A DNA stretch of 64,000 bases. It comes from a bacterium. Its GTDB lineage: Bacteria > UBA8248. The notes beneath the pieces were generated by a model that was not told where the DNA came from, searched no databases, and saw nothing but the letters and a program-made list of their open reading frames with translations. The stretch is from the NCBI GenBank assembly GCA_965213685.1, contig CBDBZY010000044.1, forward strand, positions 172,346 through 236,345, read 5' to 3'. Numbering within the stretch: the first letter of the stretch is position 1; each line of letters begins with the position of its first letter. Shown one piece after another: positions 1 to 64,000 of the stretch. Position numbers and translations under genes: made by a program.

Positions 1-394
1 TAGCTGAGAACGAGGACGTTGGAGAAGCTGAGCGTGGTCATTCATGTCTCGCTTGCTCTGGACGCGCGACACGCTGCGGAAGCAAACGCCCACGCGCGCG
101 CGTCGCCGGCTCGCCCAAGTCGCATGAGCACTGGGGTGAAGTATCATCCCGGACGTTCATTATGTCCACGGTTCGGCGGATCCGTCAAGTTGACGGGGAA
201 AGGGCGCTTCTCCCCTCTCTACCTTTTGGGGGACTGGCGAAAACCGGCGCGGAAAGATAAGGTTTGACGGACTTTCGGGCGCTGGGTTTTTTGTGCGCTC
301 GCCCGTCCATGACGTCGTCATGGCGGGGCGATGCGCGTTTCGCCCGTTTGGAAGGCCGGACTCCCCTTTCGTTGGGACGATCATGGGCGCGGAT

Positions 395-1636
395 ATGCCG
401 GACGAGAGAATTTTCCGGAACGCCAGAATCGACGCGGACGGGCCGCTGGTGGATTTGCGCGTCGCGCGGGGGCGATTCTCGAGCATCTCGGCGGGCGTCG
501 GAAACGAGGCCGGCTCCGAGGAAATCGACCTGGCTGGTCGCGTCGTGCTGCCCGCCTTTGTGGAGAGCCACATCCATCTGGACAAGGCGTTTCTGGAGGA
601 GCGCGCGCCCAACCGATCCGGCACGCTGGAGGACGCCATATCCATCACGCTTGCGCTGAAGCGGAGCGTGACGAAACCGGACATGATGGCGCGCGCCGAG
701 CGGGCGCTGCGCATGGCGCTGCGGCATGGCGCCACGTGGTTTCGCGCGCAGGTGGAGGTGGACCCCATCGTGGGGCTCCGGGGGATGGAGGTCGCCCTGG
801 AGCTGAAGGAGAAATACGCGGCCTGTGCAGATTTGCAGCTCGTCGTTTTTCCGCAGGAGGGAATCGAGCGGCAGCCGGGCACGGAGGAGCTGATGCGCGA
901 GGCGATGCGGATGGGGGGAGACCTCCTGGGCGGCATCCCCTATAACGACCTCGACCCCGAGCGGCACCTGGACATCGTCTTCCGCATGGCAGAGGCGTGT
1001 GGCTGCGGCCTGGATTTTCATCTGGATTTCTCGGACAGCCCGGACGATAGAAGAATCGAATCCGTGGCCGCGCGCACCGTGGCAGAGGGCCTGCAGGGCA
1101 GGGTGGCCGTCGGCCACCTCACTTCGCTGGGGAGTATGGAGCGGGACGTCGCCGCGCCGATCATCGAGAAAATTCTCGAGGCGGGCATATCCGTCCTCCC
1201 CTTGCCGGCGACCGACCTGTTCCTGGGCGGCAGGGGGGATGCGCCGCCTCGCTTCCGAGGCCTCGCCCCCGTCAAGTGCCTCCTGGACGCGGGCGTCAAC
1301 GTCGCCATCGCGTCGAACAACATCCGCAACGCCTTTACGCCATCGGGACGGGGAGATTTGCTCGAAATCGGCCTCCTGCTCGCGCACGCCCTCCACATGA
1401 GCGGTGCGTCGGAGAGGGGCGCGATCCCCGATTTGTTCACGACCAACGGCGCGCGTGCGCTGGGCGTGGAGGATGGCTACGGTCTGCGGCCCGGGTGCGC
1501 GGCGGATTTCGTGGTGCTGGATTCCGTGAATTTCGAGGACGTCCTCATCGACCAGCCCGAGAAGCGATTCGTGGTGAAGCGCGGGCGTCCCATCGTGGAG
1601 AACGTCGCGCGGACGACCTGGCGGGAGATGGGCTAG
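395..1636 (+). CDS. Cytosine/creatinine deaminase-like metal-dependent amidohydrolase
   Basis: ESHIHLDK HxH metal motif, LQLVVFPQEG, LDFHLD, VGHLT, G.PADFVVLD C-terminal strand. Start ATG 395 (or 383) preferred over the ORF-track start at 293. Confidence 0.85.
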   Translation: MPDERIFRNARIDADGPLVDLRVARGRFSSISAGVGNEAGSEEIDLAGRVVLPAFVESHIHLDKAFLEERAPNRSGTLEDAISITLALKRSVTKPDMMARAERALRMALRHGATWFRAQVEVDPIVGLRGMEVALELKEKYAACADLQLVVFPQEGIERQPGTEELMREAMRMGGDLLGGIPYNDLDPERHLDIVFRMAEACGCGLDFHLDFSDSPDDRRIESVAARTVAEGLQGRVAVGHLTSLGSMERDVAAPIIEKILEAGISVLPLPATDLFLGGRGDAPPRFRGLAPVKCLLDAGVNVAIASNNIRNAFTPSGRGDLLEIGLLLAHALHMSGASERGAIPDLFTTNGARALGVEDGYGLRPGCAADFVVLDSVNFEDVLIDQPEKRFVVKRGRPIVENVARTTWREMG

Positions 1637-2887
1637 ATGGGCGTCATCGCCGAGGCCAACGCGGAGGCGCTCTCGCGCATCGTCGGCGCGGACCCCGTTC
1701 TGGTGGACGTGCGGCCGGCGGGCGAGGTGATTCGGGGGCTGGGCGAAGGCGTTCTCCTCCATGCCGGCCCGCCGATCGGGTGGGAGCGGATGTGCGGCCC
1801 CCTGCGCGGGGCTGTCGCGGGGGCGCTCGTTCTGGAGGGGTGGGCGGGGGATTTGGCTTCCGCGGAGAAACTTGCCGCATCGGGCGACGTGGCGTTTCAC
1901 CCGAACCATCACTTTGGCGCCGTCGGTCCCATGACGGGGGTCACCACGCGCTCGATGCCGGTCATGATCGTCGAGAACAGGGCGTTCGGCAATCGGGCGT
2001 ATTGCGCCCTGAACGAGGGGTTGGGGAAGGTGATGCGCTTCGGCGGAAACGATGCGGAGGTGCTGGGGCGGCTGCGCTGGCTCGCGGATACCCTGGCCCC
2101 GGCCCTGTCCGCTGCCCTCCGGCGCATGGGAGGCTTGCCGCTCCGGCGCATCATCGCGCGGGGGCTTGCGATGGGAGACGAGATGCACCAGCGCAACGTG
2201 GCCTGCACGAGTCTCCTCGCCCGCGAGGTGGCCCCGGCACTCGCGCGCTCGGTGCAGGAGAGCGGGACGCTGGAGAGGGTGTTGTCCTTCATCGGCGGGA
2301 ACGACCAGTTTTTCCTGAACGTCGCGATGGCCGTCGGAAAGGCGGTGATGGACCCGGTTCGCGGCATCGAGGGGGCGAGCATCGTCACGGCGATGTGCCG
2401 GAACGGAACGGACTTCGGGATTCGGGTGAGCGCAACGGGGGATGCGTGGTTCACCGCGCCCGTCGAGATGCCGGAGGGCTTGTATTTCCCGGGCTTCAGC
2501 GCGAACGACGCGAACCCGGACATGGGCGATTCCACGATCGTCGAGACGATGGGACTCGGAGGGTTCGCCATGGCGGCGGCCCCCGCCGTCGTCGGCTTCG
2601 TGGGGGCGGGGCGCGCGGCGGACGCGCTGCACCACTCGCGCGCCATGTATGAGATCACCCAGGGCGAAAACCCGGAGTGGGCGATTCCGGCGCTCGACTT
2701 TCGGGGAGTCCCCACGGGCGTCGACATCATGAAGGTGGTGCGGCTGGGCGTCACGCCCGTCATCAACACGGGCATCGCCCACCGCGAGCCCGGCGTCGGC
2801 CAGGTGGGCGCGGGCGTGGTTCGGGCGCCGCTCGCCTGCTTCGAGCGGGCACTCGAGGCCTACGGCGCGCGGATGGGCGCCGCCTGA
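1637..2887 (+). CDS. DUF1116 family protein (YlbE/YahG-like)
   Basis: LLHAGPPI, H..AVGPM.G, MGDEMHQRN, MCRNGTDFGIRVS, PDMGDSTI.E..GLG, P.INTGIAH motifs. ATG directly abuts the upstream TAG. Confidence 0.85.
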   Translation: MGVIAEANAEALSRIVGADPVLVDVRPAGEVIRGLGEGVLLHAGPPIGWERMCGPLRGAVAGALVLEGWAGDLASAEKLAASGDVAFHPNHHFGAVGPMTGVTTRSMPVMIVENRAFGNRAYCALNEGLGKVMRFGGNDAEVLGRLRWLADTLAPALSAALRRMGGLPLRRIIARGLAMGDEMHQRNVACTSLLAREVAPALARSVQESGTLERVLSFIGGNDQFFLNVAMAVGKAVMDPVRGIEGASIVTAMCRNGTDFGIRVSATGDAWFTAPVEMPEGLYFPGFSANDANPDMGDSTIVETMGLGGFAMAAAPAVVGFVGAGRAADALHHSRAMYEITQGENPEWAIPALDFRGVPTGVDIMKVVRLGVTPVINTGIAHREPGVGQVGAGVVRAPLACFERALEAYGARMGAA

Positions 2888-2971
2888 GCGATCTTGGTTG
2901 GCGTGGATTGGCGGACTATGCGGGATGGGGTGGGCAGGTGCGAGTTTCTTTGCATCGTGGATTCTCTCGTT

Positions 2972-4408
2972 TTATCCATACAGATATGGAAGTTGCGGGC
3001 GTTTGCCGGACAGCATGTCATCGAGCGTCAGGATTTGTATTCTTGGAAAAGGTTGAATGCCGAATATCTCCGCTTTTCGTATTTTGGGAGAGTAAATCCC
3101 CGATGTGTTGGCGAATTCCATCATAGGCTTCGTTGGTGGTTGTCGCGTGATGAAAACTCCCGCGACCCGCTTCTCATTCAATAATGCTTTCAGTTCTCTG
3201 ACCTGCTTCACGTCGACTTTTCCGCTTTTCACCGACAGGATAGCCTGTTTTCTTTCATTGCCGTCTCCGGTGCGCAGGGGAATGCGCCCGTCAATCCCGC
3301 CATCCGCCCCCAGCACGTTGTTCGGAAGCCCGCCGACAATGGCGACGCAGAACTTCTCAAACTCCTTTCGGGCATAAAACGGAGAGGCCTTGTTCAGCAT
3401 GGTCTCCTCTACAGCCTCTTTTGTTTTCGGAACCCCTCTGATGTCGATTTGATTCCGGATATCAACCCGATTTCGCCGGAATCGTTCTTGAATGGCCCCG
3501 ATGGAGGCGTATGTAATGTCGATACCGATCCATTGCCGCCCCGCGTTCTCCGCCGCCTCAACGGTGGTTCCACATCCGCAGAACGGATCGAGGACGATAT
3601 CGCCAGGATTGGAGGATGCCTTGATGATGCGGTTCAGGAGCGCCAAAGGCTTTTGGGTGGGATAACCTAGCCGTTCTTTGGAGATTGGGGCGAGGATCTT
3701 TTATATCCCATACATCACGCATGGGCGCTCCAGGAGATTCCTTGTTCGTTTGACTTGGTTTCCTCCGGCCAGAGGAAAAGTCCGCGACTTGTTGCTTTGT
3801 CCCCCATGTTTCCTGCGTTGATTTTGCTAGTGGTTCATATAGTTGATTCCAAGTTACGTGATCACTTTTTGTATAGCGTAAAATCACATCGTGCATTCTC
3901 TGAAAATTTTTTTGTTTTGCGGGCCAACGCCGATAGGCCCACACAATCTCGTTCCTGAAATTCTCGCGTCCAAAAATCCCGTCCAGTAGAATTTTGAGAT
4001 AGTGAGAAGCAGTTGGGTCGCAATGGAGATAAAGGCTGCCGGTTGGTTTTAGTATGCGATGCAGTTCGAGGAGCCTCGCCGCCATGTTGACGAGATAGGC
4101 CGACATCTGCACCTTGCCCAGCCCGTCCACGAGCGCGCGCAGGATTTGGCCCGCTTGCCCGCTTGCCCGCTTGCCCGCTTGCCCGCTTGCCGATCAACTT
4201 GCTCTAGCAGTGTATCACAATTCGGGGTCCAGGCCCATGTATCCTCGAACGCCGTTACTTGGCCCAAGTCGTCCTTGTAAATAATGTTGTATGCCCGATT
4301 TGAATTGAAGGGCGGGTCCAGATAAATTAAATCCACCCACTCATCCGCCATGTCTCGTAAAATTGGCAGGTTATCTCCATAATACAGTCGGCGAATGCGT
4401 TGGACCAT
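2972..4408 (-). pseudogene. Beta-class N6/N4 DNA methyltransferase fused to a C-terminal Mrr-like domain, split by two frameshifts
   Basis: Three ORFs join into one gene: LYYGDNL..DLIYLDPPFNS (4408-4049), LKPTGSLYLHCD (4130-3558), and [21 protein letters not shown] then DGGIDG..LSVKSG (to 2972). Shifts lie at the octamer repeat (4149-4188) and near a T4 run (3699-3702). Confidence 0.85.
4149..4191. repeat. Octanucleotide simple sequence repeat (GCCCGCTT)5, CAAGCGGG on the coding strand
   Basis: Five perfect 8-bp units plus GCC, read directly inside the methyltransferase coding region. Confidence 0.95.
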
Positions 4409-4431
4409 TTTTACTATATCCTTTCAGGGCC

Positions 4432-6111
4432 TCAATTCTCCAAGCGCTCATACTCGACGTGGGCGTCGATCAGAAACGGCTTGCCGGAGGCGAGCGCGTC
4501 GCGCACCGCGGCTTTCAGCTCCCCCGGCGTTTTCGCCCGCGCGGCGTCCACGCCCATGGAGTGCGCCATCTGGAGGAAGTCGAGTTCCGGCGCCCGGAAA
4601 TCCATGGCGACGAATTTTCTGTGCTCCTGCGTCTTGCCGTCGAGCCGGAGAATTCTCTCCTTGAGAATCCGGTAGCTTTTGTTGTTGAGAATGACGAACA
4701 GGGCGCCCAAGCCGTATTTCGCGGCGCTCCAGAGCGCCTGCACCGCGTACATGGCGGAGCCGTCTCCTGACAGGCAGACCACGGGCGTCTCCGGCAGCGC
4801 CTTCTTCACCCCCAGGGCGCTGGGAAGGCCCAGGCCGATGCCGCCTCCCTTCATGCCGTAGATGGCGCTCACCTTGCCGGCGATGGCGCGCTTGAGGCCT
4901 CCCCCGTGCCCCATGGTGAGGGATTCGTCCACGAGCGCCGCCCCTTCGGGCAGGGCGTCTCCGAATGCGGCCTGGAAGGTCTCTTTCGTCAAGGCGCCCG
5001 CGTCATCGCCGGCTCGGGGGGCGGCCGCCTCCCGCGCGGCGACGATTTCCCTCTCCAGCCGCGCCCGCCGCTCCTGTGCGCCGCGCCTCCCCGATTCGCC
5101 CTGTTTCTCCTCCACCGCCGCGATGAGCGCCGCGAGCGTGGTCCCGGGGTCTCCCAGCATGGCGACGTCGACGGGGAAGTTTTTGCCGATCTCCCAGGGG
5201 TCGAGGTCCAGGTGAATCGTTCGGGCGCCTCTGGGGGCCAGCGGAATTTCCGGGGGGAAGGAGAAGGTGTAGGTTTCCGTGCCGATGAAGAAGACGACGT
5301 CCGCCTCTTCGAGCTGATCCAGGAGCGGTTCGACCGTGTTGGGGAGTTCTCCCGCATACAGGGGATGGGTGAGGGAGACCGAGAGGGAGTTCGGGCGGTT
5401 GTCCGAAAATGTCTTGGCGCCGATGCGCTCCGCCAGCCGCGCGACTTCGGCCACGGCGCCCGAGCGGGTGACGCGCGAGCCGGTGACGATGTGCGGTTTC
5501 CTGGCGCAGGCGAGCAGGTCCGCCGCGCGCCGGATGGATTCCGCAGGCGCGGGGAAGGCGCTGGAGAGGCGCGTGGGGCGGCCCGTGGGCGCCGGGGCGT
5601 CGGCGAGCATGACGTCGCCGGGCAGCGAGAGGAACACCGGGCCGGTGGGCGGGGAGAGCGCGTACTTGATGGCGCGGCGGACGCTTTGCTCCAGATCCTC
5701 CACCCGCCGCACCTCGTAGGACCACTTGGTGAGGGGCTCCGCCATCCGGGGCAAATCGTCCCAGAGCACGGGTTCGGAGAGTTGTCCGCGCTGCCCCTGG
5801 TTGCCCGCCGTGACGAGGAGGGGGGTGCCGGCGCGCTTGATGTTGTAGAGCATCCCCATGGCGTTGCCGAGGCCCGGCGCGACGTGCAGGTTCACGGCCC
5901 CCACGCCGCCCGTGGCGTAGGCGTAGCCCTCGGCCGCCCCGATGGTGACGGACTCCTGGAGGCAGAGGACGTAGTCGAGTCTGCTCTCGTTCACCAGAGC
6001 GTCCATCAGGGGCAGCTCGGTGGTGCCCGGGTTGCCGAACATGCAGCCGACGCCCTCGTCCACGAGCGTTTCCAGAAACAGGTCCGAGCCGTTGCCGCTG
6101 CCGCTGTTCAT
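4432..6111 (-). CDS. Thiamine diphosphate-dependent enzyme, benzoylformate decarboxylase-like
   Basis: FGNPGTTELP, VNLHVAPGLGNAMG, and the GDGSAMY...LNNKSY ThDP-binding motif. Confidence 0.85.
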   Translation of the reverse strand: MNSGSGNGSDLFLETLVDEGVGCMFGNPGTTELPLMDALVNESRLDYVLCLQESVTIGAAEGYAYATGGVGAVNLHVAPGLGNAMGMLYNIKRAGTPLLVTAGNQGQRGQLSEPVLWDDLPRMAEPLTKWSYEVRRVEDLEQSVRRAIKYALSPPTGPVFLSLPGDVMLADAPAPTGRPTRLSSAFPAPAESIRRAADLLACARKPHIVTGSRVTRSGAVAEVARLAERIGAKTFSDNRPNSLSVSLTHPLYAGELPNTVEPLLDQLEEADVVFFIGTETYTFSFPPEIPLAPRGARTIHLDLDPWEIGKNFPVDVAMLGDPGTTLAALIAAVEEKQGESGRRGAQERRARLEREIVAAREAAAPRAGDDAGALTKETFQAAFGDALPEGAALVDESLTMGHGGGLKRAIAGKVSAIYGMKGGGIGLGLPSALGVKKALPETPVVCLSGDGSAMYAVQALWSAAKYGLGALFVILNNKSYRILKERILRLDGKTQEHRKFVAMDFRAPELDFLQMAHSMGVDAARAKTPGELKAAVRDALASGKPFLIDAHVEYERLEN

Positions 6112-6155
6112 GCGCTCTCCTTCCCGACAAATCTCAAGCCTGGGGGTTCCCAAGC

Positions 6156-7331
6156 CTAGAATATGGATGTTTTTTCATTTTGACTCAAAACGGCGTTGGA
6201 CGCCATTTGCAGGCACTTCTCCGCCCCGGGCGGCATCACCAGCGCGGCGCGCGCGTCGCGGTGGAAGCGCTGCAGCGGCTTGTCGTGGAGCAGGCCAGGG
6301 CCGCCCGCGATTTTGAGGGCCTTCTCCGTCATGGCCGCCGCCGCTTCCGAGGCGGTGTATTTCGCCTCGTTGATGAAGGGGACGGCCGCCTCCGCCCCCT
6401 GGTCCTCCAGTATCCAGGCGGCTTTCTGGATCGTGATGCGCGCGGTTTCGAGGGCGATTTTCATCTCTCCTATCTGGCGCTGTATGGCGGGATAGCGCGC
6501 GATGGGCGCGCCGTCGGGCTGCAGGACGCGCGTCCGCGCGTAGTCCACGACCCAGTCCATCGCGGCGGCGCCCGTGCCCAGATACACCGCGGCGTATCCG
6601 AGGCCGAACCTCGGCACGAAATCGGGCTGCAGGATGTCCTCGCCCCGGCCCACGATGTTGCGCGCCGGAACCCGCACGTCCTCGTACGCCATCGCGTGGC
6701 TGGCCGTGCCGCGCATGGCGAAGGCGTTCCACCGGCTCGGGATGGTGATGCCCTCGAGGTTTTTGTCCACCACCGCCCAGCGCAGGCCGGACTTCAGATC
6801 CTCCGTCCCCTCGAGCAGGCACCAGACGACGTAATGGTCCGCCTCTCCGGCCATGGAGCAGAAATACTTTTGGCCGCGGAGGACGTATGCGTCCGCCTCC
6901 TTGCGGGCGCGCGTGGTGATGGTGCGGTTCCATTGGGGGCTGGAGCTCGCCTCGCCCGCGTGGCTGCCGAATATGGCGCCGCCTTGGGCCGCGCCGGCGA
7001 AGCGCTTTTTTTGCTCTTCATCCGAGAGGGCGAGGAGAAAGTACAGAATCGTGCTGTGCATGTGCAGCGTCATGGCGGTGTTCGCGCACCCCTTGCCCAG
7101 CTCGTGAAACACCATGGCGTAGCAGACGGGGTCGCTCCAGAGCGCCCGCCCGCCGTGGGATTCGGGCAGCGTGAGGCGCGTGAAGCCCTCCCCCGTGAGT
7201 GCGTCGAAACTCTCGCGCGGGAAGCGCTCCTCCCGGTCGTATTGATCCGCGCGCGGTGCCAGCACCTCCCGGGCGAGTTTTCGGGCGCGCGCGATCAGCG
7301 CCTCGTTTTTCGGAGGAATGCGAAGGTCCAT
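6156..7331 (-). CDS. Acyl-CoA dehydrogenase-superfamily flavoprotein (YdbM/DszC-like)
   Basis: G.K.FCS, WNAFAMRGTASH, LQRFHRDARA motifs. Paralog of 8950-10125. Confidence 0.8.
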   Translation of the reverse strand: MDLRIPPKNEALIARARKLAREVLAPRADQYDREERFPRESFDALTGEGFTRLTLPESHGGRALWSDPVCYAMVFHELGKGCANTAMTLHMHSTILYFLLALSDEEQKKRFAGAAQGGAIFGSHAGEASSSPQWNRTITTRARKEADAYVLRGQKYFCSMAGEADHYVVWCLLEGTEDLKSGLRWAVVDKNLEGITIPSRWNAFAMRGTASHAMAYEDVRVPARNIVGRGEDILQPDFVPRFGLGYAAVYLGTGAAAMDWVVDYARTRVLQPDGAPIARYPAIQRQIGEMKIALETARITIQKAAWILEDQGAEAAVPFINEAKYTASEAAAAMTEKALKIAGGPGLLHDKPLQRFHRDARAALVMPPGAEKCLQMASNAVLSQNEKTSIF

Positions 7332-7371
7332 GAATTCCCGTTCAGGCTCCTGAAACCGGAGGGACGCCGCC

Positions 7372-8946
7372 CTACGCTTTTTCGCTCAGCAGGCGGCGCA
7401 GGATTTTTCCGCTGCCTGATTTTGGAATGGAGTCGATGAGAGCCACCGCGCGGATATGCTTGTAGCCCGCGACCTTGTCGTTCACGAAACCCATCAGCGC
7501 CCTCTCGTCAATCCGGGCGCCCTCTCTGGGAACCACGAAGGCCAGGGGTATCTCGCCGGCCTCGGCGTCCGCCCGGGGGACGACGGCGGCGTCGGCGACG
7601 TCCGGGTGCTGGTGCAGGTGCGCCTCCAGCTCGGCGGGCGCCACGGCGAAACCCTTGTATTTGATCATCTCCTTTTTCCTGTCCATCAGATAGAGGTAGC
7701 CCTGCTCGTCCACCCGCCCGATGTCGCCCGTATGGAGCCAGCCGTCGCGGAGGGCCTCCGCCGTGGCCTCGGGCGCGTTCCAGTAGCCTTTCATGATGTG
7801 GGGGCCTCTCAGGATGAGCTCGCCCGCCTCGCCCACGGGCATCTCCCTCTCCCCCGTTTCCACGTCGACGATCCGTTGCGCCTCATCGGAGACGGGAGGG
7901 CCCACGGATTCCTCCCGGATGAGCGCCTCGGCGGGGGGATTCATGTGCGTGAGCGGCGAGGCCTCGGTGAGGCCGTAGCCCATGAAGGTGAGCACGCCCG
8001 TTCTCTGCTGAACGACGCGCCGCACCTCGGACGGAAGGGGCGCCGCCCCGCTCATGATGTATCGCAGGGAGGATAGGTCGTATGCGCTGGCGCTCTCATG
8101 GTGCGCGATGGCGAGAAGCGCGGGCGGCACGGCATAGAACAGGGTGAGCCTGTGCTCCTGCACGAGGCGCAAGGCGTCATCCACCGCGAATCGCCTCATC
8201 AGCACCTGGGTCGCGCCGGCCAGAACCAGCCCCCCCATGATCATGGTCCCGTAGATGTGATACAGCGGCAGAAACAGGAGGCCCGAATCCCTGTCCGTGA
8301 TGTGATGATTCGCCACGAACTGGTGGTAGTTCGCCACCAGGTTTCTGTGGGTGAGCATCACGCCCTTGGGCATGCCCGTGGTGCCGCTGGAATAGGGCAG
8401 GGCGATGACCTCGCGGGCGAAGTCCATTTGCGGCTCCGGGACGCCCTCCGGCGGATGCGCGCCGAGCCACCTCGGGAAATATGGGTGCTCTCCCGCCCCG
8501 TCATCGGTCACGACGATGGTCTGGAGTGCGGGGAGGTCCCCCCGCACCCTCTCCGCGAGGGCGGCGCCCTCCGCCGTGGTTATCAGCATCCGCGCGCCGG
8601 AGTCGCCGAGCTGGTGGCGGACCTCGGCTTCCTTGTGCGAGGGGTTCATCGGCGTGAAGACGACGCCCGCCTTCGATGCGCCAAAGGCTGCGATTTCGAA
8701 TGCGGCCGAGTTGGGGAGGTACATGCCGACCCGATCCCCCCTCCGCAGCCCCTCCGCCAGGATGGCGCGGGCGCAGGCGTTCGAGAGCGCGTCGAGTTCC
8801 CGGAAACTCATGCGGACGTCGCCGTCCACCAGGGCGATGGCGTCCGGGCGGCGCGCGCACGCGATTTTCAGCAGCCCGTGAAACGCGCAGTCGGGATACT
8901 CCAGCGGGGGCCGAAAATAAGGGGGGAGATGGACGCTTTGGCGCAT
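7372..8946 (-). CDS. AMP-binding acyl-CoA ligase (4-coumarate/long-chain fatty acid CoA ligase-like)
   Basis: YSSGTTGMPKG, GYGLTE, WLHTGDIG, DRKKEMIKYKG, PKSGSGKILR. Confidence 0.9.
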   Translation of the reverse strand: MRQSVHLPPYFRPPLEYPDCAFHGLLKIACARRPDAIALVDGDVRMSFRELDALSNACARAILAEGLRRGDRVGMYLPNSAAFEIAAFGASKAGVVFTPMNPSHKEAEVRHQLGDSGARMLITTAEGAALAERVRGDLPALQTIVVTDDGAGEHPYFPRWLGAHPPEGVPEPQMDFAREVIALPYSSGTTGMPKGVMLTHRNLVANYHQFVANHHITDRDSGLLFLPLYHIYGTMIMGGLVLAGATQVLMRRFAVDDALRLVQEHRLTLFYAVPPALLAIAHHESASAYDLSSLRYIMSGAAPLPSEVRRVVQQRTGVLTFMGYGLTEASPLTHMNPPAEALIREESVGPPVSDEAQRIVDVETGEREMPVGEAGELILRGPHIMKGYWNAPEATAEALRDGWLHTGDIGRVDEQGYLYLMDRKKEMIKYKGFAVAPAELEAHLHQHPDVADAAVVPRADAEAGEIPLAFVVPREGARIDERALMGFVNDKVAGYKHIRAVALIDSIPKSGSGKILRRLLSEKA

Positions 8947-8949
8947 CGG

Positions 8950-10125
8950 CTATGACCCCAGGACGTTGGCGCTGCCCTCCAGAACCGCCTTGGCGGTGAG
9001 CTCCAGGCATTTTTCCGTGTTGGGCGGCATGACGAGGCCCGCTCTCGCCTCGCGGTGGAAGCGCTGGAGGGGATTGTGCCGGAACAGCCCCGGTCCGCCG
9101 GCCACCTTGAGGGCCTTCTCCGTGATGAAGGCGGAGGCTTCCGCGCAAACGTATTTCGCCTCGTTGATGGCGCCGTAGGCCTTCTCCGCGCCGTGGGCGT
9201 TGATCATCCAGCCCGCCCTCTGGAGCATGAGGAGCGCCCCTTCGAGCGCGATTTTCATCTCCCCTATCTGGCGCTGTATGGCGGGGTAGGAGGCGATGGG
9301 CACGTTGTCGGGCATGAGCTTTCTGGTCTGCGCGTAGCGCACCGCCCAGTCGAAGGCGCCGCCGCCCGCGCCCAGGTAGACGGCGGAGTAGCCATAGCCG
9401 AATTTGGGCAGCACGTCCGGGCGTATCGGGTCTCCGCCCTGGCCCACCAAATCCCGCGCCGGTATTTTCACGTCCTCGTATATCATGGAGTGGCTCATCG
9501 TTCCGCGCATGGCGAAGGCGTTCCACTCCTGATCGATCCGGAAGCCGGGCGCGCTCGAGGGCGCGATGAGCAGGCCCAGGCTTTTCGTCAGGTCCTCCTC
9601 CTCCTCCAGCTGCACCCAAAGCACGTAATAGTCCGCCTCGCCGGCCATGGAGCAAAAGTATTTCCTGCCGTTGACCCTGTAGACGTCGCCCTCGCGCCGG
9701 GCCTTCGTCTCCATGCGCCATACCCCGTGAAGGCTCGAGGTGTTCTCGCTCGCGTAGCTGGCGATGATTTTCCCGCTGCGGATGATTTCGGCGTACCTGC
9801 GCGTCTGCTCGTCCGTCCCCAGATAGGTGATGACGTGCGCGATGGAGCTGTGCATGTGAAAGAGCATGGCCGTGTTCGTGCAGCCCTTCGAGAGTTCGTA
9901 GAGCACCATCGAATAGGTGGCGGCGTCCTCATACAGGGAGCGGCCGCCCAGCTCCCTGGGGAGCGTCAGGGAGGTGAAGCCCTCCCGGGCGAGGTCGTTG
10001 AAATTTTCGCGGGGAAAGATTCCCTCCTGGTCGATTTTCTCGGCTCTCGGGGCCAGGATTTCCCTTGCGTAGGTTTTCGCGCGTTCGAGCAAATCCTCGT
10101 TTTCAGGGTTGATCCGAAAATCCAC
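8950..10125 (-). CDS. Acyl-CoA dehydrogenase-superfamily flavoprotein (YdbM/DszC-like)
   Basis: NGRKYFCSMAGEAD, WNAFAMRGTMSH, LQRFHREARAGLVMPP. GTG start. Confidence 0.8.
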   Translation of the reverse strand: MDFRINPENEDLLERAKTYAREILAPRAEKIDQEGIFPRENFNDLAREGFTSLTLPRELGGRSLYEDAATYSMVLYELSKGCTNTAMLFHMHSSIAHVITYLGTDEQTRRYAEIIRSGKIIASYASENTSSLHGVWRMETKARREGDVYRVNGRKYFCSMAGEADYYVLWVQLEEEEDLTKSLGLLIAPSSAPGFRIDQEWNAFAMRGTMSHSMIYEDVKIPARDLVGQGGDPIRPDVLPKFGYGYSAVYLGAGGGAFDWAVRYAQTRKLMPDNVPIASYPAIQRQIGEMKIALEGALLMLQRAGWMINAHGAEKAYGAINEAKYVCAEASAFITEKALKVAGGPGLFRHNPLQRFHREARAGLVMPPNTEKCLELTAKAVLEGSANVLGS

Positions 10126-10158
10126 CAGCCAGTTCCCTCATGTTCATCCAGCGGAAAT

Positions 10159-11316
10159 CTACGCGCCCCCGATAGTCCAGTCCCGCCCGTCGTCGCCGTA
10201 GCCCTCCGAGCCGTCTTCGGTGACGACCACGGTGTCCTCGAGTTTCACGAAGCCCACCTCGGGGTTCTTCAGGTCGGTCTCGATGGACAGCACCATTCCG
10301 GTTTCGAGCCCCCTGCTCTCGTAGGTGGCGGGGTAGGGCACGACGCCGGAGGACGTGAGATGCGGCGCTTCGTGCTGGATGATGCCCATGCCGTGGGCGA
10401 GGAAGACCATCGCCTCGCCGTGGTCGCACCTGGCCTGCTCGGCGAGGGCGGCTTCATAGATTTCGCGTCCGGTGACCCCCGGGCGCACGACCGCGCGGGC
10501 GGCCGCCTGCACCGCCTGGATTTCGCCGAGCAAATCCTCCATGAGCGGCGTGGGCTCGCCCATGACGGCCATGCGACAAAGGTCGCCTAGGTATCCTTGC
10601 TTGTTGCCGCCGGAATCGAGCGAGAGGATGTTCCCCTCGTCCCATGTGGCGTTCGAGGGCGCGCGGTTGTAGCTGGGGCCCGTGCAGGTGAGGCAGTACT
10701 CGAAATCGAGCCCTTTCCGGGTTTCGATTCTTCGCATCTCCTCGGCGATTTCGTATGTGGTGGCACCGGGAGGGGTGCTCTGCATGACGCTGAGCATACA
10801 TTCGACGATCGCCTCGGAGGCTTCCCGCAACAGGGTGAGTTCATTCTCCCGCTTCACCGCCCGCAACTCTTCGAGCATATGCACGGCGTCGACGAACCTG
10901 GCGTCCGGCAACTCTTCCTGAAGCGCCTCGTAGGTGTCCGCCGGAAGGAAGCATTTCTCCACGGCGACCGTCCCCTTCTCGTGGCCGAGCCTGCGGATGA
11001 GGTCGGCTGCGTCCTTCCCCGCCTGGTCGCTGTGCCACTGGTTGTTCCGCTTCTCTGGCACCCATACAGGTTCGACCTCCTGCTGCCAGCCCTCCATGAC
11101 GTTGCCGATGTAGAACGCCTTGTCGGACGCGCCCCTCGGCAGGCCCACCATCGGCAGATAGCGGCTGACGCCGATGGCGTCCTTGTGGGCGAAGAAGAAG
11201 AATTTATAGCCGCCGAGCAGGTACTGGACGTTTTCTTTCGAGGAGGCAAGCACGACGTCCGCACCCTCGTCCTCCATCAGGGCGTTGAGCTTCTCTTCAT
11301 CAAAGGGCAAGGTCAT
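10159..11316 (-). CDS. M24 family (Xaa-Pro aminopeptidase-like) metallohydrolase
   Basis: Metal ligands D..GYLGDLCR, HGMG, SIET, KLEDT; creatinase-type N-terminal domain. Confidence 0.85.
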   Translation of the reverse strand: MTLPFDEEKLNALMEDEGADVVLASSKENVQYLLGGYKFFFFAHKDAIGVSRYLPMVGLPRGASDKAFYIGNVMEGWQQEVEPVWVPEKRNNQWHSDQAGKDAADLIRRLGHEKGTVAVEKCFLPADTYEALQEELPDARFVDAVHMLEELRAVKRENELTLLREASEAIVECMLSVMQSTPPGATTYEIAEEMRRIETRKGLDFEYCLTCTGPSYNRAPSNATWDEGNILSLDSGGNKQGYLGDLCRMAVMGEPTPLMEDLLGEIQAVQAAARAVVRPGVTGREIYEAALAEQARCDHGEAMVFLAHGMGIIQHEAPHLTSSGVVPYPATYESRGLETGMVLSIETDLKNPEVGFVKLEDTVVVTEDGSEGYGDDGRDWTIGGA

Positions 11317-11561
11317 GGCCGGTTCCTCTCCAATGTGGGATGCGCAAGGTGCTTTTCCGGATCGCATGTCAAGGTATCAACAAATGCCCGTCTCCCGGAG
11401 GTGGAGGAAGTATCGGAGGATGCGCTGTCCTGACGGGTGGTCGGGCAACGCTTCGTAAATGAGAAAGCGTGTCATGCGGGTCTGAAAAAAGCAAGCGCAC
11501 CAGCCGCCCATGACGCCGCCGCCGTTCGCGTCCGGGCGCATGCCGCTTTCCCCCCAAGGTA

Positions 11562-12338
11562 TCAGAACTGGACGAAGCCGCCGTCCACGTTAATGGCCTG
11601 CCCGGTGATGCCGCCGGAGTCGTCGCACGCCAGGAGAAGCGCCAGCGGGGCGCATTCTTCCGCGTCGATGAAACGCTTCATCGGCACCCTGTTTCTCAGC
11701 GCCTCCGCCTGCTCTTCAAAAGTCCTGCCCGTCTCGTCGGCCCATCTCTGGATGCTCTCCTCGAACATGGGGGTGGAGACGAAGGTGGGACAGATGCAGT
11801 TCGCCGTGATGCCGAACGGGGCGACTTCGGCGGAGAGTGCCTTGGTGAGGCCCAGGACGGCGTGTTTCGACGCCGCGTAGGCGCTCCTGTAGGCCAGTCC
11901 GATTTTGCCCGAGACGGACGCCACGTTGATGATCTTGCCGGATTTGCGCGCGAGCATGGAGGGCAGAACCTCCCGAATCGCCGTGAACGGGGCTTTCGCG
12001 TTGATCTGCATGGTGCGCTCCCACACCTCGTCGGGAAGCGCGTGCACCGCCTCGAAGCTCACGACGCCGGCGTTGTTCACCAGGATGTCTATCGGGCCGA
12101 GGGTGCGCGCCGTTTCGCGCAGCGCATCGAGGATGTCCTGATCCCGCATGACGTCGCACCGGCAGACGAGCGCCTCCCGCCCCATCGCCCCTATCTCCCT
12201 GGCGAGCGCCTCGAGTTTGCCCGTGGAGCGGGCGGCGAGGGCGAGGTTCGCCCCCTCTGCGGCGAAGGCGCGCGCGATGGCACCACCGATGCCGCCGGAT
12301 GCGCCCGTGATGAATGCGACCTTGTCTTTGAGTTTCAT
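11562..12338 (-). CDS. Short-chain dehydrogenase/reductase
   Basis: TGASGGIG, NNAG, YAASK, GITGQAINVDGG. Confidence 0.9.
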   Translation of the reverse strand: MKLKDKVAFITGASGGIGGAIARAFAAEGANLALAARSTGKLEALAREIGAMGREALVCRCDVMRDQDILDALRETARTLGPIDILVNNAGVVSFEAVHALPDEVWERTMQINAKAPFTAIREVLPSMLARKSGKIINVASVSGKIGLAYRSAYAASKHAVLGLTKALSAEVAPFGITANCICPTFVSTPMFEESIQRWADETGRTFEEQAEALRNRVPMKRFIDAEECAPLALLLACDDSGGITGQAINVDGGFVQF

Positions 12339-12447
12339 GCGTTCTCCCTGGTGGATGAGATGAATGGTCGATAGCCCCCTCCCATGCGCCGCCTCTTCCG
12401 GGAGCTTGCCGGGGAGGACGCGCCCCCCGGCTTTCGGGAGCGCCTCC

Positions 12448-13713
12448 TCAGCGGCAGACCTCCCGGACGATGGCCTCGAATTCCGCATCCTCCAGCTGCC
12501 GCTTGCGCCAGCGGATTTCCCCCCGGACCCGCTCGACCACGTCTTTTTCCTTCTCCTGCGGGAGGTCGAGGCCCAGCTCCCGCGCCTTGGCGCGTATCGC
12601 CCAGTTTCCCGAATAGTGCCCCAAAAGATTGTGCATCCGGTTTCCGAACATCTCCGGCTTCATGCACGAATACGCCCAGAAGCCCTCCTCGGTGTCGGGC
12701 ACGCAATAGTGGACCTCGACCAGGTGCGAGAACGCCGTCTTGCCGACGAAGGGCATGGTGTTCGTCATGGGCCACTTCATGATGTCGGAGACGAGCCTGG
12801 AGAGTTCAGACATTTTCTCGAGCCGGATGCCGCAGTCGATCCCGTAATAAATCTGGATCACGGCGGCGACCTCGGCCAGGGGCGCGATGTGGGCGCGCTC
12901 GCCCAGGCCGTTCACGCAGGCGTCGAGCAGGTCGGCGCCGCCCTCCAGCCCCGCATACAGCGCGGCGCACGCCAGGCCGATGTCGTTGTGGGTGTGCAGG
13001 CCGATTTGCGTGCCGGGCAGCAGGCGCTTCATCTCGCGGACGACGTAGGTGTATACCGGCGCGATGGCCATGCCGTTGATGTCGTCGAGCTTGATCATGT
13101 CGGCGCCCGCGTCCACGAGTCCGCCGCATACCTCGGCCAGCCGCTCGATGGGAATGCGCGTGCAGTCCTGGATCAGGCAGCCCACCTTCTTGTCGGCGCC
13201 GGACTTCTCCCGGGCGTAGGCCACGGAGCCGCAGGCGCGCTCTATGGCCTGCTCGATGGTGATGTCCCGGTCTCCGGCCATCGATTCAAAAAGGCACATC
13301 TGGTTCGGCGAGAAGGAAAAGCAAAGGGTCGTGTAATCCGCCCCGTGCTCCACGTTCAGGTCGACTTCCACCTTGGCGAGTTCGGGGTTCAGGACGGCGG
13401 TGGGATGGACGAGGGCCTCCACGATGAGGTGCGGATGCCGCTTTTTCACCTCCTCCATCTCCTTGGGGTCGTCGTGGTGCATCTGCACCATGCGCACGCC
13501 GGCGTCGACGAGCGCATCGGCGATGCGGATGACCTCATCGCGCCGCAAGGACACGCCGGGGAGCTGCCGCCCCTCCCGCAAGGTGATGTCGCAGAGCTGG
13601 AATTTCTCGGGAAGCGTCATCCGCGAGCGGATCTCCTCCGAGAAGCAGTGCTGCGATATCCTCCACTGCTCGGTGACGGGTCGCAAGTCGCTGTTGACCG
13701 GATAGCCTGGCAT
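12448..13713 (-). CDS. DRE-TIM metallolyase (homocitrate/isopropylmalate synthase-like)
   Basis: DITLREGRQ, GLHTHNDIG, NGLGERA, PFVGKTAFSH. No LeuA regulatory domain. Confidence 0.8.
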   Translation of the reverse strand: MPGYPVNSDLRPVTEQWRISQHCFSEEIRSRMTLPEKFQLCDITLREGRQLPGVSLRRDEVIRIADALVDAGVRMVQMHHDDPKEMEEVKKRHPHLIVEALVHPTAVLNPELAKVEVDLNVEHGADYTTLCFSFSPNQMCLFESMAGDRDITIEQAIERACGSVAYAREKSGADKKVGCLIQDCTRIPIERLAEVCGGLVDAGADMIKLDDINGMAIAPVYTYVVREMKRLLPGTQIGLHTHNDIGLACAALYAGLEGGADLLDACVNGLGERAHIAPLAEVAAVIQIYYGIDCGIRLEKMSELSRLVSDIMKWPMTNTMPFVGKTAFSHLVEVHYCVPDTEEGFWAYSCMKPEMFGNRMHNLLGHYSGNWAIRAKARELGLDLPQEKEKDVVERVRGEIRWRKRQLEDAEFEAIVREVCR

Positions 13714-13796
13714 TCCAGCCTCCTTTTCTCTGATGGGATGACGCCGCCGCCGCGCGGCGATGCGGGAAAACGGACGATCCGTGACGCATGGGCATA

Positions 13797-14897
13797 TCAG
13801 CACCCGCTTTTTCTGTCGGGGGCGATTTGGAGAATCTCCGCTGATTGCAGGACTTCGCTCTCGGACGCGCCCCCCGCCACGAGAATCCGCCGCCTCCCGA
13901 TCCGGGTGGCGGTGTGCAGGCGCCTGGGACGTTTCATCTCGCCGCCCACCAGCCGGAAGCAGCCCCCCTCGGGTTCAAACACCTCCGCGCTGGCCAGGGT
14001 CCGGCCCCCGCCGCCCCAGCCCCCGATGAGAACGACCCTGCCGTCTGCGAGCAATGTGGCGGTGTGCTGCTGCCGCCGCACCCGCAGTTTGTTTTTCAGG
14101 GAGACGAAAGTTTCCGTTTCGGGGTCGAACACCTCCGCGCTGTCCAGCGTTTTCTCCCTCCCGAGGCCGCCCGTGATGAGGACGCGCCCGTCTCGCAGCC
14201 GGGTGGCGGTATGTCGGCTCCTTTGTGTCGTGAGGCTTCTCACCAGGCGCGTTCTCCCCTGGGAGGGGATATAGCGCTCCGCGTATCGCGCCGCCCGTCC
14301 CTGTGCGCCGCCGACGAGGAGGATGGCGCCTCCCTCCAGCATGGTGGCGCTGTGCTGCTGGCGCGCGACGAGCATGGGCCTTCGCGCGGGGGTGAAACGC
14401 CCCTCGTCGGCCGCGTAGATTTCCAGGTGGCGAACCGCGCGCTTCCCGTCGTTGCCGCCGGCGATGAGGAGGTCTCCGCCGGGCAGTCTCGTCGCCGTGT
14501 GATCATAGCGGCCATGCTTCATCAGGACGCGCGAGACGGGGCCTCCGCCGGGTTGTATGAGGAGGGAATCCCGGAGCGCCTCGCCCCCTTGCGTCCAGCC
14601 GCCGGAGATGAGGACGCCGCCCTTCAGGAGGGTGGCCTTGTGCCAGCCGCGCGCCCGCAGGCCTGCAGCCTGGCGGGAGCGAAAAACTCCCTGGAGCGGG
14701 TGGTATGTTTCCAGGCTGGCGAGCGGGGAGGTTTTTGTGAGTCCCGCGATGAGCAGGATTTCCCCGGATGCGAGCCTCGTGGCGGTATGCCCGTGCCGGG
14801 GGGTGCCCATGCTTCCCGCCGGGGAGAAATCCCCCTCGCCGCCGCAGGCGGCCAGGGCGACGCCGAGCAGAAAGCATGCGGCCGTTCGCGTTCCCAT
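13797..14897 (-). CDS. Kelch-repeat beta-propeller lipoprotein
   Basis: Signal peptide with LAAC lipobox, then seven R..H(T/S/K)AT.L..G.(V/I)L..GG-type repeats. Confidence 0.85.
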   Translation of the reverse strand: MGTRTAACFLLGVALAACGGEGDFSPAGSMGTPRHGHTATRLASGEILLIAGLTKTSPLASLETYHPLQGVFRSRQAAGLRARGWHKATLLKGGVLISGGWTQGGEALRDSLLIQPGGGPVSRVLMKHGRYDHTATRLPGGDLLIAGGNDGKRAVRHLEIYAADEGRFTPARRPMLVARQQHSATMLEGGAILLVGGAQGRAARYAERYIPSQGRTRLVRSLTTQRSRHTATRLRDGRVLITGGLGREKTLDSAEVFDPETETFVSLKNKLRVRRQQHTATLLADGRVVLIGGWGGGGRTLASAEVFEPEGGCFRLVGGEMKRPRRLHTATRIGRRRILVAGGASESEVLQSAEILQIAPDRKSGC

Positions 14898-15018
14898 CTC
14901 GCCCGCCCTTTCGTTTGGCCCGCCCGGGAGGGGGAGGCTTCTTCCCGAAAGCCCCCCGGAGTCATGTATGGTATAATAGTTTCTCATGTTCAAAATCCAT
15001 TCCGTGCGTGGAGCCGTT

Positions 15019-15966
15019 ATGCGCGAGGCGGAGGAGGTGCGAAACGTCGCGGTCGTCGGCGGCGGATATGTGGGCCGGGGCGTGGCGCAGCAGTTCGCGG
15101 GGGCGAACTTTCGCGTCCTGGTGTACAACCGAAGCGCGGAGAGCGCCGCCCGTGCGCGCGCGGAAGTCGAAAAAAGCCTGGACATCCTCGTCGAGGCCGG
15201 CGTGAAGAGCAGGGGGGACGCGCGCGATATTCTGGAGCGCATCGCCTGGACCCGAAACTTCCGGGAGGCCGTCTCGGGCGGCGATTTCGTCGTGGAGGCG
15301 GTCAGCGAAGACTTGGCGCTCAAGCGGGATGTCTTCGAGCGGATGGATGCGATAGCTCCTCCGGACGTGATACTGGCGAGCGAAACCTCCGGCCTGGGGA
15401 TGACGGAAATCTCGGCGCGGACGAGGCGCCCCGAGCGCTGCATCGTTACGCACAATTATACGCCGCCTCACCTGATCCCCGTCGTGGAGGTGGCGGCCGG
15501 CCGCCGGACGAGCCCGGAGACGACGCGCATCACGTGCGCGCTGCTGGAAAAATCGGGCAAGCGGCCCGTCCTGTGCCGGGAGGTGCCGGGGCACATCGGG
15601 GTGCGGCTCACGACGGCGCTCCGGCGCGAGGCGTTTCACATCGTCGAAAAAGGGCATGCGAGCCCCGAGGCCGTCGACGCCGTGTGGCGCGCCCTCGCCC
15701 CCCTTTTCCCGGTGTTGGGGGTGTGCATGCTCAGCGATTTCTCCGGCCTCGACGTGCTGCGCGACGTGCATCGGCATATCCAGCCCTCTCTGGATCACCG
15801 GGGGGAAGCCTCCGCCCTCATGGAGCGGATGGTGGAGAACAACCGGCTCGGCGTGAAGAGCGGCGAGGGGTTCTATCGCTGGTCGGCGGAGTCCGCCCGC
15901 GAGGCGGCACAGCGGCGGGATGCGGAGCTGATTCGCTGGCTCGGGAAAGGCGACGCTTCGGAATAG
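15019..15966 (+). CDS. 3-hydroxyacyl-CoA dehydrogenase family protein
   Basis: VAVVGGGYVG, VEAVSEDLALK, ILASETS, HNYTPP..IPVVEV, LGVKSGEGFY. Confidence 0.85.
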   Translation: MREAEEVRNVAVVGGGYVGRGVAQQFAGANFRVLVYNRSAESAARARAEVEKSLDILVEAGVKSRGDARDILERIAWTRNFREAVSGGDFVVEAVSEDLALKRDVFERMDAIAPPDVILASETSGLGMTEISARTRRPERCIVTHNYTPPHLIPVVEVAAGRRTSPETTRITCALLEKSGKRPVLCREVPGHIGVRLTTALRREAFHIVEKGHASPEAVDAVWRALAPLFPVLGVCMLSDFSGLDVLRDVHRHIQPSLDHRGEASALMERMVENNRLGVKSGEGFYRWSAESAREAAQRRDAELIRWLGKGDASE

Positions 15967-16021
15967 GGGCGGGTTCAAAACGCATGGATGCACTTTCATT
16001 CGTCATTCGGGAGGGACGCGC

Positions 16022-17239
16022 ATGGTGGATTACGTTCTGGACGATGATCTGAAAGCCTGGCGGGAGAGAATCGCCGCATTCTCGCGGGATGAGTTGCGGC
16101 CCCACGCCGCGGAATGGGATCGCCGAAACGGCGTGGAGCCTGCGCATCCCTTCCCCATGGAGGCCTTGAGAAAAGCCTCGAGGGCGGGCATCAGAACCCT
16201 GACGGTGCCGAAGGAGATGGGCGGTGCGGGCCTGGGCATATTCGCGCACGTGGTGCTGCTCGAGGAGCTTTTTCAGGGGGAGGCGGGCTTCGCCTCGGTC
16301 ATCCACCAGGGCTGGAAGCTGGCCAAGATGCTCTGCCATTTTACGACCGACGCGCAGCGGGCGGAGTTCCTCCCCCGCTTCATGGACGTGGACACCTCCA
16401 CCATGGCCATCGGCATGACGGAGCCGGGAGCGGGGACGGACAACATCATGCCCGCCACGAACGTCGACGGCGGAGCGCGGCTGTCCGCCGTGAAGCGGGG
16501 GGATCGCTGGATACTGAACGGGACGAAGCACTTCATCGCCTGCGCGGCGATGAGCAACGTCAACTTCGTGCTCGGCAGGACGAACCCGAACGTTCCCGTC
16601 AACGAGGGAACCACCATGTTCATCACCACCGACGAGATGCCCGGCTTCCGGCGCGGGACCATCCACGGGAAGCTGGGCGCGCGCCTGCTCATGAACGGCG
16701 AGCTCATCTACGAGAACGCCGAGGTGCCCGACGCCTGGCGCCTGAGCGCGGTGGATGAGGGGCTGCCCTACATGGCCCGCGTCTTCGCCCGGCACTCGCC
16801 CACCACCGCCACCTTCGGCATAGGCATCGCGCGGGCCGCCTTCGAGGACGCCATGGCCTACGCGAAGGAGCGCGTCCAGGGAGGAAAACCCATCATCGAG
16901 CACGCCCGGATTCGCGAGCTGCTGGCCGACATGTATGTGGGCATCACCGTCGCGCGCGACGCCGTCTGGCGCGCCGCCTGGCACGCGGACACGGCCTCCG
17001 AGGGTGCCTACGATCACAAGGAGGGGATGCGCGCCGCCCTGTTCGCCTCCGAGATGGCCCCCCAGGTGTGCATCAAGGCGATGAACGTCTTCGGCGGCAA
17101 CGGCTACATGGACACCCATCCGGCCGAGCGCCACCTGCGCGACGCGATGATGTGCTACCACATCGATGGCCTGAACGACACCACGCGCCTGAAGCTGGGC
17201 CGCCTCCTGGCGGGAGAGGCGTTCGCCGGCGCGCTGTAG
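16022..17239 (+). CDS. Acyl-CoA dehydrogenase
   Basis: GMTEPGAGTD, LNGTKHFI, YAKERVQGGKPI, FGGNGY....ERHLRD. Confidence 0.9.
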   Translation: MVDYVLDDDLKAWRERIAAFSRDELRPHAAEWDRRNGVEPAHPFPMEALRKASRAGIRTLTVPKEMGGAGLGIFAHVVLLEELFQGEAGFASVIHQGWKLAKMLCHFTTDAQRAEFLPRFMDVDTSTMAIGMTEPGAGTDNIMPATNVDGGARLSAVKRGDRWILNGTKHFIACAAMSNVNFVLGRTNPNVPVNEGTTMFITTDEMPGFRRGTIHGKLGARLLMNGELIYENAEVPDAWRLSAVDEGLPYMARVFARHSPTTATFGIGIARAAFEDAMAYAKERVQGGKPIIEHARIRELLADMYVGITVARDAVWRAAWHADTASEGAYDHKEGMRAALFASEMAPQVCIKAMNVFGGNGYMDTHPAERHLRDAMMCYHIDGLNDTTRLKLGRLLAGEAFAGAL

Positions 17240-17345
17240 GGCGAGCGCCTCGGTTCGTCGATTCGGGATGGCGGAGGGGTTTCCTCATGGCCTCATCGGG
17301 GTGCCCGCCGATAGGGGCCTGTGGCGGCGGCGCGCTCCCCCGGGG

Positions 17346-18176
17346 CTAGGCGACGCCGCGTTTCCTCTTCCATTTCCGGAAATCTCTCCGGGCCTCTTCC
17401 GGCAACGCATGCCCGGGCTGCTTGTGATGGCACTCCACGCACAGGGCGCAGAGGTTTGCCAAACGATTGTCGGATTTGTCCCCGTTCATGTGATGGGCGT
17501 GAAGAAATTTTCTCGCTCTTTCCTCTTCGAGCAGGATGTCGCACTCCTCGCATCGCCACTGCGCTCTCTCCCGGCATATGCGTGAAAATGTTCCTTTATG
17601 GGAGGAATACGTGTTCGGGGGGACGGTGAGGAAATCCGGGTTTTTGGGGCGGGAGACTTTCGTCTCTCCATATTTTTCAAAGAATTCCTGCAGGGAAAAT
17701 TTGGCATATATTTGGTTTCTTTTAGTTTGTCCTCTTTTAGACCATCCACCTATGTTGTAACCCTTGTAGTTCAAACACCCTAAGCAATTTCTACATACGC
17801 GCATCTTTTTGAGTTTTTCTTTCGACGCGTTCTCGCGAACCCAAAAATTCCCGTCCGTCCGGGTCGATGCAACATATCTGTTGTTAAATCGGTCGGTCCT
17901 TTGGAACTCTTGTATGGTGTTGCAATTCGCCACATGGAATTTGTATGTATCATAATGAGCGTGTTGGTCCCGAATATAGACGAGAACCTTGCGCCCCTTG
18001 AAGGTTATTGGGTCGTGGGGGCCGGTCACCCCTATCTCATCCGGGGTAACAGATACCCCTTCCCCACCCAGGATAATGTCTATTTTTGTGGGCCCTTGCG
18101 GGTCAGGAACCAGTTTTTCGATGCCCATTTTCCAGAGAACCGCATCCAATTCGTCAAATCCGACATCAATTTTCAT
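17346..18176 (-). CDS. zorE: HNH endonuclease, ZorE-like effector
   Basis: C-terminal WRCEEC..LHAHHMNGDKSDN..NLCALCVECH HNH/Zn motif. ATG overlaps the zorB stop (ATGA). Symbol assigned from operon context. Confidence 0.7.
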   Translation of the reverse strand: MKIDVGFDELDAVLWKMGIEKLVPDPQGPTKIDIILGGEGVSVTPDEIGVTGPHDPITFKGRKVLVYIRDQHAHYDTYKFHVANCNTIQEFQRTDRFNNRYVASTRTDGNFWVRENASKEKLKKMRVCRNCLGCLNYKGYNIGGWSKRGQTKRNQIYAKFSLQEFFEKYGETKVSRPKNPDFLTVPPNTYSSHKGTFSRICRERAQWRCEECDILLEEERARKFLHAHHMNGDKSDNRLANLCALCVECHHKQPGHALPEEARRDFRKWKRKRGVA

Positions 18177-18892
18177 GGCTTCCCCTTCTCGTTGATGATC
18201 TGCACGATTCTTTTCTCCGCGTTCGTCCGCACGCGAAACTCCACCCTCCTGGATCGCTCCCGGTTCTCGCGGCCATTCTCCAGCACCGGCTTGCTCGAGG
18301 AGAGGCCGTTCGCGGTGAGCCTCCGCTTGAGCCACCCGAAATCCCGGGATACCGCCGCCAGATTCAATACGTATTCCAGAACCGCCCGCGTCCTTTGCTG
18401 GGAGAGTTCCATGTTCTTGAAATAGGCGGTTTTCGCGTCGGGCGATATCCCCCACTCGCTGGAGGTGTGGCCTTCGATGCGCACCTCCTCGATGTCGGCC
18501 TTGTATTTCGGGCCGGTGAGAATCTTCACGTATCGGGGGAAGAAGTCGACGAGGATGTTCTGAAACTTCTCTTTCAGTGCGGCTTCCGCCTGCCCGAAAA
18601 GCACCTCGGGCTCCTGGAAGGTGATGGACAACGTGGCGCGATCTATCTGCGCGGACCATCTCGGCAGGTCATCCGCAAACTCGCGCTTCAGGTCGTCATA
18701 CAGGCTGTCCTGGAGGCGGTTGTAGGTGACGGCGATTTCCTCGATGCGCTGCTTGTCCGCCTGTACCGTGACCATGAATATGACGGTCAGGAACATGAAG
18801 ATCATCATGGTCACGGCCATGACGTCCGCGATGGATATCCACGGCCCTTCATTTTCTTCTTCCTGGAGTGCATCAACGTCATGCATCGCCAT
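18173..18892 (-). CDS. zorB: ZorB, MotB/OmpA-like peptidoglycan-binding membrane protein
   Basis: WISIADVM TM helix with the conserved Asp, RIEGHTSS, NMELSQQR, RSRRVEFRV. Confidence 0.85.
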   Translation of the reverse strand: MAMHDVDALQEEENEGPWISIADVMAVTMMIFMFLTVIFMVTVQADKQRIEEIAVTYNRLQDSLYDDLKREFADDLPRWSAQIDRATLSITFQEPEVLFGQAEAALKEKFQNILVDFFPRYVKILTGPKYKADIEEVRIEGHTSSEWGISPDAKTAYFKNMELSQQRTRAVLEYVLNLAAVSRDFGWLKRRLTANGLSSSKPVLENGRENRERSRRVEFRVRTNAEKRIVQIINEKGKP

Positions 18893-20855
18893 TCGCCTTT
18901 CTTAGTATATCCATGACGCGCTTCAGCGCTGCTGCCAATGGCGTATAATCACTGGCGAATTGTTCCGATATGCTCGCCATTCTGCGCCCCAACTGGCTCA
19001 GCGTTTCTTTGAGTGCGTCTTCGAGTCCCTTGTTTATCGCATTCATCCTCGCATCGGTGCTCTCCTTGGCGCTGGTGAAGGCTTCCTCTACGTGAGTATT
19101 TAGTCGTGCGGCTACATCGGAGACGATCGTTTTCTGTTGCTCTTCGGCGTCCTCCATGTATGCGCGCATGTGCTCGATGCTTTGCTTGGACGATTTGCTT
19201 ACTTGCTCCATGGCGGCGGTGGCTGTTTCGTCCAGTTTGGAGAATCCGGCGATCACCTTTTCGATGAATGCCCGTTGTTCGTCCAGCGTTTTCTGGTTTT
19301 CTTCCATGGACCGCCGCACGGCGCTGGCGAAACCCTCCGTGAGTTCGCCTACCTTGGCCCGTTGTTCGTCCAGGTTTTTCTGATTTGCCTCCATGGACCG
19401 CTGCACGGCCTCGGAAAGATTTTCTGACATTTGGAGGATCGCCTGCTCCGCGCTGGTGAAGGCTTCCTCTATGTGAGTTCTCAGTCGTGCGGCTACATCG
19501 GAGAAGATCTTTTTCTGTTGCTCTTCGGCGTCCTCCATGTATTTGCGCATGCGCTCGATGTTTTGCTCGGACGATTTGCTTACTTGCTGAATGGCGGCGG
19601 TGGCTGTTTCGTCCAGTTTGGAAAATCCGGCGATCACCGTCTCGATGAATTTCCGTTGTTCGTCCAGCGTTTTCTGGTTTTCTTCCATGGACCGCCGCAC
19701 GGCGCTGGCGAAACCCTCCGTGAGTTCGCCTACCTTGGCCTCCAGGGTGGGCAGAAGCTCCTTGGCTTTCTCCGACACGTCGGCGAACTGCTTCATGTAA
19801 TCCGCCAGGGATTTCCTTTGCTCCTCAATGGCGCTAAGAACGGGAGCGAGCTTCTCCGCCGACTCGGTGATGGCCCAGCTGTGCTGTGCTATCTCGGCGA
19901 TGGCGTCCCGCGTCTGCTCGGTGGCGGAGACCGTCCTCTCAAACTGCGCGATCATCGCTTGCGTTTGCTCCGCGTATTTGTCCTGCCAGACGACGAGCTT
20001 CTCGACCGCCTGGTTGAGCTGCCGGAAGTTGTCCCCGAACTGCTCGTTTATCTTCGCGTTGAAATCCCGAATCACCTCCTCCAGGGCTTTGATGAGCGCC
20101 TGGCTGTTCGCCTCCGCCATTTTTTCCGCGAAAGCCCGGAACTCCCCGATGAGTTCGTCCTGCTTGTCGGCGAAGGCGGTGCGGAATTTCTGTACCTGGG
20201 TGAGCATGGAGGCCTCCCCCTCGCCCGAGACCGAGGCGCGGATGCTCTCCAGGCTTTCGAGCGTCTGCCCGTGGTTCGTCTTGTCGGCTTCCGCCTGCGC
20301 TCTCAGAAGGCTCTCAAGGGCTTGAACGGCGGCCAGCGCCTCCTTGTGGCTCTCCTTTCCCGCTTCCGTCTGCGCGTGCAGCGCCTCCGTTTGTCTTCGG
20401 AGAAGTTCTGAAACGGTGGCGCCCTCCTCCACCGCTCTGCGCCGGAGGAAGATTCTGCGCCAGAGTGGGATGGCCGCGCGATCGATGATTCTCGTAAAAA
20501 GAGTCGCTACGATGCCGAATATGGAGGTGAGGAACGCTGTTTTCAGGCCGGCGAGAAGGGGCGGGACGCTTTTTTCTATGTCGTTGGAATCAAAATCGAA
20601 GAGGCCGATATAGATGCCGACGAATGTTCCCAGAATGCCGACGACGGTGGTGATGGACTGCGAGAATTTTCGGCAGTTCCGCGTCCATAGAAGAGCGAGG
20701 CAACAAGCTACAATCCCCAGGCAAAACCATTGCGTGATTTGATCCGGGGTGATTTGATCCGGGGAGGTTTCGGGGTTCAGGACAGGCTGCAAATACCGAT
20801 AGAGAGACGGATGCAGAGCGTGCAGGGGCGAAACAAGAGTGCGCAGGGAATCCAC
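18879..20855 (-). CDS. zorA: ZorA, MotA/TolQ/ExbB-like membrane protein with long helical tail
   Basis: Three TM segments with GILGTFVGI and GLKTAFLTSIFG, then about 500 aa of coiled-coil-like sequence. Overlaps zorB. Confidence 0.85.
   Translation of the reverse strand: MDSLRTLVSPLHALHPSLYRYLQPVLNPETSPDQITPDQITQWFCLGIVACCLALLWTRNCRKFSQSITTVVGILGTFVGIYIGLFDFDSNDIEKSVPPLLAGLKTAFLTSIFGIVATLFTRIIDRAAIPLWRRIFLRRRAVEEGATVSELLRRQTEALHAQTEAGKESHKEALAAVQALESLLRAQAEADKTNHGQTLESLESIRASVSGEGEASMLTQVQKFRTAFADKQDELIGEFRAFAEKMAEANSQALIKALEEVIRDFNAKINEQFGDNFRQLNQAVEKLVVWQDKYAEQTQAMIAQFERTVSATEQTRDAIAEIAQHSWAITESAEKLAPVLSAIEEQRKSLADYMKQFADVSEKAKELLPTLEAKVGELTEGFASAVRRSMEENQKTLDEQRKFIETVIAGFSKLDETATAAIQQVSKSSEQNIERMRKYMEDAEEQQKKIFSDVAARLRTHIEEAFTSAEQAILQMSENLSEAVQRSMEANQKNLDEQRAKVGELTEGFASAVRRSMEENQKTLDEQRAFIEKVIAGFSKLDETATAAMEQVSKSSKQSIEHMRAYMEDAEEQQKTIVSDVAARLNTHVEEAFTSAKESTDARMNAINKGLEDALKETLSQLGRRMASISEQFASDYTPLAAALKRVMDILRKANGDA
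19069..19740. repeat. 291-bp diverged direct repeat inside zorA (19069-19359 and 19450-19740)
   Basis: Two near-identical blocks offset by 381 bp (127 codons), each encoding AKVGELTEGFASAVRRSMEENQKTLDEQR...EEAFTSA. Confidence 0.95.
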
Positions 20856-20996
20856 AGGCGGCGGACCTTTTCCGGCTCAGCAAGTTTCAAAAGAAAATGT
20901 AATAAGAATGCGTTTCAATAACCCTCCAATATAGGACGCGAGAGGCGCCCTGTCAATTTTATCCGGCGCGCGCCCTTGTTCTCGGGCCTCCCCCCC

Positions 20997-21581
20997 CTAC
21001 CTCCTCGGGTGGTGGTCGATGCCCCGGAAGGCGTTGATGAAGCCCGTGATGCGCGCCTCGTCAAAGGCGTCGAGCGTGTCGATCTTGCCCCAGGCGGTGA
21101 GGGCGATTCTGTGCTTCATGGCGGGATAGGGGGCGAGGATGACGAACTTCGGGTAGCCGCGCACGATGTTTTCCAGCTTCCGGACGAGTTCGGGGCAGTC
21201 GGAGCAGTTGTACTGGACGAGCACTCCGCCGTCCTCGAGGTTGTGCACCTGGAATCCGCGGTCGATGGGCCGCCGGTGCACGCCCCAGCGGACGATGGTC
21301 GGGTAGTGCGGCCCCGAGGTGGGCGGGTCCGTGTTGTAGGTGATGGCCTCGCTCGTGCCGACCCGGATGTGGCGGTTGCCGAGGGAGGGAACGGAGCGGG
21401 CCTGGTTCTCTGTGGAGCCTGCGAAATAGAAATAATAGACGCCGGAGACGATGGCGACGATGACGCCCGCCCACACGAGCGAGGCTGCGCGCCTGTTCTT
21501 CGAGCCGACGGCCGCACGTGCGCGGCTGCGCCTGGTGCTGGTGCCCTTCGTTTTTTTCCTCTTTCCGGGTTTGCGGGACAA
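20997..21581 (-). CDS. DUF3105 family membrane-anchored protein
   Basis: Basic N-terminus, one TM helix, YNTDPPTSGPHY, VHNLEDGGVLVQY, IALTAWG. Confidence 0.8.
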   Translation of the reverse strand: MSRKPGKRKKTKGTSTRRSRARAAVGSKNRRAASLVWAGVIVAIVSGVYYFYFAGSTENQARSVPSLGNRHIRVGTSEAITYNTDPPTSGPHYPTIVRWGVHRRPIDRGFQVHNLEDGGVLVQYNCSDCPELVRKLENIVRGYPKFVILAPYPAMKHRIALTAWGKIDTLDAFDEARITGFINAFRGIDHHPRR

Positions 21582-21843
21582 GACGGGAATCCTCCGGGTT
21601 TTGCGTATGGCGGCGCGCCCCCAAAATACGCAAACGGGAGGGCGGGAACAACCGAGCGGGGCTGGGCCTAGAGACGAAATCGGACGGGGATGATGAGTTG
21701 CGCGTCATGGCGGTTTTCCTATACATTGATGGCGAACAAGGGGTCGTTCGATTGACGCATCCCGGGAGCGTGCGCCGGCGCTCTCATGGTTCCGGGGCCA
21801 CCTGTCGGGGAAAATACAAGGCTATGGGGAGGCCAGGCCGAGA

Positions 21844-22182
21844 ATGAAAATCAAGATGGAGCGAGCAGACACAACGCTGGTTGTCGAGGTGGACGGCCGC
21901 ATCGACGGCGTCACTGCCCCAGAGTTCGAGGACACCATCAAGACCGCCACCAGCGAGGGCGACCGCGCCGTGATCGTGGGTTTCGAGGGCGTCTCGTATA
22001 TCAGCAGCGCAGGCCTTCGCGCCGTCCTGCTGATCGCCAAGGACCTTTCGAGGCGGGACGCGAAGTTCGCGCTCTACTCGCTCGAGAGCCTGGTTCGCGA
22101 GGTTTTCGAGATATCGGGATTCGACCACATCATCCAGATACATTCCTCGAAGGCGGAGGCCATCGCCGCGACCGGCGATTGA
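21844..22182 (+). CDS. STAS-domain anti-sigma factor antagonist (RsbV/SpoIIAA-like)
   Basis: GRIDG..APEFE, YISSAGLR phosphoserine motif, VREVFEISGF. Confidence 0.9.
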   Translation: MKIKMERADTTLVVEVDGRIDGVTAPEFEDTIKTATSEGDRAVIVGFEGVSYISSAGLRAVLLIAKDLSRRDAKFALYSLESLVREVFEISGFDHIIQIHSSKAEAIAATGD

Positions 22183-22307
22183 CCGGCGCCCGGCAAAGGG
22201 GCACTCCCCCCGCCCGGCGCCCTCTGCCCTCTCGGGTGAAGGCGGCCGCTGTGCGCGCCATCCTCCCCCTCCTCCGGAGTTCTTTCCGGAAATTGACGGC
22301 GCGCTCT

Positions 22308-24473
22308 TCAGGGTTGGCTGGGAATTTCCACGATCATTTCGGTGAATGCGTCCGCCTCGGATTCGACGCGGATCCTCCCGCCGTGCTGGCGGACGATGTC
22401 ATTCGAGAGGGCGAGGCCGAGGCCGGTGCCCTGGTCGGTAGGCTTCGTCGTGAAGAACGGGTTGAATATCTTGTCGACGACGTCGGGCGGTATCCCGTGC
22501 CCGTTGTCCCGGATGCGGATTTCGACGTGCTCCGGCGTGCGCCGGGTGACGAGGCGCAAGGTCGGTTCGTACCGCGTCGCTTCCTCTCCCGCACCGGGTG
22601 CCTCGCCCGTCTCGACGTCGCGCCGCTTCGCGGCGGTGGCGTGGCAGGCGTTGCTCACCATGTTCAGGAAGACGCGCCCCAAATCCTGCGGAACGGCTTC
22701 GTATTCCCCCATGTCGGGGTCAAACTCCTCCTGTATCGAGAGGCGGAAGTCCGGGTCGCTCGCCCGCGCGCTGTGGTAGGCGAGCCGCGCGTGCTGGCTG
22801 AGCAGGGCGTTGATGTCGGTCGGTTGCCGCTCTCCCGTTCCCCTGCCCATCATGAGCATGCTCTGGACGATGTTGTTGGCCCGCTCGCCGTGTTCGCGGA
22901 TCCGTTGGAGGTTGTCGGTGAGGTCGCCGCCGATTTCGCGGATCAGCTCGCCCGGGTCGCCTTCCTGCCCGTTGCCGCTCTCGGGGAGAATTTTCTGGAC
23001 CTCCTCCCGGAGCTCTTCCATCAACTCCTCGGAGACTTCCGAGAAGTTCTTGATGAAGTTCAGCGGGTTGCGTATCTCGTGGGCGACGCCCGCCGTCAGC
23101 TCGCCGAGTGCCGCCAGCTTCTCGCTCATGACGATCTGATCCTGCGCCTTCTGGAGGTCGGCCAGCGCGCTCTCGAGCTGGTCGTTCTTGCCGCTGAGCT
23201 CCTCGGCCAGCTTTTCCACCAGGTTCAGGCGTTGCACCTCCAGAGCGTGGCGGCGGAAGATTTCCAGGGCCGTGGCCATCTCCGCCACCTCGCCGCGTCC
23301 GATGATATCGACCTTCGCCTCGAGGTCGCCGTCGGCCATGCGGCGCATCCGGTCCGAGAGCCGCCCGAGCCGGCGCGAGAGCATCCGGCCGACGAACAGC
23401 CAGGCGATCAGCACCGCCCCGACGAAGCTGATGACGCTGAGGGCGAGCAGGAGGTTGCGCCCGGTGTGAATCGCCTCGCCCGAGGCGCGGGTGGCTTCCC
23501 GCGCACTCTCCCGTGCCGCGCTCACGAGGCCCTCGGTCTGGGCCAGGAGCTTCGCGGCGAGGTCGCGATTGTGCGCGAGCAGCGCCCGCTGCTGCTGGTC
23601 GATCTCCAGCTCCCGCTTGCGGAGGTTGAAGCCCCCGTCCCGCCCGATGCTCAGCTGAATCATCCGGGTGAAGTGGGGCGCGAGCTTCGCGCGGATCGGG
23701 GAGGCGCCCAAGGCGGCCAGGCGCCGCTCTATGCCGCGGACCGTGGCCTCAAAGCGCTCCCGCAGGGGTTCGAGCAGGGCGGCGTCCGAGACGTTGAAGG
23801 CGGTCGCCAGAAGCTGCGTTCCGATGGCGGCGTCCGACTGCAGCTCGGCCAGGTAGCGATAGAGGTTGAATTCCTCTTCCGAGAAGTGCCGCGCCCTGGG
23901 CGCGGGCGCCTCGCCGAGGTTGCGATAGCCCGTCATCGCGAAAAACAGCTGGTCGTCGATTGCGGGCACCAGGATGTTGGCCAGCTCGCTGCGCACCCAG
24001 GAGAGTTCGAGGTGGAGCGTATCCCGCAGGTCGATGAGCTCAAAGCGATGCAGCACGGAGGCCTTGATGGCCTCGATGTTGGCGATCAGCGCGTCGCCGC
24101 GCGCCCGGATGCGCTGGAAACGCCCCTCTTTCCCGCCTTGCCGCGTCAGCGTTGCCAGCTCCGTCTCGAACGCCGTGCGATCCTTGGCGACCTCGTCGGC
24201 TATCCGGGCGAGGTCCTCCGGCTCCTCGACCGTCGTCAGGCGGGGGGCGGCGGTCACGAGGGCGCCGCTTTTTTGGGCGACCCCGAAGGCGGCCACCAGC
24301 GCCGGGACGCTGGCCTCGTTCACGCGGCTCTGGGCGTCGCCCACCCGGTCGAACGATACCCAGCCCACCAGGCTCGCGACGATGGTGAGAATGACGGCGC
24401 CGAAGATGCCCAGGTAGAGCTGCGTCGATATTTTGAAGCGGCTGTCGAGAACTTTCTGCAGCAGCGGGGTCAT
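22308..24473 (-). CDS. Membrane sensor histidine kinase (TorS-like helical periplasmic domain, HAMP, HisKA, HATPase)
   Basis: Two TM helices, LTAGVAHEIRNPLNF H-box, N-box NMVSNA, DNGHG, FFTTK..GTGLGL. Confidence 0.9.
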   Translation of the reverse strand: MTPLLQKVLDSRFKISTQLYLGIFGAVILTIVASLVGWVSFDRVGDAQSRVNEASVPALVAAFGVAQKSGALVTAAPRLTTVEEPEDLARIADEVAKDRTAFETELATLTRQGGKEGRFQRIRARGDALIANIEAIKASVLHRFELIDLRDTLHLELSWVRSELANILVPAIDDQLFFAMTGYRNLGEAPAPRARHFSEEEFNLYRYLAELQSDAAIGTQLLATAFNVSDAALLEPLRERFEATVRGIERRLAALGASPIRAKLAPHFTRMIQLSIGRDGGFNLRKRELEIDQQQRALLAHNRDLAAKLLAQTEGLVSAARESAREATRASGEAIHTGRNLLLALSVISFVGAVLIAWLFVGRMLSRRLGRLSDRMRRMADGDLEAKVDIIGRGEVAEMATALEIFRRHALEVQRLNLVEKLAEELSGKNDQLESALADLQKAQDQIVMSEKLAALGELTAGVAHEIRNPLNFIKNFSEVSEELMEELREEVQKILPESGNGQEGDPGELIREIGGDLTDNLQRIREHGERANNIVQSMLMMGRGTGERQPTDINALLSQHARLAYHSARASDPDFRLSIQEEFDPDMGEYEAVPQDLGRVFLNMVSNACHATAAKRRDVETGEAPGAGEEATRYEPTLRLVTRRTPEHVEIRIRDNGHGIPPDVVDKIFNPFFTTKPTDQGTGLGLALSNDIVRQHGGRIRVESEADAFTEMIVEIPSQP

Positions 24474-25654
24474 GGTTGCGTCTGATGCTGCAGCGCCTGG
24501 ACGGGATGGTAGCCGCCATCCTTGCCGATGACGGTGAGAAACACGGCGTCCGAACCCTGGTTGTCGTTCTTCCCGTAGCGGAGCCGGAACCCGTCGAGGT
24601 CGACGACGGCGGCGCGGCGCAGGCCACCGAGAAAACAGGCGCGGTCGGGTTTCGGGCCGCAGAGTTCGAGGGCGAAGATGGCCAGGCGGCCCGCCAGATA
24701 GCCCTCGAAGGAGACGAAGCCGGGCGCCGCGTCGGGCGCATGGGCCTTCAGCGCCTGGCGGTAGGCCGCCGCGACGGGGAGGTCGTTCGTCGCCGGGAAG
24801 GGAACCACCTGCGTGACGAAGACCCCGTGGCCCGCCAGGCCGAGCTCGCGCACCAACGCGTTGCCGCCCACGAAGGAGATCGTCATGAAGATCGGCTTGA
24901 AGTTCGTGTGCCGCGCCCAGGCGATCAGGGCCGCGACCGGTTTGTAGGCGCCGATGAGTATCACCGCTCCGGGGTTCGCGCGGCGCAAGTCGAGCAGGGC
25001 CGTCTTGACCGCCGTCGTGTTTCGCGGATAGACCCCGATGGCCGCCATCTCCAGGTCGCGCCGCTTGAGGGCGCGGCGAACGCCGCGGTAACCCGCCCGC
25101 CCGAAGGAATCGTCCTGGTACAGCACGGCGATGCGGTAGATGCCCAGGTCCTGGATCAGGTGCTCGACCATCTCCTCGGTCTCCTGAAAGTAGGAGGCGC
25201 GCAGGTTGATGACGTTTTTCCACTTCGGGTCGCGCAGGAAGGCGGCGCCGGTGAAGGGGGCGATATAGGGAACGCCCGCCGCCGCCGCGACCGGGGTGGC
25301 GGAGCGCGAGGTGGGCGTGCCGACCGCGCCGATGAGCGCGAAGACCTTCTCCTCCTCGATCAGCCTGCGGGTGTTGGCGATGGCGGCTTCCGGCTCGTAG
25401 GCGTCATCGAGGACGGAAAGCGCGAGCCGGCGTCCGTGAACGCCGCCGCGCTCGTTCACCGCGCGAAAGGCGGCCTCGATGCCGACCCGCATGCTCTCGC
25501 CCAGCTCCCGGGCGGGGCCGCTCAGGGCGGCGGACTGGCCGAACAGGATGCGCTGGGGAGAAACGCCGGGCGCGGCCGCCGCCGGGGACGCGGGAAGCGC
25601 CGCGCCCGCGCCGAGCAGAAGCGCCCAGAGGGTGCGGCGGAGCCGACGCCTCAT
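24470..25654 (-). CDS. Periplasmic binding protein, branched-chain amino acid (LivK-like) family
   Basis: Signal peptide, GQSAALSGP, GGVHGRRL..LDDAYEP, ALIGAVGTPT. Confidence 0.85.
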   Translation of the reverse strand: MRRRLRRTLWALLLGAGAALPASPAAAAPGVSPQRILFGQSAALSGPARELGESMRVGIEAAFRAVNERGGVHGRRLALSVLDDAYEPEAAIANTRRLIEEEKVFALIGAVGTPTSRSATPVAAAAGVPYIAPFTGAAFLRDPKWKNVINLRASYFQETEEMVEHLIQDLGIYRIAVLYQDDSFGRAGYRGVRRALKRRDLEMAAIGVYPRNTTAVKTALLDLRRANPGAVILIGAYKPVAALIAWARHTNFKPIFMTISFVGGNALVRELGLAGHGVFVTQVVPFPATNDLPVAAAYRQALKAHAPDAAPGFVSFEGYLAGRLAIFALELCGPKPDRACFLGGLRRAAVVDLDGFRLRYGKNDNQGSDAVFLTVIGKDGGYHPVQALQHQTQP

Positions 25655-26073
25655 CCATTTCTCCGCTTGATGAGCGTCAGGTGGTTCCTGTCCGCCTCCC
25701 GCCGATAGCGCACCTCGTCCATCATCGTCCGCACCAGGTGGAGGCCGAGCCCGCCCACGGGGCGCTCCTCGACGCTGGAGTGCAGATCCGGCGGGGGCGC
25801 TTCGGTCAGCGGGTCGAACGGACGGCCGTCGTCTATTATCTCGATGGTCACCGACTCCACGTCCGAGGTGAGCTCGATTTCCACCTCGTGGCCCTCGCCG
25901 TTGTTGTATCCGTGGTTCACGATGTTGAGCCCCAACTCCTCCAGCACGATCTTGAGGCGGAATTCCAGGTCGGACGGCCAGTTTTCCGCCTGGGCGAATT
26001 CCGTGACGGCGACGTTCACCCGCTCCAGCTCGCCCGCGTCCGCGCCCATGCGCAAGGAGAGTTTCGCGCTCAC
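25651..26073 (-). CDS. Anti-sigma factor Ser/Thr kinase (RsbW-like)
   Basis: EELGLNIVNHGY, IIDDGRPFDP, GGLGLHLVR. Confidence 0.9.
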   Translation of the reverse strand: MSAKLSLRMGADAGELERVNVAVTEFAQAENWPSDLEFRLKIVLEELGLNIVNHGYNNGEGHEVEIELTSDVESVTIEIIDDGRPFDPLTEAPPPDLHSSVEERPVGGLGLHLVRTMMDEVRYRREADRNHLTLIKRRNG

Positions 26074-27275
26074 CCGTTCGCTCCCGTGCGGAAAAGGGTC
26101 AGGCAGGTGATGTCGTCGAACTGGGGGGCGTCGCCCGAGAAGGCCCGCACCGCCCGAAAGACCGCCGTGTTGGCCTCGCGCGCGTCGGTCGGCGGCGAAT
26201 CGGCGAACACCTGGCGCAGGCGGTCGAGCCCGAACTGCTCCTGCCGGTTGTTCTCGGCTTCCGTCACGCCGTCGGTATAGAGGATGATGGCGTCGCCGGG
26301 GGCGAGGGTGACGGCGTTCCTCTTGAACGTGAAATCGGGCGCCACTCCGAGTGCCACCCCGGGCGTCCGGGGAAGGAGGGTCGAGGTGCCGTCGGCGTGG
26401 ACGATGAGCGGGGTGTTGTGCCCGCCGTTGGAGTAGACGAGCTCTCCGCTCGCCGGGTCGTAGACCGCGAAAAAGATGGTGACGAACATGGCGGCCTCGT
26501 TGTTCTCCTGCAGGAGGCGGTTGACCTCGCGCAGCACCTCGCCGGGCTGGAGGAGGCGGTTGATCTCGCTCAGCACCTCGCCGGGACTGGAGCGGGCGAT
26601 GGCCACGCTGTTGAGAAGCGTGCGGCTGGACATCATGAACAGGGCGGCGGGCACCCCCTTGCCGGATACGTCGGCGACGGTGATGCCGATGCGGCCGCCG
26701 GAGAGGTGCATCACGTCGAAGAAGTCGCCGCCCACGTCGCGGGCGGGCTCCATGCTCGCGAACACCTGGTATTCGGGGCTTTCGGGGAATTTTTTCGGCA
26801 GAATCGACTGCTGCATCCTGCTGGCGAGGGCGAGGTCGCTTCTCAGGGCGACGAGCTTGTCGCGCGCCGACAGTGCGTCGCGCAGCATGGCGAGGTGGCT
26901 CAGGGTCCGTTCTATGGTGATTCGCAGATCCTCGAAGTCGATCGGCTTGGTGACGAAGTCGAAGGCGCCTCTGTTCATCGCCGTGCGGATGTTCTTCATG
27001 TCGCCATACGCCGAGACGATGACGCAGCGGACGTTCGGGTCGACCGAGGGGATTTGCTTGAGCAGCGTGAGGCCGTCCATCACCGGCATGTTGATGTCCG
27101 TGAGGACCATGTCGATCGCCTCTTCCTGGCTCAGGCGCTCCAGCGCCTCGATCCCGTTGCGGGCGAAGACGAACGCGTAGCGGCCTTTGCGAATCTCGCG
27201 GCGCATGCGCTGCAGCACGAGGTGTTCAAGGTCGGGTTCGTCATCCACCACGAGAATCTTGCACGGATCCTGCAT
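26070..27275 (-). CDS. Response regulator with PP2C/SpoIIE phosphatase output (RsbU-like)
   Basis: Receiver domain (VVDDE, DINMP, FVTKP), then VGGDFFD, ADVSGKG, YTDGVTEA, DDIT. Confidence 0.9.
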   Translation of the reverse strand: MQDPCKILVVDDEPDLEHLVLQRMRREIRKGRYAFVFARNGIEALERLSQEEAIDMVLTDINMPVMDGLTLLKQIPSVDPNVRCVIVSAYGDMKNIRTAMNRGAFDFVTKPIDFEDLRITIERTLSHLAMLRDALSARDKLVALRSDLALASRMQQSILPKKFPESPEYQVFASMEPARDVGGDFFDVMHLSGGRIGITVADVSGKGVPAALFMMSSRTLLNSVAIARSSPGEVLSEINRLLQPGEVLREVNRLLQENNEAAMFVTIFFAVYDPASGELVYSNGGHNTPLIVHADGTSTLLPRTPGVALGVAPDFTFKRNAVTLAPGDAIILYTDGVTEAENNRQEQFGLDRLRQVFADSPPTDAREANTAVFRAVRAFSGDAPQFDDITCLTLFRTGANG

Positions 27276-27365
27276 CCTCGCCTCCCCGCTTCCTGGTTTT
27301 CCCCCGGCAGATGCGCGCCCGTTTCCAGGTGATTTCCCATTAAATGTACAGAAAAATTTCAGGTC

Positions 27366-28487
27366 TCACAACTCATTGGTTTGCTCCTGGCTCCTCCCGC
27401 CTCCCGCGCCGTTGGCGCCGGTTTCCGCAAGCCCTACCCGGGGGGCATCACCAGGGCGGCGCGTCCCGTGATGCGCCCCTCCCGCAGGCGTTCATGCGCG
27501 CGGTTCGCCTCTTCGAGAGCGTAGGTTTGGCTCACCAGGGGCCAGATGTCGCCCCGCGCCACGAGCCGCAGGGCGTCTATCACCTCCTGCCTGGTGGCGT
27601 AGCGGCTGCCCATGATCTGCTGCTCCTCGCGGAGCAGCTCCCGGGGGGGCGAAGGGAAACGGCTCTATCCGGCTCGCGCCCATGGCGAGGAAGCGCCCCC
27701 CCTTGCCCAGGCCGCGCAGGCCGCCCTCCACCCCCTCGGCGGTGCAGACGAAGTCAACCACGACGTCCACGCCCGCTCCACCGGTCAGGCCCCGGAGCGC
27801 CTCGGCCAGGTTCTCCCGGGAGGCGTCCACCGTCTCGTGGGCGCCCATGTCGCGGCACCTGCCCAGCTTCTCGGGCGCGACGTCGACGGCGATGACGCGC
27901 GCCCCCGCCCAGCGCGCCATCATCACCATGTGGATGCCCACCCCGCCGCCGGCGCCCACCACGGCCACGTTCTCCATCGGCTGGATTTGCGCGCGCCGGA
28001 CCGCCTTGTAGGGCGTGGCCACGGCGTCGCAGACGACGGCCGCCTCGGCGGGGTGCGCCCTGTAGTCCAGCCCCTCCGGCAGGCGGATGAAATTCCGCGC
28101 GGGCAGCCTGACGTACTCGGCATAGCCGCCGTCCATCTGGCGGCCGACCTGGCCCGCCAGATTCTCGCACAGGGTCTCGCGGTTGACGCGGCACCACCGG
28201 CAGTGCCCGCAAGTGAAATAGTAATACGCCGTCACGGGGTCGCCCTCCCGCAGCCCGTCCACGCCCGCGCCGACCTGTGCGATTTCCCCGGCGATTTCGT
28301 GTCCGATCACGAGCGGAAAGTTCCCGCCCATCCGCCCTGCGCGCGTGTGCTCCACCGTCAGGCCCGCACCGCAGGCCAGCACCCGCGCCACCGCCTCGCC
28401 CGGCCCCGCGACGGGAAGGGGCCTCTCCTCCAGGATGAACGGCGCGCCTGGTGCCGGCAATACCATCGCTTTCATCATCGGCTCCAA
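27366..28487 (-). CDS. Zinc-binding alcohol dehydrogenase, one +1 frameshift
   Basis: GHEIAG, CGHCRWC...C, GAGGGVG. Removing one G from the G7 run at 27643-27649 restores ELLREEQQIMGSRY...GRITGRAALV to TGA at 27366. Confidence 0.8.
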
Positions 28488-28613
28488 GGTCGGAATGGAT
28501 TTGATTTTGATGAGGGTTTCCCCTGTTTCATGGGGCCCTCCCCGCTGGTGGGAGGGTAGCCCGGGGAGGCGAAAACGGGGGAGTAGCGGGGGAGGGTGCG
28601 CCCCGTTCCCGCA

Positions 28614-29468
28614 TCAGCGCGCCGGCGTGCGGGACGGGGAGGCTTTCTTCTCGCCCGCCGCGCACCAGTAGGGGGCGGAATCCGACACGCGGACGTTCTC
28701 CAGCCCGCTTTCCTCGAGCATCTCGAGGAGCCGCTTTTTGGTGAACCTCTTCTCCAGTCTGGTGGAAAACCTGTCGAGTGCGTCGGTTCGCATCGTGTAG
28801 AAGCCCGTGTTTCTGTAATAGCTCAATGGAACGTGCTCGACGCTGAAGCCCCGGCGGCTCAGGATTCCCGAGAACCGGGCCAGCGGCAGGTAGACGAATG
28901 CCGCGATGAGGTCGCAGATGAATTTTTTCCAGCCGAAGGGAAGGCGCGAGATGATGTTTCTGAGGAGGTCGGAACACCGCCAGATCGCGCGAAACCAGAG
29001 GGGCCGATTGTCGAAAGCGTAATACAGGTACACGAGAAACGGGGCGCCGGGCTTGAGCAGCTCGACGCATTTTTTCAGGCCCTGGATCGGGCTGGGAACG
29101 TGGTGCAGCACGCCGATCGAATACCCGAAATCCATGGAGCCCCTCTCCAGCGGAACCGAATCGACGCTGGCGTGTATGTAGGCGATGTTCGCACAGGCGG
29201 CGCAGTGTTTTCGGGCCACCGCCAGTGCCTTTTCGCTGGCGTCGATGCAATACAGCCTGCCCACGCGCGGGGAGACCCATTTGGCCCACCTGCCGCTGCC
29301 GCATCCCAGATCAAAGCCGACCGAGCGAGCGTCCGTCCTGTGCCACGGAAAGACCGAAAAATAATTCTCAAAGCGTTGTCGGGCTTCTTGCGGGGACAGG
29401 GCGGACTGGTCGAAGCGCGTCCATTCCTCCCCGAAATCCGCCACCGTGGCGTCGTCCTGGTTTTTCAT
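28614..29468 (-). CDS. Class I SAM-dependent methyltransferase, probably glycan-associated
   Basis: FGEEW..F, DLGCGSGRW motif I, GVLHH.P, LLKPG. Confidence 0.85.
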   Translation of the reverse strand: MKNQDDATVADFGEEWTRFDQSALSPQEARQRFENYFSVFPWHRTDARSVGFDLGCGSGRWAKWVSPRVGRLYCIDASEKALAVARKHCAACANIAYIHASVDSVPLERGSMDFGYSIGVLHHVPSPIQGLKKCVELLKPGAPFLVYLYYAFDNRPLWFRAIWRCSDLLRNIISRLPFGWKKFICDLIAAFVYLPLARFSGILSRRGFSVEHVPLSYYRNTGFYTMRTDALDRFSTRLEKRFTKKRLLEMLEESGLENVRVSDSAPYWCAAGEKKASPSRTPAR

Positions 29469-30573
29469 CCGAACCCCCCGGAGCGGAGGTTTCCCGCACG
29501 CACCCCGCAGCTGCGCCTAGGCAGAGGCGGCCGAGCGGGGTCGGTTAGCCCCCCCCCCCCCCCCCCCCCCCCGCGCGTCGCGCCGGTGTGGACGTGTCGT
29601 GCCCATTCGCGGTTGGCCATATACCATTCCACCAGACGCGCGAGGCCGTCGGCGAGCCGCACCTGAGGCTCCCAGTCCAGGAGCCTCTTCGCCTTGTCGA
29701 TGTTCGCCCAGCTGGCCTTCGCGTCGGCGGGGTTCATCTCCTCATGGCGCACATCGGCCCTCTTCTCTGTCAGGGCCTCGATGTGCCGGAGGGCGTCGTT
29801 CAGGGCGACGGACCTGTCCGATCCCAGATTGATGATTTCGTATGACAACGGCCTGAGCGCCGCGACGGTGCCCCGGGCGACGTCGTCCACATAGGTGAAG
29901 TCGCGCTGCTGGGAATCCGTCTCCATAGACGAGAACGGGTTTCCCCTCGTGTATCCACTGCGTGAAGCGGAACAGGCTCATGTCGGGCCGGCCGGCCGGG
30001 CCGTAGACGGTGAAATAGCGCAACACCGTCGCGTCGATTCCATACAGATGGTGATAGGTGTAGCAGAGTCCCTCGGCCGCCTTTTTCGAGGCCGCATAGG
30101 GCGATAGCGGCCTGTCGGTCGGGGCGTCCTCGCGAAACGGCATGAGCCCCCTCCGCCCCGTAGGCACTCGAGGTGGAGGAGAACACGAATTTCATGACGC
30201 CAAAATCCTTGCAGAGTTCCAGCAGGTGAAGCGTGCCGGTGGTGTTGGCGTCGAAATACGCCCAGGGGTCCGCGATAGACTCCCGGATGCCCGCGCGGGC
30301 GGCCAGGTGCAGCACGGCGGCGAAGGGCGGTGCGTCGCCCGATGCGTTTTCCGCGAACAGCCGCCGCAAGGCGTCGAGCCGGGTGACGTCCGCCTTGTGA
30401 AAAACGAAGCCCGGCCGTGTTTTCAGGCGGGCGAGCCGGTAGTCCTTGAGCCGGACGTCATAGGCGTCGTTCATGTTGTCTAGGCCGACGACGGCGTGGC
30501 CCTCATCGAGCAGAAGCGCGCATACCCTGGACGCGATGAAGCCCGCCGCGCCGGTGACGAGATACTTGGCCAC
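29465..30573 (-). pseudogene. NAD-dependent nucleotide-sugar epimerase (UDP-glucuronate 4-epimerase-like), two frameshifts
   Basis: VTGAAGFIA, HLAARAG, SSTSSAYG / PLSPYAASKK, LRYFTVYGP.GRPDM / QRDFTYVDD lie across three frames. The breaks may be sequencing error. Confidence 0.8.
29549..29572. repeat. 24-nt C homopolymer (poly-G on the coding strand)
   Basis: Read directly. Confidence 0.9.
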
Positions 30574-30830
30574 TCCTGGTTCCTCCTCCCCCGCGCCATG
30601 TCGCGTTTGTGTGAAAGTCGGCGGGATGCTATCAGCAATGGACGGGTTCGCAAAGCGTCCGAAGGGGCGATGAGCCGTCCGCCTTCGGATGAGAAGGCGA
30701 CCCCATGCGGCGGCGGCTTGCATGTGGTTAAAATCTGTTCCATTATCTATATAGTAATATAACGAGTTTGTTGTTGCAATCGACGTTTCGCTCTCAGAGT
30801 GCGCATGTTCGCCAGGCGGGTGGGGGATGC

Positions 30831-30844
30831 GGGGGGGGGGGGGG
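30831..30844. repeat. 14-nt G homopolymer in a divergent intergenic region
   Basis: Read directly, about 37 nt upstream of ATG 30882. Confidence 0.9.
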
Positions 30845-30881
30845 CGTTCTTTTTTCTTTTCGTCCGGGTTGGGAATCTTCC

Positions 30882-31611
30882 ATGGCGAATGTGTTGGTGA
30901 CGGGAGGGGCCGGGTTCATCGGCGGCCACTTGGTCGAGGCCTGCCTCGAGGCGGGCGATTGCGTGACGGTGGTGGATAACATGGCGTCCGGCACAACGGA
31001 AAACCTCATCGAAGGCGCTGTTTTCCACGAGGGAGACGTTGCGGATTCGGGGTTCATGAGCCGCCTGGTGCGAAAGGTGCGCCCGGAGGTCATCTACCAT
31101 CTGGCTGCCCAGGTGGGCGTGACGCGCAGCACAGCGAAACCCCTCGAGGACGCGCGCGTCAACCTCATGGGCACGCTCAGCGTCCTGGAGGCGGCCAGGA
31201 GTCTCGAGGCACCGCCGAGGGTCGTCTATGCCGCCACGGGGGGAGCTTGCTACGGGAACCCCGGGGAGGCGAATCGTGGATGAGGGTTGCCCGCTCGCCC
31301 CCGCCTCCCATTACGGCATGAGCAAGGTGCTGGGCGAGCAGTCTCTCTTGTTCTATGGCGGACTTTTCGGGTTGCCCGTCGTCTCCCTGCGTCTCGCCAA
31401 CGTCTACGGGCCGCGGCAGCACCCCCGACCTCGAGGCGGGCGTCGTCACGATTTTCGCGAGAAACCTGATGGGGGGCGAGGCGGTCACCCTCTATGGGCA
31501 CGGGCGCGCGCGTTTCAGGAGAAAACCGGCTGGCGGCCCAAGTATGGGCTGGAGGAGGGAATCGCCGCTTTCGTGAAGTCCCTGCAGGCCTATCCGGGCA
31601 GGCGCCCATAG
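30882..31611 (+). pseudogene. NAD-dependent epimerase (UDP-glucose 4-epimerase-like), frameshifted and internally deleted
   Basis: VTGGAGFIG, HLAAQ, YGMSK, LRLANVYGPRQ. After VTLYGHG the usual RDFV..D segment is absent and the sequence jumps to the C-terminal GWRPKYGLEEGI. Confidence 0.75.
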
Positions 31612-32016
31612 ACGCGCCGGGGGTCGACCAGCACGGCGACGCCCCCTTGCGCCGCCATCGCCTGGTCGTATTCGGCCCAGTCCGGATGCTCCGAATCCCC
31701 GCACGCGCGATATACCTCGCGGAACATCCGCCGCATCCGCTCCTTCTCGGTGTTCTCGTAGTCGAACAGCCTCGCCGCGCCCTCCACGCTCACCCAGGTG
31801 CGCCAGTCGGGGGTGACGCACAGCACCGTGCACCGCGGGTTCGCCCTGAGATTCCGGAGCTTCACCGACCAGCCGCGCACGATGACGAACGCGGCACAAC
31901 CCGCATGCGCTCCGCATACGATGACGCTCGAATGCGCCGAGCCGTCCGCCCGGAGCGTCGTGACGATTCCCTTGTGGTTTTTTTTCCATGAACGGCCTTG
32001 CGTCTTCAAAGCGCAT
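31590..32016 (-). CDS. Pyridoxamine 5'-phosphate oxidase-like (PPOX/F420-type) protein, +1 frameshift at an A8 run
   Basis: TTLRADGSAH.S, K.RNLRANPR.TV, VSVEG.A, EHPDW.EY..AM. Removing one base at 31978-31985 joins MRFEDARPFMEK to NHKGIV. Confidence 0.75.
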
Positions 32017-32116
32017 TGGGGAGGCACCTCGCTATGGATGAGAAAATAAAACCTTTCATGCTTCCGGGCATTGTAGCAGAATTTCCGGGGGGAACGCGCT
32101 TGAGGGAGGGTCGCGT

Positions 32117-32644
32117 ATGAGCCGTCTCGCGCCGCTTGTGCCGGAAGCCATGCCGCGGGAGCAAAGGGATGCGTATGAGGAACTCCTCGCCCACCAGCGC
32201 GGCGGCGTGCGCGGGCCGTTTGGCGTCTGGGTGCGGAGCCCGGGTCTCGTCACGGCGCTTCGCGGCCTGATGCGGTTTTATCTCGAGCGGAGCGTGCTCA
32301 CCGAGGATGTCCGCGAACTCGTCATCCTCATCACCACGCGCCACTGGGGGGCGCGATACGCCTACGCCGCGCACGAGGCCCAGGCTCTGGCCAGCGGACT
32401 GACGCCCGCGCTCGTGGCCGCCGTGATGGCGCAGGAGGCGCCCGCCTCCGGCACCGCACTCGAGCTTTGCGTTCACGCCTATTGCGCGGAGCTGCTCCGC
32501 ACCAAGGGGGTGTCGGACGCCACCTACCGGCAGGCGTTCGCCCTGCTCGGGGAGAAGGGCGTGGTGGACCTCACCGCCCTCGTCGGCTTTTACTCGACCG
32601 TCTCCGTGACGCTCAACGCCTTCGAGATACCCCCCGTGACGTAG
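32117..32644 (+). CDS. Carboxymuconolactone decarboxylase family protein
   Basis: RGPFGVW.RSP, RELVIL, AHE..A..SGL, LGEKGVVDL..LVGFY. Confidence 0.85.
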   Translation: MSRLAPLVPEAMPREQRDAYEELLAHQRGGVRGPFGVWVRSPGLVTALRGLMRFYLERSVLTEDVRELVILITTRHWGARYAYAAHEAQALASGLTPALVAAVMAQEAPASGTALELCVHAYCAELLRTKGVSDATYRQAFALLGEKGVVDLTALVGFYSTVSVTLNAFEIPPVT

Positions 32645-32715
32645 AGGGGGAGCAGCGTATTTGCCGGATACCTACTTGGCTATTCCGCCATTGTGCGCAT
32701 CTTTGTTCTTTTCTT

Positions 32716-33465
32716 GCGGGCGTGGCTTATGGAAAATTTGACCACTACCGACTGATTGACACCATGAGGATATTGCCAAAGGAAGAAAAAGGTTCCCGGG
32801 AGCCGGTTTTGGGTGTGGAGGAAGGCGGGTTGGAATCCGCGGAGGCGCTGTTGCTCGCGCGATATTTTATGTTTTCACAAGTCTATTATCATCCCGTCCG
32901 CCTGATGTATGATCGGCACTTGTACGATTTTTTAACATCCTGGCTGAAAAAGGAACGGAAAGAGGAAGTATTCCCGACGACCTATGAAGGGCATTTGAAG
33001 TATACGGACAATGAAGTCATGTCCTCCATATTATCTGTCGCCAAAGACGAATCCCATCCTGCCCATGCGCACGCCGCCCGCATCGTTCATAGACGCCATT
33101 TCAAAAACATTTATCGGCCCACTGCCGGGGACAAAAAACTTTCTTTGGAATCAGGTAAATCTTTGAAGCCAGGCAAAAAAATGTATGAAGCGGCATCCAA
33201 GGAATTCGGCAAGGAAAAAGTGAAACATGTTCAGATACCGCAAAAGCGCGGCAAAAATAATTTTCCGGTTCTTGTACAAGGGAATTTTCCGGTTCTCATA
33301 CAAGGGAAGAGGATCGCGCAGGCGGTGAATGAGAAAGAAACATTCTCCAACATTCCGTCAGCGTCTTGTGATCATGTGTTTGCTGCACCCGAAATCAGGG
33401 ACAAAGCCGGTGATTGGCTGGAGGCAAACAGAGAGAGAATCCTTTCATCTGCCGGGGAGAACTAG
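32716..33465 (+). pseudogene. C-terminal fragment of a SAMHD1/YwfO-like HD phosphohydrolase
   Basis: AGVAYGKFDHYRLI, GGLESAEALLLARYFMFSQVYYHPVR, YTDNEV. No upstream HD or DRMDYL motifs before the preceding gene. Confidence 0.75.
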
Positions 33466-33469
33466 GCGC

Positions 33470-34009
33470 ATGGAGCGATTGGAGAGGGCCGCTGTTATCG
33501 TGTCTTTGGCCGCCAAACTTAGAGATGGCGGTAGCTGGTGTGGGGAAACGCATCTTCAGAAGGGGACGTATTTTTTGCAGCATTGGCTGGAAGTGCCATT
33601 GGGGTTTGATTTTATCCTTTACAAGCACGGTCCTTTCTCCTTTGATTTGGGCGATGAGCTATCCTGGATGCGGGCGAACGACCTCTTGAAACTGGCACCG
33701 CAACGGCCGCCGTACGGACCGAAGCTGATACCCGGTGAAAATGCGCAGCTTTTGAAGAGAGCATGCCCGAAACCGATCGGGGAACACGCGGCCAAAGTTC
33801 AAGAGATCGCGGAGAAATTCGCTCCGATGGACGTGAGAAAATTGGAGAGATACGCTACGGCATACTATGTTTCTCGGGAGCATGGAGAAGAGGATGACAT
33901 CGCGATCGCATCTAAAATTGTTGCGCTCAAACCGCATATCAGCCAGGGCGAGGCACAGGAGGCTGTGGAGTTTGTCGGTCGGTTAAGAAGCGACTTGCCG
34001 AATGGGTGA
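33470..34009 (+). CDS. YwgA/SocA-Panacea-like small protein
   Basis: WCGETHLQKGTYFLQ...FDFILYKHGPFSFDL and LERYATAYY. Starts 4 nt after the HD fragment. Confidence 0.6.
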   Translation: MERLERAAVIVSLAAKLRDGGSWCGETHLQKGTYFLQHWLEVPLGFDFILYKHGPFSFDLGDELSWMRANDLLKLAPQRPPYGPKLIPGENAQLLKRACPKPIGEHAAKVQEIAEKFAPMDVRKLERYATAYYVSREHGEEDDIAIASKIVALKPHISQGEAQEAVEFVGRLRSDLPNG

Positions 34010-34041
34010 ATCATGTTCGCCCATGTTTTTGGGCGACGTTC

Positions 34042-35572
34042 TCACCCGGGGCATCTGCCGGCGTCCCGCGTCATGCTCAGGAGCCTCTCCTGGACGCTCT
34101 CGCTCCATGCGCCCTCCTGCATCCGCCAGAGCCAGTTGCCCCCCGTGACGCCGGGGCGGTTCATGCGCGCCCCGGTGCCCAGGCCGAGCACGTCCTGTGC
34201 GGAGATGATGGCGAGTGCGGCCCGGGATTTCAGCGCGGTCCAGATCATCGACCAGTGAATGTCCTCGGGCTCTCCCCCGAAGGTTCGCAGCGCCATGGCG
34301 CGCGAGGTGGCGAAATCCGCGGGCGATTCGGTGTGGAGAACCGGGTCCGTGCCGTGAAACCAGCCCTGGGCGGTGTCGTTGTCATGCGTGCCGGTGTAGA
34401 CCGCCGCGCGCTCGGGAATGTTGCGGGGAAGATGGGGGTTGTCCGGGCTGCCGTCGAAGGCGAACTGCAGGACGCGCATGCCGGGCAGGCCGAACCGATC
34501 CCGCAGGGCGTGGACGTCCTCGCCCACGGCGCCCAAATCCTCGGCGATGAGGGGGAGGGTGCCCAGCTCCGCCTCGAGGGCGCGGAAAAAGGCGTCTCCC
34601 GGCCCCGCGCGCCACGCGCCGTCCGCCGCCGATTCGGCATCCGCCGGAATCGCCCAGAAGCGCGCGAAGCCGATGAAGTGGTCGAGGCGCAGGGCGTCGA
34701 ATCGCGAGACGTGCGCGCGGAGGCGCATCTTCCACCAGGCGAAATCCTCCGCGCGGTGCGCCGCCCAGTCGTACAGGGGATTTCCCCAGCGCTGTCCCTC
34801 CCGGTTGAAGTAGTCCGGCGGCACGCCGGCGAAGGCGCTCGGCCGGCCGGATGCGTCGAGTTCAAACAGGCTCCTCCTCGCCCATACGTCCGCAGAATCG
34901 TGGGCGACGTAGATGGGGAGGTCCCCGATGAGGCCGACCCCGTTTTGCGCGGCGTAATCCCGGAGGGCGGCCCAGTGCTGGTGAAAGAGGAATTGCTCGA
35001 AGCGCGCGTAGCGGACGTTCTCCTGAAACGCCGGCGCATCGAGGTCCCCGCATCTCGCCTCCTCCGGCCACGCCCACCAGGGGGAGTCGCCAAACGCGCG
35101 CTTGAGCGCCTGGAACCTCGCATAGTCGGCCACCCAGTGCGCATTCGCCTCACAGAAGCGCTCGCACGCGGCGGCGGCCTCCGCCCCGCCCTCGTTCGAG
35201 AATCTCTCGAACGCCCGCCGGAGCAGGGATTCGTGCGCCTGTGCCGCCTGGGCGTGGTCGATTCCTCCGCCGGGCGGGGGTTGGGCGCCTCTGCGCTCCT
35301 TTTCGGAGAGGAGCCCCTCCTCGGCCAGCCGGTCGAGCGATATCAGCAGCGGGTTTCCCGCGAAGGTGGAGGAGGACACGTAGGGGGAACCCGTCTGGTC
35401 CGTGGGGCATACGGGCAACATCTGCCACCAGGTCTGACCGGACGCCCGGAGGTGGTCGATGAACTCGAACGCGGCGGGGCCCAAATCGCCGAAAACCGCT
35501 CTCGCCCGGCAGCGAGGTGGGGTGAAGCAGGATGCCGCTGCTTCTGGTATCAAGCGGATTCGCCTGGCGCAT
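34042..35572 (-). CDS. malQ: 4-alpha-glucanotransferase (amylomaltase), one N-terminal frameshift
   Basis: RSSGILLHPTSLPG / GDLG..WWQMLP, IGDLPIYV, GVPPDYF..GQRWGNPLY, RLDHFIG, IAEDLG, YTGTHDNDT, MNRPG...NW.WR. Confidence 0.9.
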
Positions 35573-35741
35573 TCCTGGGGGGATCACTCATCGTAGGGGT
35601 TGTGTGGGCGCCTGCGCTTCTTCTCGCATCGGCTGGGCCTCGCGTGCGCCGCCGACGGGTTCGGGGAACTATATGACACGGGGCGCGCCGTTTGTTCAAG
35701 CCCGGCGTCCCGACGGGTTCGGCATGGGCGCCGCGGGCGCG

Positions 35742-36962
35742 TCAGAGGAGCAGGCGGTCGTCCATGCGGGAGCGCGTCAGAACCTCATGGCCGTCCTCGG
35801 TGATGAGCACGGTCTCCTCGATCCGCACGCCGCCCCCGCCCGGAACGTCCGGCACCCAGATGAGCGGCTCTATGGCGAACACCATGCCCGGCTCCAGGTC
35901 CACCTCTTCGGAATCCGGGTCGGGCTCCCCGATGTAGGGGGGCTCGTTGGGCGACGTGCCCACCGCGTGGCCGATGCTCAGCGCGAACCAGTTTTTTCGC
36001 AGCCCGTATTTCTCTCCCGTCTCCCAGATGCGCTCCGCCACCTGCTTGTTCGTGAAGCCGGGCCGCGCGCGCTCCAGCCCCAGCTGCAGGGACTCGTGGA
36101 CGGCCGTGTAGATTTCCTTTTGCCGCCTCGAGGGTTTTCCGCAGATCATGGTGCGGGCCACGTCGCCGAAATATCCGTTCCACTGCGCGCCGATGTCGAT
36201 GAACACCAGGTCGCCGCTGCGGATGATCTTGTCGCTCGCGAAGCGGTAGGGCGGCGACATGTGCTCGCCGGAGGCCACGAACGGGGATACCAGATGCGCC
36301 ATCTCGCCCCCGTAGCGGTGAAGCACCTTCATCGCGTCTGCGGCCACGTCGCACTCCCGCTTCCCCGCCTGCACGCTGTCCATGGCCTCCTCGTTCACCG
36401 CGTCGGCGATCGCGCAGGCCTCGCGGATCATGTAGACCTCCTCGGGCATCTTGTGCCGCCGCACCCGGTGCATGAACGAATCGCCGTTGATGAACTCCAC
36501 GTCCTCCAGATATTTCCGGTAGGCGCTGAACTGGATGAACGTCATCAGGTCAAGCCCCACCTTCTTGCCGATGAGGCCCAGCTCCTCGAAGAGGGGCCGC
36601 AGCGTCTCGCGCGTCATCTTGTCCACGAGCGGCTGCTCCTCCATCTTCGCCAGGTGATGGAATTTCTCTATCCACGGCATGTCGCGCGACGCGCGGGGTA
36701 TCTCCCCGCCGTTCGTCATGACGTGCGCCCCGCCCCTTTGCGGGAGGATGACGGCGTTTCGCGTTCCCTCGCGGTGTGCCAGAAAGGAGGAGCGCATGCT
36801 CGCGAGGTAGCGCACGTTCTCCACCTTCCAGAGAAAGAGGGCGTCGATGCCCGCATCGGCCATCGCGCGCTGCGCTTTCTCCACGCGCTTTTGACGCAGC
36901 GCGCCCACGTCCACCCGATCCTCGTAATCGACGATAAACTGACCGCGCGCGAATCCTGGCAT
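35742..36962 (-). CDS. M24 family peptidase/hydrolase
   Basis: FIDIG...GYFGDVART, IGHAVG, AIEP, GVRIEET. Confidence 0.85.
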   Translation of the reverse strand: MPGFARGQFIVDYEDRVDVGALRQKRVEKAQRAMADAGIDALFLWKVENVRYLASMRSSFLAHREGTRNAVILPQRGGAHVMTNGGEIPRASRDMPWIEKFHHLAKMEEQPLVDKMTRETLRPLFEELGLIGKKVGLDLMTFIQFSAYRKYLEDVEFINGDSFMHRVRRHKMPEEVYMIREACAIADAVNEEAMDSVQAGKRECDVAADAMKVLHRYGGEMAHLVSPFVASGEHMSPPYRFASDKIIRSGDLVFIDIGAQWNGYFGDVARTMICGKPSRRQKEIYTAVHESLQLGLERARPGFTNKQVAERIWETGEKYGLRKNWFALSIGHAVGTSPNEPPYIGEPDPDSEEVDLEPGMVFAIEPLIWVPDVPGGGGVRIEETVLITEDGHEVLTRSRMDDRLLL

Positions 36963-37049
36963 AAGGCTGGTTTCCTCCATTCAGGGGGCGGACGGCCGAT
37001 GGGGACGCCCCCCGTCGGGACGGAGAGAGAAGGGGGGAGGACGGTCGCT

Positions 37050-37430
37050 TCAGGCCTCCTCCACCAGTTCGATCAGGACGTCGTCGGGCGCCTTGATGAA
37101 GGCGGTCCGGGAGCCCAGAACGCCCTCTCCCGGCTTTTTCGTGAAGACGACGCCCGCTTCCTCGAGCCGCTGGGCGAATTCGTCGAGCCGCTCCACCTGA
37201 ATCCCGAAATGGTGAAGCCCGCGCCCCACCTTGGCGAGCGCATCGTCCTCGTCGGCCCTGAGACCGCGAATGCGAATCTCTATCTCCCCGAGCATCACGC
37301 TGATGTAGGGCGCGCCCCGGTATGCGATCTCGGGCGTGAACAACTCCCCGCCGAAGTGGGTGACGTAGAATTCCGCCGCCGCCTGCGGGTCTTTCGCTAC
37401 GTGGTGGACGTGATGCGTCCGGGCAGCCAT
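37050..37430 (-). CDS. VOC/glyoxalase family protein
   Basis: HHVH..AKDP..AAEFY, GLHHFGI.V, FIKAPDDVLIELVE. Confidence 0.85.
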   Translation of the reverse strand: MAARTHHVHHVAKDPQAAAEFYVTHFGGELFTPEIAYRGAPYISVMLGEIEIRIRGLRADEDDALAKVGRGLHHFGIQVERLDEFAQRLEEAGVVFTKKPGEGVLGSRTAFIKAPDDVLIELVEEA

Positions 37431-37462
37431 GGTTTCTCCTCCCTGTTGATTCCTTGCGAGAC

Positions 37463-38740
37463 CTAGAGACCGTCCCCGACGGCGACGTAGGCACCGCCGG
37501 GCACCGGATTCTCCTCCGGCCTCCGCGCCCCCCACTGGCCGGTGATGGCGTACATCGCCCGCACCTTCTTCATGTTGTTGCCGCCGTCGCTGGAGAAGAG
37601 CATGTTGTGCGTGTCCCGAAACCATTTCTCCAGGAAGTTCTCGCGCTGGACGCCCACGCCCGCGTGTATCTCCATCGCCATCTTCGTGACGTCGCAGGAC
37701 ATCTCGTGCGCGAACGCGCTCGCCGAGAGCGTCATGGGCGGGTCAATCGGAATTTCGTGGCGCATGTCCTGGCGCCACGCCGCGTGGTGCACGTAGGCCC
37801 GCGCCGCCTGAATCTTGGTGTACATGTCGACGAGCTTGAGCCCGACGGATTGATGCTCCGAGATGGGGCGCCCGCTCTGCACCCGGTTCTGCGCGAATTC
37901 GAGCGACTTCTCATACGCGGCGCGCGCCACGCCGACCTGGCCCGCCGCGTTGATGAGGGCGTCGCCGCGCAGGTGGCGCCGGATGTAGGAGACGCCGCAG
38001 TTCTCCGGTCCGAGGCGGTATTTCGCGGGAACCACCGCGTTCTCGAAAATGATCTCCGCGTTCTGGTTCAGGCGGTAGCCCATCTTGTTGTGCACCTTGC
38101 CCATCCGGATTCCGGGCGCGTCCATGGGGATCATGAGGAGGGAGGCGCCCTGCTCGACGCCCACGTCGGGGTTCGTGCGAACGAACGTGAACATCAGCCG
38201 CGCCCAGCCCACGTTGGAGATGAAATGCTTCTTCCCGTTGACGATGTAGTTCTCGCCGTCGAGGACGGCGGTGGTCTGGTATCCGCCGTCCGCCCCGTTG
38301 TAGGGCAGCTGGTTCTCCGAACCCGAGGCGGGCTCCGTCGTCGCCGTGCCGATGAGGAAGGTGGGGTCCTTCACGTACTCGCGCATCCAGTAGTCCGCCA
38401 GCGCCGGATCCCCCAGCAGCTCGCTCGTGAGGATGTGGGATATCTTCGTGGAGGAAAGCATGAACCCCGTGGCGCCCCTGTCCCCCCAGGATATCTCCTC
38501 GCCGACGATGCAGTGCGTCAGCAGGTCGTTGACGCCGCCCCCGCCGTATTCCTTGGGGATGCTCATCGTCCGCAGGCCGCACCTGTCGAGCTTCTCGAGA
38601 AGGTGGGGCATGTAGGCGCACTGGAGCGGGTCTTCCTGGTGGTCGAGCTCCAGGCTGATGGGGCGAATCTCGTCGCGCGCGAATTCATGCGCGATCCTCT
38701 GGTATTCTTTCTGCTCATCCGTCATCCGATAGTCGTACAT
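37463..38740 (-). CDS. Acyl-CoA dehydrogenase
   Basis: ATTEPASGSE, VNGKKHFISN, RVQSGRPI.EHQ, IHAGVG...EKWFRD. Confidence 0.9.
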   Translation of the reverse strand: MYDYRMTDEQKEYQRIAHEFARDEIRPISLELDHQEDPLQCAYMPHLLEKLDRCGLRTMSIPKEYGGGGVNDLLTHCIVGEEISWGDRGATGFMLSSTKISHILTSELLGDPALADYWMREYVKDPTFLIGTATTEPASGSENQLPYNGADGGYQTTAVLDGENYIVNGKKHFISNVGWARLMFTFVRTNPDVGVEQGASLLMIPMDAPGIRMGKVHNKMGYRLNQNAEIIFENAVVPAKYRLGPENCGVSYIRRHLRGDALINAAGQVGVARAAYEKSLEFAQNRVQSGRPISEHQSVGLKLVDMYTKIQAARAYVHHAAWRQDMRHEIPIDPPMTLSASAFAHEMSCDVTKMAMEIHAGVGVQRENFLEKWFRDTHNMLFSSDGGNNMKKVRAMYAITGQWGARRPEENPVPGGAYVAVGDGL

Positions 38741-38797
38741 GAGGCTCCTTCCTCCAAGTGATGGGGCGGGCCCGGCCCGCCCTGACGCGGCGCGCGT

Positions 38798-39830
38798 CTA
38801 GTCGTCTTCTGCCAGCGCTTCGGCCACTTCCACGGGTTCGCCCCGCTCCGAGGAGCGCATGGCCGCCCACACGGCGCCCAGCACGTGCAGCCCTTCGGGG
38901 CCGCCGACCTCGGGCGGGCGCCGCTCCCGAACGGCTGCGGCGAAATCCTCGAACTCCTCCACGAGATAGTCCTGTCCCGGGTATTCCTCGTAGGGAATCT
39001 CCTCGCGCTCCGTTCCGTCTTTTCGCAGGATTTTGATTCCCTCCCACCTGTCGTGGTAGAGGTTCGCCTCGTCTCCGTATGCGTTCATGAAATAGGTGTA
39101 TCGTCCGTTCGGCGTGCGCGGGCTGATGAAGCTCGTCCCCAGGGTGGCGAGCAGACCGGACTCGAACTCGAACCAGACGACGCTCACGTCGGGAATCTCC
39201 GATTTCGTCTTCACCTTGCGGAACGCCGCCGACGCGCGCTTGATGGGTCCGTGCAGATACAGCAGGTTGTCCACCTGGTGAATGGCCACCTGGAGCAGCG
39301 GCCCGCCGGGGGAGCCTTCCGCATACCATTGCCAGTTCTCCGGCGTGTAGTGCAGGCCCCGGTCGTTCGAGTAGTTCGTCTCGGCCATCGCCAGGGTTCC
39401 GACGACTCCCTCGTCGAGCAGTTTCTTGAAGAGGCGGTGGCCCCGGAGCCTCCTCGAGCTCGCGCCCACCGCCAGGGTGACGCCGGCGTCCTCGCAGGCG
39501 CGAATCATTTTTTTTCGCATCCGGTATGGAGGCGGCGATCGGCTTGTCGACGAACACGTGCTTTCCCCGCTCGGCGGCGGCGACCGCGAGTTCCGCGTGG
39601 CGGTTGTTGGGGGCGGCGATGACCACGGCGTCCACGTCCGCGTGCCGGACGACCGCCTCGTAGCTCTCCTCCTGGCCGCAGGAGAACCTTTCGCTGAACG
39701 CCTGGCGCTTCCCGGGCGTTCTCGTGAAGCACGTGGCGATTCGCATCCCGGGCGTCTTGACGATGTGGGACGCCAGGGTGTTGCCCCAGCGTCCCAGCCC
39801 GACCACGGCCACTCTCAGTGGATCGCTCAT
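38798..39830 (-). CDS. Gfo/Idh/MocA family oxidoreductase, +1 frameshift at an A8 run
   Basis: VVGLGRWG, GKHVFVDKP, GGPLLQVAIHQVD. The break is at 39508-39515. Confidence 0.8.
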
Positions 39831-39860
39831 CTGGTTTTTCTCCTCCTCTCTAAGAGAAGC

Positions 39861-40770
39861 TCATAACGATTTCAGGCGCGGGTCCAGCACGTTTCGCAGC
39901 CAGTCGCCCACCAGGTTCGCCCCGAGGACGGTCACCGTAATCGCCACGCCGGGCAGGGTGACGACCCACCAGGAGGTGTAGAGGTACACCTTGCCGTCGC
40001 TGAGCAGGCCGCCCCAGGTGGGGGTGGGCGGCGGCACGCCCAGCCCCAGGAAGCTCAGACCCGCCTCGATGATGATCATCCGGCCCAGGTACAGGGAGGC
40101 GATGATGATGACGGGCGCCAGCACGTTGGGAAGGATATGGCGGACGATGATGCGCAGGTGGCTACCGCCGATGCTCCGCGCCGCCTGGACGAACTCCTGC
40201 TCGCGCAGGGTGAGCACCCTCGCCGCGCACGACGCGGGCGTAGATGACCCAGATGCGCATCGACATCACCAGTATCAGCACGACCAGGGCTCGGTCCCAC
40301 GATGGGCGATGGTCGCCAGCGCGAGCAGTATGAACGGGAAGGAGAGCACCAGGTCCACGAACCGCATGAGGAGAAAATTCCACCTTCCCGCCGAAGTAGC
40401 CCGACACGAGGCCGACGAGGAGCCCGAAGCCTCCCGTGAGCAGCACGGCGAAGAAGCCGACCATGAGCGAGATGCGCGCGCCGTAGATGAGCCGGCTCAG
40501 GAAATCCCGCCCGAGGTGGTCCGTGCCGAGGAGGAAGATTCTCTCCCCGTCCGACCACAGGGGCGGCTTGAGGTTCCGGCTCAGGAGCTGCGCATGCGGG
40601 TCCATCGGCGAAATCAGGGGAGCGAGGAGGGCCGTCGCCACCACGACGGCCAGGATCGCGCAGCCGAGGAGGGCGGATTTGTCCTTCCACAGGGATTCCC
40701 ATACCCGCGGGCGCGCGGGGAGCTCCTCCTCCCCCATCGGTTCCCGGGCCGCCGGTGCTTGTCGCGTCAT
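39861..40770 (-). CDS. Peptide/nickel-type ABC permease (DppC-like), frameshifted
   Basis: LLGTDHLGRDFLSRLIYGARISL, EFVQAARSIG..RHILPN, LSFLGLG...PTWG, GDWLR..LDPR. Confidence 0.8.
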
Positions 40771-41691
40771 TCGTATGAAATCCGCGGGTCGAGATAGGCA
40801 TAGACGAGGTCCACCGTCAGGTTGATGAGCACGAACCCCGACGCCAGGAGGAACACGGCGGACCTGGACGATGGGGGAAATCGCGGTTCGCTATCGCCTC
40901 CACCACCAGGCGCCCGACTCCCGGCCAGGCGAACACGACCTCGATGATCACGGTTCCGCCCAGCAGGATGCCCAGGTCCAGCCCCATGACGGTGACGATG
41001 GGGATGGAGGAGTTCTTGAGGGCGTGCACCATGAGCACGACCCTCTCGTTCAGCCCCCTTCGCCCGCGCCGTCATGATGTAGTCCTGGCGCATCACCTCG
41101 AGCATCTGGGGAGCGCATCAGCCGCGCGAGCCGGGCGAGGGTGATACGTGGAGGCGGCGAAGGCCGGCATGATGAAGTGCTCCCACCCCCCGCGCCCGAA
41201 GGAGGGCAACACCCCCAGCGTCACGGAGAAGAACATGATGAACATGATCGCCAGCCAGAAGTCGGGAATCGCCTGAATCAGCACCCGTGACGCCGACGCA
41301 GCCCTTGTCATACGCGGAGCCTTCCCGGAAGGCGGCGAGGCAGCCGAAGGGAATCCCGACGAGGACGGCGAAGGCGAAGGCGCCGACGGCCATCTCTATC
41401 GTCGCGGGGAAATGCTCCAGAACGAGGCCCATGGCCGACTCGCCGTGTTCGGTGGACTCCCCGAAATCCCCCCGCAGGGCGTTGGAAAAAAACCGGGCGT
41501 ATTGGACGTGCAGCGGCTGGTCGAACCCCATGAGTTTTCTCAGATGCTCGATGTCTTCCTGGGTCGCGTCCGTGTCGAGCATCACCAGGACGGGGTCGCC
41601 CGTCATGTGCAGCAGGAGAAACACGATGACCATGACGCACTTGAGGAGGACTATCGCCTGCATCAGGCGCTTGAAAACGTACGTAGGCCAT
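40767..41691 (-). CDS. Peptide/nickel-type ABC permease (DppB-like), frameshifted
   Basis: GDP, G.DQPL.VQY..F..GDFG, QDYI.TARAKG, HALKNS.IP, E.VF.WPGVG, DL.YAYLDPRI. Confidence 0.8.
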
Positions 41692-41847
41692 ATACGCTCA
41701 CCCCAGCGGTGGGGATGTCCCTCGTCGCGTTCCGGCGCCGCCGCCGGCCAGGGCGCGCGGTCTGTTCGTTGCGATTGCGCGCGCCTCTGGCCGGGGCTTC
41801 GGGGGGGCCTCTGCCTCTTCACCTCTTCCGCGCCGGGTCCCGGAATC

Positions 41848-43368
41848 CTATTTCGTGCCGACTTCGGCGGCTATCAGCTTGCCGTCGGCGCGCGGTCGCC
41901 AGTCGATTTTCTTGTTCGCGCCGAAGATGCGAAAAGTCTGATACAGCGGAACGATCGGCACCTTCTCATGGCGCAGGGACGCGGGCGATATCCTGGTATT
42001 TCTTCTCCCGCGCCTTGTTGTCCATGGTGGAGCGCGCGTCGTTGATCCATCGCGTCCACGGCCTTGTCGCGGAATCCGCCATAGGCCGACCGGCTGCTGA
42101 TCGCGCCGGCGAACATGTGCTCGGCGCTGAAGGCGGTGTTCATCCGCGCCAGATAGTAGAGGAACGGCTTTACGTTTTTCTTGTACTTGCTGAAGATGAT
42201 CTTCTTCATCGCCCCCCATTCCATCACGCGGACGTTCGCCTGGAGGGCCCACTTGCGCCCACTGGCCGGCGATGCCCTCGAGCGCCTCCTTGCCCATCAT
42301 GAAGCGCCCGCGGGGGATGTACACGTCGAACGAAAATCCTTTCGGGTGGCCGGCCTCGGCGAGCAGCTTCTTCGCCTGGGCGGGGTCATGCGGGTAGGGC
42401 TTGAGCTCCGGGTTGTAGCCGAAGCTGGCGGGCCCCTGGATGATCGCCACCGGCTTGGCGAATCCCATCATCACGTTCTTGGTGATGGCGTTGCGGTTGA
42501 TCGCCAGGTTCATCGCCCGGCGAACCCGGACGTCCATCCAGGGCGCGCCTTCTTTGATGACCATCAGAATGTAGTTGGTGCGCGGCGACTGCTTGGCGAT
42601 GACGCGCGTTTTGGCACTCGCCCGGACGCGCCCCGCTCAGCCCGGGGGGCAGGTTGTCGATGATGTCCACGTCGCCCGATATGAGCGCGGAGACGCGCGT
42701 GGTGGACTCGGGGATGAACTTCACTACCGCCGTTTTTTACCTTGGGCTTCCTCCAGGCGTTGGGGTTGGCCTCGTAGACGACCTCCTGCCCCTTGCGCCA
42801 TCTCTTCATCACGAACGGGCCGCTGCCGACGGGATTGCGCGAGAGGTGCTTCTTGTCGTGCTCCTTGTAGTGTTTCGGCGGCACGATGAAGCCGTAGATC
42901 GCCAGAAAACGGCGGGAGCATCGGGTCGGGTTTTTTCGTGTGAATCCGCACCGTGTGCGCGTCCACCGCCTCCACGCGCGCGATGCTCTTGAAGTAGCGG
43001 TATTGCCTCGACTTCATCTTGGGGTCGAGAATCCGCTCGAAGCTGAATTTCACGGCCTCGGCGTCGAGTGCGTCGCCGTTGCTGAATTTCACCCCCTTGC
43101 GGAGTCGGAACTCCCACACCCGGGGACTCACCATCTTGTAGTTCTCGGCGAGCTGGTGGGTCAGGCTCCCGTCCGGGGCGCGAGCGAGCAGCGTTTCAAA
43201 GACGTTCGGGTGGTGCATCGATATCGGCAAGGAAGAGAAGGTGTGCGGGTCGAACGTGGTCAAAGAGCCGGCCATGCCCAACACCACCTTTCCCTTCGGC
43301 GCCGCCTGCGCTCCCGGCGGGAGCAACATCAGCGCCAGCGCGACCATCCACAGCCAAGGCCTCCTCAT
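41848..43368 (-). CDS. Family 5 ABC substrate-binding protein (DppA-like), several frameshifts
   Basis: Signal peptide, FRLRKGVKFSNG..DAEAVKFS, PVGSGPF, VRRAMNLAINR, YPHDPAQAKKLLAEAG distributed over about five frames. Confidence 0.8.
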
Positions 43369-43404
43369 CTCGAATCCCTCCTTTGGGTAAGAGTCCACCA
43401 GTTC

Positions 43405-44548
43405 TCAGAGACAAGCCAACTCGTCCGTACTCCTGTTCAGCGGTTCGTGGCCATCGTCGGTGACCAGATAGGTTTCCCCCCAGAAAATCTGGCGGTCGGC
43501 GCCCAGGTTGAACATGGGGTGGGTCGTCACCACCATGCCGGGCGCCAGCACGCCCTCGGAGACCGGCGTGATCATGTAGTCCGTGAGGTCCAGGCCGGTG
43601 AGGTGAACGAGTCCATAGGGCCAGACCTCATACCCGTTTTTCTCGAACGTCTCGTTCATCGCCCGCACCATGGCGACCATCGGCTCCCCCGGCTTGAGAT
43701 GCGCCAGCGAGGCGTCGCGCGCCTCCCGCACCACCTGGTGGGCGTCGACGAGCCATCGCTCCGCCTCGCCCAGCGTCAGAACCCGCACGATCTGGTTCCA
43801 GTATCCCCGGACGCGCGGGGAAATCTCCAGCAGGAGGGCGTCGCCCCGCCGGACGGGACGGTCCGTCTGGGGGATGACGTAGCCCCAGGGCGCCTCGCCG
43901 CCGTCGGCCATGCCGCCCAGGCCCATCATGTTGAAGTTCTCCGTCCCGCCCCCGGGTATGATGACCCGGTCCATCTCCGCGCGTATCTCCAGTTCCGTCA
44001 CGCCTTCGCGAATGAAATCGCGGAGGTGATCCCACACCCGGTCGCCGAGCTCGGCCGCGCGGCGCGACATGGCGACCTCCTCTTCGCTTTGCACCAGGCG
44101 CAGCTTCCAGATCAGATCGCCGGCCTCCACCCATTGTTTCGCCCGCACCTGCTCCTGCAGCTGCTGGTGCCAGGCGGCGGGCATGATGGCGAGAGAGGAG
44201 ACGCCGATTCTGGCGTCTGCGCCGGCGGTCTCGTTCAGATGGCGGCACGCCTGCAGCGGAACGGGGGGCCATGGCCTCGCAGCGGGTGTCGGATATCCAG
44301 CCGTTTCGCAGGGATTCGATGCGCTGGTTCTCCACGCCCACGAACAGGACGGGCTCTCCCTCGCGGGGGAAAACCAGAATTTGCTGGCCGGAGAAGGAGA
44401 TGAAATTGCTGACGTAGGCCAGATTCCCCGAGCGCGGCCCCTGGCGGCCGCTGTTGCCGTAGACGAGGAGGACGTCCAGCCCCTCGCGCTCCATCTGCGC
44501 TCTGATATTCGCGTGGCGACGATCGCGTTCTGTGGTGGATAGCCCCAA
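43405..44548 (-). CDS. M24/creatinase-like hydrolase with non-canonical metal site, frameshifted
   Basis: ERDRR..IR..ME..GLDVLLV N-terminus (TTG start, GGAGG upstream), LRLVQSEEE. Ligand positions read E/Q/H/H/G instead of D/D/H/E/E. Confidence 0.7.
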
Positions 44549-44580
44549 CTGTCCTGTCCTCCGGGTTGTCCGTCGTTGCG

Positions 44581-45333
44581 CTAAAAAATCACCTTGCCGC
44601 CCGAGACGGCCATGTTGACGCCCGTCACGTAGGCGGCGGCGTCGCTGCAAAAAAACGCCACGGCCCCGCTCACGTCCTCGGGGTGGGCCAGGCGCCTCAT
44701 CGGAATGGTGTCGAGGTATCGTCTCTGGTAATCCTCCGCATGGAGGATGGGCCGCTCCGTTCGGGTGAGGCCCGGGGAGACCATGTTGACCGTGATCCCG
44801 CAGGGGGCCATCTCGACGGCCAGGTTTTGCGAGAAATACAAAAGGGCCGACTTCACCGACCCGTAGGAGTTCGTGCGCTCCCGCCTCTCGCCCAGGACGG
44901 TGGAGAGGACGTTGACGACGCGGCCCCAGCCCCTGTCCCGCATGCCCGGCAGCGCGGCTTGGCAACAATGAAAGGCGCCCTGGAGCATCACCTGAATCTG
45001 GGGCGCGTAGTCCTCCTCCCAGCACATCTCCAGAAACGCCCTGCCCCGCACGAGTCGCCGCGCGTTGTTGACGAGAATGTCGACGCCGCCCATCCGCTTC
45101 TCGCATTCGCCGAACATGCGCTCCACGTCCTCGCGCCGGCTCACGTCGGCCTGGATGCTGAAGGCCTCGCCGCCTTCCCCCCGGATGTCCTCCGCCACCT
45201 CCCGGGCCGCCTCCTCGTCCGCGTGGTAGTGCACGCCGACCGCAGCGCCTGTGCGCGCCAGCCCGCAGGCGATGGCCTTGCCGATGCCGCGCGTAGCACC
45301 AGTGACGAGAGCGGTGCGTCGTTTCGGCTTCAT
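44581..45333 (-). CDS. Short-chain dehydrogenase/reductase (FabG-like)
   Basis: TGATRGIG, LVNNA, YGSVK, ITVNMVSPG. Confidence 0.9.
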   Translation of the reverse strand: MKPKRRTALVTGATRGIGKAIACGLARTGAAVGVHYHADEEAAREVAEDIRGEGGEAFSIQADVSRREDVERMFGECEKRMGGVDILVNNARRLVRGRAFLEMCWEEDYAPQIQVMLQGAFHCCQAALPGMRDRGWGRVVNVLSTVLGERRERTNSYGSVKSALLYFSQNLAVEMAPCGITVNMVSPGLTRTERPILHAEDYQRRYLDTIPMRRLAHPEDVSGAVAFFCSDAAAYVTGVNMAVSGGKVIF

Positions 45334-45441
45334 GCGGAACCCACGTAGAGGTGAACGAAAAGGCATCCGTCGTCAGGGTCAATGAAAGCGATTCCCGCGC
45401 CTCTGATTCCGGATGCGGAACAGCAAATGCACCGTTGATTA

Positions 45442-45465
45442 AATGGTATTATATGTAATACCATT
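45442..45465. promoter_or_regulatory. AT-rich inverted repeat AATGGTATTA-TATG-TAATACCATT, candidate GntR operator
   Basis: Perfect 10-bp arms in the divergent intergenic region upstream of a GntR/UTRA gene. Confidence 0.65.
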
Positions 45466-45577
45466 CGGAATTGCAAGTTGAATTTTTGCCAAAGCCCCCC
45501 ATCGCGCGAAGGCCCGCGTCCCGGTGCGGGACGGGTCGGCCCACGCGGGTCGCGAAGGCGGGAGGGAGAGGAGGCGC

Positions 45578-46321
45578 ATGCGGGAGCTGGTGGCGGAGCA
45601 GCCGTTTTCCAACGAATTCATCCCCTACTATTACCAGATCGCCAGTTTCTTGCGCTCGAAGATTGAACGCGGGGAGTTGATTTCGGGGATGAAGCTTCCC
45701 AGGGAGATGGAACTTTCCCGGCATTTCGGCGTCAGCCGGGTCACCCTCCGGCAGGCGCTTTCCATACTGGAGAAAGAGGGGCTCGTGACGCGCAAGCGCC
45801 GGAGGGGCACGTTCGTCAACGGCTGCGGCGTGAAGCCGAAAACGATTCAGCTCACCGGGGTCATCTGGGAGGAGAACGCCAACAGCCAGGACATGCGCAT
45901 CATATCGCTCAAGGACGTGGCCGCCTCGCCCCCCCTGGAGAAGTTCTTCGGCCTGCGCGGCGGAGAGATGCTGACCAGGGTCCGGCGCCTGCGGATGGCG
46001 GAGGAGACGCCCTTTTGCCATGTGACGAATTACTTGCCCCAAAGGCTCGCCCGGGACATCACGCGCGAGGACATTCGCACCCGCAGCATGCTGCACATCA
46101 TCCAGAACCGGCTGCGCATCCCGCTGGGCAACATTCACCAGACGTTTGAGGCCCGCCTCGCCGAGAACGACGTCGCGGGCCATCTTTCCATCGGCGCCCT
46201 CGCACCGGTCCTGTATGTGGAAACCTTCGTCCACGGCAAAGACGGCGCGCCCGTAGAATTCTCTGAAATCTATTATCGCGGAGATCAACACCGATACAGG
46301 GTGGAGCTCGTCAGCGAGTAG
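45578..46321 (+). CDS. GntR family transcriptional regulator (HutC/UTRA subfamily)
   Basis: PYYYQI, KLPREMEL..FGVSRVTLRQAL..L..EG..RRRGTFV, C-terminal UTRA (PVEFS..YYRGD). Confidence 0.9.
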   Translation: MRELVAEQPFSNEFIPYYYQIASFLRSKIERGELISGMKLPREMELSRHFGVSRVTLRQALSILEKEGLVTRKRRRGTFVNGCGVKPKTIQLTGVIWEENANSQDMRIISLKDVAASPPLEKFFGLRGGEMLTRVRRLRMAEETPFCHVTNYLPQRLARDITREDIRTRSMLHIIQNRLRIPLGNIHQTFEARLAENDVAGHLSIGALAPVLYVETFVHGKDGAPVEFSEIYYRGDQHRYRVELVSE

Positions 46322-46373
46322 GCGCCTGCCCCCCTGTGCGCGCTCCTCGTTCTCCGTTGACCGGAGGTGAGAC

Positions 46374-47294
46374 ATGTCCCGTGAGAAGCGCAACCGGAAA
46401 ACCATCGGCTTCATTGGCCTGGGACTCATGGGGCAGGCGTTTTCCAAAAACCTCCTCGCCGACGGCCACCGCCTCGTGGGAACCGACCCGCAGGCCAGGG
46501 CGATGCGAAAATTCAGGCGCCTGGGAGGAGAACCCCTCGAAACGCCCCGGGCGGTTGCGGAAGCCGCCGACGTCGTTTTCATCTCCGTTCCCGACTCCCG
46601 AACGTCCCTGCGGACGGCGCGCGGGGAGAGCGGGTATCTCGCCTGCTCCCCGGAGCGGGCGCCCGAGGTGGTGCTCGACACGACGACGTCCGACCCCGAG
46701 GACTCCAAGAAGCACGCGGCGCTGTGCCGGAGAAAGGGGATTCCCTATCTGGATGCGTGCGTGAGCGGCAACAGCGGCTACGTGGCGGATCGGGAGGGGC
46801 TGTTCCTCGTCGGGGGAGACAAGAAGGCGTATGAGAAGGCGGCGCCGCTTTTGGAGACGATGCTCTCCGATCAGATATACTGCGGCCCGCCAGGCTCCGG
46901 GGCCGCCATGAAGGTGGTCGTGAACTACCTGACCTCCATGGGGCGCTGCGTCATCGCCGAAACCCTCCGGCTCGGGATACGCAGCGGATTCGGCAAGGAT
47001 TTCTTGTTCGACGCGCTGAAGAGAAGCCGCGCGGGCGGGTGGCGCATGCTGCATACCCACGGCGGAAACATGCTCAAGGGCCGGTATCGCCGTCCCCTGA
47101 GCACCCTGAACGTCATGGTGAAGGACATCGGCCTCGGTCTCGCGCAAGCGCGCAGGCACGGCGCCGCAACGCCTGTGGGGAGCGCGTGCGCGCCGATGTT
47201 CGAGGAGGGAGCGCGTGCGGGGCACGGGGATTTGGACAGCGCCGCGGTGTATCTGTCATACCTGGATCGGGAGAAGGGGAGAGCCGGGGGATAA
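46374..47294 (+). CDS. NAD(P)-dependent oxidoreductase, 3-hydroxyisobutyrate dehydrogenase family
   Basis: IGFIGLGLMG, LDTTT, LDACVSG, G.G..MKVVVN, KDIGL. Confidence 0.85.
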   Translation: MSREKRNRKTIGFIGLGLMGQAFSKNLLADGHRLVGTDPQARAMRKFRRLGGEPLETPRAVAEAADVVFISVPDSRTSLRTARGESGYLACSPERAPEVVLDTTTSDPEDSKKHAALCRRKGIPYLDACVSGNSGYVADREGLFLVGGDKKAYEKAAPLLETMLSDQIYCGPPGSGAAMKVVVNYLTSMGRCVIAETLRLGIRSGFGKDFLFDALKRSRAGGWRMLHTHGGNMLKGRYRRPLSTLNVMVKDIGLGLAQARRHGAATPVGSACAPMFEEGARAGHGDLDSAAVYLSYLDREKGRAGG

Positions 47295-47431
47295 CATGCG
47301 GAAACGAAGCGGCGTCGCGCCTTTCGCCCTGCGCGCTTCATGCCGCGCCCCTTCGTGCGGGCGCCGTCGGCTCGCTCCGGGCGTTCGCGGGCGCCGTCGG
47401 GGAGCCGGGGTTGCGAGGCGAGGCGCGCGAT

Positions 47432-48415
47432 ATGGCTGATTGCACCCTCCTTGCCGTGGGGGACATGGAAATTGATCGTCCCGATCCGGCGCGCGCCTTC
47501 TCGAAGGTCGCCTCGTTTCTGGAGGCAGCCGACCTGCGCTTCGGCGGGCTGGAGGCGTCCATGTCCCGTCTGGGGGAGCCCGCGAGCGGGAAGATCGTGA
47601 TGCGTCATCCGCCGGAGATGATACGGGGGTATCTCGCGGGGGGCTTCGACGTGCTGGCGTTCGCCAGCAACCATTGCATGGACTACGGGGTCGAGCCGTT
47701 CGTCGAGACGATGGCGCTGCTCGAGCGAAACGGCATCGCGTACGCGGGTGCGGGCCGGAATATCGAGGAGGCGCGCAGGCCCGCCGTCGTCGAGTGCCGC
47801 GGCGTGCGATGCGGGTTTTTGTCCTATGTGCTGGAACTGCCGCTGGGCTGGGGCGCAGGCCCCGCCAGGCCGGGCGTCGCACCCGTCCGGCAGGACGCAC
47901 TCTACGGCCCCCCCTACCTCAACGAAGAGGACGTGGAGGCGATGGCCGCCGACGTCCGGCGGGCGCGCGCGGGGGTCGATTTTCTCCTGGCGTCGTTCCA
48001 CTGGGGGGCGAGCCAGAGCCGCACGCTCACCCTCTCGCAGCGGGCCGTCGCGCACAGGGCCGTCGAATCGGGGGCGGACGTCGTCGTCGGGCACCATCCC
48101 CACATTCTGCAGGGCGTCGAGGTGTATCGCGGCCGGCCCGTTTTTTACGCGCTGGGCAATTTTGTTCTCGACCACGATCATCCGATGTTCCTGCCCACCG
48201 CGCGCGAGTCGATCGTCGTGAGAATCGCCCTCCGGGACGGGAGACTTCGCCGGGCCTCGTTCTCCCCCGTGCGGATCGGGGAGGACGGCGATCCCCGGAT
48301 TCTCGCCGGGGAGGAGCCCGAAGCGGATGAAATCCTGACCACCCTCGCATCGCTCTCCGCGAAACTGGGGACGCGGCTGCAAATCTCCCGCGGCGAGGGG
48401 GCGGTGCCGCTGTGA
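47432..48415 (+). CDS. CapA family metallophosphoesterase-fold protein
   Basis: AVGD, FASNHCMDYG, GAG.N.EEA, HWG, GHHPHILQGVE.Y....FYALGNF. Confidence 0.85.
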   Translation: MADCTLLAVGDMEIDRPDPARAFSKVASFLEAADLRFGGLEASMSRLGEPASGKIVMRHPPEMIRGYLAGGFDVLAFASNHCMDYGVEPFVETMALLERNGIAYAGAGRNIEEARRPAVVECRGVRCGFLSYVLELPLGWGAGPARPGVAPVRQDALYGPPYLNEEDVEAMAADVRRARAGVDFLLASFHWGASQSRTLTLSQRAVAHRAVESGADVVVGHHPHILQGVEVYRGRPVFYALGNFVLDHDHPMFLPTARESIVVRIALRDGRLRRASFSPVRIGEDGDPRILAGEEPEADEILTTLASLSAKLGTRLQISRGEGAVPL

Positions 48416-48461
48416 GGGGGAGTCCGGCGCCTCGCGCCGGGCGCTGAACGGAGAGGTCGTC

Positions 48462-49205
48462 ATGGAGTTGCAAGGGAAAGTTCTCGTGATCACGGGCGCC
48501 GCGCGGGGAATCGGGGCGGAGGCCGCCCTCCGCTTCGCGGGCATGGGCGCGCGCGTGGCGGCGGTGGACGTGCGGGAGGATGCGCTGCGGCGGCTGGAGC
48601 GGAAATCCCCGGGCGCCATCCTCGGCGTGGCGGGGGATATTTCCAGCGAGCGGGGCGTGGAAGACGCCTTTGACGCGGCGGCGGGCGAATTTGGCGGCGT
48701 GGACATCCTGATCCACTGCGCCGTGATTCGCGGCAACGGCCCTCTGGCGGAAGTGGAGGAGGCCGTGATCGATCTGGCGCTGGCCGTGGGGCTGAAGGGC
48801 AACATCCTGTGCGCGCGGCGCGCGGCGCGGGAGATGGAGAAGCGGGGCGGCGGCGCCATCGTCAACATGTCGAGCTTCTACGCCCGCACGCCGGCCAAGG
48901 GGCGCGTCGTGTATGTGGCCGTAAAGGGGGGCGTCGAGGGTCTCACCCGCGCACTGGCCGTCGAGCTGGCGGACTCCGGCGTGCGCGTCAACGCCATAGC
49001 GGCGGGCCCGGTTCTGACGAAGCTCCGCCGGGAGCAGGGAGAGGGCGAACCCGGCGCCCTGGCGGAGCGCTACCGGAAATCCCCGATGGGGAGGTTCGGC
49101 CGGGTGGAGGAGGTGCTGGACGCCATGCTGTATTTGATGACGCCCCGCTCCTCCTACATGACGGGCCAGGTTCTGGTGCTCGATGGAGGTTTGACCATCG
49201 TGTGA
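48462..49205 (+). CDS. Short-chain dehydrogenase/reductase
   Basis: TGAARGIG, YVAVK, VRVNAIAAG, YMTGQVL.LDGG. Confidence 0.9.
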   Translation: MELQGKVLVITGAARGIGAEAALRFAGMGARVAAVDVREDALRRLERKSPGAILGVAGDISSERGVEDAFDAAAGEFGGVDILIHCAVIRGNGPLAEVEEAVIDLALAVGLKGNILCARRAAREMEKRGGGAIVNMSSFYARTPAKGRVVYVAVKGGVEGLTRALAVELADSGVRVNAIAAGPVLTKLRREQGEGEPGALAERYRKSPMGRFGRVEEVLDAMLYLMTPRSSYMTGQVLVLDGGLTIV

Positions 49206-49242
49206 CTTGCCGGCGCGCCCGCCGCACCGGGGAGCGGGCGGG

Positions 49243-49671
49243 TCAGCACCACTTCCTGCGGCGTCCGCGCGTGTAGGGCCGGCCGTGGCCGGTGCTGATC
49301 AGCAGGCGGGTGAGGTCGCGCCCGTCGGGCAGTTGCACCGTCGCCAGGACGCGGCCGCCGTATTTGTCGTCCTTCACCTGGAGGAGGCAGACCCTCCTGC
49401 CTCTGCCGATGATCAGGCGGACGTAATCGCGCGCCGCCTTGCCCCGCTTGCGCTCCTGTGCGCATTTCGCTCTGCGGATTTCGGGCGTGTCCACCCCCCG
49501 TATCCGGGCGTTGGTGGTTACCTCGATGCGCACCCATATTCTGGCCCGCACCTTGATCGTGTCGCCGTCGATCACTTTCAGCACCCGCGCCGGAATGCCC
49601 CGCTCACAAGTCGCCGCCGGCGGCGGAGCGCACGCCAGCCCGAAGATGAGAATAATGAGAATGCGATGCAA
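49243..49671 (-). CDS. Secreted thermonuclease (SNase-like)
   Basis: Signal peptide, VIDGDTI, RIRGVDTPE, DKYGGRVLA. Confidence 0.85.
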   Translation of the reverse strand: MHRILIILIFGLACAPPPAATCERGIPARVLKVIDGDTIKVRARIWVRIEVTTNARIRGVDTPEIRRAKCAQERKRGKAARDYVRLIIGRGRRVCLLQVKDDKYGGRVLATVQLPDGRDLTRLLISTGHGRPYTRGRRRKWC

Positions 49672-49911
49672 TGCCGAATCCCCGCCGAGTCAAGTAACCT
49701 GGGAGAGGGTTTTTTCCCCGTGTTTTATGTTTCCCGGGATGGCGTGGCAACGAAGGGGGGAGGCCGCCTTGGCGCGCGCGACGGTTCGCGCTCCCGATGC
49801 GGGAGCAAACGGGAATCCGCCGGTTGGCGCGTCGGGGGGAAGGATTCCTGCGTGGATGGATGGCGGCGGGCTGGTTTCATCTCTGTCTCTCCTTTTCGGC
49901 GTAGGGATAGC

Positions 49912-50008
49912 TGGCGGGAGCGCGTGGGAGTCGAACCCACCGACGAAGTGGTTAGCCCCGTCCACTGGATTTGAAGTCCAGGCGGCACACCAGCACCGAT
50001 GCGCTCCC
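49912..50008 (-). tRNA. selC: tRNA-Sec (anticodon UCA)
   Basis: GGGAGCGC/GCGCTCCC 8-bp acceptor stem, 6-bp D stem with 4-nt loop, CTGGA-CTTCAAA-TCCAG anticodon arm, long variable arm, GTGGG-TTCGACT-CCCAC T arm, G discriminator and encoded CCA. Confidence 0.95.
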
Positions 50009-50181
50009 GGAGGCATCATACAACGGCGCGGGCTGGTTCCGAAAGCTGCGGCTCACAGGTTTCGGCCCCCTTTTGCGAGGCACCCGAGGGGATCGGGGCG
50101 GCTTGTCCCGGGGGGCGGGGGCGTTCTACAAGGGAGCGAGACAAGGGGGCGAGGCGCATCGCGATCAAGAGGAGAAAAGGG

Positions 50182-51084
50182 ATGTCCCGACGTGTGGGTA
50201 TCGTGGGCATGGGACTGATGGGCCAGGCGTTCATCCGGAACATGCGCGAGACGGGTTTTGAGGTGCAGGGCTTTGATGTGGACGCCGCGCGCATGGATGA
50301 TTTGCGCGAGAAGGGCGGCGAGCCGGTGGAAACGCCCGCCGCCGCGGCCAGCGGGGTGAACTTCTTGGTGACCTCCCTTCCCGACAGCGGGGTGGTGCGC
50401 GAGGCGGTCTTCGGGGCGGGCGGCATCGCCGAGGGGGCGAAGGAGGGGCTGTACCACCTCGACACCACGACCGCGCGCCCGGAGGATTCGGTTCGTCTCT
50501 CGGAGGAGTTGGCGGAGAGGGGAATCCGCTTTCTCGACGCCGCCGTGAGCGGGACGAGCGCGATGGCGGTCGAGAAGGACTTGGTCGTCGTCGCGGGCGG
50601 CGGAGCGGAGGATTTCGACGCCTGCCGCGCCGTTTTCTCGGGCTTCAGCCGCGCCGCCTACTACATGGGCCCCGTGGGTTCGGGTGCGCGGACGAAGCTG
50701 GTCATCAACATGATTCTGGCGGGCAACCGCCTCGCCCTGGCGGAGGGGCTGCTGCTCGGCTCGAAGGTGGGCCTCGAGATGGACACCCTCCTGGAGGTGC
50801 TGCAGGACGGGGCGTGCTATTCCAAGACGATGGTCGACAAGGGGCCCAAGATGGTGCACGCGGACTACGCGAAGCAGGGGCAGGTGAAGACGTCCCTCAA
50901 GGACTCGCGCCTGATGATAGAGCAGGGCCGGCGCCACGGCTCTCCCATGCTGCTGACGAATCTCTGGTCGCAGGTCGCGCAGATGGCGTACGAGAGGGGC
51001 TACGGGGAGGAGGACACAGTCGCCTTCTACGAGGTTCTGCGCGAGATGGCCGGCCTGCCCTCGAGAATAGATGCGCGGCCGTGA
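50182..51084 (+). CDS. NAD(P)-dependent oxidoreductase, 3-hydroxyisobutyrate dehydrogenase family
   Basis: VGIVGMGLMG, LDTTT, FLDAAVSG, GSGARTKLVIN. Paralog of 46374-47294. Confidence 0.85.
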   Translation: MSRRVGIVGMGLMGQAFIRNMRETGFEVQGFDVDAARMDDLREKGGEPVETPAAAASGVNFLVTSLPDSGVVREAVFGAGGIAEGAKEGLYHLDTTTARPEDSVRLSEELAERGIRFLDAAVSGTSAMAVEKDLVVVAGGGAEDFDACRAVFSGFSRAAYYMGPVGSGARTKLVINMILAGNRLALAEGLLLGSKVGLEMDTLLEVLQDGACYSKTMVDKGPKMVHADYAKQGQVKTSLKDSRLMIEQGRRHGSPMLLTNLWSQVAQMAYERGYGEEDTVAFYEVLREMAGLPSRIDARP

Positions 51085-51220
51085 GAGGGGCGGTCGCGAC
51101 GGGGAGGAGATTCATCTCGTTGGGCGGAGAATAAATGATGATATAAATTAGAATACAAAGAGAATGACCATCTTCCGCCTATCCCGAAGCGCGTGAAACG
51201 GAGAAATTCTCGGGGCGAGC

Positions 51221-52174
51221 CATGCGCCGTTTTCGCACGCGAGCGAAGATAGATTTCCGTTGAAGCCCAATGCAAAAGATGCGCATTACGGGCACGAAGA
51301 TTACTCGGCGGAAATCGTGCGCCACGTCCTCAAAGACGTGATCGAAGGCCATCCCGCCAACGGAAATTACGGATTTACCGCCGATGACGTAGTTGCGCTT
51401 ATAGAGGGTAGCGAAAACCCCCGAGGTGCGTTGTTCTGGCGCGAGCTCATACAAGGCCCGATAGATGCGGATCGGATGGATTATCTCCTGCGGGATTCTC
51501 ACCACGCGGGGGTCGATTATGGCCGTTTCGATTGGCACCGTCTCGCGCAGACGGTTCAGGCCGTTCCGGGCGTGAACGGCGGGAGCCCGACTCTCGGGGT
51601 TTCCGAAGGCGGATTTCACGCGGCCGAAAGCTTGATTCTGGCGCGCTATTTCATGTTCACTCAAGTGTATTTCCACAAAACCCGCCTTGCCTACGACCAC
51701 CATCTTAAAGAGGCGCTCCAGGAAATTCTGCCCGGCGGGCGCTGGGCGCTCCCGACTCCCGAGAAGCTCGATGAATATCTTGCCTGGGACGATTGGCGGG
51801 TGCTGGGCGCTCTGAAAGGGGGCGCGGGCGGTGCGCATGGGCGACGAATTCTCGCCCGGGATCACTACCGGGAGATATGGCATACGCCCGAGGTGCCGGG
51901 CGACGATGGGATGAAGCAGTTGGAAGAGCGGAGAAAAGAATTGAACGGGCTGGACTTTGTGGAAATTCCGGCGAAAAAATCCTGGTACAACCCCGGAGCT
52001 GCCGACATTCCCGTTCTGATGGAAACTCTCGCTCGTGAAAGAAAGCCGCTTTCTGATTTGTCCTCGGTCGTGCGTGGCATTCAACCGATTCGCCAGTTTC
52101 GACTATATGTTTGCCCCCAGGATCGGGCGAAAGCCGAACGTCTATTGAATCGAAACGGAGGAGAAAATGGATGA
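51221..52174 (+). pseudogene. N-terminally truncated SAMHD1/YwfO-like HD phosphohydrolase
   Basis: The frame reads stop(51194)-NGEILGAS-HAPFSHASE...HEDYS...IDADRMDYLLRDSHHAGVDYG...ARYFMFTQVYFHKTR. The LLHD.G and R..HS.G motifs expected upstream are missing. Confidence 0.8.
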
Positions 52175-52724
52175 TTCCGGGTGGAACAAACTGGGGCTGA
52201 TTTGCGCCTTGGTGGAAAAGAGCGATCGCGCCGGCCGAACCGCGCTCATGAAATTCGCCTATCTTCTGAAAGAGATAAAAGGCGTTCCGCTCGGCTATCG
52301 GTTCAGGCTGCATATTTACGGCCCCTTCGATTCCCGCTTGCTGGGCGACCTGGGCTACGCCGAGGCGCTTCATGCGGTGAAAAGCTCCCTGGAGCCTTTT
52401 CCGGGAGGATATTCCTATCGATATGCGCCTGGCGACAAAATCGGGGAATTGAAAGAGCGCGCCCGGGATTTTCTGGAGAAATACAATAAAGAGATCGACT
52501 GGGTGGTCGGGGAGTTTGGCTCCAAAGATGCGGGCGCCCTGGAGATGATCAGCACAATCGTCTTTGTCGACCGGAGTGCCGAAGAGCGCAAGTCTAAAAA
52601 TTCCGTGGACGCGCTTTCCGAAAAAGTCTTCAAGATCAAGCCTCATCTCAATCTAGGCGTGATCCGCAAAGAAGTTGAGCGACTCAATGAACGGGGCTAT
52701 CTCAAGGCTGTTGCCGCCGGGTAG
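52167..52724 (+). CDS. YwgA/SocA-Panacea-like small protein
   Basis: GRTALMKFAYLLKEIKGVPLGYRFRLHIYGPFDS, LEMISTIVF, IKPH. GGAG RBS; overlaps the HD stop. Confidence 0.6.
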   Translation: MDDSGWNKLGLICALVEKSDRAGRTALMKFAYLLKEIKGVPLGYRFRLHIYGPFDSRLLGDLGYAEALHAVKSSLEPFPGGYSYRYAPGDKIGELKERARDFLEKYNKEIDWVVGEFGSKDAGALEMISTIVFVDRSAEERKSKNSVDALSEKVFKIKPHLNLGVIRKEVERLNERGYLKAVAAG

Positions 52725-53682
52725 ATGCGCTGCCTTCCGCCGAATCGCTCAGGTCGGGCGGGTAGGGCGCGAAATAGGTTTGCGCCTCCAGGTAGGCGGT
52801 GCCGAAGCGCGCCGTCCACCCTTGGAGGGTTCCGAGCGGGGAGGCCAGCGGGACGTCTCCCGCCCGGTATTGTTCCAGTGCCTCCAGGAAGCGCGCCTTC
52901 TCCCGGCGGCTGATTTTTTTCGAAAAATATCCGAGGGCGTGGGTCAGGGCGTTGACGTGCGCGGCGTGCCCCGGCACGCGCGCCAGGAGCCCCAGGAGCG
53001 CGCTTTCGTATGACGCGATGACGTCCCCGAACGCGCGCTTCTCCTGGTTCGCGAGCAACCTCCCCATGGCGCGCATCGTCGCCTGGTGGTGGGCCATGAA
53101 CAGGAGCTTGTTCTCCGCGTGGTAGCGAACGAGGCGGGCGGGCCGTCCCGTTTTCCTGACCTCGCGGAAGCTGGCGAGTGCGAAGATTTGCGTGAGGAAG
53201 TGCGCGCGAACGGCCGGGTTGCGCAACCGTTCCTCATCCGTCACGGCCAGTGCGCCGAATTTCTCCAGCACCTTGTCCGCGAACAGGCCCGTCCCCCTGG
53301 CGCGGTGGCGGGTGGATTCGGGAGCGGGGAATATCTTCGCGCCAGCGATTCCGCACGACGGGGATTTTTCCTTCAGAATAAAACCGTCGACTTCTTCCAG
53401 GCCTGCCAGAAATCGTTCGGAAAAGGCGTTCATCTCGCGCGTGAGACGCTTTTGCGTGCGGGGCTGGTAGAGTGCCTTCCTCCCCCCGTCCAGATATATC
53501 CGGACGGGGTCCCGCGGGATGCCCAGGCCAATCTCCACCTCGGGACAGACCGCTTGGAGCCGCACAAAGGGTTTCAGCCGCTCCAGAAAGCGGAACGGGA
53601 CGCTCCCGCCGTCGTAGCGGCATGCGTCGAACTCCAGGCATCGGCTCGCCACGACGACGGGCGTCGGGAACTCCCGGCTCAA
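52702..53682 (-). CDS. DUF523-DUF1722 (YbbK/YbgA, 2-thiouracil desulfurase-like) protein
   Basis: SRCL....CRYDG, VCPEVEIGLGIPR, LKEKSPSCG, G.GLFA, NALTHALGYFS, YLEAQTYF.PYP. Start is uncertain (TTG 53682). Confidence 0.85.
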   Translation of the reverse strand: MSREFPTPVVVASRCLEFDACRYDGGSVPFRFLERLKPFVRLQAVCPEVEIGLGIPRDPVRIYLDGGRKALYQPRTQKRLTREMNAFSERFLAGLEEVDGFILKEKSPSCGIAGAKIFPAPESTRHRARGTGLFADKVLEKFGALAVTDEERLRNPAVRAHFLTQIFALASFREVRKTGRPARLVRYHAENKLLFMAHHQATMRAMGRLLANQEKRAFGDVIASYESALLGLLARVPGHAAHVNALTHALGYFSKKISRREKARFLEALEQYRAGDVPLASPLGTLQGWTARFGTAYLEAQTYFAPYPPDLSDSAEGSASTRRQQP

Positions 53683-53765
53683 GGCCCGCCGCCCCCCGCA
53701 AGCCGCGCTTCCGGGATGCCGGATGGGGCGCCGGCGGTGCGCACCGGGGATGCGGTCATCGACGC

Positions 53766-55547
53766 CTACGCATACTCGTAGAAGCCCCTGCCCGTCTTTC
53801 TTCCCAGCCATCCGGCCGAGGTCATCCGGCGCAGGATGGGCGGTGCGTAGAACCTGGCCTCGCCCAGCTCCTCGGCCATCGAATTCGCGACAAACGTTTG
53901 CACGTCCACGCCCACGAGGTCGATGAGCGTCAGCGGGCCCATCGGGTGTCCGAGCCCCATGCTGATGGCCTTGTCCATGCTCTCCCTGTCCGCAAGGCCA
54001 TCGTCGAACGCCTGGGCGGCGTGGTTCAGATACGGCACGACGAGGCGGTTCACCAGAAAACCGGGACGATCCTTGACCGGAATGGGGGTTTTCCCAATTC
54101 GCCGGCAAAACGCGATTCCGAACTGCGTGATGTCCGGTGCCGTCTGCACGGCCTCGACCACCTCCACGAGCCGCATGGCGTAGGGGGGATTGAAGAAATG
54201 CAGGCCGAGCACCCGCTCCGGATTCTTCGTTTGCGCGGCCATGGCGGTCACCGACAGACAGGAGGTGTTCGACGCGATGATGGCGCCGGTTTTCGCGATC
54301 TCCCCGAGTCTCCCGAACAGTGCGCGCTTGGCCTCCAGATTCTCGACGATCGCCTCGACGATGAGGTCGCAGTCCGCGAGGTCGGCGAGGGCGGTCGAGC
54401 CGCTCAGGCGGTCGAGCGTCTCCTGTTTTTGGCTTTCATCCATCTTGCCGCGCTTCACCGCGCCGTCGAGGTTGCGGCGGATGCGGCCCAGGCCGGACTC
54501 CAGGACGTCCGGGTTCAGCTCGACGGCGACGACCTCCAGCCCGGAGGAGATGCAAACCTGCGCGATGCCGGAGCCCATGGTGCCGATGCCGACCACGCCG
54601 ACTTTTCTCACCGCGTCGGCGATGGCCGCACCGGCGGCGCCCTCTCGCCCCTGCGCCGCGTCCTCTGCGGGCTCGGCGACGCCAAACACGCCCGCCGATT
54701 TGTAGGCGTAAAACCCCCTTCCGGCTTTTGCGCCCAGATGGCCCGCGTCAATCATGCGATCCACCAGGGGCGGGGGGATGTGCCTCGGATCCTTGAGCTG
54801 CTTATACATCGAGAGCGAGACGGTTCTGTGTATGTCGAGTCCCTCGATGTCGAGCAGGCGCATGGGGCCCATCCTGTAGCCCAGGCCGAGCCGAACGCCC
54901 GCGTCCAGGTCCGCCGGGGTGGTGTAGCCCGATTCGACGAGGCGGATGCAGTCGTTTTGAAACGCCGCCAGAAAGTAGTTGAGCACGAAGCCGGGCGAGT
55001 CCTTCACCTCGACGGGCGTCTGGCCGATTTCCTCCAGAAAGGCCACCGTCGCGCTCCGGGTGTCCGCGCTCGTGAGAAGGCCGGGCGCGACTTCCACCAG
55101 CCTGTTCAGCGCCGCCGGCAGACAAAAGTGGGTGCCGATGGTCTTGGCCGGCCTGCCGGATGCGGCGCCCATGTTCGAGATGGAGAGCGTGCTCGTGTTC
55201 GACGCGATGATGGCGTCGTCGTCCAGGATGGCGTCCAGGCTCCGGAGCAGCCCGTTCTTCTCCGCCTGGCTTTCCGTGATGGCTTCGATCACGAGGTCGC
55301 AGCCGGCCATGTCGGGGAGCGCATGCGCCTCCTGAATCCGGCCGACGATCGCGTCCCTTTCCGCCTCGGAGGTTTTTCCCTTCTGCACGCCCGCATCCAG
55401 AAACTCCCGAATGCGGCCCATGCCGGACTCCAGGGCCGCCGCGTTCGCCTCGAGCACGAGCGTCTCCTTGCCGCCGCGGGCGCACACGATGGCGATGTTC
55501 GACCCCATCGTTCCCAGACCCACAACGCCCACCTTTTGGGGCTTCAT
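53766..55547 (-). CDS. Tandem double 3-hydroxyacyl-CoA dehydrogenase
   Basis: Two complete units, each with VGVVG.GTMGS, EAI.E, IASNTS, HF..P...LVEV, MGP..L.D and LG.K.GRGFY.Y. Confidence 0.9.
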   Translation of the reverse strand: MKPQKVGVVGLGTMGSNIAIVCARGGKETLVLEANAAALESGMGRIREFLDAGVQKGKTSEAERDAIVGRIQEAHALPDMAGCDLVIEAITESQAEKNGLLRSLDAILDDDAIIASNTSTLSISNMGAASGRPAKTIGTHFCLPAALNRLVEVAPGLLTSADTRSATVAFLEEIGQTPVEVKDSPGFVLNYFLAAFQNDCIRLVESGYTTPADLDAGVRLGLGYRMGPMRLLDIEGLDIHRTVSLSMYKQLKDPRHIPPPLVDRMIDAGHLGAKAGRGFYAYKSAGVFGVAEPAEDAAQGREGAAGAAIADAVRKVGVVGIGTMGSGIAQVCISSGLEVVAVELNPDVLESGLGRIRRNLDGAVKRGKMDESQKQETLDRLSGSTALADLADCDLIVEAIVENLEAKRALFGRLGEIAKTGAIIASNTSCLSVTAMAAQTKNPERVLGLHFFNPPYAMRLVEVVEAVQTAPDITQFGIAFCRRIGKTPIPVKDRPGFLVNRLVVPYLNHAAQAFDDGLADRESMDKAISMGLGHPMGPLTLIDLVGVDVQTFVANSMAEELGEARFYAPPILRRMTSAGWLGRKTGRGFYEYA

Positions 55548-55892
55548 GCAATTCTCCTGTCGGTTTTCATCGGCGAGATATGTTTGCGCTATCGGATTTC
55601 CGCACAGGCGATCGTCTGCTTCCCGCGCGCCGTTTTAAGTCTTTTCGTTTCGCCTCGTTTCGCAGGCGCGCCCCCATTTGTAGGCTTGCCGCCCGATTTT
55701 TGTCAACGTGATGCGCCGCGCTTTCCGCACGGGCTGCCTGTCTTCCTCGCATGATGGGGATGCGGCGGGAGAAGCTGGACAGCATCCTACTTAAAGGACG
55801 CGCGCGCGCGGGCCTCCTCGGGAGATATGACCGGCCGGGGGGCGCAGGGGGAGCGCCCGCGAACGGAGCATATCTCCGGCACCTGCGCTTCC

Positions 55893-57494
55893 TCAGTCGA
55901 ACACCGTCTCGTCGTAGTGGGCGGAATCCACCACCGCCTCGATGACCGTGGGCCCCTCGGAGGCGAAGGCTTCCCGGAGCGCTCCCCGCAGCGCCTCGGG
56001 GGTTCGGGCGCCTACCGCCGGAACGCCGAAATAATGGGAGGGCGGGTCGCGGTATTCCTCCGCCTGGAGTTCGGTTCCATAGCGGCCGTACGTCCGCCTG
56101 TCCTGCTTGACCTGGATGAGCGAGAGCCAGCGGTCGTCCAGGACGACGATGGGGATGGCGAGCCCCATTCTCTTCGCCACGGCCACCTCGCCGCACGTCA
56201 TCTGAAAGCAGCCGTCGCCGATGAGCGCGACGACGGGTTTTTCGGGAAACGCGAGCTTCGCGGCGATGGCTCCCGGAAGGCCGAAGCCCATCGAGGACCA
56301 CCCGTTCGTGATCAGGAAGGTGCGCGGCTCATGGACGGTCCACTGGCTGGCTATCTGGTGCGTGTGCGCGCCGACGTCGAAGGAGAGGACGCCCTCTCTC
56401 GGGGTCCCCTCGCGCACCACGTCAATCGCCTGGTGGGCCGCGAAATGCGGGGCTTCGGGACGCAGCGCCCTCTGGAACGCTTCCTTGTGCCGCAAGGCGG
56501 CGTCCGAGGGCCATTCGTAGCCGCCCGGGACGAAATCGTTCATGCGCCTGAGGGATGCGTCCAGGTCGCCGACCACCTCGTGCGCGATGCGGACGGAGGA
56601 ATCCGCGTCCACCGGGTCGACGTCGACGCTGACGAGGGGCACGTCCCCTATCCACTGCTCGTATTCCACCTCGACCACGTCGTAGCCGAGTCCGACAATC
56701 AGGTCGGCGCTCCTCAAGAACGCCCGTTGCACCTGGCGCTTTCCGCGCTCGACGCAACCGATGGAGAGCGGATGATCCTCGTCTATCATCCCCTTGGCCA
56801 TCGTGGTCGTGGCGAAGGGAAGCTGGTGCTTGTCGATGAACGCGCGCAGGAGGGCCGGGTTCGCCATGCGCATGGTGCTCGCGCCCAAAACGACGACGGG
56901 CCGCCTGGCGTCGCGCAGGAGGCCTTCGAGTTTCGGAAACGCGCTATCAGGCGCGGGGCGGGGGCGCCTTCCGGCGGGAGGCGGGGGCGCCTCCTCCGTG
57001 GCGGGTGCCAGGGATACGTCCTCCGGCAGGTCGAGGTGAACGGGGCCGTGCGGTTCGCCCGAGGCGATGCGCAGCGCCTCCTCGAGGGTCGAGGCGACGC
57101 GGCCCTTGCGCAGCGGAAGGCTCGCCTTGCTGATGGGGCGGTACAGGGTGTGGTGGTCGATATACATCTGGATGCGCCGCCCGAGCTGGTGGGTGTGCAG
57201 GTTGCAGGTGAGGGCGATGAGCGGAGAGCGGTCTAGGTAGGCGTTGCCCACGCCGGTCGAGAGGTTGGTGGCCCCGGGGCCGAGGGTGGCGATGCAGAAG
57301 CCAGGCGCGCCGGTGAGGCGGCCCATCACGTCGGCGGCGAAGCTCGCGGAGCCTTCGTGCGCGGTGAGGACGAACTCGACCCCCCCCTTCCGCATCGCTT
57401 CGAGCATGGGCAGGACGTTTCCGCTCGGGATGCCGAAGCAGTGGGTGACGCCCGCCTCTTTCATGGTTTTGACGATCAGGTCCGCGTTGTTCAT
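55893..57494 (-). CDS. Thiamine diphosphate-dependent enzyme, acetolactate synthase-like
   Basis: FGIPSG, HEGSASFAA, ATLGPGATN, GPVHLDLP, SMGFGLP.AI, GDGCFQM. Confidence 0.85.
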   Translation of the reverse strand: MNNADLIVKTMKEAGVTHCFGIPSGNVLPMLEAMRKGGVEFVLTAHEGSASFAADVMGRLTGAPGFCIATLGPGATNLSTGVGNAYLDRSPLIALTCNLHTHQLGRRIQMYIDHHTLYRPISKASLPLRKGRVASTLEEALRIASGEPHGPVHLDLPEDVSLAPATEEAPPPPAGRRPRPAPDSAFPKLEGLLRDARRPVVVLGASTMRMANPALLRAFIDKHQLPFATTTMAKGMIDEDHPLSIGCVERGKRQVQRAFLRSADLIVGLGYDVVEVEYEQWIGDVPLVSVDVDPVDADSSVRIAHEVVGDLDASLRRMNDFVPGGYEWPSDAALRHKEAFQRALRPEAPHFAAHQAIDVVREGTPREGVLSFDVGAHTHQIASQWTVHEPRTFLITNGWSSMGFGLPGAIAAKLAFPEKPVVALIGDGCFQMTCGEVAVAKRMGLAIPIVVLDDRWLSLIQVKQDRRTYGRYGTELQAEEYRDPPSHYFGVPAVGARTPEALRGALREAFASEGPTVIEAVVDSAHYDETVFD

Positions 57495-57509
57495 GGAAAA
57501 TCTCCGGCT

Positions 57510-58553
57510 TCAAGGTGAGGAATGGCGATGAACGTTGATGAGGTCCTTGAGGAGAGCGGCGGCTGCACCGCGCGGGTCGCTCTTGCCGCCCGCCACGGTG
57601 ATGCGATCCATCGTGTCCGTCGTGTACGTGATCCCCTTCTCCGCCCCCTCTACGCCCGCAAGGGGATGCGCGCGCGCGAGCGGCTCGGGAGCGACGCGGG
57701 ACCAGACGCGCCCGTTTTCGTCCCGCCTCGAGGCGCCCACGAGGCGCAGGATGTTCCCCTCCGCGGCCGCGGCCCGCACTTCGGCCAGCGATATGCCGGA
57801 AATTCCCGCCCGCGGGATGTCCTCCGGCCTCAAATCGGCGTCCATGCAGACGTTGGTGATGAGCGCGAGCTTGTTCGCCGTGTCGAAGCCCTCCACGTCC
57901 AGCGTGGGGTCGGTCTCCGCGATGCCGAGCGCCTGCGCGCGCGCGAGCGCCTCCTCGTAGCTGTGGCCGTCTGTCCGCATCCGGGAGAGGATGAAGTTCG
58001 TCGTTCCGTTCAGCACGCCCTCGACCGCGAGAATCCTCGCGCCCGCGAGGCATGTCTGGGCGACGTCTATGGTGGGGAGGGCGGCGGCCGCCGCCGCCGA
58101 GATCTTCAGGGCGACGTTTTTCTCCCGGGCGAGGCGGGTCAGCTCCCGGTAGGCGCGTATGAAGGGCCCCTTGTTGGCGCTCACGACGTGCATTCCTCTG
58201 GCGAGTGCCTCGCGGACGTGGCCCAGGGCGGGTTCGCCCGTTTGAACGTCCGTTGGCGTCGTTTCCACGATGACGTCGGCGGGTGCGCGGCGAATCAGGT
58301 CGATCCCCCGCCAGGCGGCCTGCGCGTGCGGATGGCCCGCGAAGCCGCCCCCGCTCTCGAACTCGTCCGCTGTCCCGGCTCCCTCGAGTCCGTCGGGACG
58401 GTGCAGGCTCCCCGCCAGCTCGCCCACGCCGACGATGGACAAGGCGAGGCCATAGCCGGAGCGGATGGCGTCCGATTTCTCCGAGACGAGCCTGGCGAAT
58501 GCGCGCCCCACGCGCCCGAAGCCGCATATGATCACTCTCGTCTCTTTCGGCAA
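57510..58553 (-). CDS. hom: Homoserine dehydrogenase
   Basis: GFGRVG, HVVSANKGP, GVLNGTTNFIL, AQALGIAETDPTLDVEGFDTANK. TTG start with AGAAGGA upstream. Confidence 0.8.
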   Translation of the reverse strand: MPKETRVIICGFGRVGRAFARLVSEKSDAIRSGYGLALSIVGVGELAGSLHRPDGLEGAGTADEFESGGGFAGHPHAQAAWRGIDLIRRAPADVIVETTPTDVQTGEPALGHVREALARGMHVVSANKGPFIRAYRELTRLAREKNVALKISAAAAAALPTIDVAQTCLAGARILAVEGVLNGTTNFILSRMRTDGHSYEEALARAQALGIAETDPTLDVEGFDTANKLALITNVCMDADLRPEDIPRAGISGISLAEVRAAAAEGNILRLVGASRRDENGRVWSRVAPEPLARAHPLAGVEGAEKGITYTTDTMDRITVAGGKSDPRGAAAALLKDLINVHRHSSP

Positions 58554-58764
58554 GCGTCATCCTTCTGGCGGTTGGCGTGGAGTCAGCGATTTGCTCGCAT
58601 CTTCATGCCACGCCGGTGGGGAGTGGTCAACTTGGGCGCCTTCCCGCGCTTTCCGCGCGAAGGCGGCGATCTCGTTGCCGAACGGGGAAAACTATGAGAA
58701 ATCTGTTGTTCGCTCCATGGCAGGCGCGCGTTTTCACGGCTGGCGATGCGGGAAAGGAGAGGGG

Positions 58765-59730
58765 ATGCCGGATCTGGACTTGACGGCGGCGTTTGGAAAT
58801 TACGATCGAACCAACATTCTCAAGATGGGGGACGTGCGCCCCCGGGGAGTGAATCTGCGGGTCATCTCCCTGCCGCCCTCGGAGATATTCTTCCGCATGT
58901 GCAGGTACCGGGAGTTCGACCTCTCGGAGATGTCGATGGGGGCGCACCTGTTCCTGCTGGGAGCGGGGGACAGCCCTTTCGTGGGGATGCCCGCCTTTCC
59001 CAGTCGGGTTTTCCGGCACTCCATGGCGTACGCCAACGTGGATTCCGGCGTGGATGCGGCGGCGGACTTCAACGGCAAGCGCGTCGCCATCCGCGAATGG
59101 GGGATGACGGCGGTCGTCTGGATCGTGGGCATTCTCGCCGAGGAATACGGGCTGGACGTGAGCGCGGTGGATTGGGTGGCGGCGACCGAGCCGCGCGTGC
59201 CGATACGGATGCCCCCGGGTGCGCGCATACGATACATGCGGCCCGGACAAACGATTTCCGGCATGCTGGAATCAGGCGAGGTGGACGGAGCCTTGATACA
59301 TCAGGTGCCCGCGTGCTTTTCGGGCGGCTCGCCGCGCGTCAAGCGGCTGTTCCCCGACTACAAGGCGGCCGAGACGGCGTATTACAAGAGGACGGGGATT
59401 CATCCCATGATGCACTGCGTCGTGCTGCGCAGGGAGATATACAGGCGAAACCCCTGGGTGCTGCAGTCCGTGTACCAGGCCATGTGCGACGCGAGGGAGA
59501 GGACGCTGGAGTCGCTCCGCGACAATGGCGCGCTGTCCGCCATGATCCCGTTTTTGCCGGCGGTCATGGACGAGACGCGGGAAATTTTCGGCGAGAACTT
59601 TTGGCCGTATGGCGTGGAGGCGAACCGCAAGTCGCTGGAGAAGCTCCTCCTCTACGCCCGCCAGCAGGGCCTTACGCCGGGCTTGCTCGGAGTGGAGGAA
59701 GTGTTCGGCGAAAGCGTGCTGGGGACGTAA
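58765..59730 (+). CDS. 4,5-dihydroxyphthalate decarboxylase-like / periplasmic-binding-fold protein
   Basis: GNYDRT, EIFFR...EFDLSEMS, FPSRVFRHS, MTAVVW..GIL, RLFPDY..E..YY..TGIHP.MH, WPYGVEAN. Confidence 0.75.
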   Translation: MPDLDLTAAFGNYDRTNILKMGDVRPRGVNLRVISLPPSEIFFRMCRYREFDLSEMSMGAHLFLLGAGDSPFVGMPAFPSRVFRHSMAYANVDSGVDAAADFNGKRVAIREWGMTAVVWIVGILAEEYGLDVSAVDWVAATEPRVPIRMPPGARIRYMRPGQTISGMLESGEVDGALIHQVPACFSGGSPRVKRLFPDYKAAETAYYKRTGIHPMMHCVVLRREIYRRNPWVLQSVYQAMCDARERTLESLRDNGALSAMIPFLPAVMDETREIFGENFWPYGVEANRKSLEKLLLYARQQGLTPGLLGVEEVFGESVLGT

Positions 59731-59782
59731 TCGGCAGTCCGGAAGAACTGCCCCCCATCATCCATGAGGGGAGGCGGGCCCC

Positions 59783-62700
59783 ATGGCGTCCGTCCCGAAA
59801 ACCCTGGTTGCCGCTCCGTTTTATCACCTCGAGGCGTCCCTCGCCTCGCGGATCCGCCGGCTCGGCGGGGGAGAAGACCCCCTGCGGGAGCGGCGGGTCA
59901 TCGTCATCTCGCGTCGGCTGCGGGATCGCGTCCAGAACGTGCTGGCGCGCGCGGGCGCCTTCGCCGGCGTGTCCGTGCAGAGCATCGGGGGGCTGGCGCT
60001 GGAGATAACGGCGGCGGAGCGCGCCTCGGGCGGGCTCCGGCACATGCCCCCGGTGGTCGCCGAGGTTTTGGCGGAAAAGGCGTTTGAGCGCGCGAAGCCC
60101 GAGCTCGCGCATTTTCGCCCCGCCCCCCGGGGATACGGGCAGAGCCTCTACGCCACGCTGACGGACCTTGCGGAGGCGAACATCCCGCCCGCCTCCCTTC
60201 GGGAGTGCAGCGCGGCCCTCTCGGGTGCCGATGCGGCCCAGTGCGCGGACCTGGCGCGCCTGGCCGAGGATTTTGGGCGCGAAGTGCGGGCGTGGAGGGG
60301 GTATGACGGCTCCTCGCTCCTCCGGATGGCGTGCGAGACAACCGAGGCGGCCCCGCCCGCCATCCCCACCATCCTGTATGGCTTCGCAGACATGAACGCG
60401 CTCCAGCGCAGGCTGGTCGCGGCCCTGTGCCGCGACGCGGAATCCCAGGCCCTCGTCCCCGCGCAAAGGGGCGCGCCCGCATGCGCCCACGCCGAGCCGT
60501 TCATGGAGTGGCTGGAGGGGATGGGCTTTCAGAACGAGGATGCGGGCCCGCCCGAACCCAGGCCACTGTCGGGCGTCGCGGGCGCGTTGTTCTCCGGTGC
60601 GGGGGCGGGCCGCGCGCCCGCGGGTGCACTGCGAATCGTGGCGGCGCGCACCCGGGGCCGCGAGGTGCTGGAAGCGTGCAGGGAGATGCTGAAGGCCAGG
60701 GCGGAGGAGCGGAGCGACGACGAAATATGCGTCCTGATGACGGAGCGGGCCGACTACCAGAACCTGTTCCAGGAGACATGCCAGAGCCTCGACATGTCCT
60801 GCCGGACGGAGGAGAGAATCCCCCTGTCCGCCACGCCCGCGGGCCGCCTGTTTCTCCTGATGTTGCAAATGCGCGCGAGCGGCTACCCGCGCGCCGAGGT
60901 GATGCGCTTTCTGGACGAGGGGGATTTTGTTCATTCGAAGAAGTTTCGGGAGCTGTCCCGAAGGCGTGGATGGGGAGCGCCTGCCGACGACCTCCCCCTC
61001 GCGTCGCGGTGGGAGTATCTCTCCAGGGGGCTGCCGTATCTCCAGGGCCGCGACTCCTGGACGTCGGCGCTGGGCGCCGCCCTGGCGGATGGGCGCGAAG
61101 ATGACGACGAGCGTCCGGTCGTCCGCTCCCTCGCCGCCGCGACCTCCGTTTTTTTCGACCTTCTGGAAACGATTCCGGACAGGGCGCCGCCCTCCGCCTT
61201 CGCCAAATCCGCCGTGGCGGTCTTCGCCGAGACGACGAACGGCCTGGAGGGGGGAGACGAGGTGGCGGAGCGGATCTCCGCCCTGGCGGATTTGGATGCG
61301 GCCCTCGAGGCGGTGACGCGGGATGCGTTCCACGAGCTGTGCAAGCGGTTCCTGGAGAAAAACGCCTGGAGAGGAGGGGGAGGCGGGGCCGGCGGGGGAT
61401 GCCTGGTGCGCCTGTCCTCCATCCAGAGCGCGCGGGGGCTGTCCTTCGATACGGTCGTGCTGTCCGGCATGGCGGAGGGGTTGTTCCCCTCCCGGGGAGC
61501 CGAGGACCCGCTTTTGCCGGACGCCCTGCGCGAGGAGGTGAATCGCGCATACGGGCGGCTGTTCCAGGAGGGAGGCGCAAGGCTTCCCCTCAAGAAATTT
61601 CGGGAGGGCGAGGCGCGCTTTCAATTCTGGACGGTTCTGCAGTCTGTCCGGAATCGCCTGATCCTCTCTGCCCCGAGCGTGGGGGATGACAGGGGGGATG
61701 ATTCCGCCTCCCTCCCGGGCCGGGGGGATGAGGCCGCGTCTTTTCCCAGCATGTTTTTCCATTATCTGTCGGAAGTGTTGGAGGAGGAGGGGGGGGAGCA
61801 TCGCGGCGCCGGCGTTCTCGCGCGGTTGCCGGGCCGCCGCCTCGCCACCGCGACGCTCGAGGGCGCGGATATGTCGGAGGCACCCGTCCATCTGCTCGAA
61901 TATGACCTCACGGGCATCCTGGCGCAGATTCACGGGCGGGCGCCCGGGGCGGGCGCCCTCTCCTATATGGATCGCTTCCCCGGATTTGCCCGCAGGACGC
62001 GCGGGCCCTGGCCAGACGATGGCAGCCGGACGTCATGACGGAGCATGACGGGGTGTTCTCCGCCCCCGACCTGCGGGCGATGATTCGCGAGAGAATCCAT
62101 GCGCCCGACCGGCCGATAGGGGTCACCTCGGTGGAGAGGTTCTTCGGCTGTCCGTATCGCTTCCTCCACGATCGGCTGTATCGCCGCATGGAAAAGCGCG
62201 GGGAGCCGGAGCCGCCCTTTGCCGCCGACGGCAGGCTCCGGGGGGGACATGGAGCACCGGATTCTCGAGCGGTTCCATGCGTGGCTTCAGCAGACGGGCC
62301 AGCCGCTGAAGAAGCAAGACGACGAATCCGGATGCCGCGAAGCGCTCCTGGAGGCGGTTCGGGCGGTGATGCGCGAGGAGGAGGAGCGGTCGAGGGCCCC
62401 GTTGCTGCTCGCGCTGCCCTGGAGCGTGCTGGAGGAGGCCATCGACCGGCGCCTGTGGTGGTATGTCTGGGGAGACCGCGCGCCCTGGGGGGGGGCTGTC
62501 CAGAGCCGGGTCCGGGGAGAGCGCAGGGACTGGCGTCCGGTGGAGGTGGAGAGGCGGTTCGGAGGCGGCGGTTCGGAGCCCATCCGCATCTCCCTGGAGG
62601 AGGGGGACATCTGCCTGAGCGGGCGCATAGATTTGCTGGCGCGCAACGAGGAGGGAGGATATTGCGTCGTCGATTTCAAGACGAAAAAAGGGAAAAATTC

Positions 62701-63076
62701 CGTTCCGTCCGCGAAAAAAGTTCTGGGCGGCGGCACGATCCTTCAGGTGCATCTCTACGCGAGGCGCGCGGCCGGCGTTTTGCCGGAGGACGCCGAAGTG
62801 GACGGTGCCTACGCCTATATCACGGATGAGGGCGTGGTGGAGCGCGCGCGCTCCCACCCGGAAATTCAGGCGCGGAGGGAGGACGTGGACGCGCTGCTGA
62901 ATCATTTTCTCCTCTCCGTCAAGGGGGGGGAGTTTTTCCCGACGCCCTCCTCGTCCGAATGCCGCCATTGCGACTACAAGGCCCTTTGCGGTCCCGACAG
63001 GAACGAGCGCGCGGGATGCAAGAAGGGCGCCCCGGAAAGAAGCCGGCTTCAGAAGTTACAAGAGAGAACCGCATGA
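59783..63076 (+). CDS. addB: AddB-like subunit (inactive helicase-like region plus PD-(D/E)xK nuclease with Fe-S cysteines), two frameshifts
   Basis: ARGLSFDTVVL.GM.EG.FP, CPYRF, LSGRIDLL..VVDFKT, LQ..LY, C-terminal CRHCDY..LC. Breaks near 62000-62035 and at G7 62240-62246. Confidence 0.75.
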
Positions 63077-64000
63077 GCGTCCGGCCCGGCGATCAAGAAG
63101 AGAGGGATCTGGCCAGGACGTGGGTGGGCGGGCCCGTTTTGGTCGAGGCGGGCGCCGGCACGGGCAAAACCACCCTGCTCGTGGACAGGGTGCTGCACTT
63201 GATACGGGGCGAAGGGGTCCCCATCACCGAGATGGCGGTCATCACCTTCACGAAAAAGGCGACCGTGGAGCTGCGGGACAGGATTCGCCGCGCGCTTCTC
63301 TCGGCGGTTGCGGAGGAGACGGAAGGCGCCGCGCGGGAGCGCCTGCAAGGCGCGCTGGGAGAGCTCGAATCCGCGCGGATCTCCACCATCCACAGCTTCG
63401 CCCTGGGCATCCTGCGCGAGTTTTCCATGGACGCGGGCCTTCGCCCGGACATCATGGACGTGGATGAGGTGGAGTATCAGGCGCGGCGGGACGCGGCGTG
63501 GCGCCGCTGGCTGATTCAGGCGTTGGGCGGGGAGGATCGGCGATTGCGGGATTTCCTGGAACTCGGCTTCTCGGCGGCCGACCTGGAGAAAATCCGCGAC
63601 GCCATGCTCGCGCTGCCCGAATTCAGGGAGGCGTTCCCCCGTTCCGGGGAAGTCTCCCCCGATTACCTCTCGGTGAAGGAGGCGTTCCACGAGTGGGAGA
63701 ACTTCGGGGAGGAGCATTGCCTGGATGCGATGGACAACGCGTTAGGCGAGATATCGGAGGTCGAGAGGTGGCTGCGGGGTCTTGCCGGGTTGTCGGCGAC
63801 GGATATGCTGCGGGAATTCTGGGACCCGAGCGTCAAGATGAACAAGCGGGTGGGCTCCCGGAAAAATTGGTTCGACCTCCCGGGTGCGGCGAAACCCTCC
63901 CTCGCTTCGTTTCGCGATGGATATGAGCGATTTTTGGAGAAAGGCGCCGCGATCATCGGCGGCGAGGTGCTCGCGGGAGTCGTCTCCCTCGTCCGTGGCT
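63073..64000 (+). CDS. addA: AddA/UvrD-like helicase-nuclease, 5' part (runs off the window)
   Basis: LVEAGAGTGKTT Walker A, VITFTKKA..ELRDRI, ISTIHSFA. ATGA overlap with addB. Confidence 0.8.
   Translation, partial: MSVRPGDQEERDLARTWVGGPVLVEAGAGTGKTTLLVDRVLHLIRGEGVPITEMAVITFTKKATVELRDRIRRALLSAVAEETEGAARERLQGALGELESARISTIHSFALGILREFSMDAGLRPDIMDVDEVEYQARRDAAWRRWLIQALGGEDRRLRDFLELGFSAADLEKIRDAMLALPEFREAFPRSGEVSPDYLSVKEAFHEWENFGEEHCLDAMDNALGEISEVERWLRGLAGLSATDMLREFWDPSVKMNKRVGSRKNWFDLPGAAKPSLASFRDGYERFLEKGAAIIGGEVLAGVVSLVRG

Follow-up and report, generated by a model that had tools for sequence, protein, structure and literature searches.

The two truncated HD phosphohydrolase genes in the 64-kb stretch of DNA analysed here (the window) are, with a probability of about 0.6, dead and recently deleted remnants of a widespread module that consists of an HD enzyme and a small partner protein. 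We regard both losses as ordinary decay, and the intact state of the two partner genes would follow from their shortness and from the little time that has passed, so that no selection for keeping them is needed. The deletions would be part of a general lesion load in this lineage and of a frequent inactivation of HD genes elsewhere, and the cost of an active enzyme may well favour the loss of the HD gene. The structure of the first locus (copy 1) is as follows:

32117..32644, + strand: gene of the carboxymuconolactone-decarboxylase (CMD) family upstream of the module (Pfam PF02627, E 1.8e-5; stop codon at 32642-32644)
32645..32715, no strand: deletion scar of copy 1, from the DNA alignment with five related loci (L001-L005)
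32716..33465, + strand: HD remnant of copy 1, predicted C-terminal lobe of a SAMHD1-type HD enzyme (PF19276, profile positions 199-428)
33259..33306, + strand: tandem duplication in HD remnant 1; unit of 24 nt (8 codons) that keeps the frame, copies 92% identical
33470..34009, + strand: partner 1, intact, 179 aa, predicted DarG-C-terminal-like (YwgA/Panacea-like) fold, profile positions 1-176 of 183
34002..34024, + strand: hairpin resembling a terminator, with a 10-pair stem and a T run behind it; it spans the stop codon of partner 1

The flanks of copy 1 align on either side with five related genomes (L001-L005) at 78-88% nucleotide identity, and the earlier note had proposed to compare such relatives for full-length alleles. 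All five contain the HD gene as a single open reading frame that spans profile positions 2/3 to 427/429. They hold it at the same site and between the same flanking genes, in the window the CMD-family gene and malQ, and copy 1 has thus lost about 700 bp. The presence of the whole module in these relatives also documents that it is ancestral at this site. The CMD-family gene adjoins the module in the five genomes as well (78-80% nucleotide identity) and is intact in one frame when aligned to L003. The extent of the loss is reflected by the spacing of the flanking blastn matches, which is 63 bp in the window (32652 to 32716) versus 763 bp in L001 (7237 to 8001). The missing net length of about 700 bp corresponds to the promoter region, the start codon and about 198 codons, and in the scar about 45 bp of the former intergenic region are fused to the HD gene near the DRMDYLLRDS codons. 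The homology to our HD profile (431 positions, built from 181 full-length relatives; the partner profile has 183) extends over positions 199-428 (window 32677/32716-33459), which confirms the earlier observation that the gene begins after the DRMDYL motif. The remnant frame is open, yet sequence inspection revealed no convincing start codon or ribosome-binding site; an in-frame candidate is GTG at about 32722, which lacks a Shine-Dalgarno-like sequence. According to the repeat search, the alignment and the blastn gap list, the 24-nt duplication is specific to the window and absent from the relatives. The hairpin at the end of partner 1 is a consensus match only, with three such sites found versus 2.7 expected in shuffled sequences. 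A 26-nt imperfect repeat near copy 1 (32625-32650 and 34134-34159, 77% identical) is taken as chance, because its right copy lies inside the conserved coding sequence of malQ. The surroundings of the module in the window lineage are housekeeping genes and not a defence island.

The second pair is located at 51209-52724, between a dehydrogenase gene and a DUF1722 gene, and sits in an island with direct repeats at its borders:

51068..51080, + strand: left 13-nt direct repeat TAGATGCGC[G/T]GCC, within the final codons of the dehydrogenase gene upstream; left island border of copy 2
51085..51208, no strand: AT-rich leader of copy 2, from the upstream gene to the start of the HD homology, GC 0.50-0.56
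51209..52174, + strand: HD remnant of copy 2 (PF19276, profile positions 110-422)
52167..52724, + strand: partner 2, intact, 185 aa, family of partner 1; 8-nt overlap between its start (ATG) and the end of the HD gene
52722..52734, + strand: right 13-nt direct repeat, which begins with the partner 2 stop codon; right island border of copy 2

The pattern TAGATGCGC[G/T]GCC, which was defined post hoc after the repeat had been seen, occurs exactly twice in the 64 kb, namely at the two island borders, with 0.01 occurrences expected. The leader contained no homology in three frames and no promoter-like site; it may represent the former 5' region of the module. The HD homology of copy 2 covers window positions 51209-52168 and has its start within the HD..GH.PFSH stretch. 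Upstream of it, the frame reads stop-NGEILGASHAPFSHASE, and the HD dyad is therefore gone whereas the PFSH motif is retained. The first metal-binding histidine is likewise missing, and GH.PFSH (as SHAPFSH), the HE pair and DADRMDYLLRD are kept. After the stop codon at 51194-51196 the frame stays open, and a TTG at 51260 is its first listed start. No ATG with a ribosome-binding site was found at the new 5' end, and the TTG has no Shine-Dalgarno-like sequence. The best full-length matches of this remnant, mostly 420-453 aa long and equipped with PF01966 and PF19276, are 64-70% identical to it.

The two HD fragments share 35% identity over 195 aa (BLASTP, E 2e-26), the partners 28% over 150 aa (E 4e-15). 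The shared motifs described from the bare sequence, GV.YG.FD..RL and GG..(S/A)AE.L.LARYFMF.QVY.H in the HD fragments and T.L.K..Y.L....VPLG..F.L...GPF and KPH in the partners, are all present in these alignments, and the partners are full length as claimed (profile positions 1-176 and 8-172). Both HD pieces match Pfam PF19276 (HD_assoc_2; E 2e-10 and 5e-8, above the cutoff) and not the HD domain PF01966. A profile search of the whole 64 kb found no further HD or partner piece, including any full-length or N-terminal HD part. In a tree of 122 tips, the copies belong to separate clades whose common ancestor spans all tips, and both modules form low-GC islands (0.41-0.54 for copy 1, about 0.50-0.62 for copy 2) in a window with a GC content of 0.649. 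Judged by the alignments, the truncations are real deletions and independent of each other, because the breakpoints differ and the copies sit in separate clades; the proposal of two different deletions is thus borne out, with full-length genes at the copy 1 site in all five syntenic relatives.

The residues H57, H105, D106, H134, E135 and D193 are conserved in 180-181 of the 181 full-length relatives. Copy 1 lacks every metal-binding and catalytic residue in the profile comparison, copy 2 lacks H57, H105 and D106 and retains H134, E135 and D193. Both remnants have lost the ability to bind the catalytic metal. What the window remnants preserve is the C-terminal HD-associated region and the fold of SAMHD1/EF1143-type enzymes (PF19276, structure model). 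The AF2 model of the copy 1 remnant has an overall pLDDT of 75.5 and superposes on the C-terminal halves of 2HEK, EF1143 and SAMHD1 (E 7e-8 to 1e-3). Its closest match, the full-length protein P0241 (449 aa, 81% identity), matches 2HEK (E 4e-51), EF1143 (E 1e-27) and SAMHD1 (E about 4e-21), and 18 of the 19 best hits carry both PF01966 and PF19276. Relatives are named 'HD superfamily phosphohydrolase' by JGI. From these comparisons we infer that the whole gene 1 (about 430 aa) encodes a dNTP triphosphohydrolase of the SAMHD1/EF1143 type, of which the window genes are best read as remnants and not as working members. Fold and catalytic residues of the full-length relatives are the same as in the PADLOC dGTPase (PDLC02374), SAMHD1 and EF1143. 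However, they match the PADLOC dGTPase model weakly (E 4e-9 and 2e-7) and over about 100 N-terminal residues only, and the family differs from single-gene dGTPases by its own C-terminal region (PF19276) and its obligate partner. The window HD copies have no complete catalytic part and no PADLOC match.

Partner 1 begins 4 nt past the stop codon of HD remnant 1. Its start is most likely the ATG at 33470 and not at 33329, and the resulting 179-aa protein is identical to a database entry. It has 2299 relatives (best identity 84%), several of them named 'uncharacterized protein YwgA' by JGI; partner 2 has 1103 cluster representatives at E<=1e-3, and its best relative P0361 is 68% identical (residues 1-183 versus 1-184). 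The overall fold is helical with a winged-helix-like N-terminal half. A Foldseek search with the AF2 model of partner 1 (pLDDT 93) retrieved the DarT-binding C-terminal domain of DarG as the only PDB fold match at E<=1e-3 (7YK3 chain D, TM 0.72 for the query and 0.69 for the target, E 8e-4, probability 1.00; chain B, TM 0.70, probability 1.00). Weak matches to PadR/MarR-type regulators have probabilities of 0.15-0.28. The DarG models of PADLOC and NCBIfam are matched by the partners in their C-terminal part only (PADLOC: partner 1 E 1.7e-6, profile positions 165-311 of 329; partner 2 E 1.9e-5). The link to DarG comes from the fold search, since the comparison of the partner profile with PDB sequences gave only a chance-level apolipoprotein match (E 0.24), and a Pfam search on 30 partner proteins found no family common to more than two members. 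The partner thus appears antitoxin-like by its modelled fold. A complex prediction for HD remnant 1 and partner 1 (score 0.00, mark 0.32, run without controls) is silent on binding either way.

The pairing of the two genes is conspicuously conserved. Our survey of other genomes comprises the best 80 of the 522 or more loci that species-representative genomes contain, every one of the copy 1 type, and the partner is located directly downstream of the HD gene in 79 of them; in the eightieth the contig ends. The layout is that of a type II toxin-antitoxin system, with co-oriented, tightly spaced and always paired genes (4-nt gap in copy 1, 8-nt overlap in copy 2). The module spans Methanothrix to Planctomycetota and has a patchy distribution across bacteria and archaea. 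The pair is often found amid defence genes. In L006, L009 and L067, the pair is inserted between HmaA directly upstream and HmaB directly downstream, and an HmaB-like gene follows directly in ten loci (blastp cluster). L007 and L071 were checked against the HmaB model, and an N-terminal piece upstream of the L031 pair matched this model too. In 68 further loci, 22 of 114 flanking open reading frames matched PADLOC models at E<=1e-10, in 21 loci, a count made without a control sample; 17 of these 21 loci contain named defence components, e.g. BrxL, DpdF, LmuA, MzaE, a type IIG or type III R-M enzyme, NsnB and a dGTPase. The module is not visibly plasmid-borne in PLSDB: relatives of the HD gene (43 records) never exceeded 36% identity or reached 80% query coverage, and the single partner match (28% identity, on a Methanomethylovorans plasmid) follows a DNA polymerase gene and has no HD gene beside it.

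PADLOC-DB 2.0 holds no dedicated model for the pair of an HD gene and a DarG-C-like gene, and its likeness to described systems is in each case partial. The partner superposes on the DarT-binding domain of DarG (7YK3), but it has no macrodomain and its neighbour is an HD enzyme instead of the ADP-ribosyltransferase DarT; the identity amounts to 12-14%, the NCBIfam score is 22 bits versus a cutoff of 250, and only DarG profile positions 165-327 of 329 are covered. DUF4065 (Panacea) proteins have been described as homologous to the C-terminal domain of DarG (PMC13621843), and the likeness of partner 1 to Panacea/SocA proteins lies in the shared fold of this inhibitor domain. However, the Pfam Panacea family (PF13274, DUF4065) is matched by one of 30 partner proteins (E 0.17) and by neither window partner. 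The other Panacea lead is an Atlas cluster (score 0.89), 13% of whose members carry PF13274. In Dataset S1 of Kurata 2022 (PMC8832971), HD-domain proteins (CDD YdhJ) form the predicted PanT cluster T34 with five genomes, all labelled 'notest', in which the toxin gene precedes the antitoxin gene at a distance of -17 to 23 nt; HD toxins are not mentioned in the main text of that paper. T34 and our module agree in having the HD phosphohydrolase gene first and a small, closely spaced partner behind it, a comparison of families by description only. Clover is composed of the dNTPase CloA and the nucleotidyltransferase CloB, and its second gene restrains the HD-type dNTPase in uninfected cells; CloB is an enzyme making an inhibitory nucleotide (PMC12265719). 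The HD module differs by its small, apparently non-enzymatic partner with an antitoxin-like fold, which had no nucleotidyltransferase match in Pfam, NCBIfam or PADLOC and is not of the Pol-beta type found in Clover. The position between Hma genes has served to nominate new defence genes (bioRxiv 10.1101/2024.01.29.577857). The pairs of L006, L009 and L067 resemble such candidates in their location and the window pair lies in no Hma locus, but HEC-01 to HEC-09, as presented there, are all without these domains, and the main text contains none of the terms 'HD domain', 'dGTPase', 'DarG' and 'DUF4065'. The model PDC-M19A is matched weakly by the partner (E 3e-7 to 1.5e-4). The idea that the pair equals ywfO-ywgA of B. 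subtilis was dropped, because the HD genes of two Bacilli records (33-35% identical) have no partner-like open reading frame within 3 kb. Our literature search yielded no paper on the function of YwgA, and papers on YwfO offer guesses only.

The state of preservation of the remnants has to be weighed together with the surrounding lesions. Relaxed selection, which the earlier note had suggested to look for as dN/dS of the HD remnants, was not found: dN/dS between the copy 1 remnant of the window and its relatives is 0.114 versus 0.139 among intact relatives. Family-conserved residues are changed in none of 25 (copy 1) and none of 37 (copy 2) cases; the 69 intact loci average 0.22 and 0.38 changes. 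The absence of decay indicates either that the deletions are recent or that the remnants are still constrained. Under the latter assumption, the C-terminal HD lobe and the partner would be kept as a working non-catalytic unit, e.g. a scaffold, decoy or anti-addiction device, and the open frames of 249 and 325 codons, the unchanged residues, the low dN/dS, the confidently modelled residues (about 100-180 and 220-240 in copy 1) and the retained coupling to the partner are consistent with it. We nevertheless consider such a unit quite unlikely. Neither new 5' end has an ATG with a ribosome-binding site, a promoter scan found no promoter-like site upstream of either HD remnant, and the first 60 or so residues of the copy 1 model have a pLDDT of 34-65. 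The breakpoints are moreover about 90 residues apart, so no common short form has been made. In other genomes, the part of a disrupted HD gene that lies downstream of the lesion is just as well preserved (0-1 changes), and good preservation is thus simply the look of young pseudogenes in this family. Highly improbable, in turn, is an assembly artefact, in which the HD genes would be whole in the organism and the contig would have dropped sequence at both places. Several 1-bp lesions in neighbouring genes are all insertions relative to the relatives and located in homopolymers (G7, C5, T8, T8); the assembly may therefore be error-prone, and some of the apparent background decay is maybe sequencing error. 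However, consensus errors do not cleanly excise 330-700 bp within single-copy sequence, the two junctions show no sequence relationship to each other, and truncated or split HD genes are common in independent assemblies. Ordinary decay of a recently damaged module agrees with the condition of the 13-kb syntenic stretch of the window, where four other genes are frameshifted (one also with a 213-bp deletion) and one gene is missing compared with the relatives. Another broken gene of the window, a split methylase-Mrr gene, lies at 2972-4130. Two hit modules in a single 64-kb window would have a chance of about 1.6% at the surveyed HD rate (10 of 79 loci) if the events were independent, and a shared cause is hence needed, either selection or lineage-wide decay.

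The idea behind the earlier note was a decay order driven by toxicity, in which the HD protein is the toxin and the partner the antitoxin; damage to the enzyme gene would be tolerated or even favoured, whereas damage to the partner gene would kill the cell for as long as the enzyme is active, so that the enzyme would be lost first and leave an orphan partner that perhaps protects against related incoming modules. The fold of a toxin-binding antitoxin domain, the printed prediction of HD and PanA pairs as toxin-antitoxin systems (PMC8832971) and the stated toxicity of dNTP depletion (PMC12265719) speak for this scenario. The survey found the HD gene disrupted in 10 of 79 loci (three nonsense codons, one internal deletion, one insertion of about 1.95 kb and five frameshifts) and the partner in 3 of 78, and these losses are in line with gene length: 10:3 fits the ratio of 431:183 (p=0.43), as does 12:3 with the window copies (p=0.30). 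With three loci dropped (L034, L058 and L080, post hoc and judged as long-read from their assembly names alone), eight HD lesions stand against none in the partner (p=0.059), or ten against none with the window copies (p=0.029), and these counts lean towards enzyme-first decay. No intact HD gene was seen without an intact partner except in L058, whose partner is frameshifted in a run of 11 G, but the same pattern is expected of an enzyme that needs both subunits. A random deletion of 350-690 bp within the module leaves the partner intact in 58-66% of cases. Both window deletions take the 5' end with promoter and start, the surest way of silencing, and a random deletion that spares the partner and starts in the short leader is expected at 8-10% per locus. 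All lesions seen are young, and the survey is therefore unable to show partners outliving enzymes. In view of the length-proportional counts and the many other lesions nearby, 'toxin decays first' is not established, and we treat it as a possible, somewhat doubtful alternative to ordinary decay. That there is no conflict system at all, and that a nucleotide-pool enzyme of the housekeeping type needs the partner as a regulatory or structural subunit, its dispensable function having been lost twice in this genome, appears unlikely. The module is stably inherited at one chromosomal site in five species-level relatives and among housekeeping genes, a house-cleaning role in nucleotide metabolism is ascribed to YwfO-like HD proteins (PMC4993169), Bacillus and Listeria have related HD genes with no partner beside them, and the PadR/MarR-type fold matches would suit a regulator. 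Its patchy distribution, a GC content foreign to the host, and the embedding in Hma systems and vicinity to BREX, Dpd, Lamassu and R-M genes argue against a housekeeping role, as do the sole strong fold match to a toxin-binding domain and a synonymous divergence two to three times that of the flanks, which could be a composition effect.

The window loci themselves are ordinary broken genes; of more interest is the family behind them. In the favoured model of the intact module, the complete SAMHD1/EF1143-type enzyme, putatively a dNTP triphosphohydrolase, would be bound and restrained by the tightly coupled, helical and winged-helix-like protein of about 180 aa, in the manner of a type II antitoxin or a Panacea-type adaptor. 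Phage attack would release the enzyme, which would then drain the dNTP pool. Because the partner is small, seemingly non-enzymatic and antitoxin-like, inhibition would act by direct binding, and the module would represent a protein-inhibitor counterpart of Clover. A far-reaching version, in which the at least 522 loci constitute a widespread anti-phage module with an antitoxin-held dNTPase so costly that it is repeatedly knocked out, in about one genome in eight, and in which orphan partners, perhaps together with the C-terminal lobe, persist as immunity to incoming modules of related type, is conceivable and should be taken as tentative. In print, we found the pair only as a 'notest' line of a supplementary table (PMC8832971 Dataset S1). 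The disruption of 10 of 79 HD genes versus 3 of 78 partners provides a base rate for testing claims about the decay order on the full set of loci. If the partner restrains the enzyme by direct binding, the family would offer a second, protein-based answer to the problem that Clover solves, i.e. how a dNTP-draining effector is kept harmless until infection.

The low-GC island of copy 1 (32645–34010; GC 0.41–0.54 versus 0.649 in the whole window) consists of two co-oriented reading frames, the remnant of a SAMHD1-type HD phosphohydrolase gene (HD) and its partner gene. The same layout recurs in the island of copy 2 (~51085–52727; GC ~0.50–0.62). The genes are arranged as follows:

32117–32644, plus strand: carboxymuconolactone-decarboxylase-family (CMD-family) gene, upstream flank of copy 1
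~32716–33465: HD remnant of copy 1; homology to HD-associated sequence is confined to this span of the frame
33470–34009: partner 1, 179 aa, identical to a database protein
34042–35553, minus strand: 4-alpha-glucanotransferase gene (malQ), downstream flank of copy 1
51209–52174: HD-associated frame of copy 2
52167–52724: partner 2, 185 aa

In the HD frame of copy 1, Pfam detects PF19276 (HD_assoc_2; E 2e-10) and no HD domain. The motifs that the earlier note had quoted as shared are all found in both HD pieces or both partners; identity is 35% between the HD pieces (E 2e-26) and 28% between the partners (E 4e-15). We ran two profiles, one for HD (431 positions, from 181 full-length relatives) and one for the partner (183 positions, from 118 partner proteins), over every stop-to-stop frame of the window. 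Copy 1 covers HD profile positions 199–428 and copy 2 positions 110–422, the partners are whole (1–176 and 8–172 of their profile), and neither profile located further HD or partner pieces in the 64 kb. The earlier note's observation is borne out: two HD genes with different truncations lie beside intact partners. Six residues, H57, H105-D106, H134-E135 and D193 (numbering of the related database protein P0002), are conserved in 180–181 of the 181 relatives. All six are missing from copy 1; copy 2 has lost H57 and the HD dyad and retains PFSH, HE and DADRMDYLLRD. Upstream of its listed TTG start the copy 2 frame reads stop-NGEILGASHAPFSHASE, which places the break exactly at the expected position of the HD dyad. 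Judged from these sequences, both remnants would be unable to bind the catalytic metal.

Copy 1 is closest to P0241 (449 aa, 81% identity), which carries PF01966 and PF19276. The following 17 matches are 62–72% identical, and all but P0253 (267 aa) are proteins of 416–476 aa with the same two domains, which are also present in the nearest relatives of copy 2 (64–70% identity; mostly 420–453 aa, a few shorter). The solved structures that P0241 matches are 2HEK from Aquifex (E 4e-51), the dNTPase EF1143 from Enterococcus (E 1e-27) and SAMHD1 (~4e-21), and the modeled remnant of copy 1 (pLDDT 75.5, with low quality in the first ~60 residues) matches all three in their C-terminal halves, thus indicating that the intact gene encodes a SAMHD1-type HD enzyme. 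Its family membership suggests that it would hydrolyze dNTPs. Full-length relatives match the PADLOC dGTPase model weakly (E 4e-9), and no PADLOC model matched the remnants in the window.

The chromosomal place of copy 1 is occupied in five related genomes (loci L001–L005, one of them Nitrospinota) with 78–88% nucleotide identity of the flanks on both sides. Each harbors a full-length, single-frame HD gene between the CMD-family gene and the partner. According to the DNA alignment, the window retains ~45 bp at the beginning of the relatives' AT-rich leader; the rest of the leader is missing, as are the start codon and all codons preceding DRMDYLLRDS, a net loss of ~700 bp (63 bp between the same anchors versus 763 bp in L001). 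The whole HD gene in all five syntenic relatives and this loss document that the module is ancestral at the site and that the truncation is a lineage-private deletion; the comparison with related genomes proposed in the earlier note, which might have refuted the truncation, confirmed it. The remnant shows one further private change, an in-frame 24-nt tandem duplication (33259–33306).

In a tree of 122 tips, copy 1 groups with L001–L005 and P0241–P0259 and copy 2 with P0001–P0012 (support 0.89). The clade descending from their common ancestor takes in the whole tree, which excludes a recent duplication. P0003 is a full-length HD protein of the copy 2 type, and some relatives probably carry both kinds whole. 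The island of copy 2 is bordered on both sides by a 13-nt direct repeat, TAGATGCGC[G/T]GCC, which occurs exactly twice in the window (51068–51080 and 52722–52734). With 0.01 matches expected by chance for a pattern picked post hoc, the two repeats may represent an insertion footprint. A tRNA-Sec gene (anticodon TCA; 49912–50008, minus strand) is located ~1.1 kb upstream of this island and overlaps the listed start of a dehydrogenase frame.

The partner belongs to no Pfam family, and no sequence relative was found in the PDB. DarG models match it weakly and only in their C-terminal part (PADLOC E 1.7e-6 and 1.9e-5; NCBIfam 22 bits with a cutoff of 250). An AlphaFold model from a 30-sequence alignment (pLDDT 93) has a single significant PDB match, the DarG C-terminal domain of 7YK3, the DarTG complex of M. 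tuberculosis (chain D: TM 0.72, E 8e-4; chain B: TM 0.70, E 2e-3). This domain is described as binding and inhibiting DarT, and DUF4065 (Panacea) proteins as homologous to it (2026, PMC13621843). Several relatives of partner 1 bear the JGI name ‘uncharacterized protein YwgA’; the designation YwgA/Panacea-like is accordingly supported by fold and naming, not by the Pfam model. The Panacea paper (PMC8832971) names no HD toxins in its main text, and its Dataset S1 lists, as predicted toxin cluster T34, an ‘HD domain-containing protein’ (CDD YdhJ), with pairs in toxin–antitoxin order, gaps of -17 to 23 nt and five genomes, all marked ‘notest’, and files two more pairs as not conserved. Judged by its description in Dataset S1, T34 may be of the same family as the pair in the window. 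Outside this dataset and the preprint supplements, which are possibly relevant, we found no paper describing the pair. On plasmid pMETHO01 of Methanomethylovorans hollandica, a partner-like gene (L081, 5965–6540; E 5e-27 with our profile) is preceded by a DNA polymerase gene and has no HD gene within 6 kb, showing that the partner family is not everywhere tied to HD enzymes.

A scan of species-representative genomes used a query alignment of C-terminal HD fragments only, chosen to avoid a bias toward intact genes. It yielded 522 confirmed loci, the best 80 of which stem from many bacterial phyla and methanogenic archaea. The partner is located directly downstream of HD in 79 of these 80; the exception, L057, is cut short by the end of its contig. 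In ten loci the gene immediately after the partner is HmaB-like, and in L006, L009 and L067 the pair lies between the HmaA helicase (PADLOC E 4e-105 to 4e-199; in pieces in L006) and the HmaB methylase. Genes nested in Hma have been used to find new defenses (2024 preprint, bioRxiv 10.1101/2024.01.29.577857); as presented in the preprint text, none of the nine tested candidates has these domains, and HD, dGTPase, DarG and DUF4065 are unmentioned there. Among 114 flanking frames from 68 further loci, 22 matched PADLOC models (E<=1e-10) in 21 loci, a count without control sample and hence not a test of enrichment. In 17 of the 21 the match is a named defense component, including BrxL, DpdF, LmuA, MzaE, NsnB, RmrA, dGTPase, PDC-S20 and type IIG and type III restriction-modification enzymes. 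Among published systems Clover offers the closest working analogy: its dNTPase is described as kept in check by a partner enzyme, since depletion of nucleotides is toxic (PMC12265719).

HD is whole in 69 of the 79 judgeable loci (L023 is cut by a contig end) and disrupted in ten, by nonsense codons (L010, L048, L057), an internal deletion joining PFSHAAEKE to MDYLLRD (L030), a ~1.95-kb insertion separating profile positions 74 and 68 (L065, 5557–7509) or frameshifts (L008, L017, L034, L063, L080). The in-frame stops of L010 (6994–6996, TGA for a Trp codon) and L057 (7833–7835, TAA) lie two alignment columns apart in unrelated genomes. L048 contains a second, divergent HD gene of the family (5908–7110, minus strand; profile positions 6–417, score 193) head-to-head upstream of the pair with the nonsense codon. 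The partner is split in three of 78 loci (L034, L058, L080): its frameshift in L058 sits in a run of eleven G, HD is also shifted in L034 and L080, and all three have names suggestive of long-read assembly.

The earlier note had read the two partner-sparing truncations as matching a decay order set by toxicity, with the enzyme lost first. The evidence does not carry this step, as ten HD versus three partner lesions correspond to chance given the length ratio of 431:183 (p=0.43). Without L034, L058 and L080 the ratio becomes 8 versus 0 (p=0.059), and 10 versus 0 (p=0.029) when the two copies of the window are added; the direction agrees with enzyme-first loss, and its support hinges on the post hoc exclusion of three loci. 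A random deletion of 350–690 bp in a module of this geometry would spare the partner 58–66% of the time. Deletions are moreover common in this genome, as indicated by the lesions counted against L003 in 13 kb around copy 1. Frameshifts affect a zinc alcohol dehydrogenase (one), an NAD-dependent epimerase (two), a second NAD-dependent epimerase (three frame changes and a 213-bp deletion near 31510) and a 313-aa gene (one), all within 27446–31587 and 38792–39680. The GFO/IDH/MocA oxidoreductase gene between malQ and the peptidase gene of the relatives (L003, 11003–12100) is absent at ~35700–35737. The CMD-family gene, partner, malQ, prolidase-type peptidase and two small genes have remained intact. 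Every 1-bp difference is an insertion in the window, and several fall in G7, C5 or T8 runs, so sequencing error may account for some of them; for the 213-bp, ~700-bp and ~1.3-kb differences it cannot. In another low-GC island, at 2972–4130 (minus strand), an N6/N4 DNA methylase is divided between two frames (positions 25–163 and 169–212 of the Pfam profile), and its second piece is fused to an Mrr-type nuclease domain; this resembles a disrupted gene of the restriction-modification type. A third low-GC stretch (17346–20855, minus strand) comprises a frame of 437 aa that matches no Pfam family, one of the OmpA family and one of 658 aa, which shows nothing beyond weak apolipoprotein-like repeats.

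Neither dN/dS (Nei–Gojobori, codon alignments) nor conserved columns reveal decay of the HD remnants:

dN/dS at the copy 1 locus
HD remnant: window versus relatives 0.114; among relatives 0.139
Partner: window versus relatives 0.142; among relatives 0.114
Flanking genes: window versus relatives 0.07–0.27; among relatives 0.05–0.16

Columns at least 97% conserved in the 181 training sequences are unchanged in copy 1 (0/25) and copy 2 (0/37); in the same sets the 69 intact loci have means of 0.22 and 0.38 changes, and disrupted HD genes elsewhere show 0–1 in their downstream pieces. This preservation would be compatible with recent deletions or with continued constraint on the remnants. In synonymous divergence the module (32716–34009) exceeds its flanks two- to threefold (dS ~1.4 versus ~0.55 between window and L001–L005; 0.9–1.15 versus 0.26–0.43 among the relatives), which may stem from the differing base composition or from an exchange of alleles at a fixed site. 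An antitoxin-like partner and a potentially harmful enzyme remain reasonable on independent grounds. The two loci are most aptly seen as young members, each beheaded independently, of a predicted HD–Panacea-type module, in a lineage that is losing genes.
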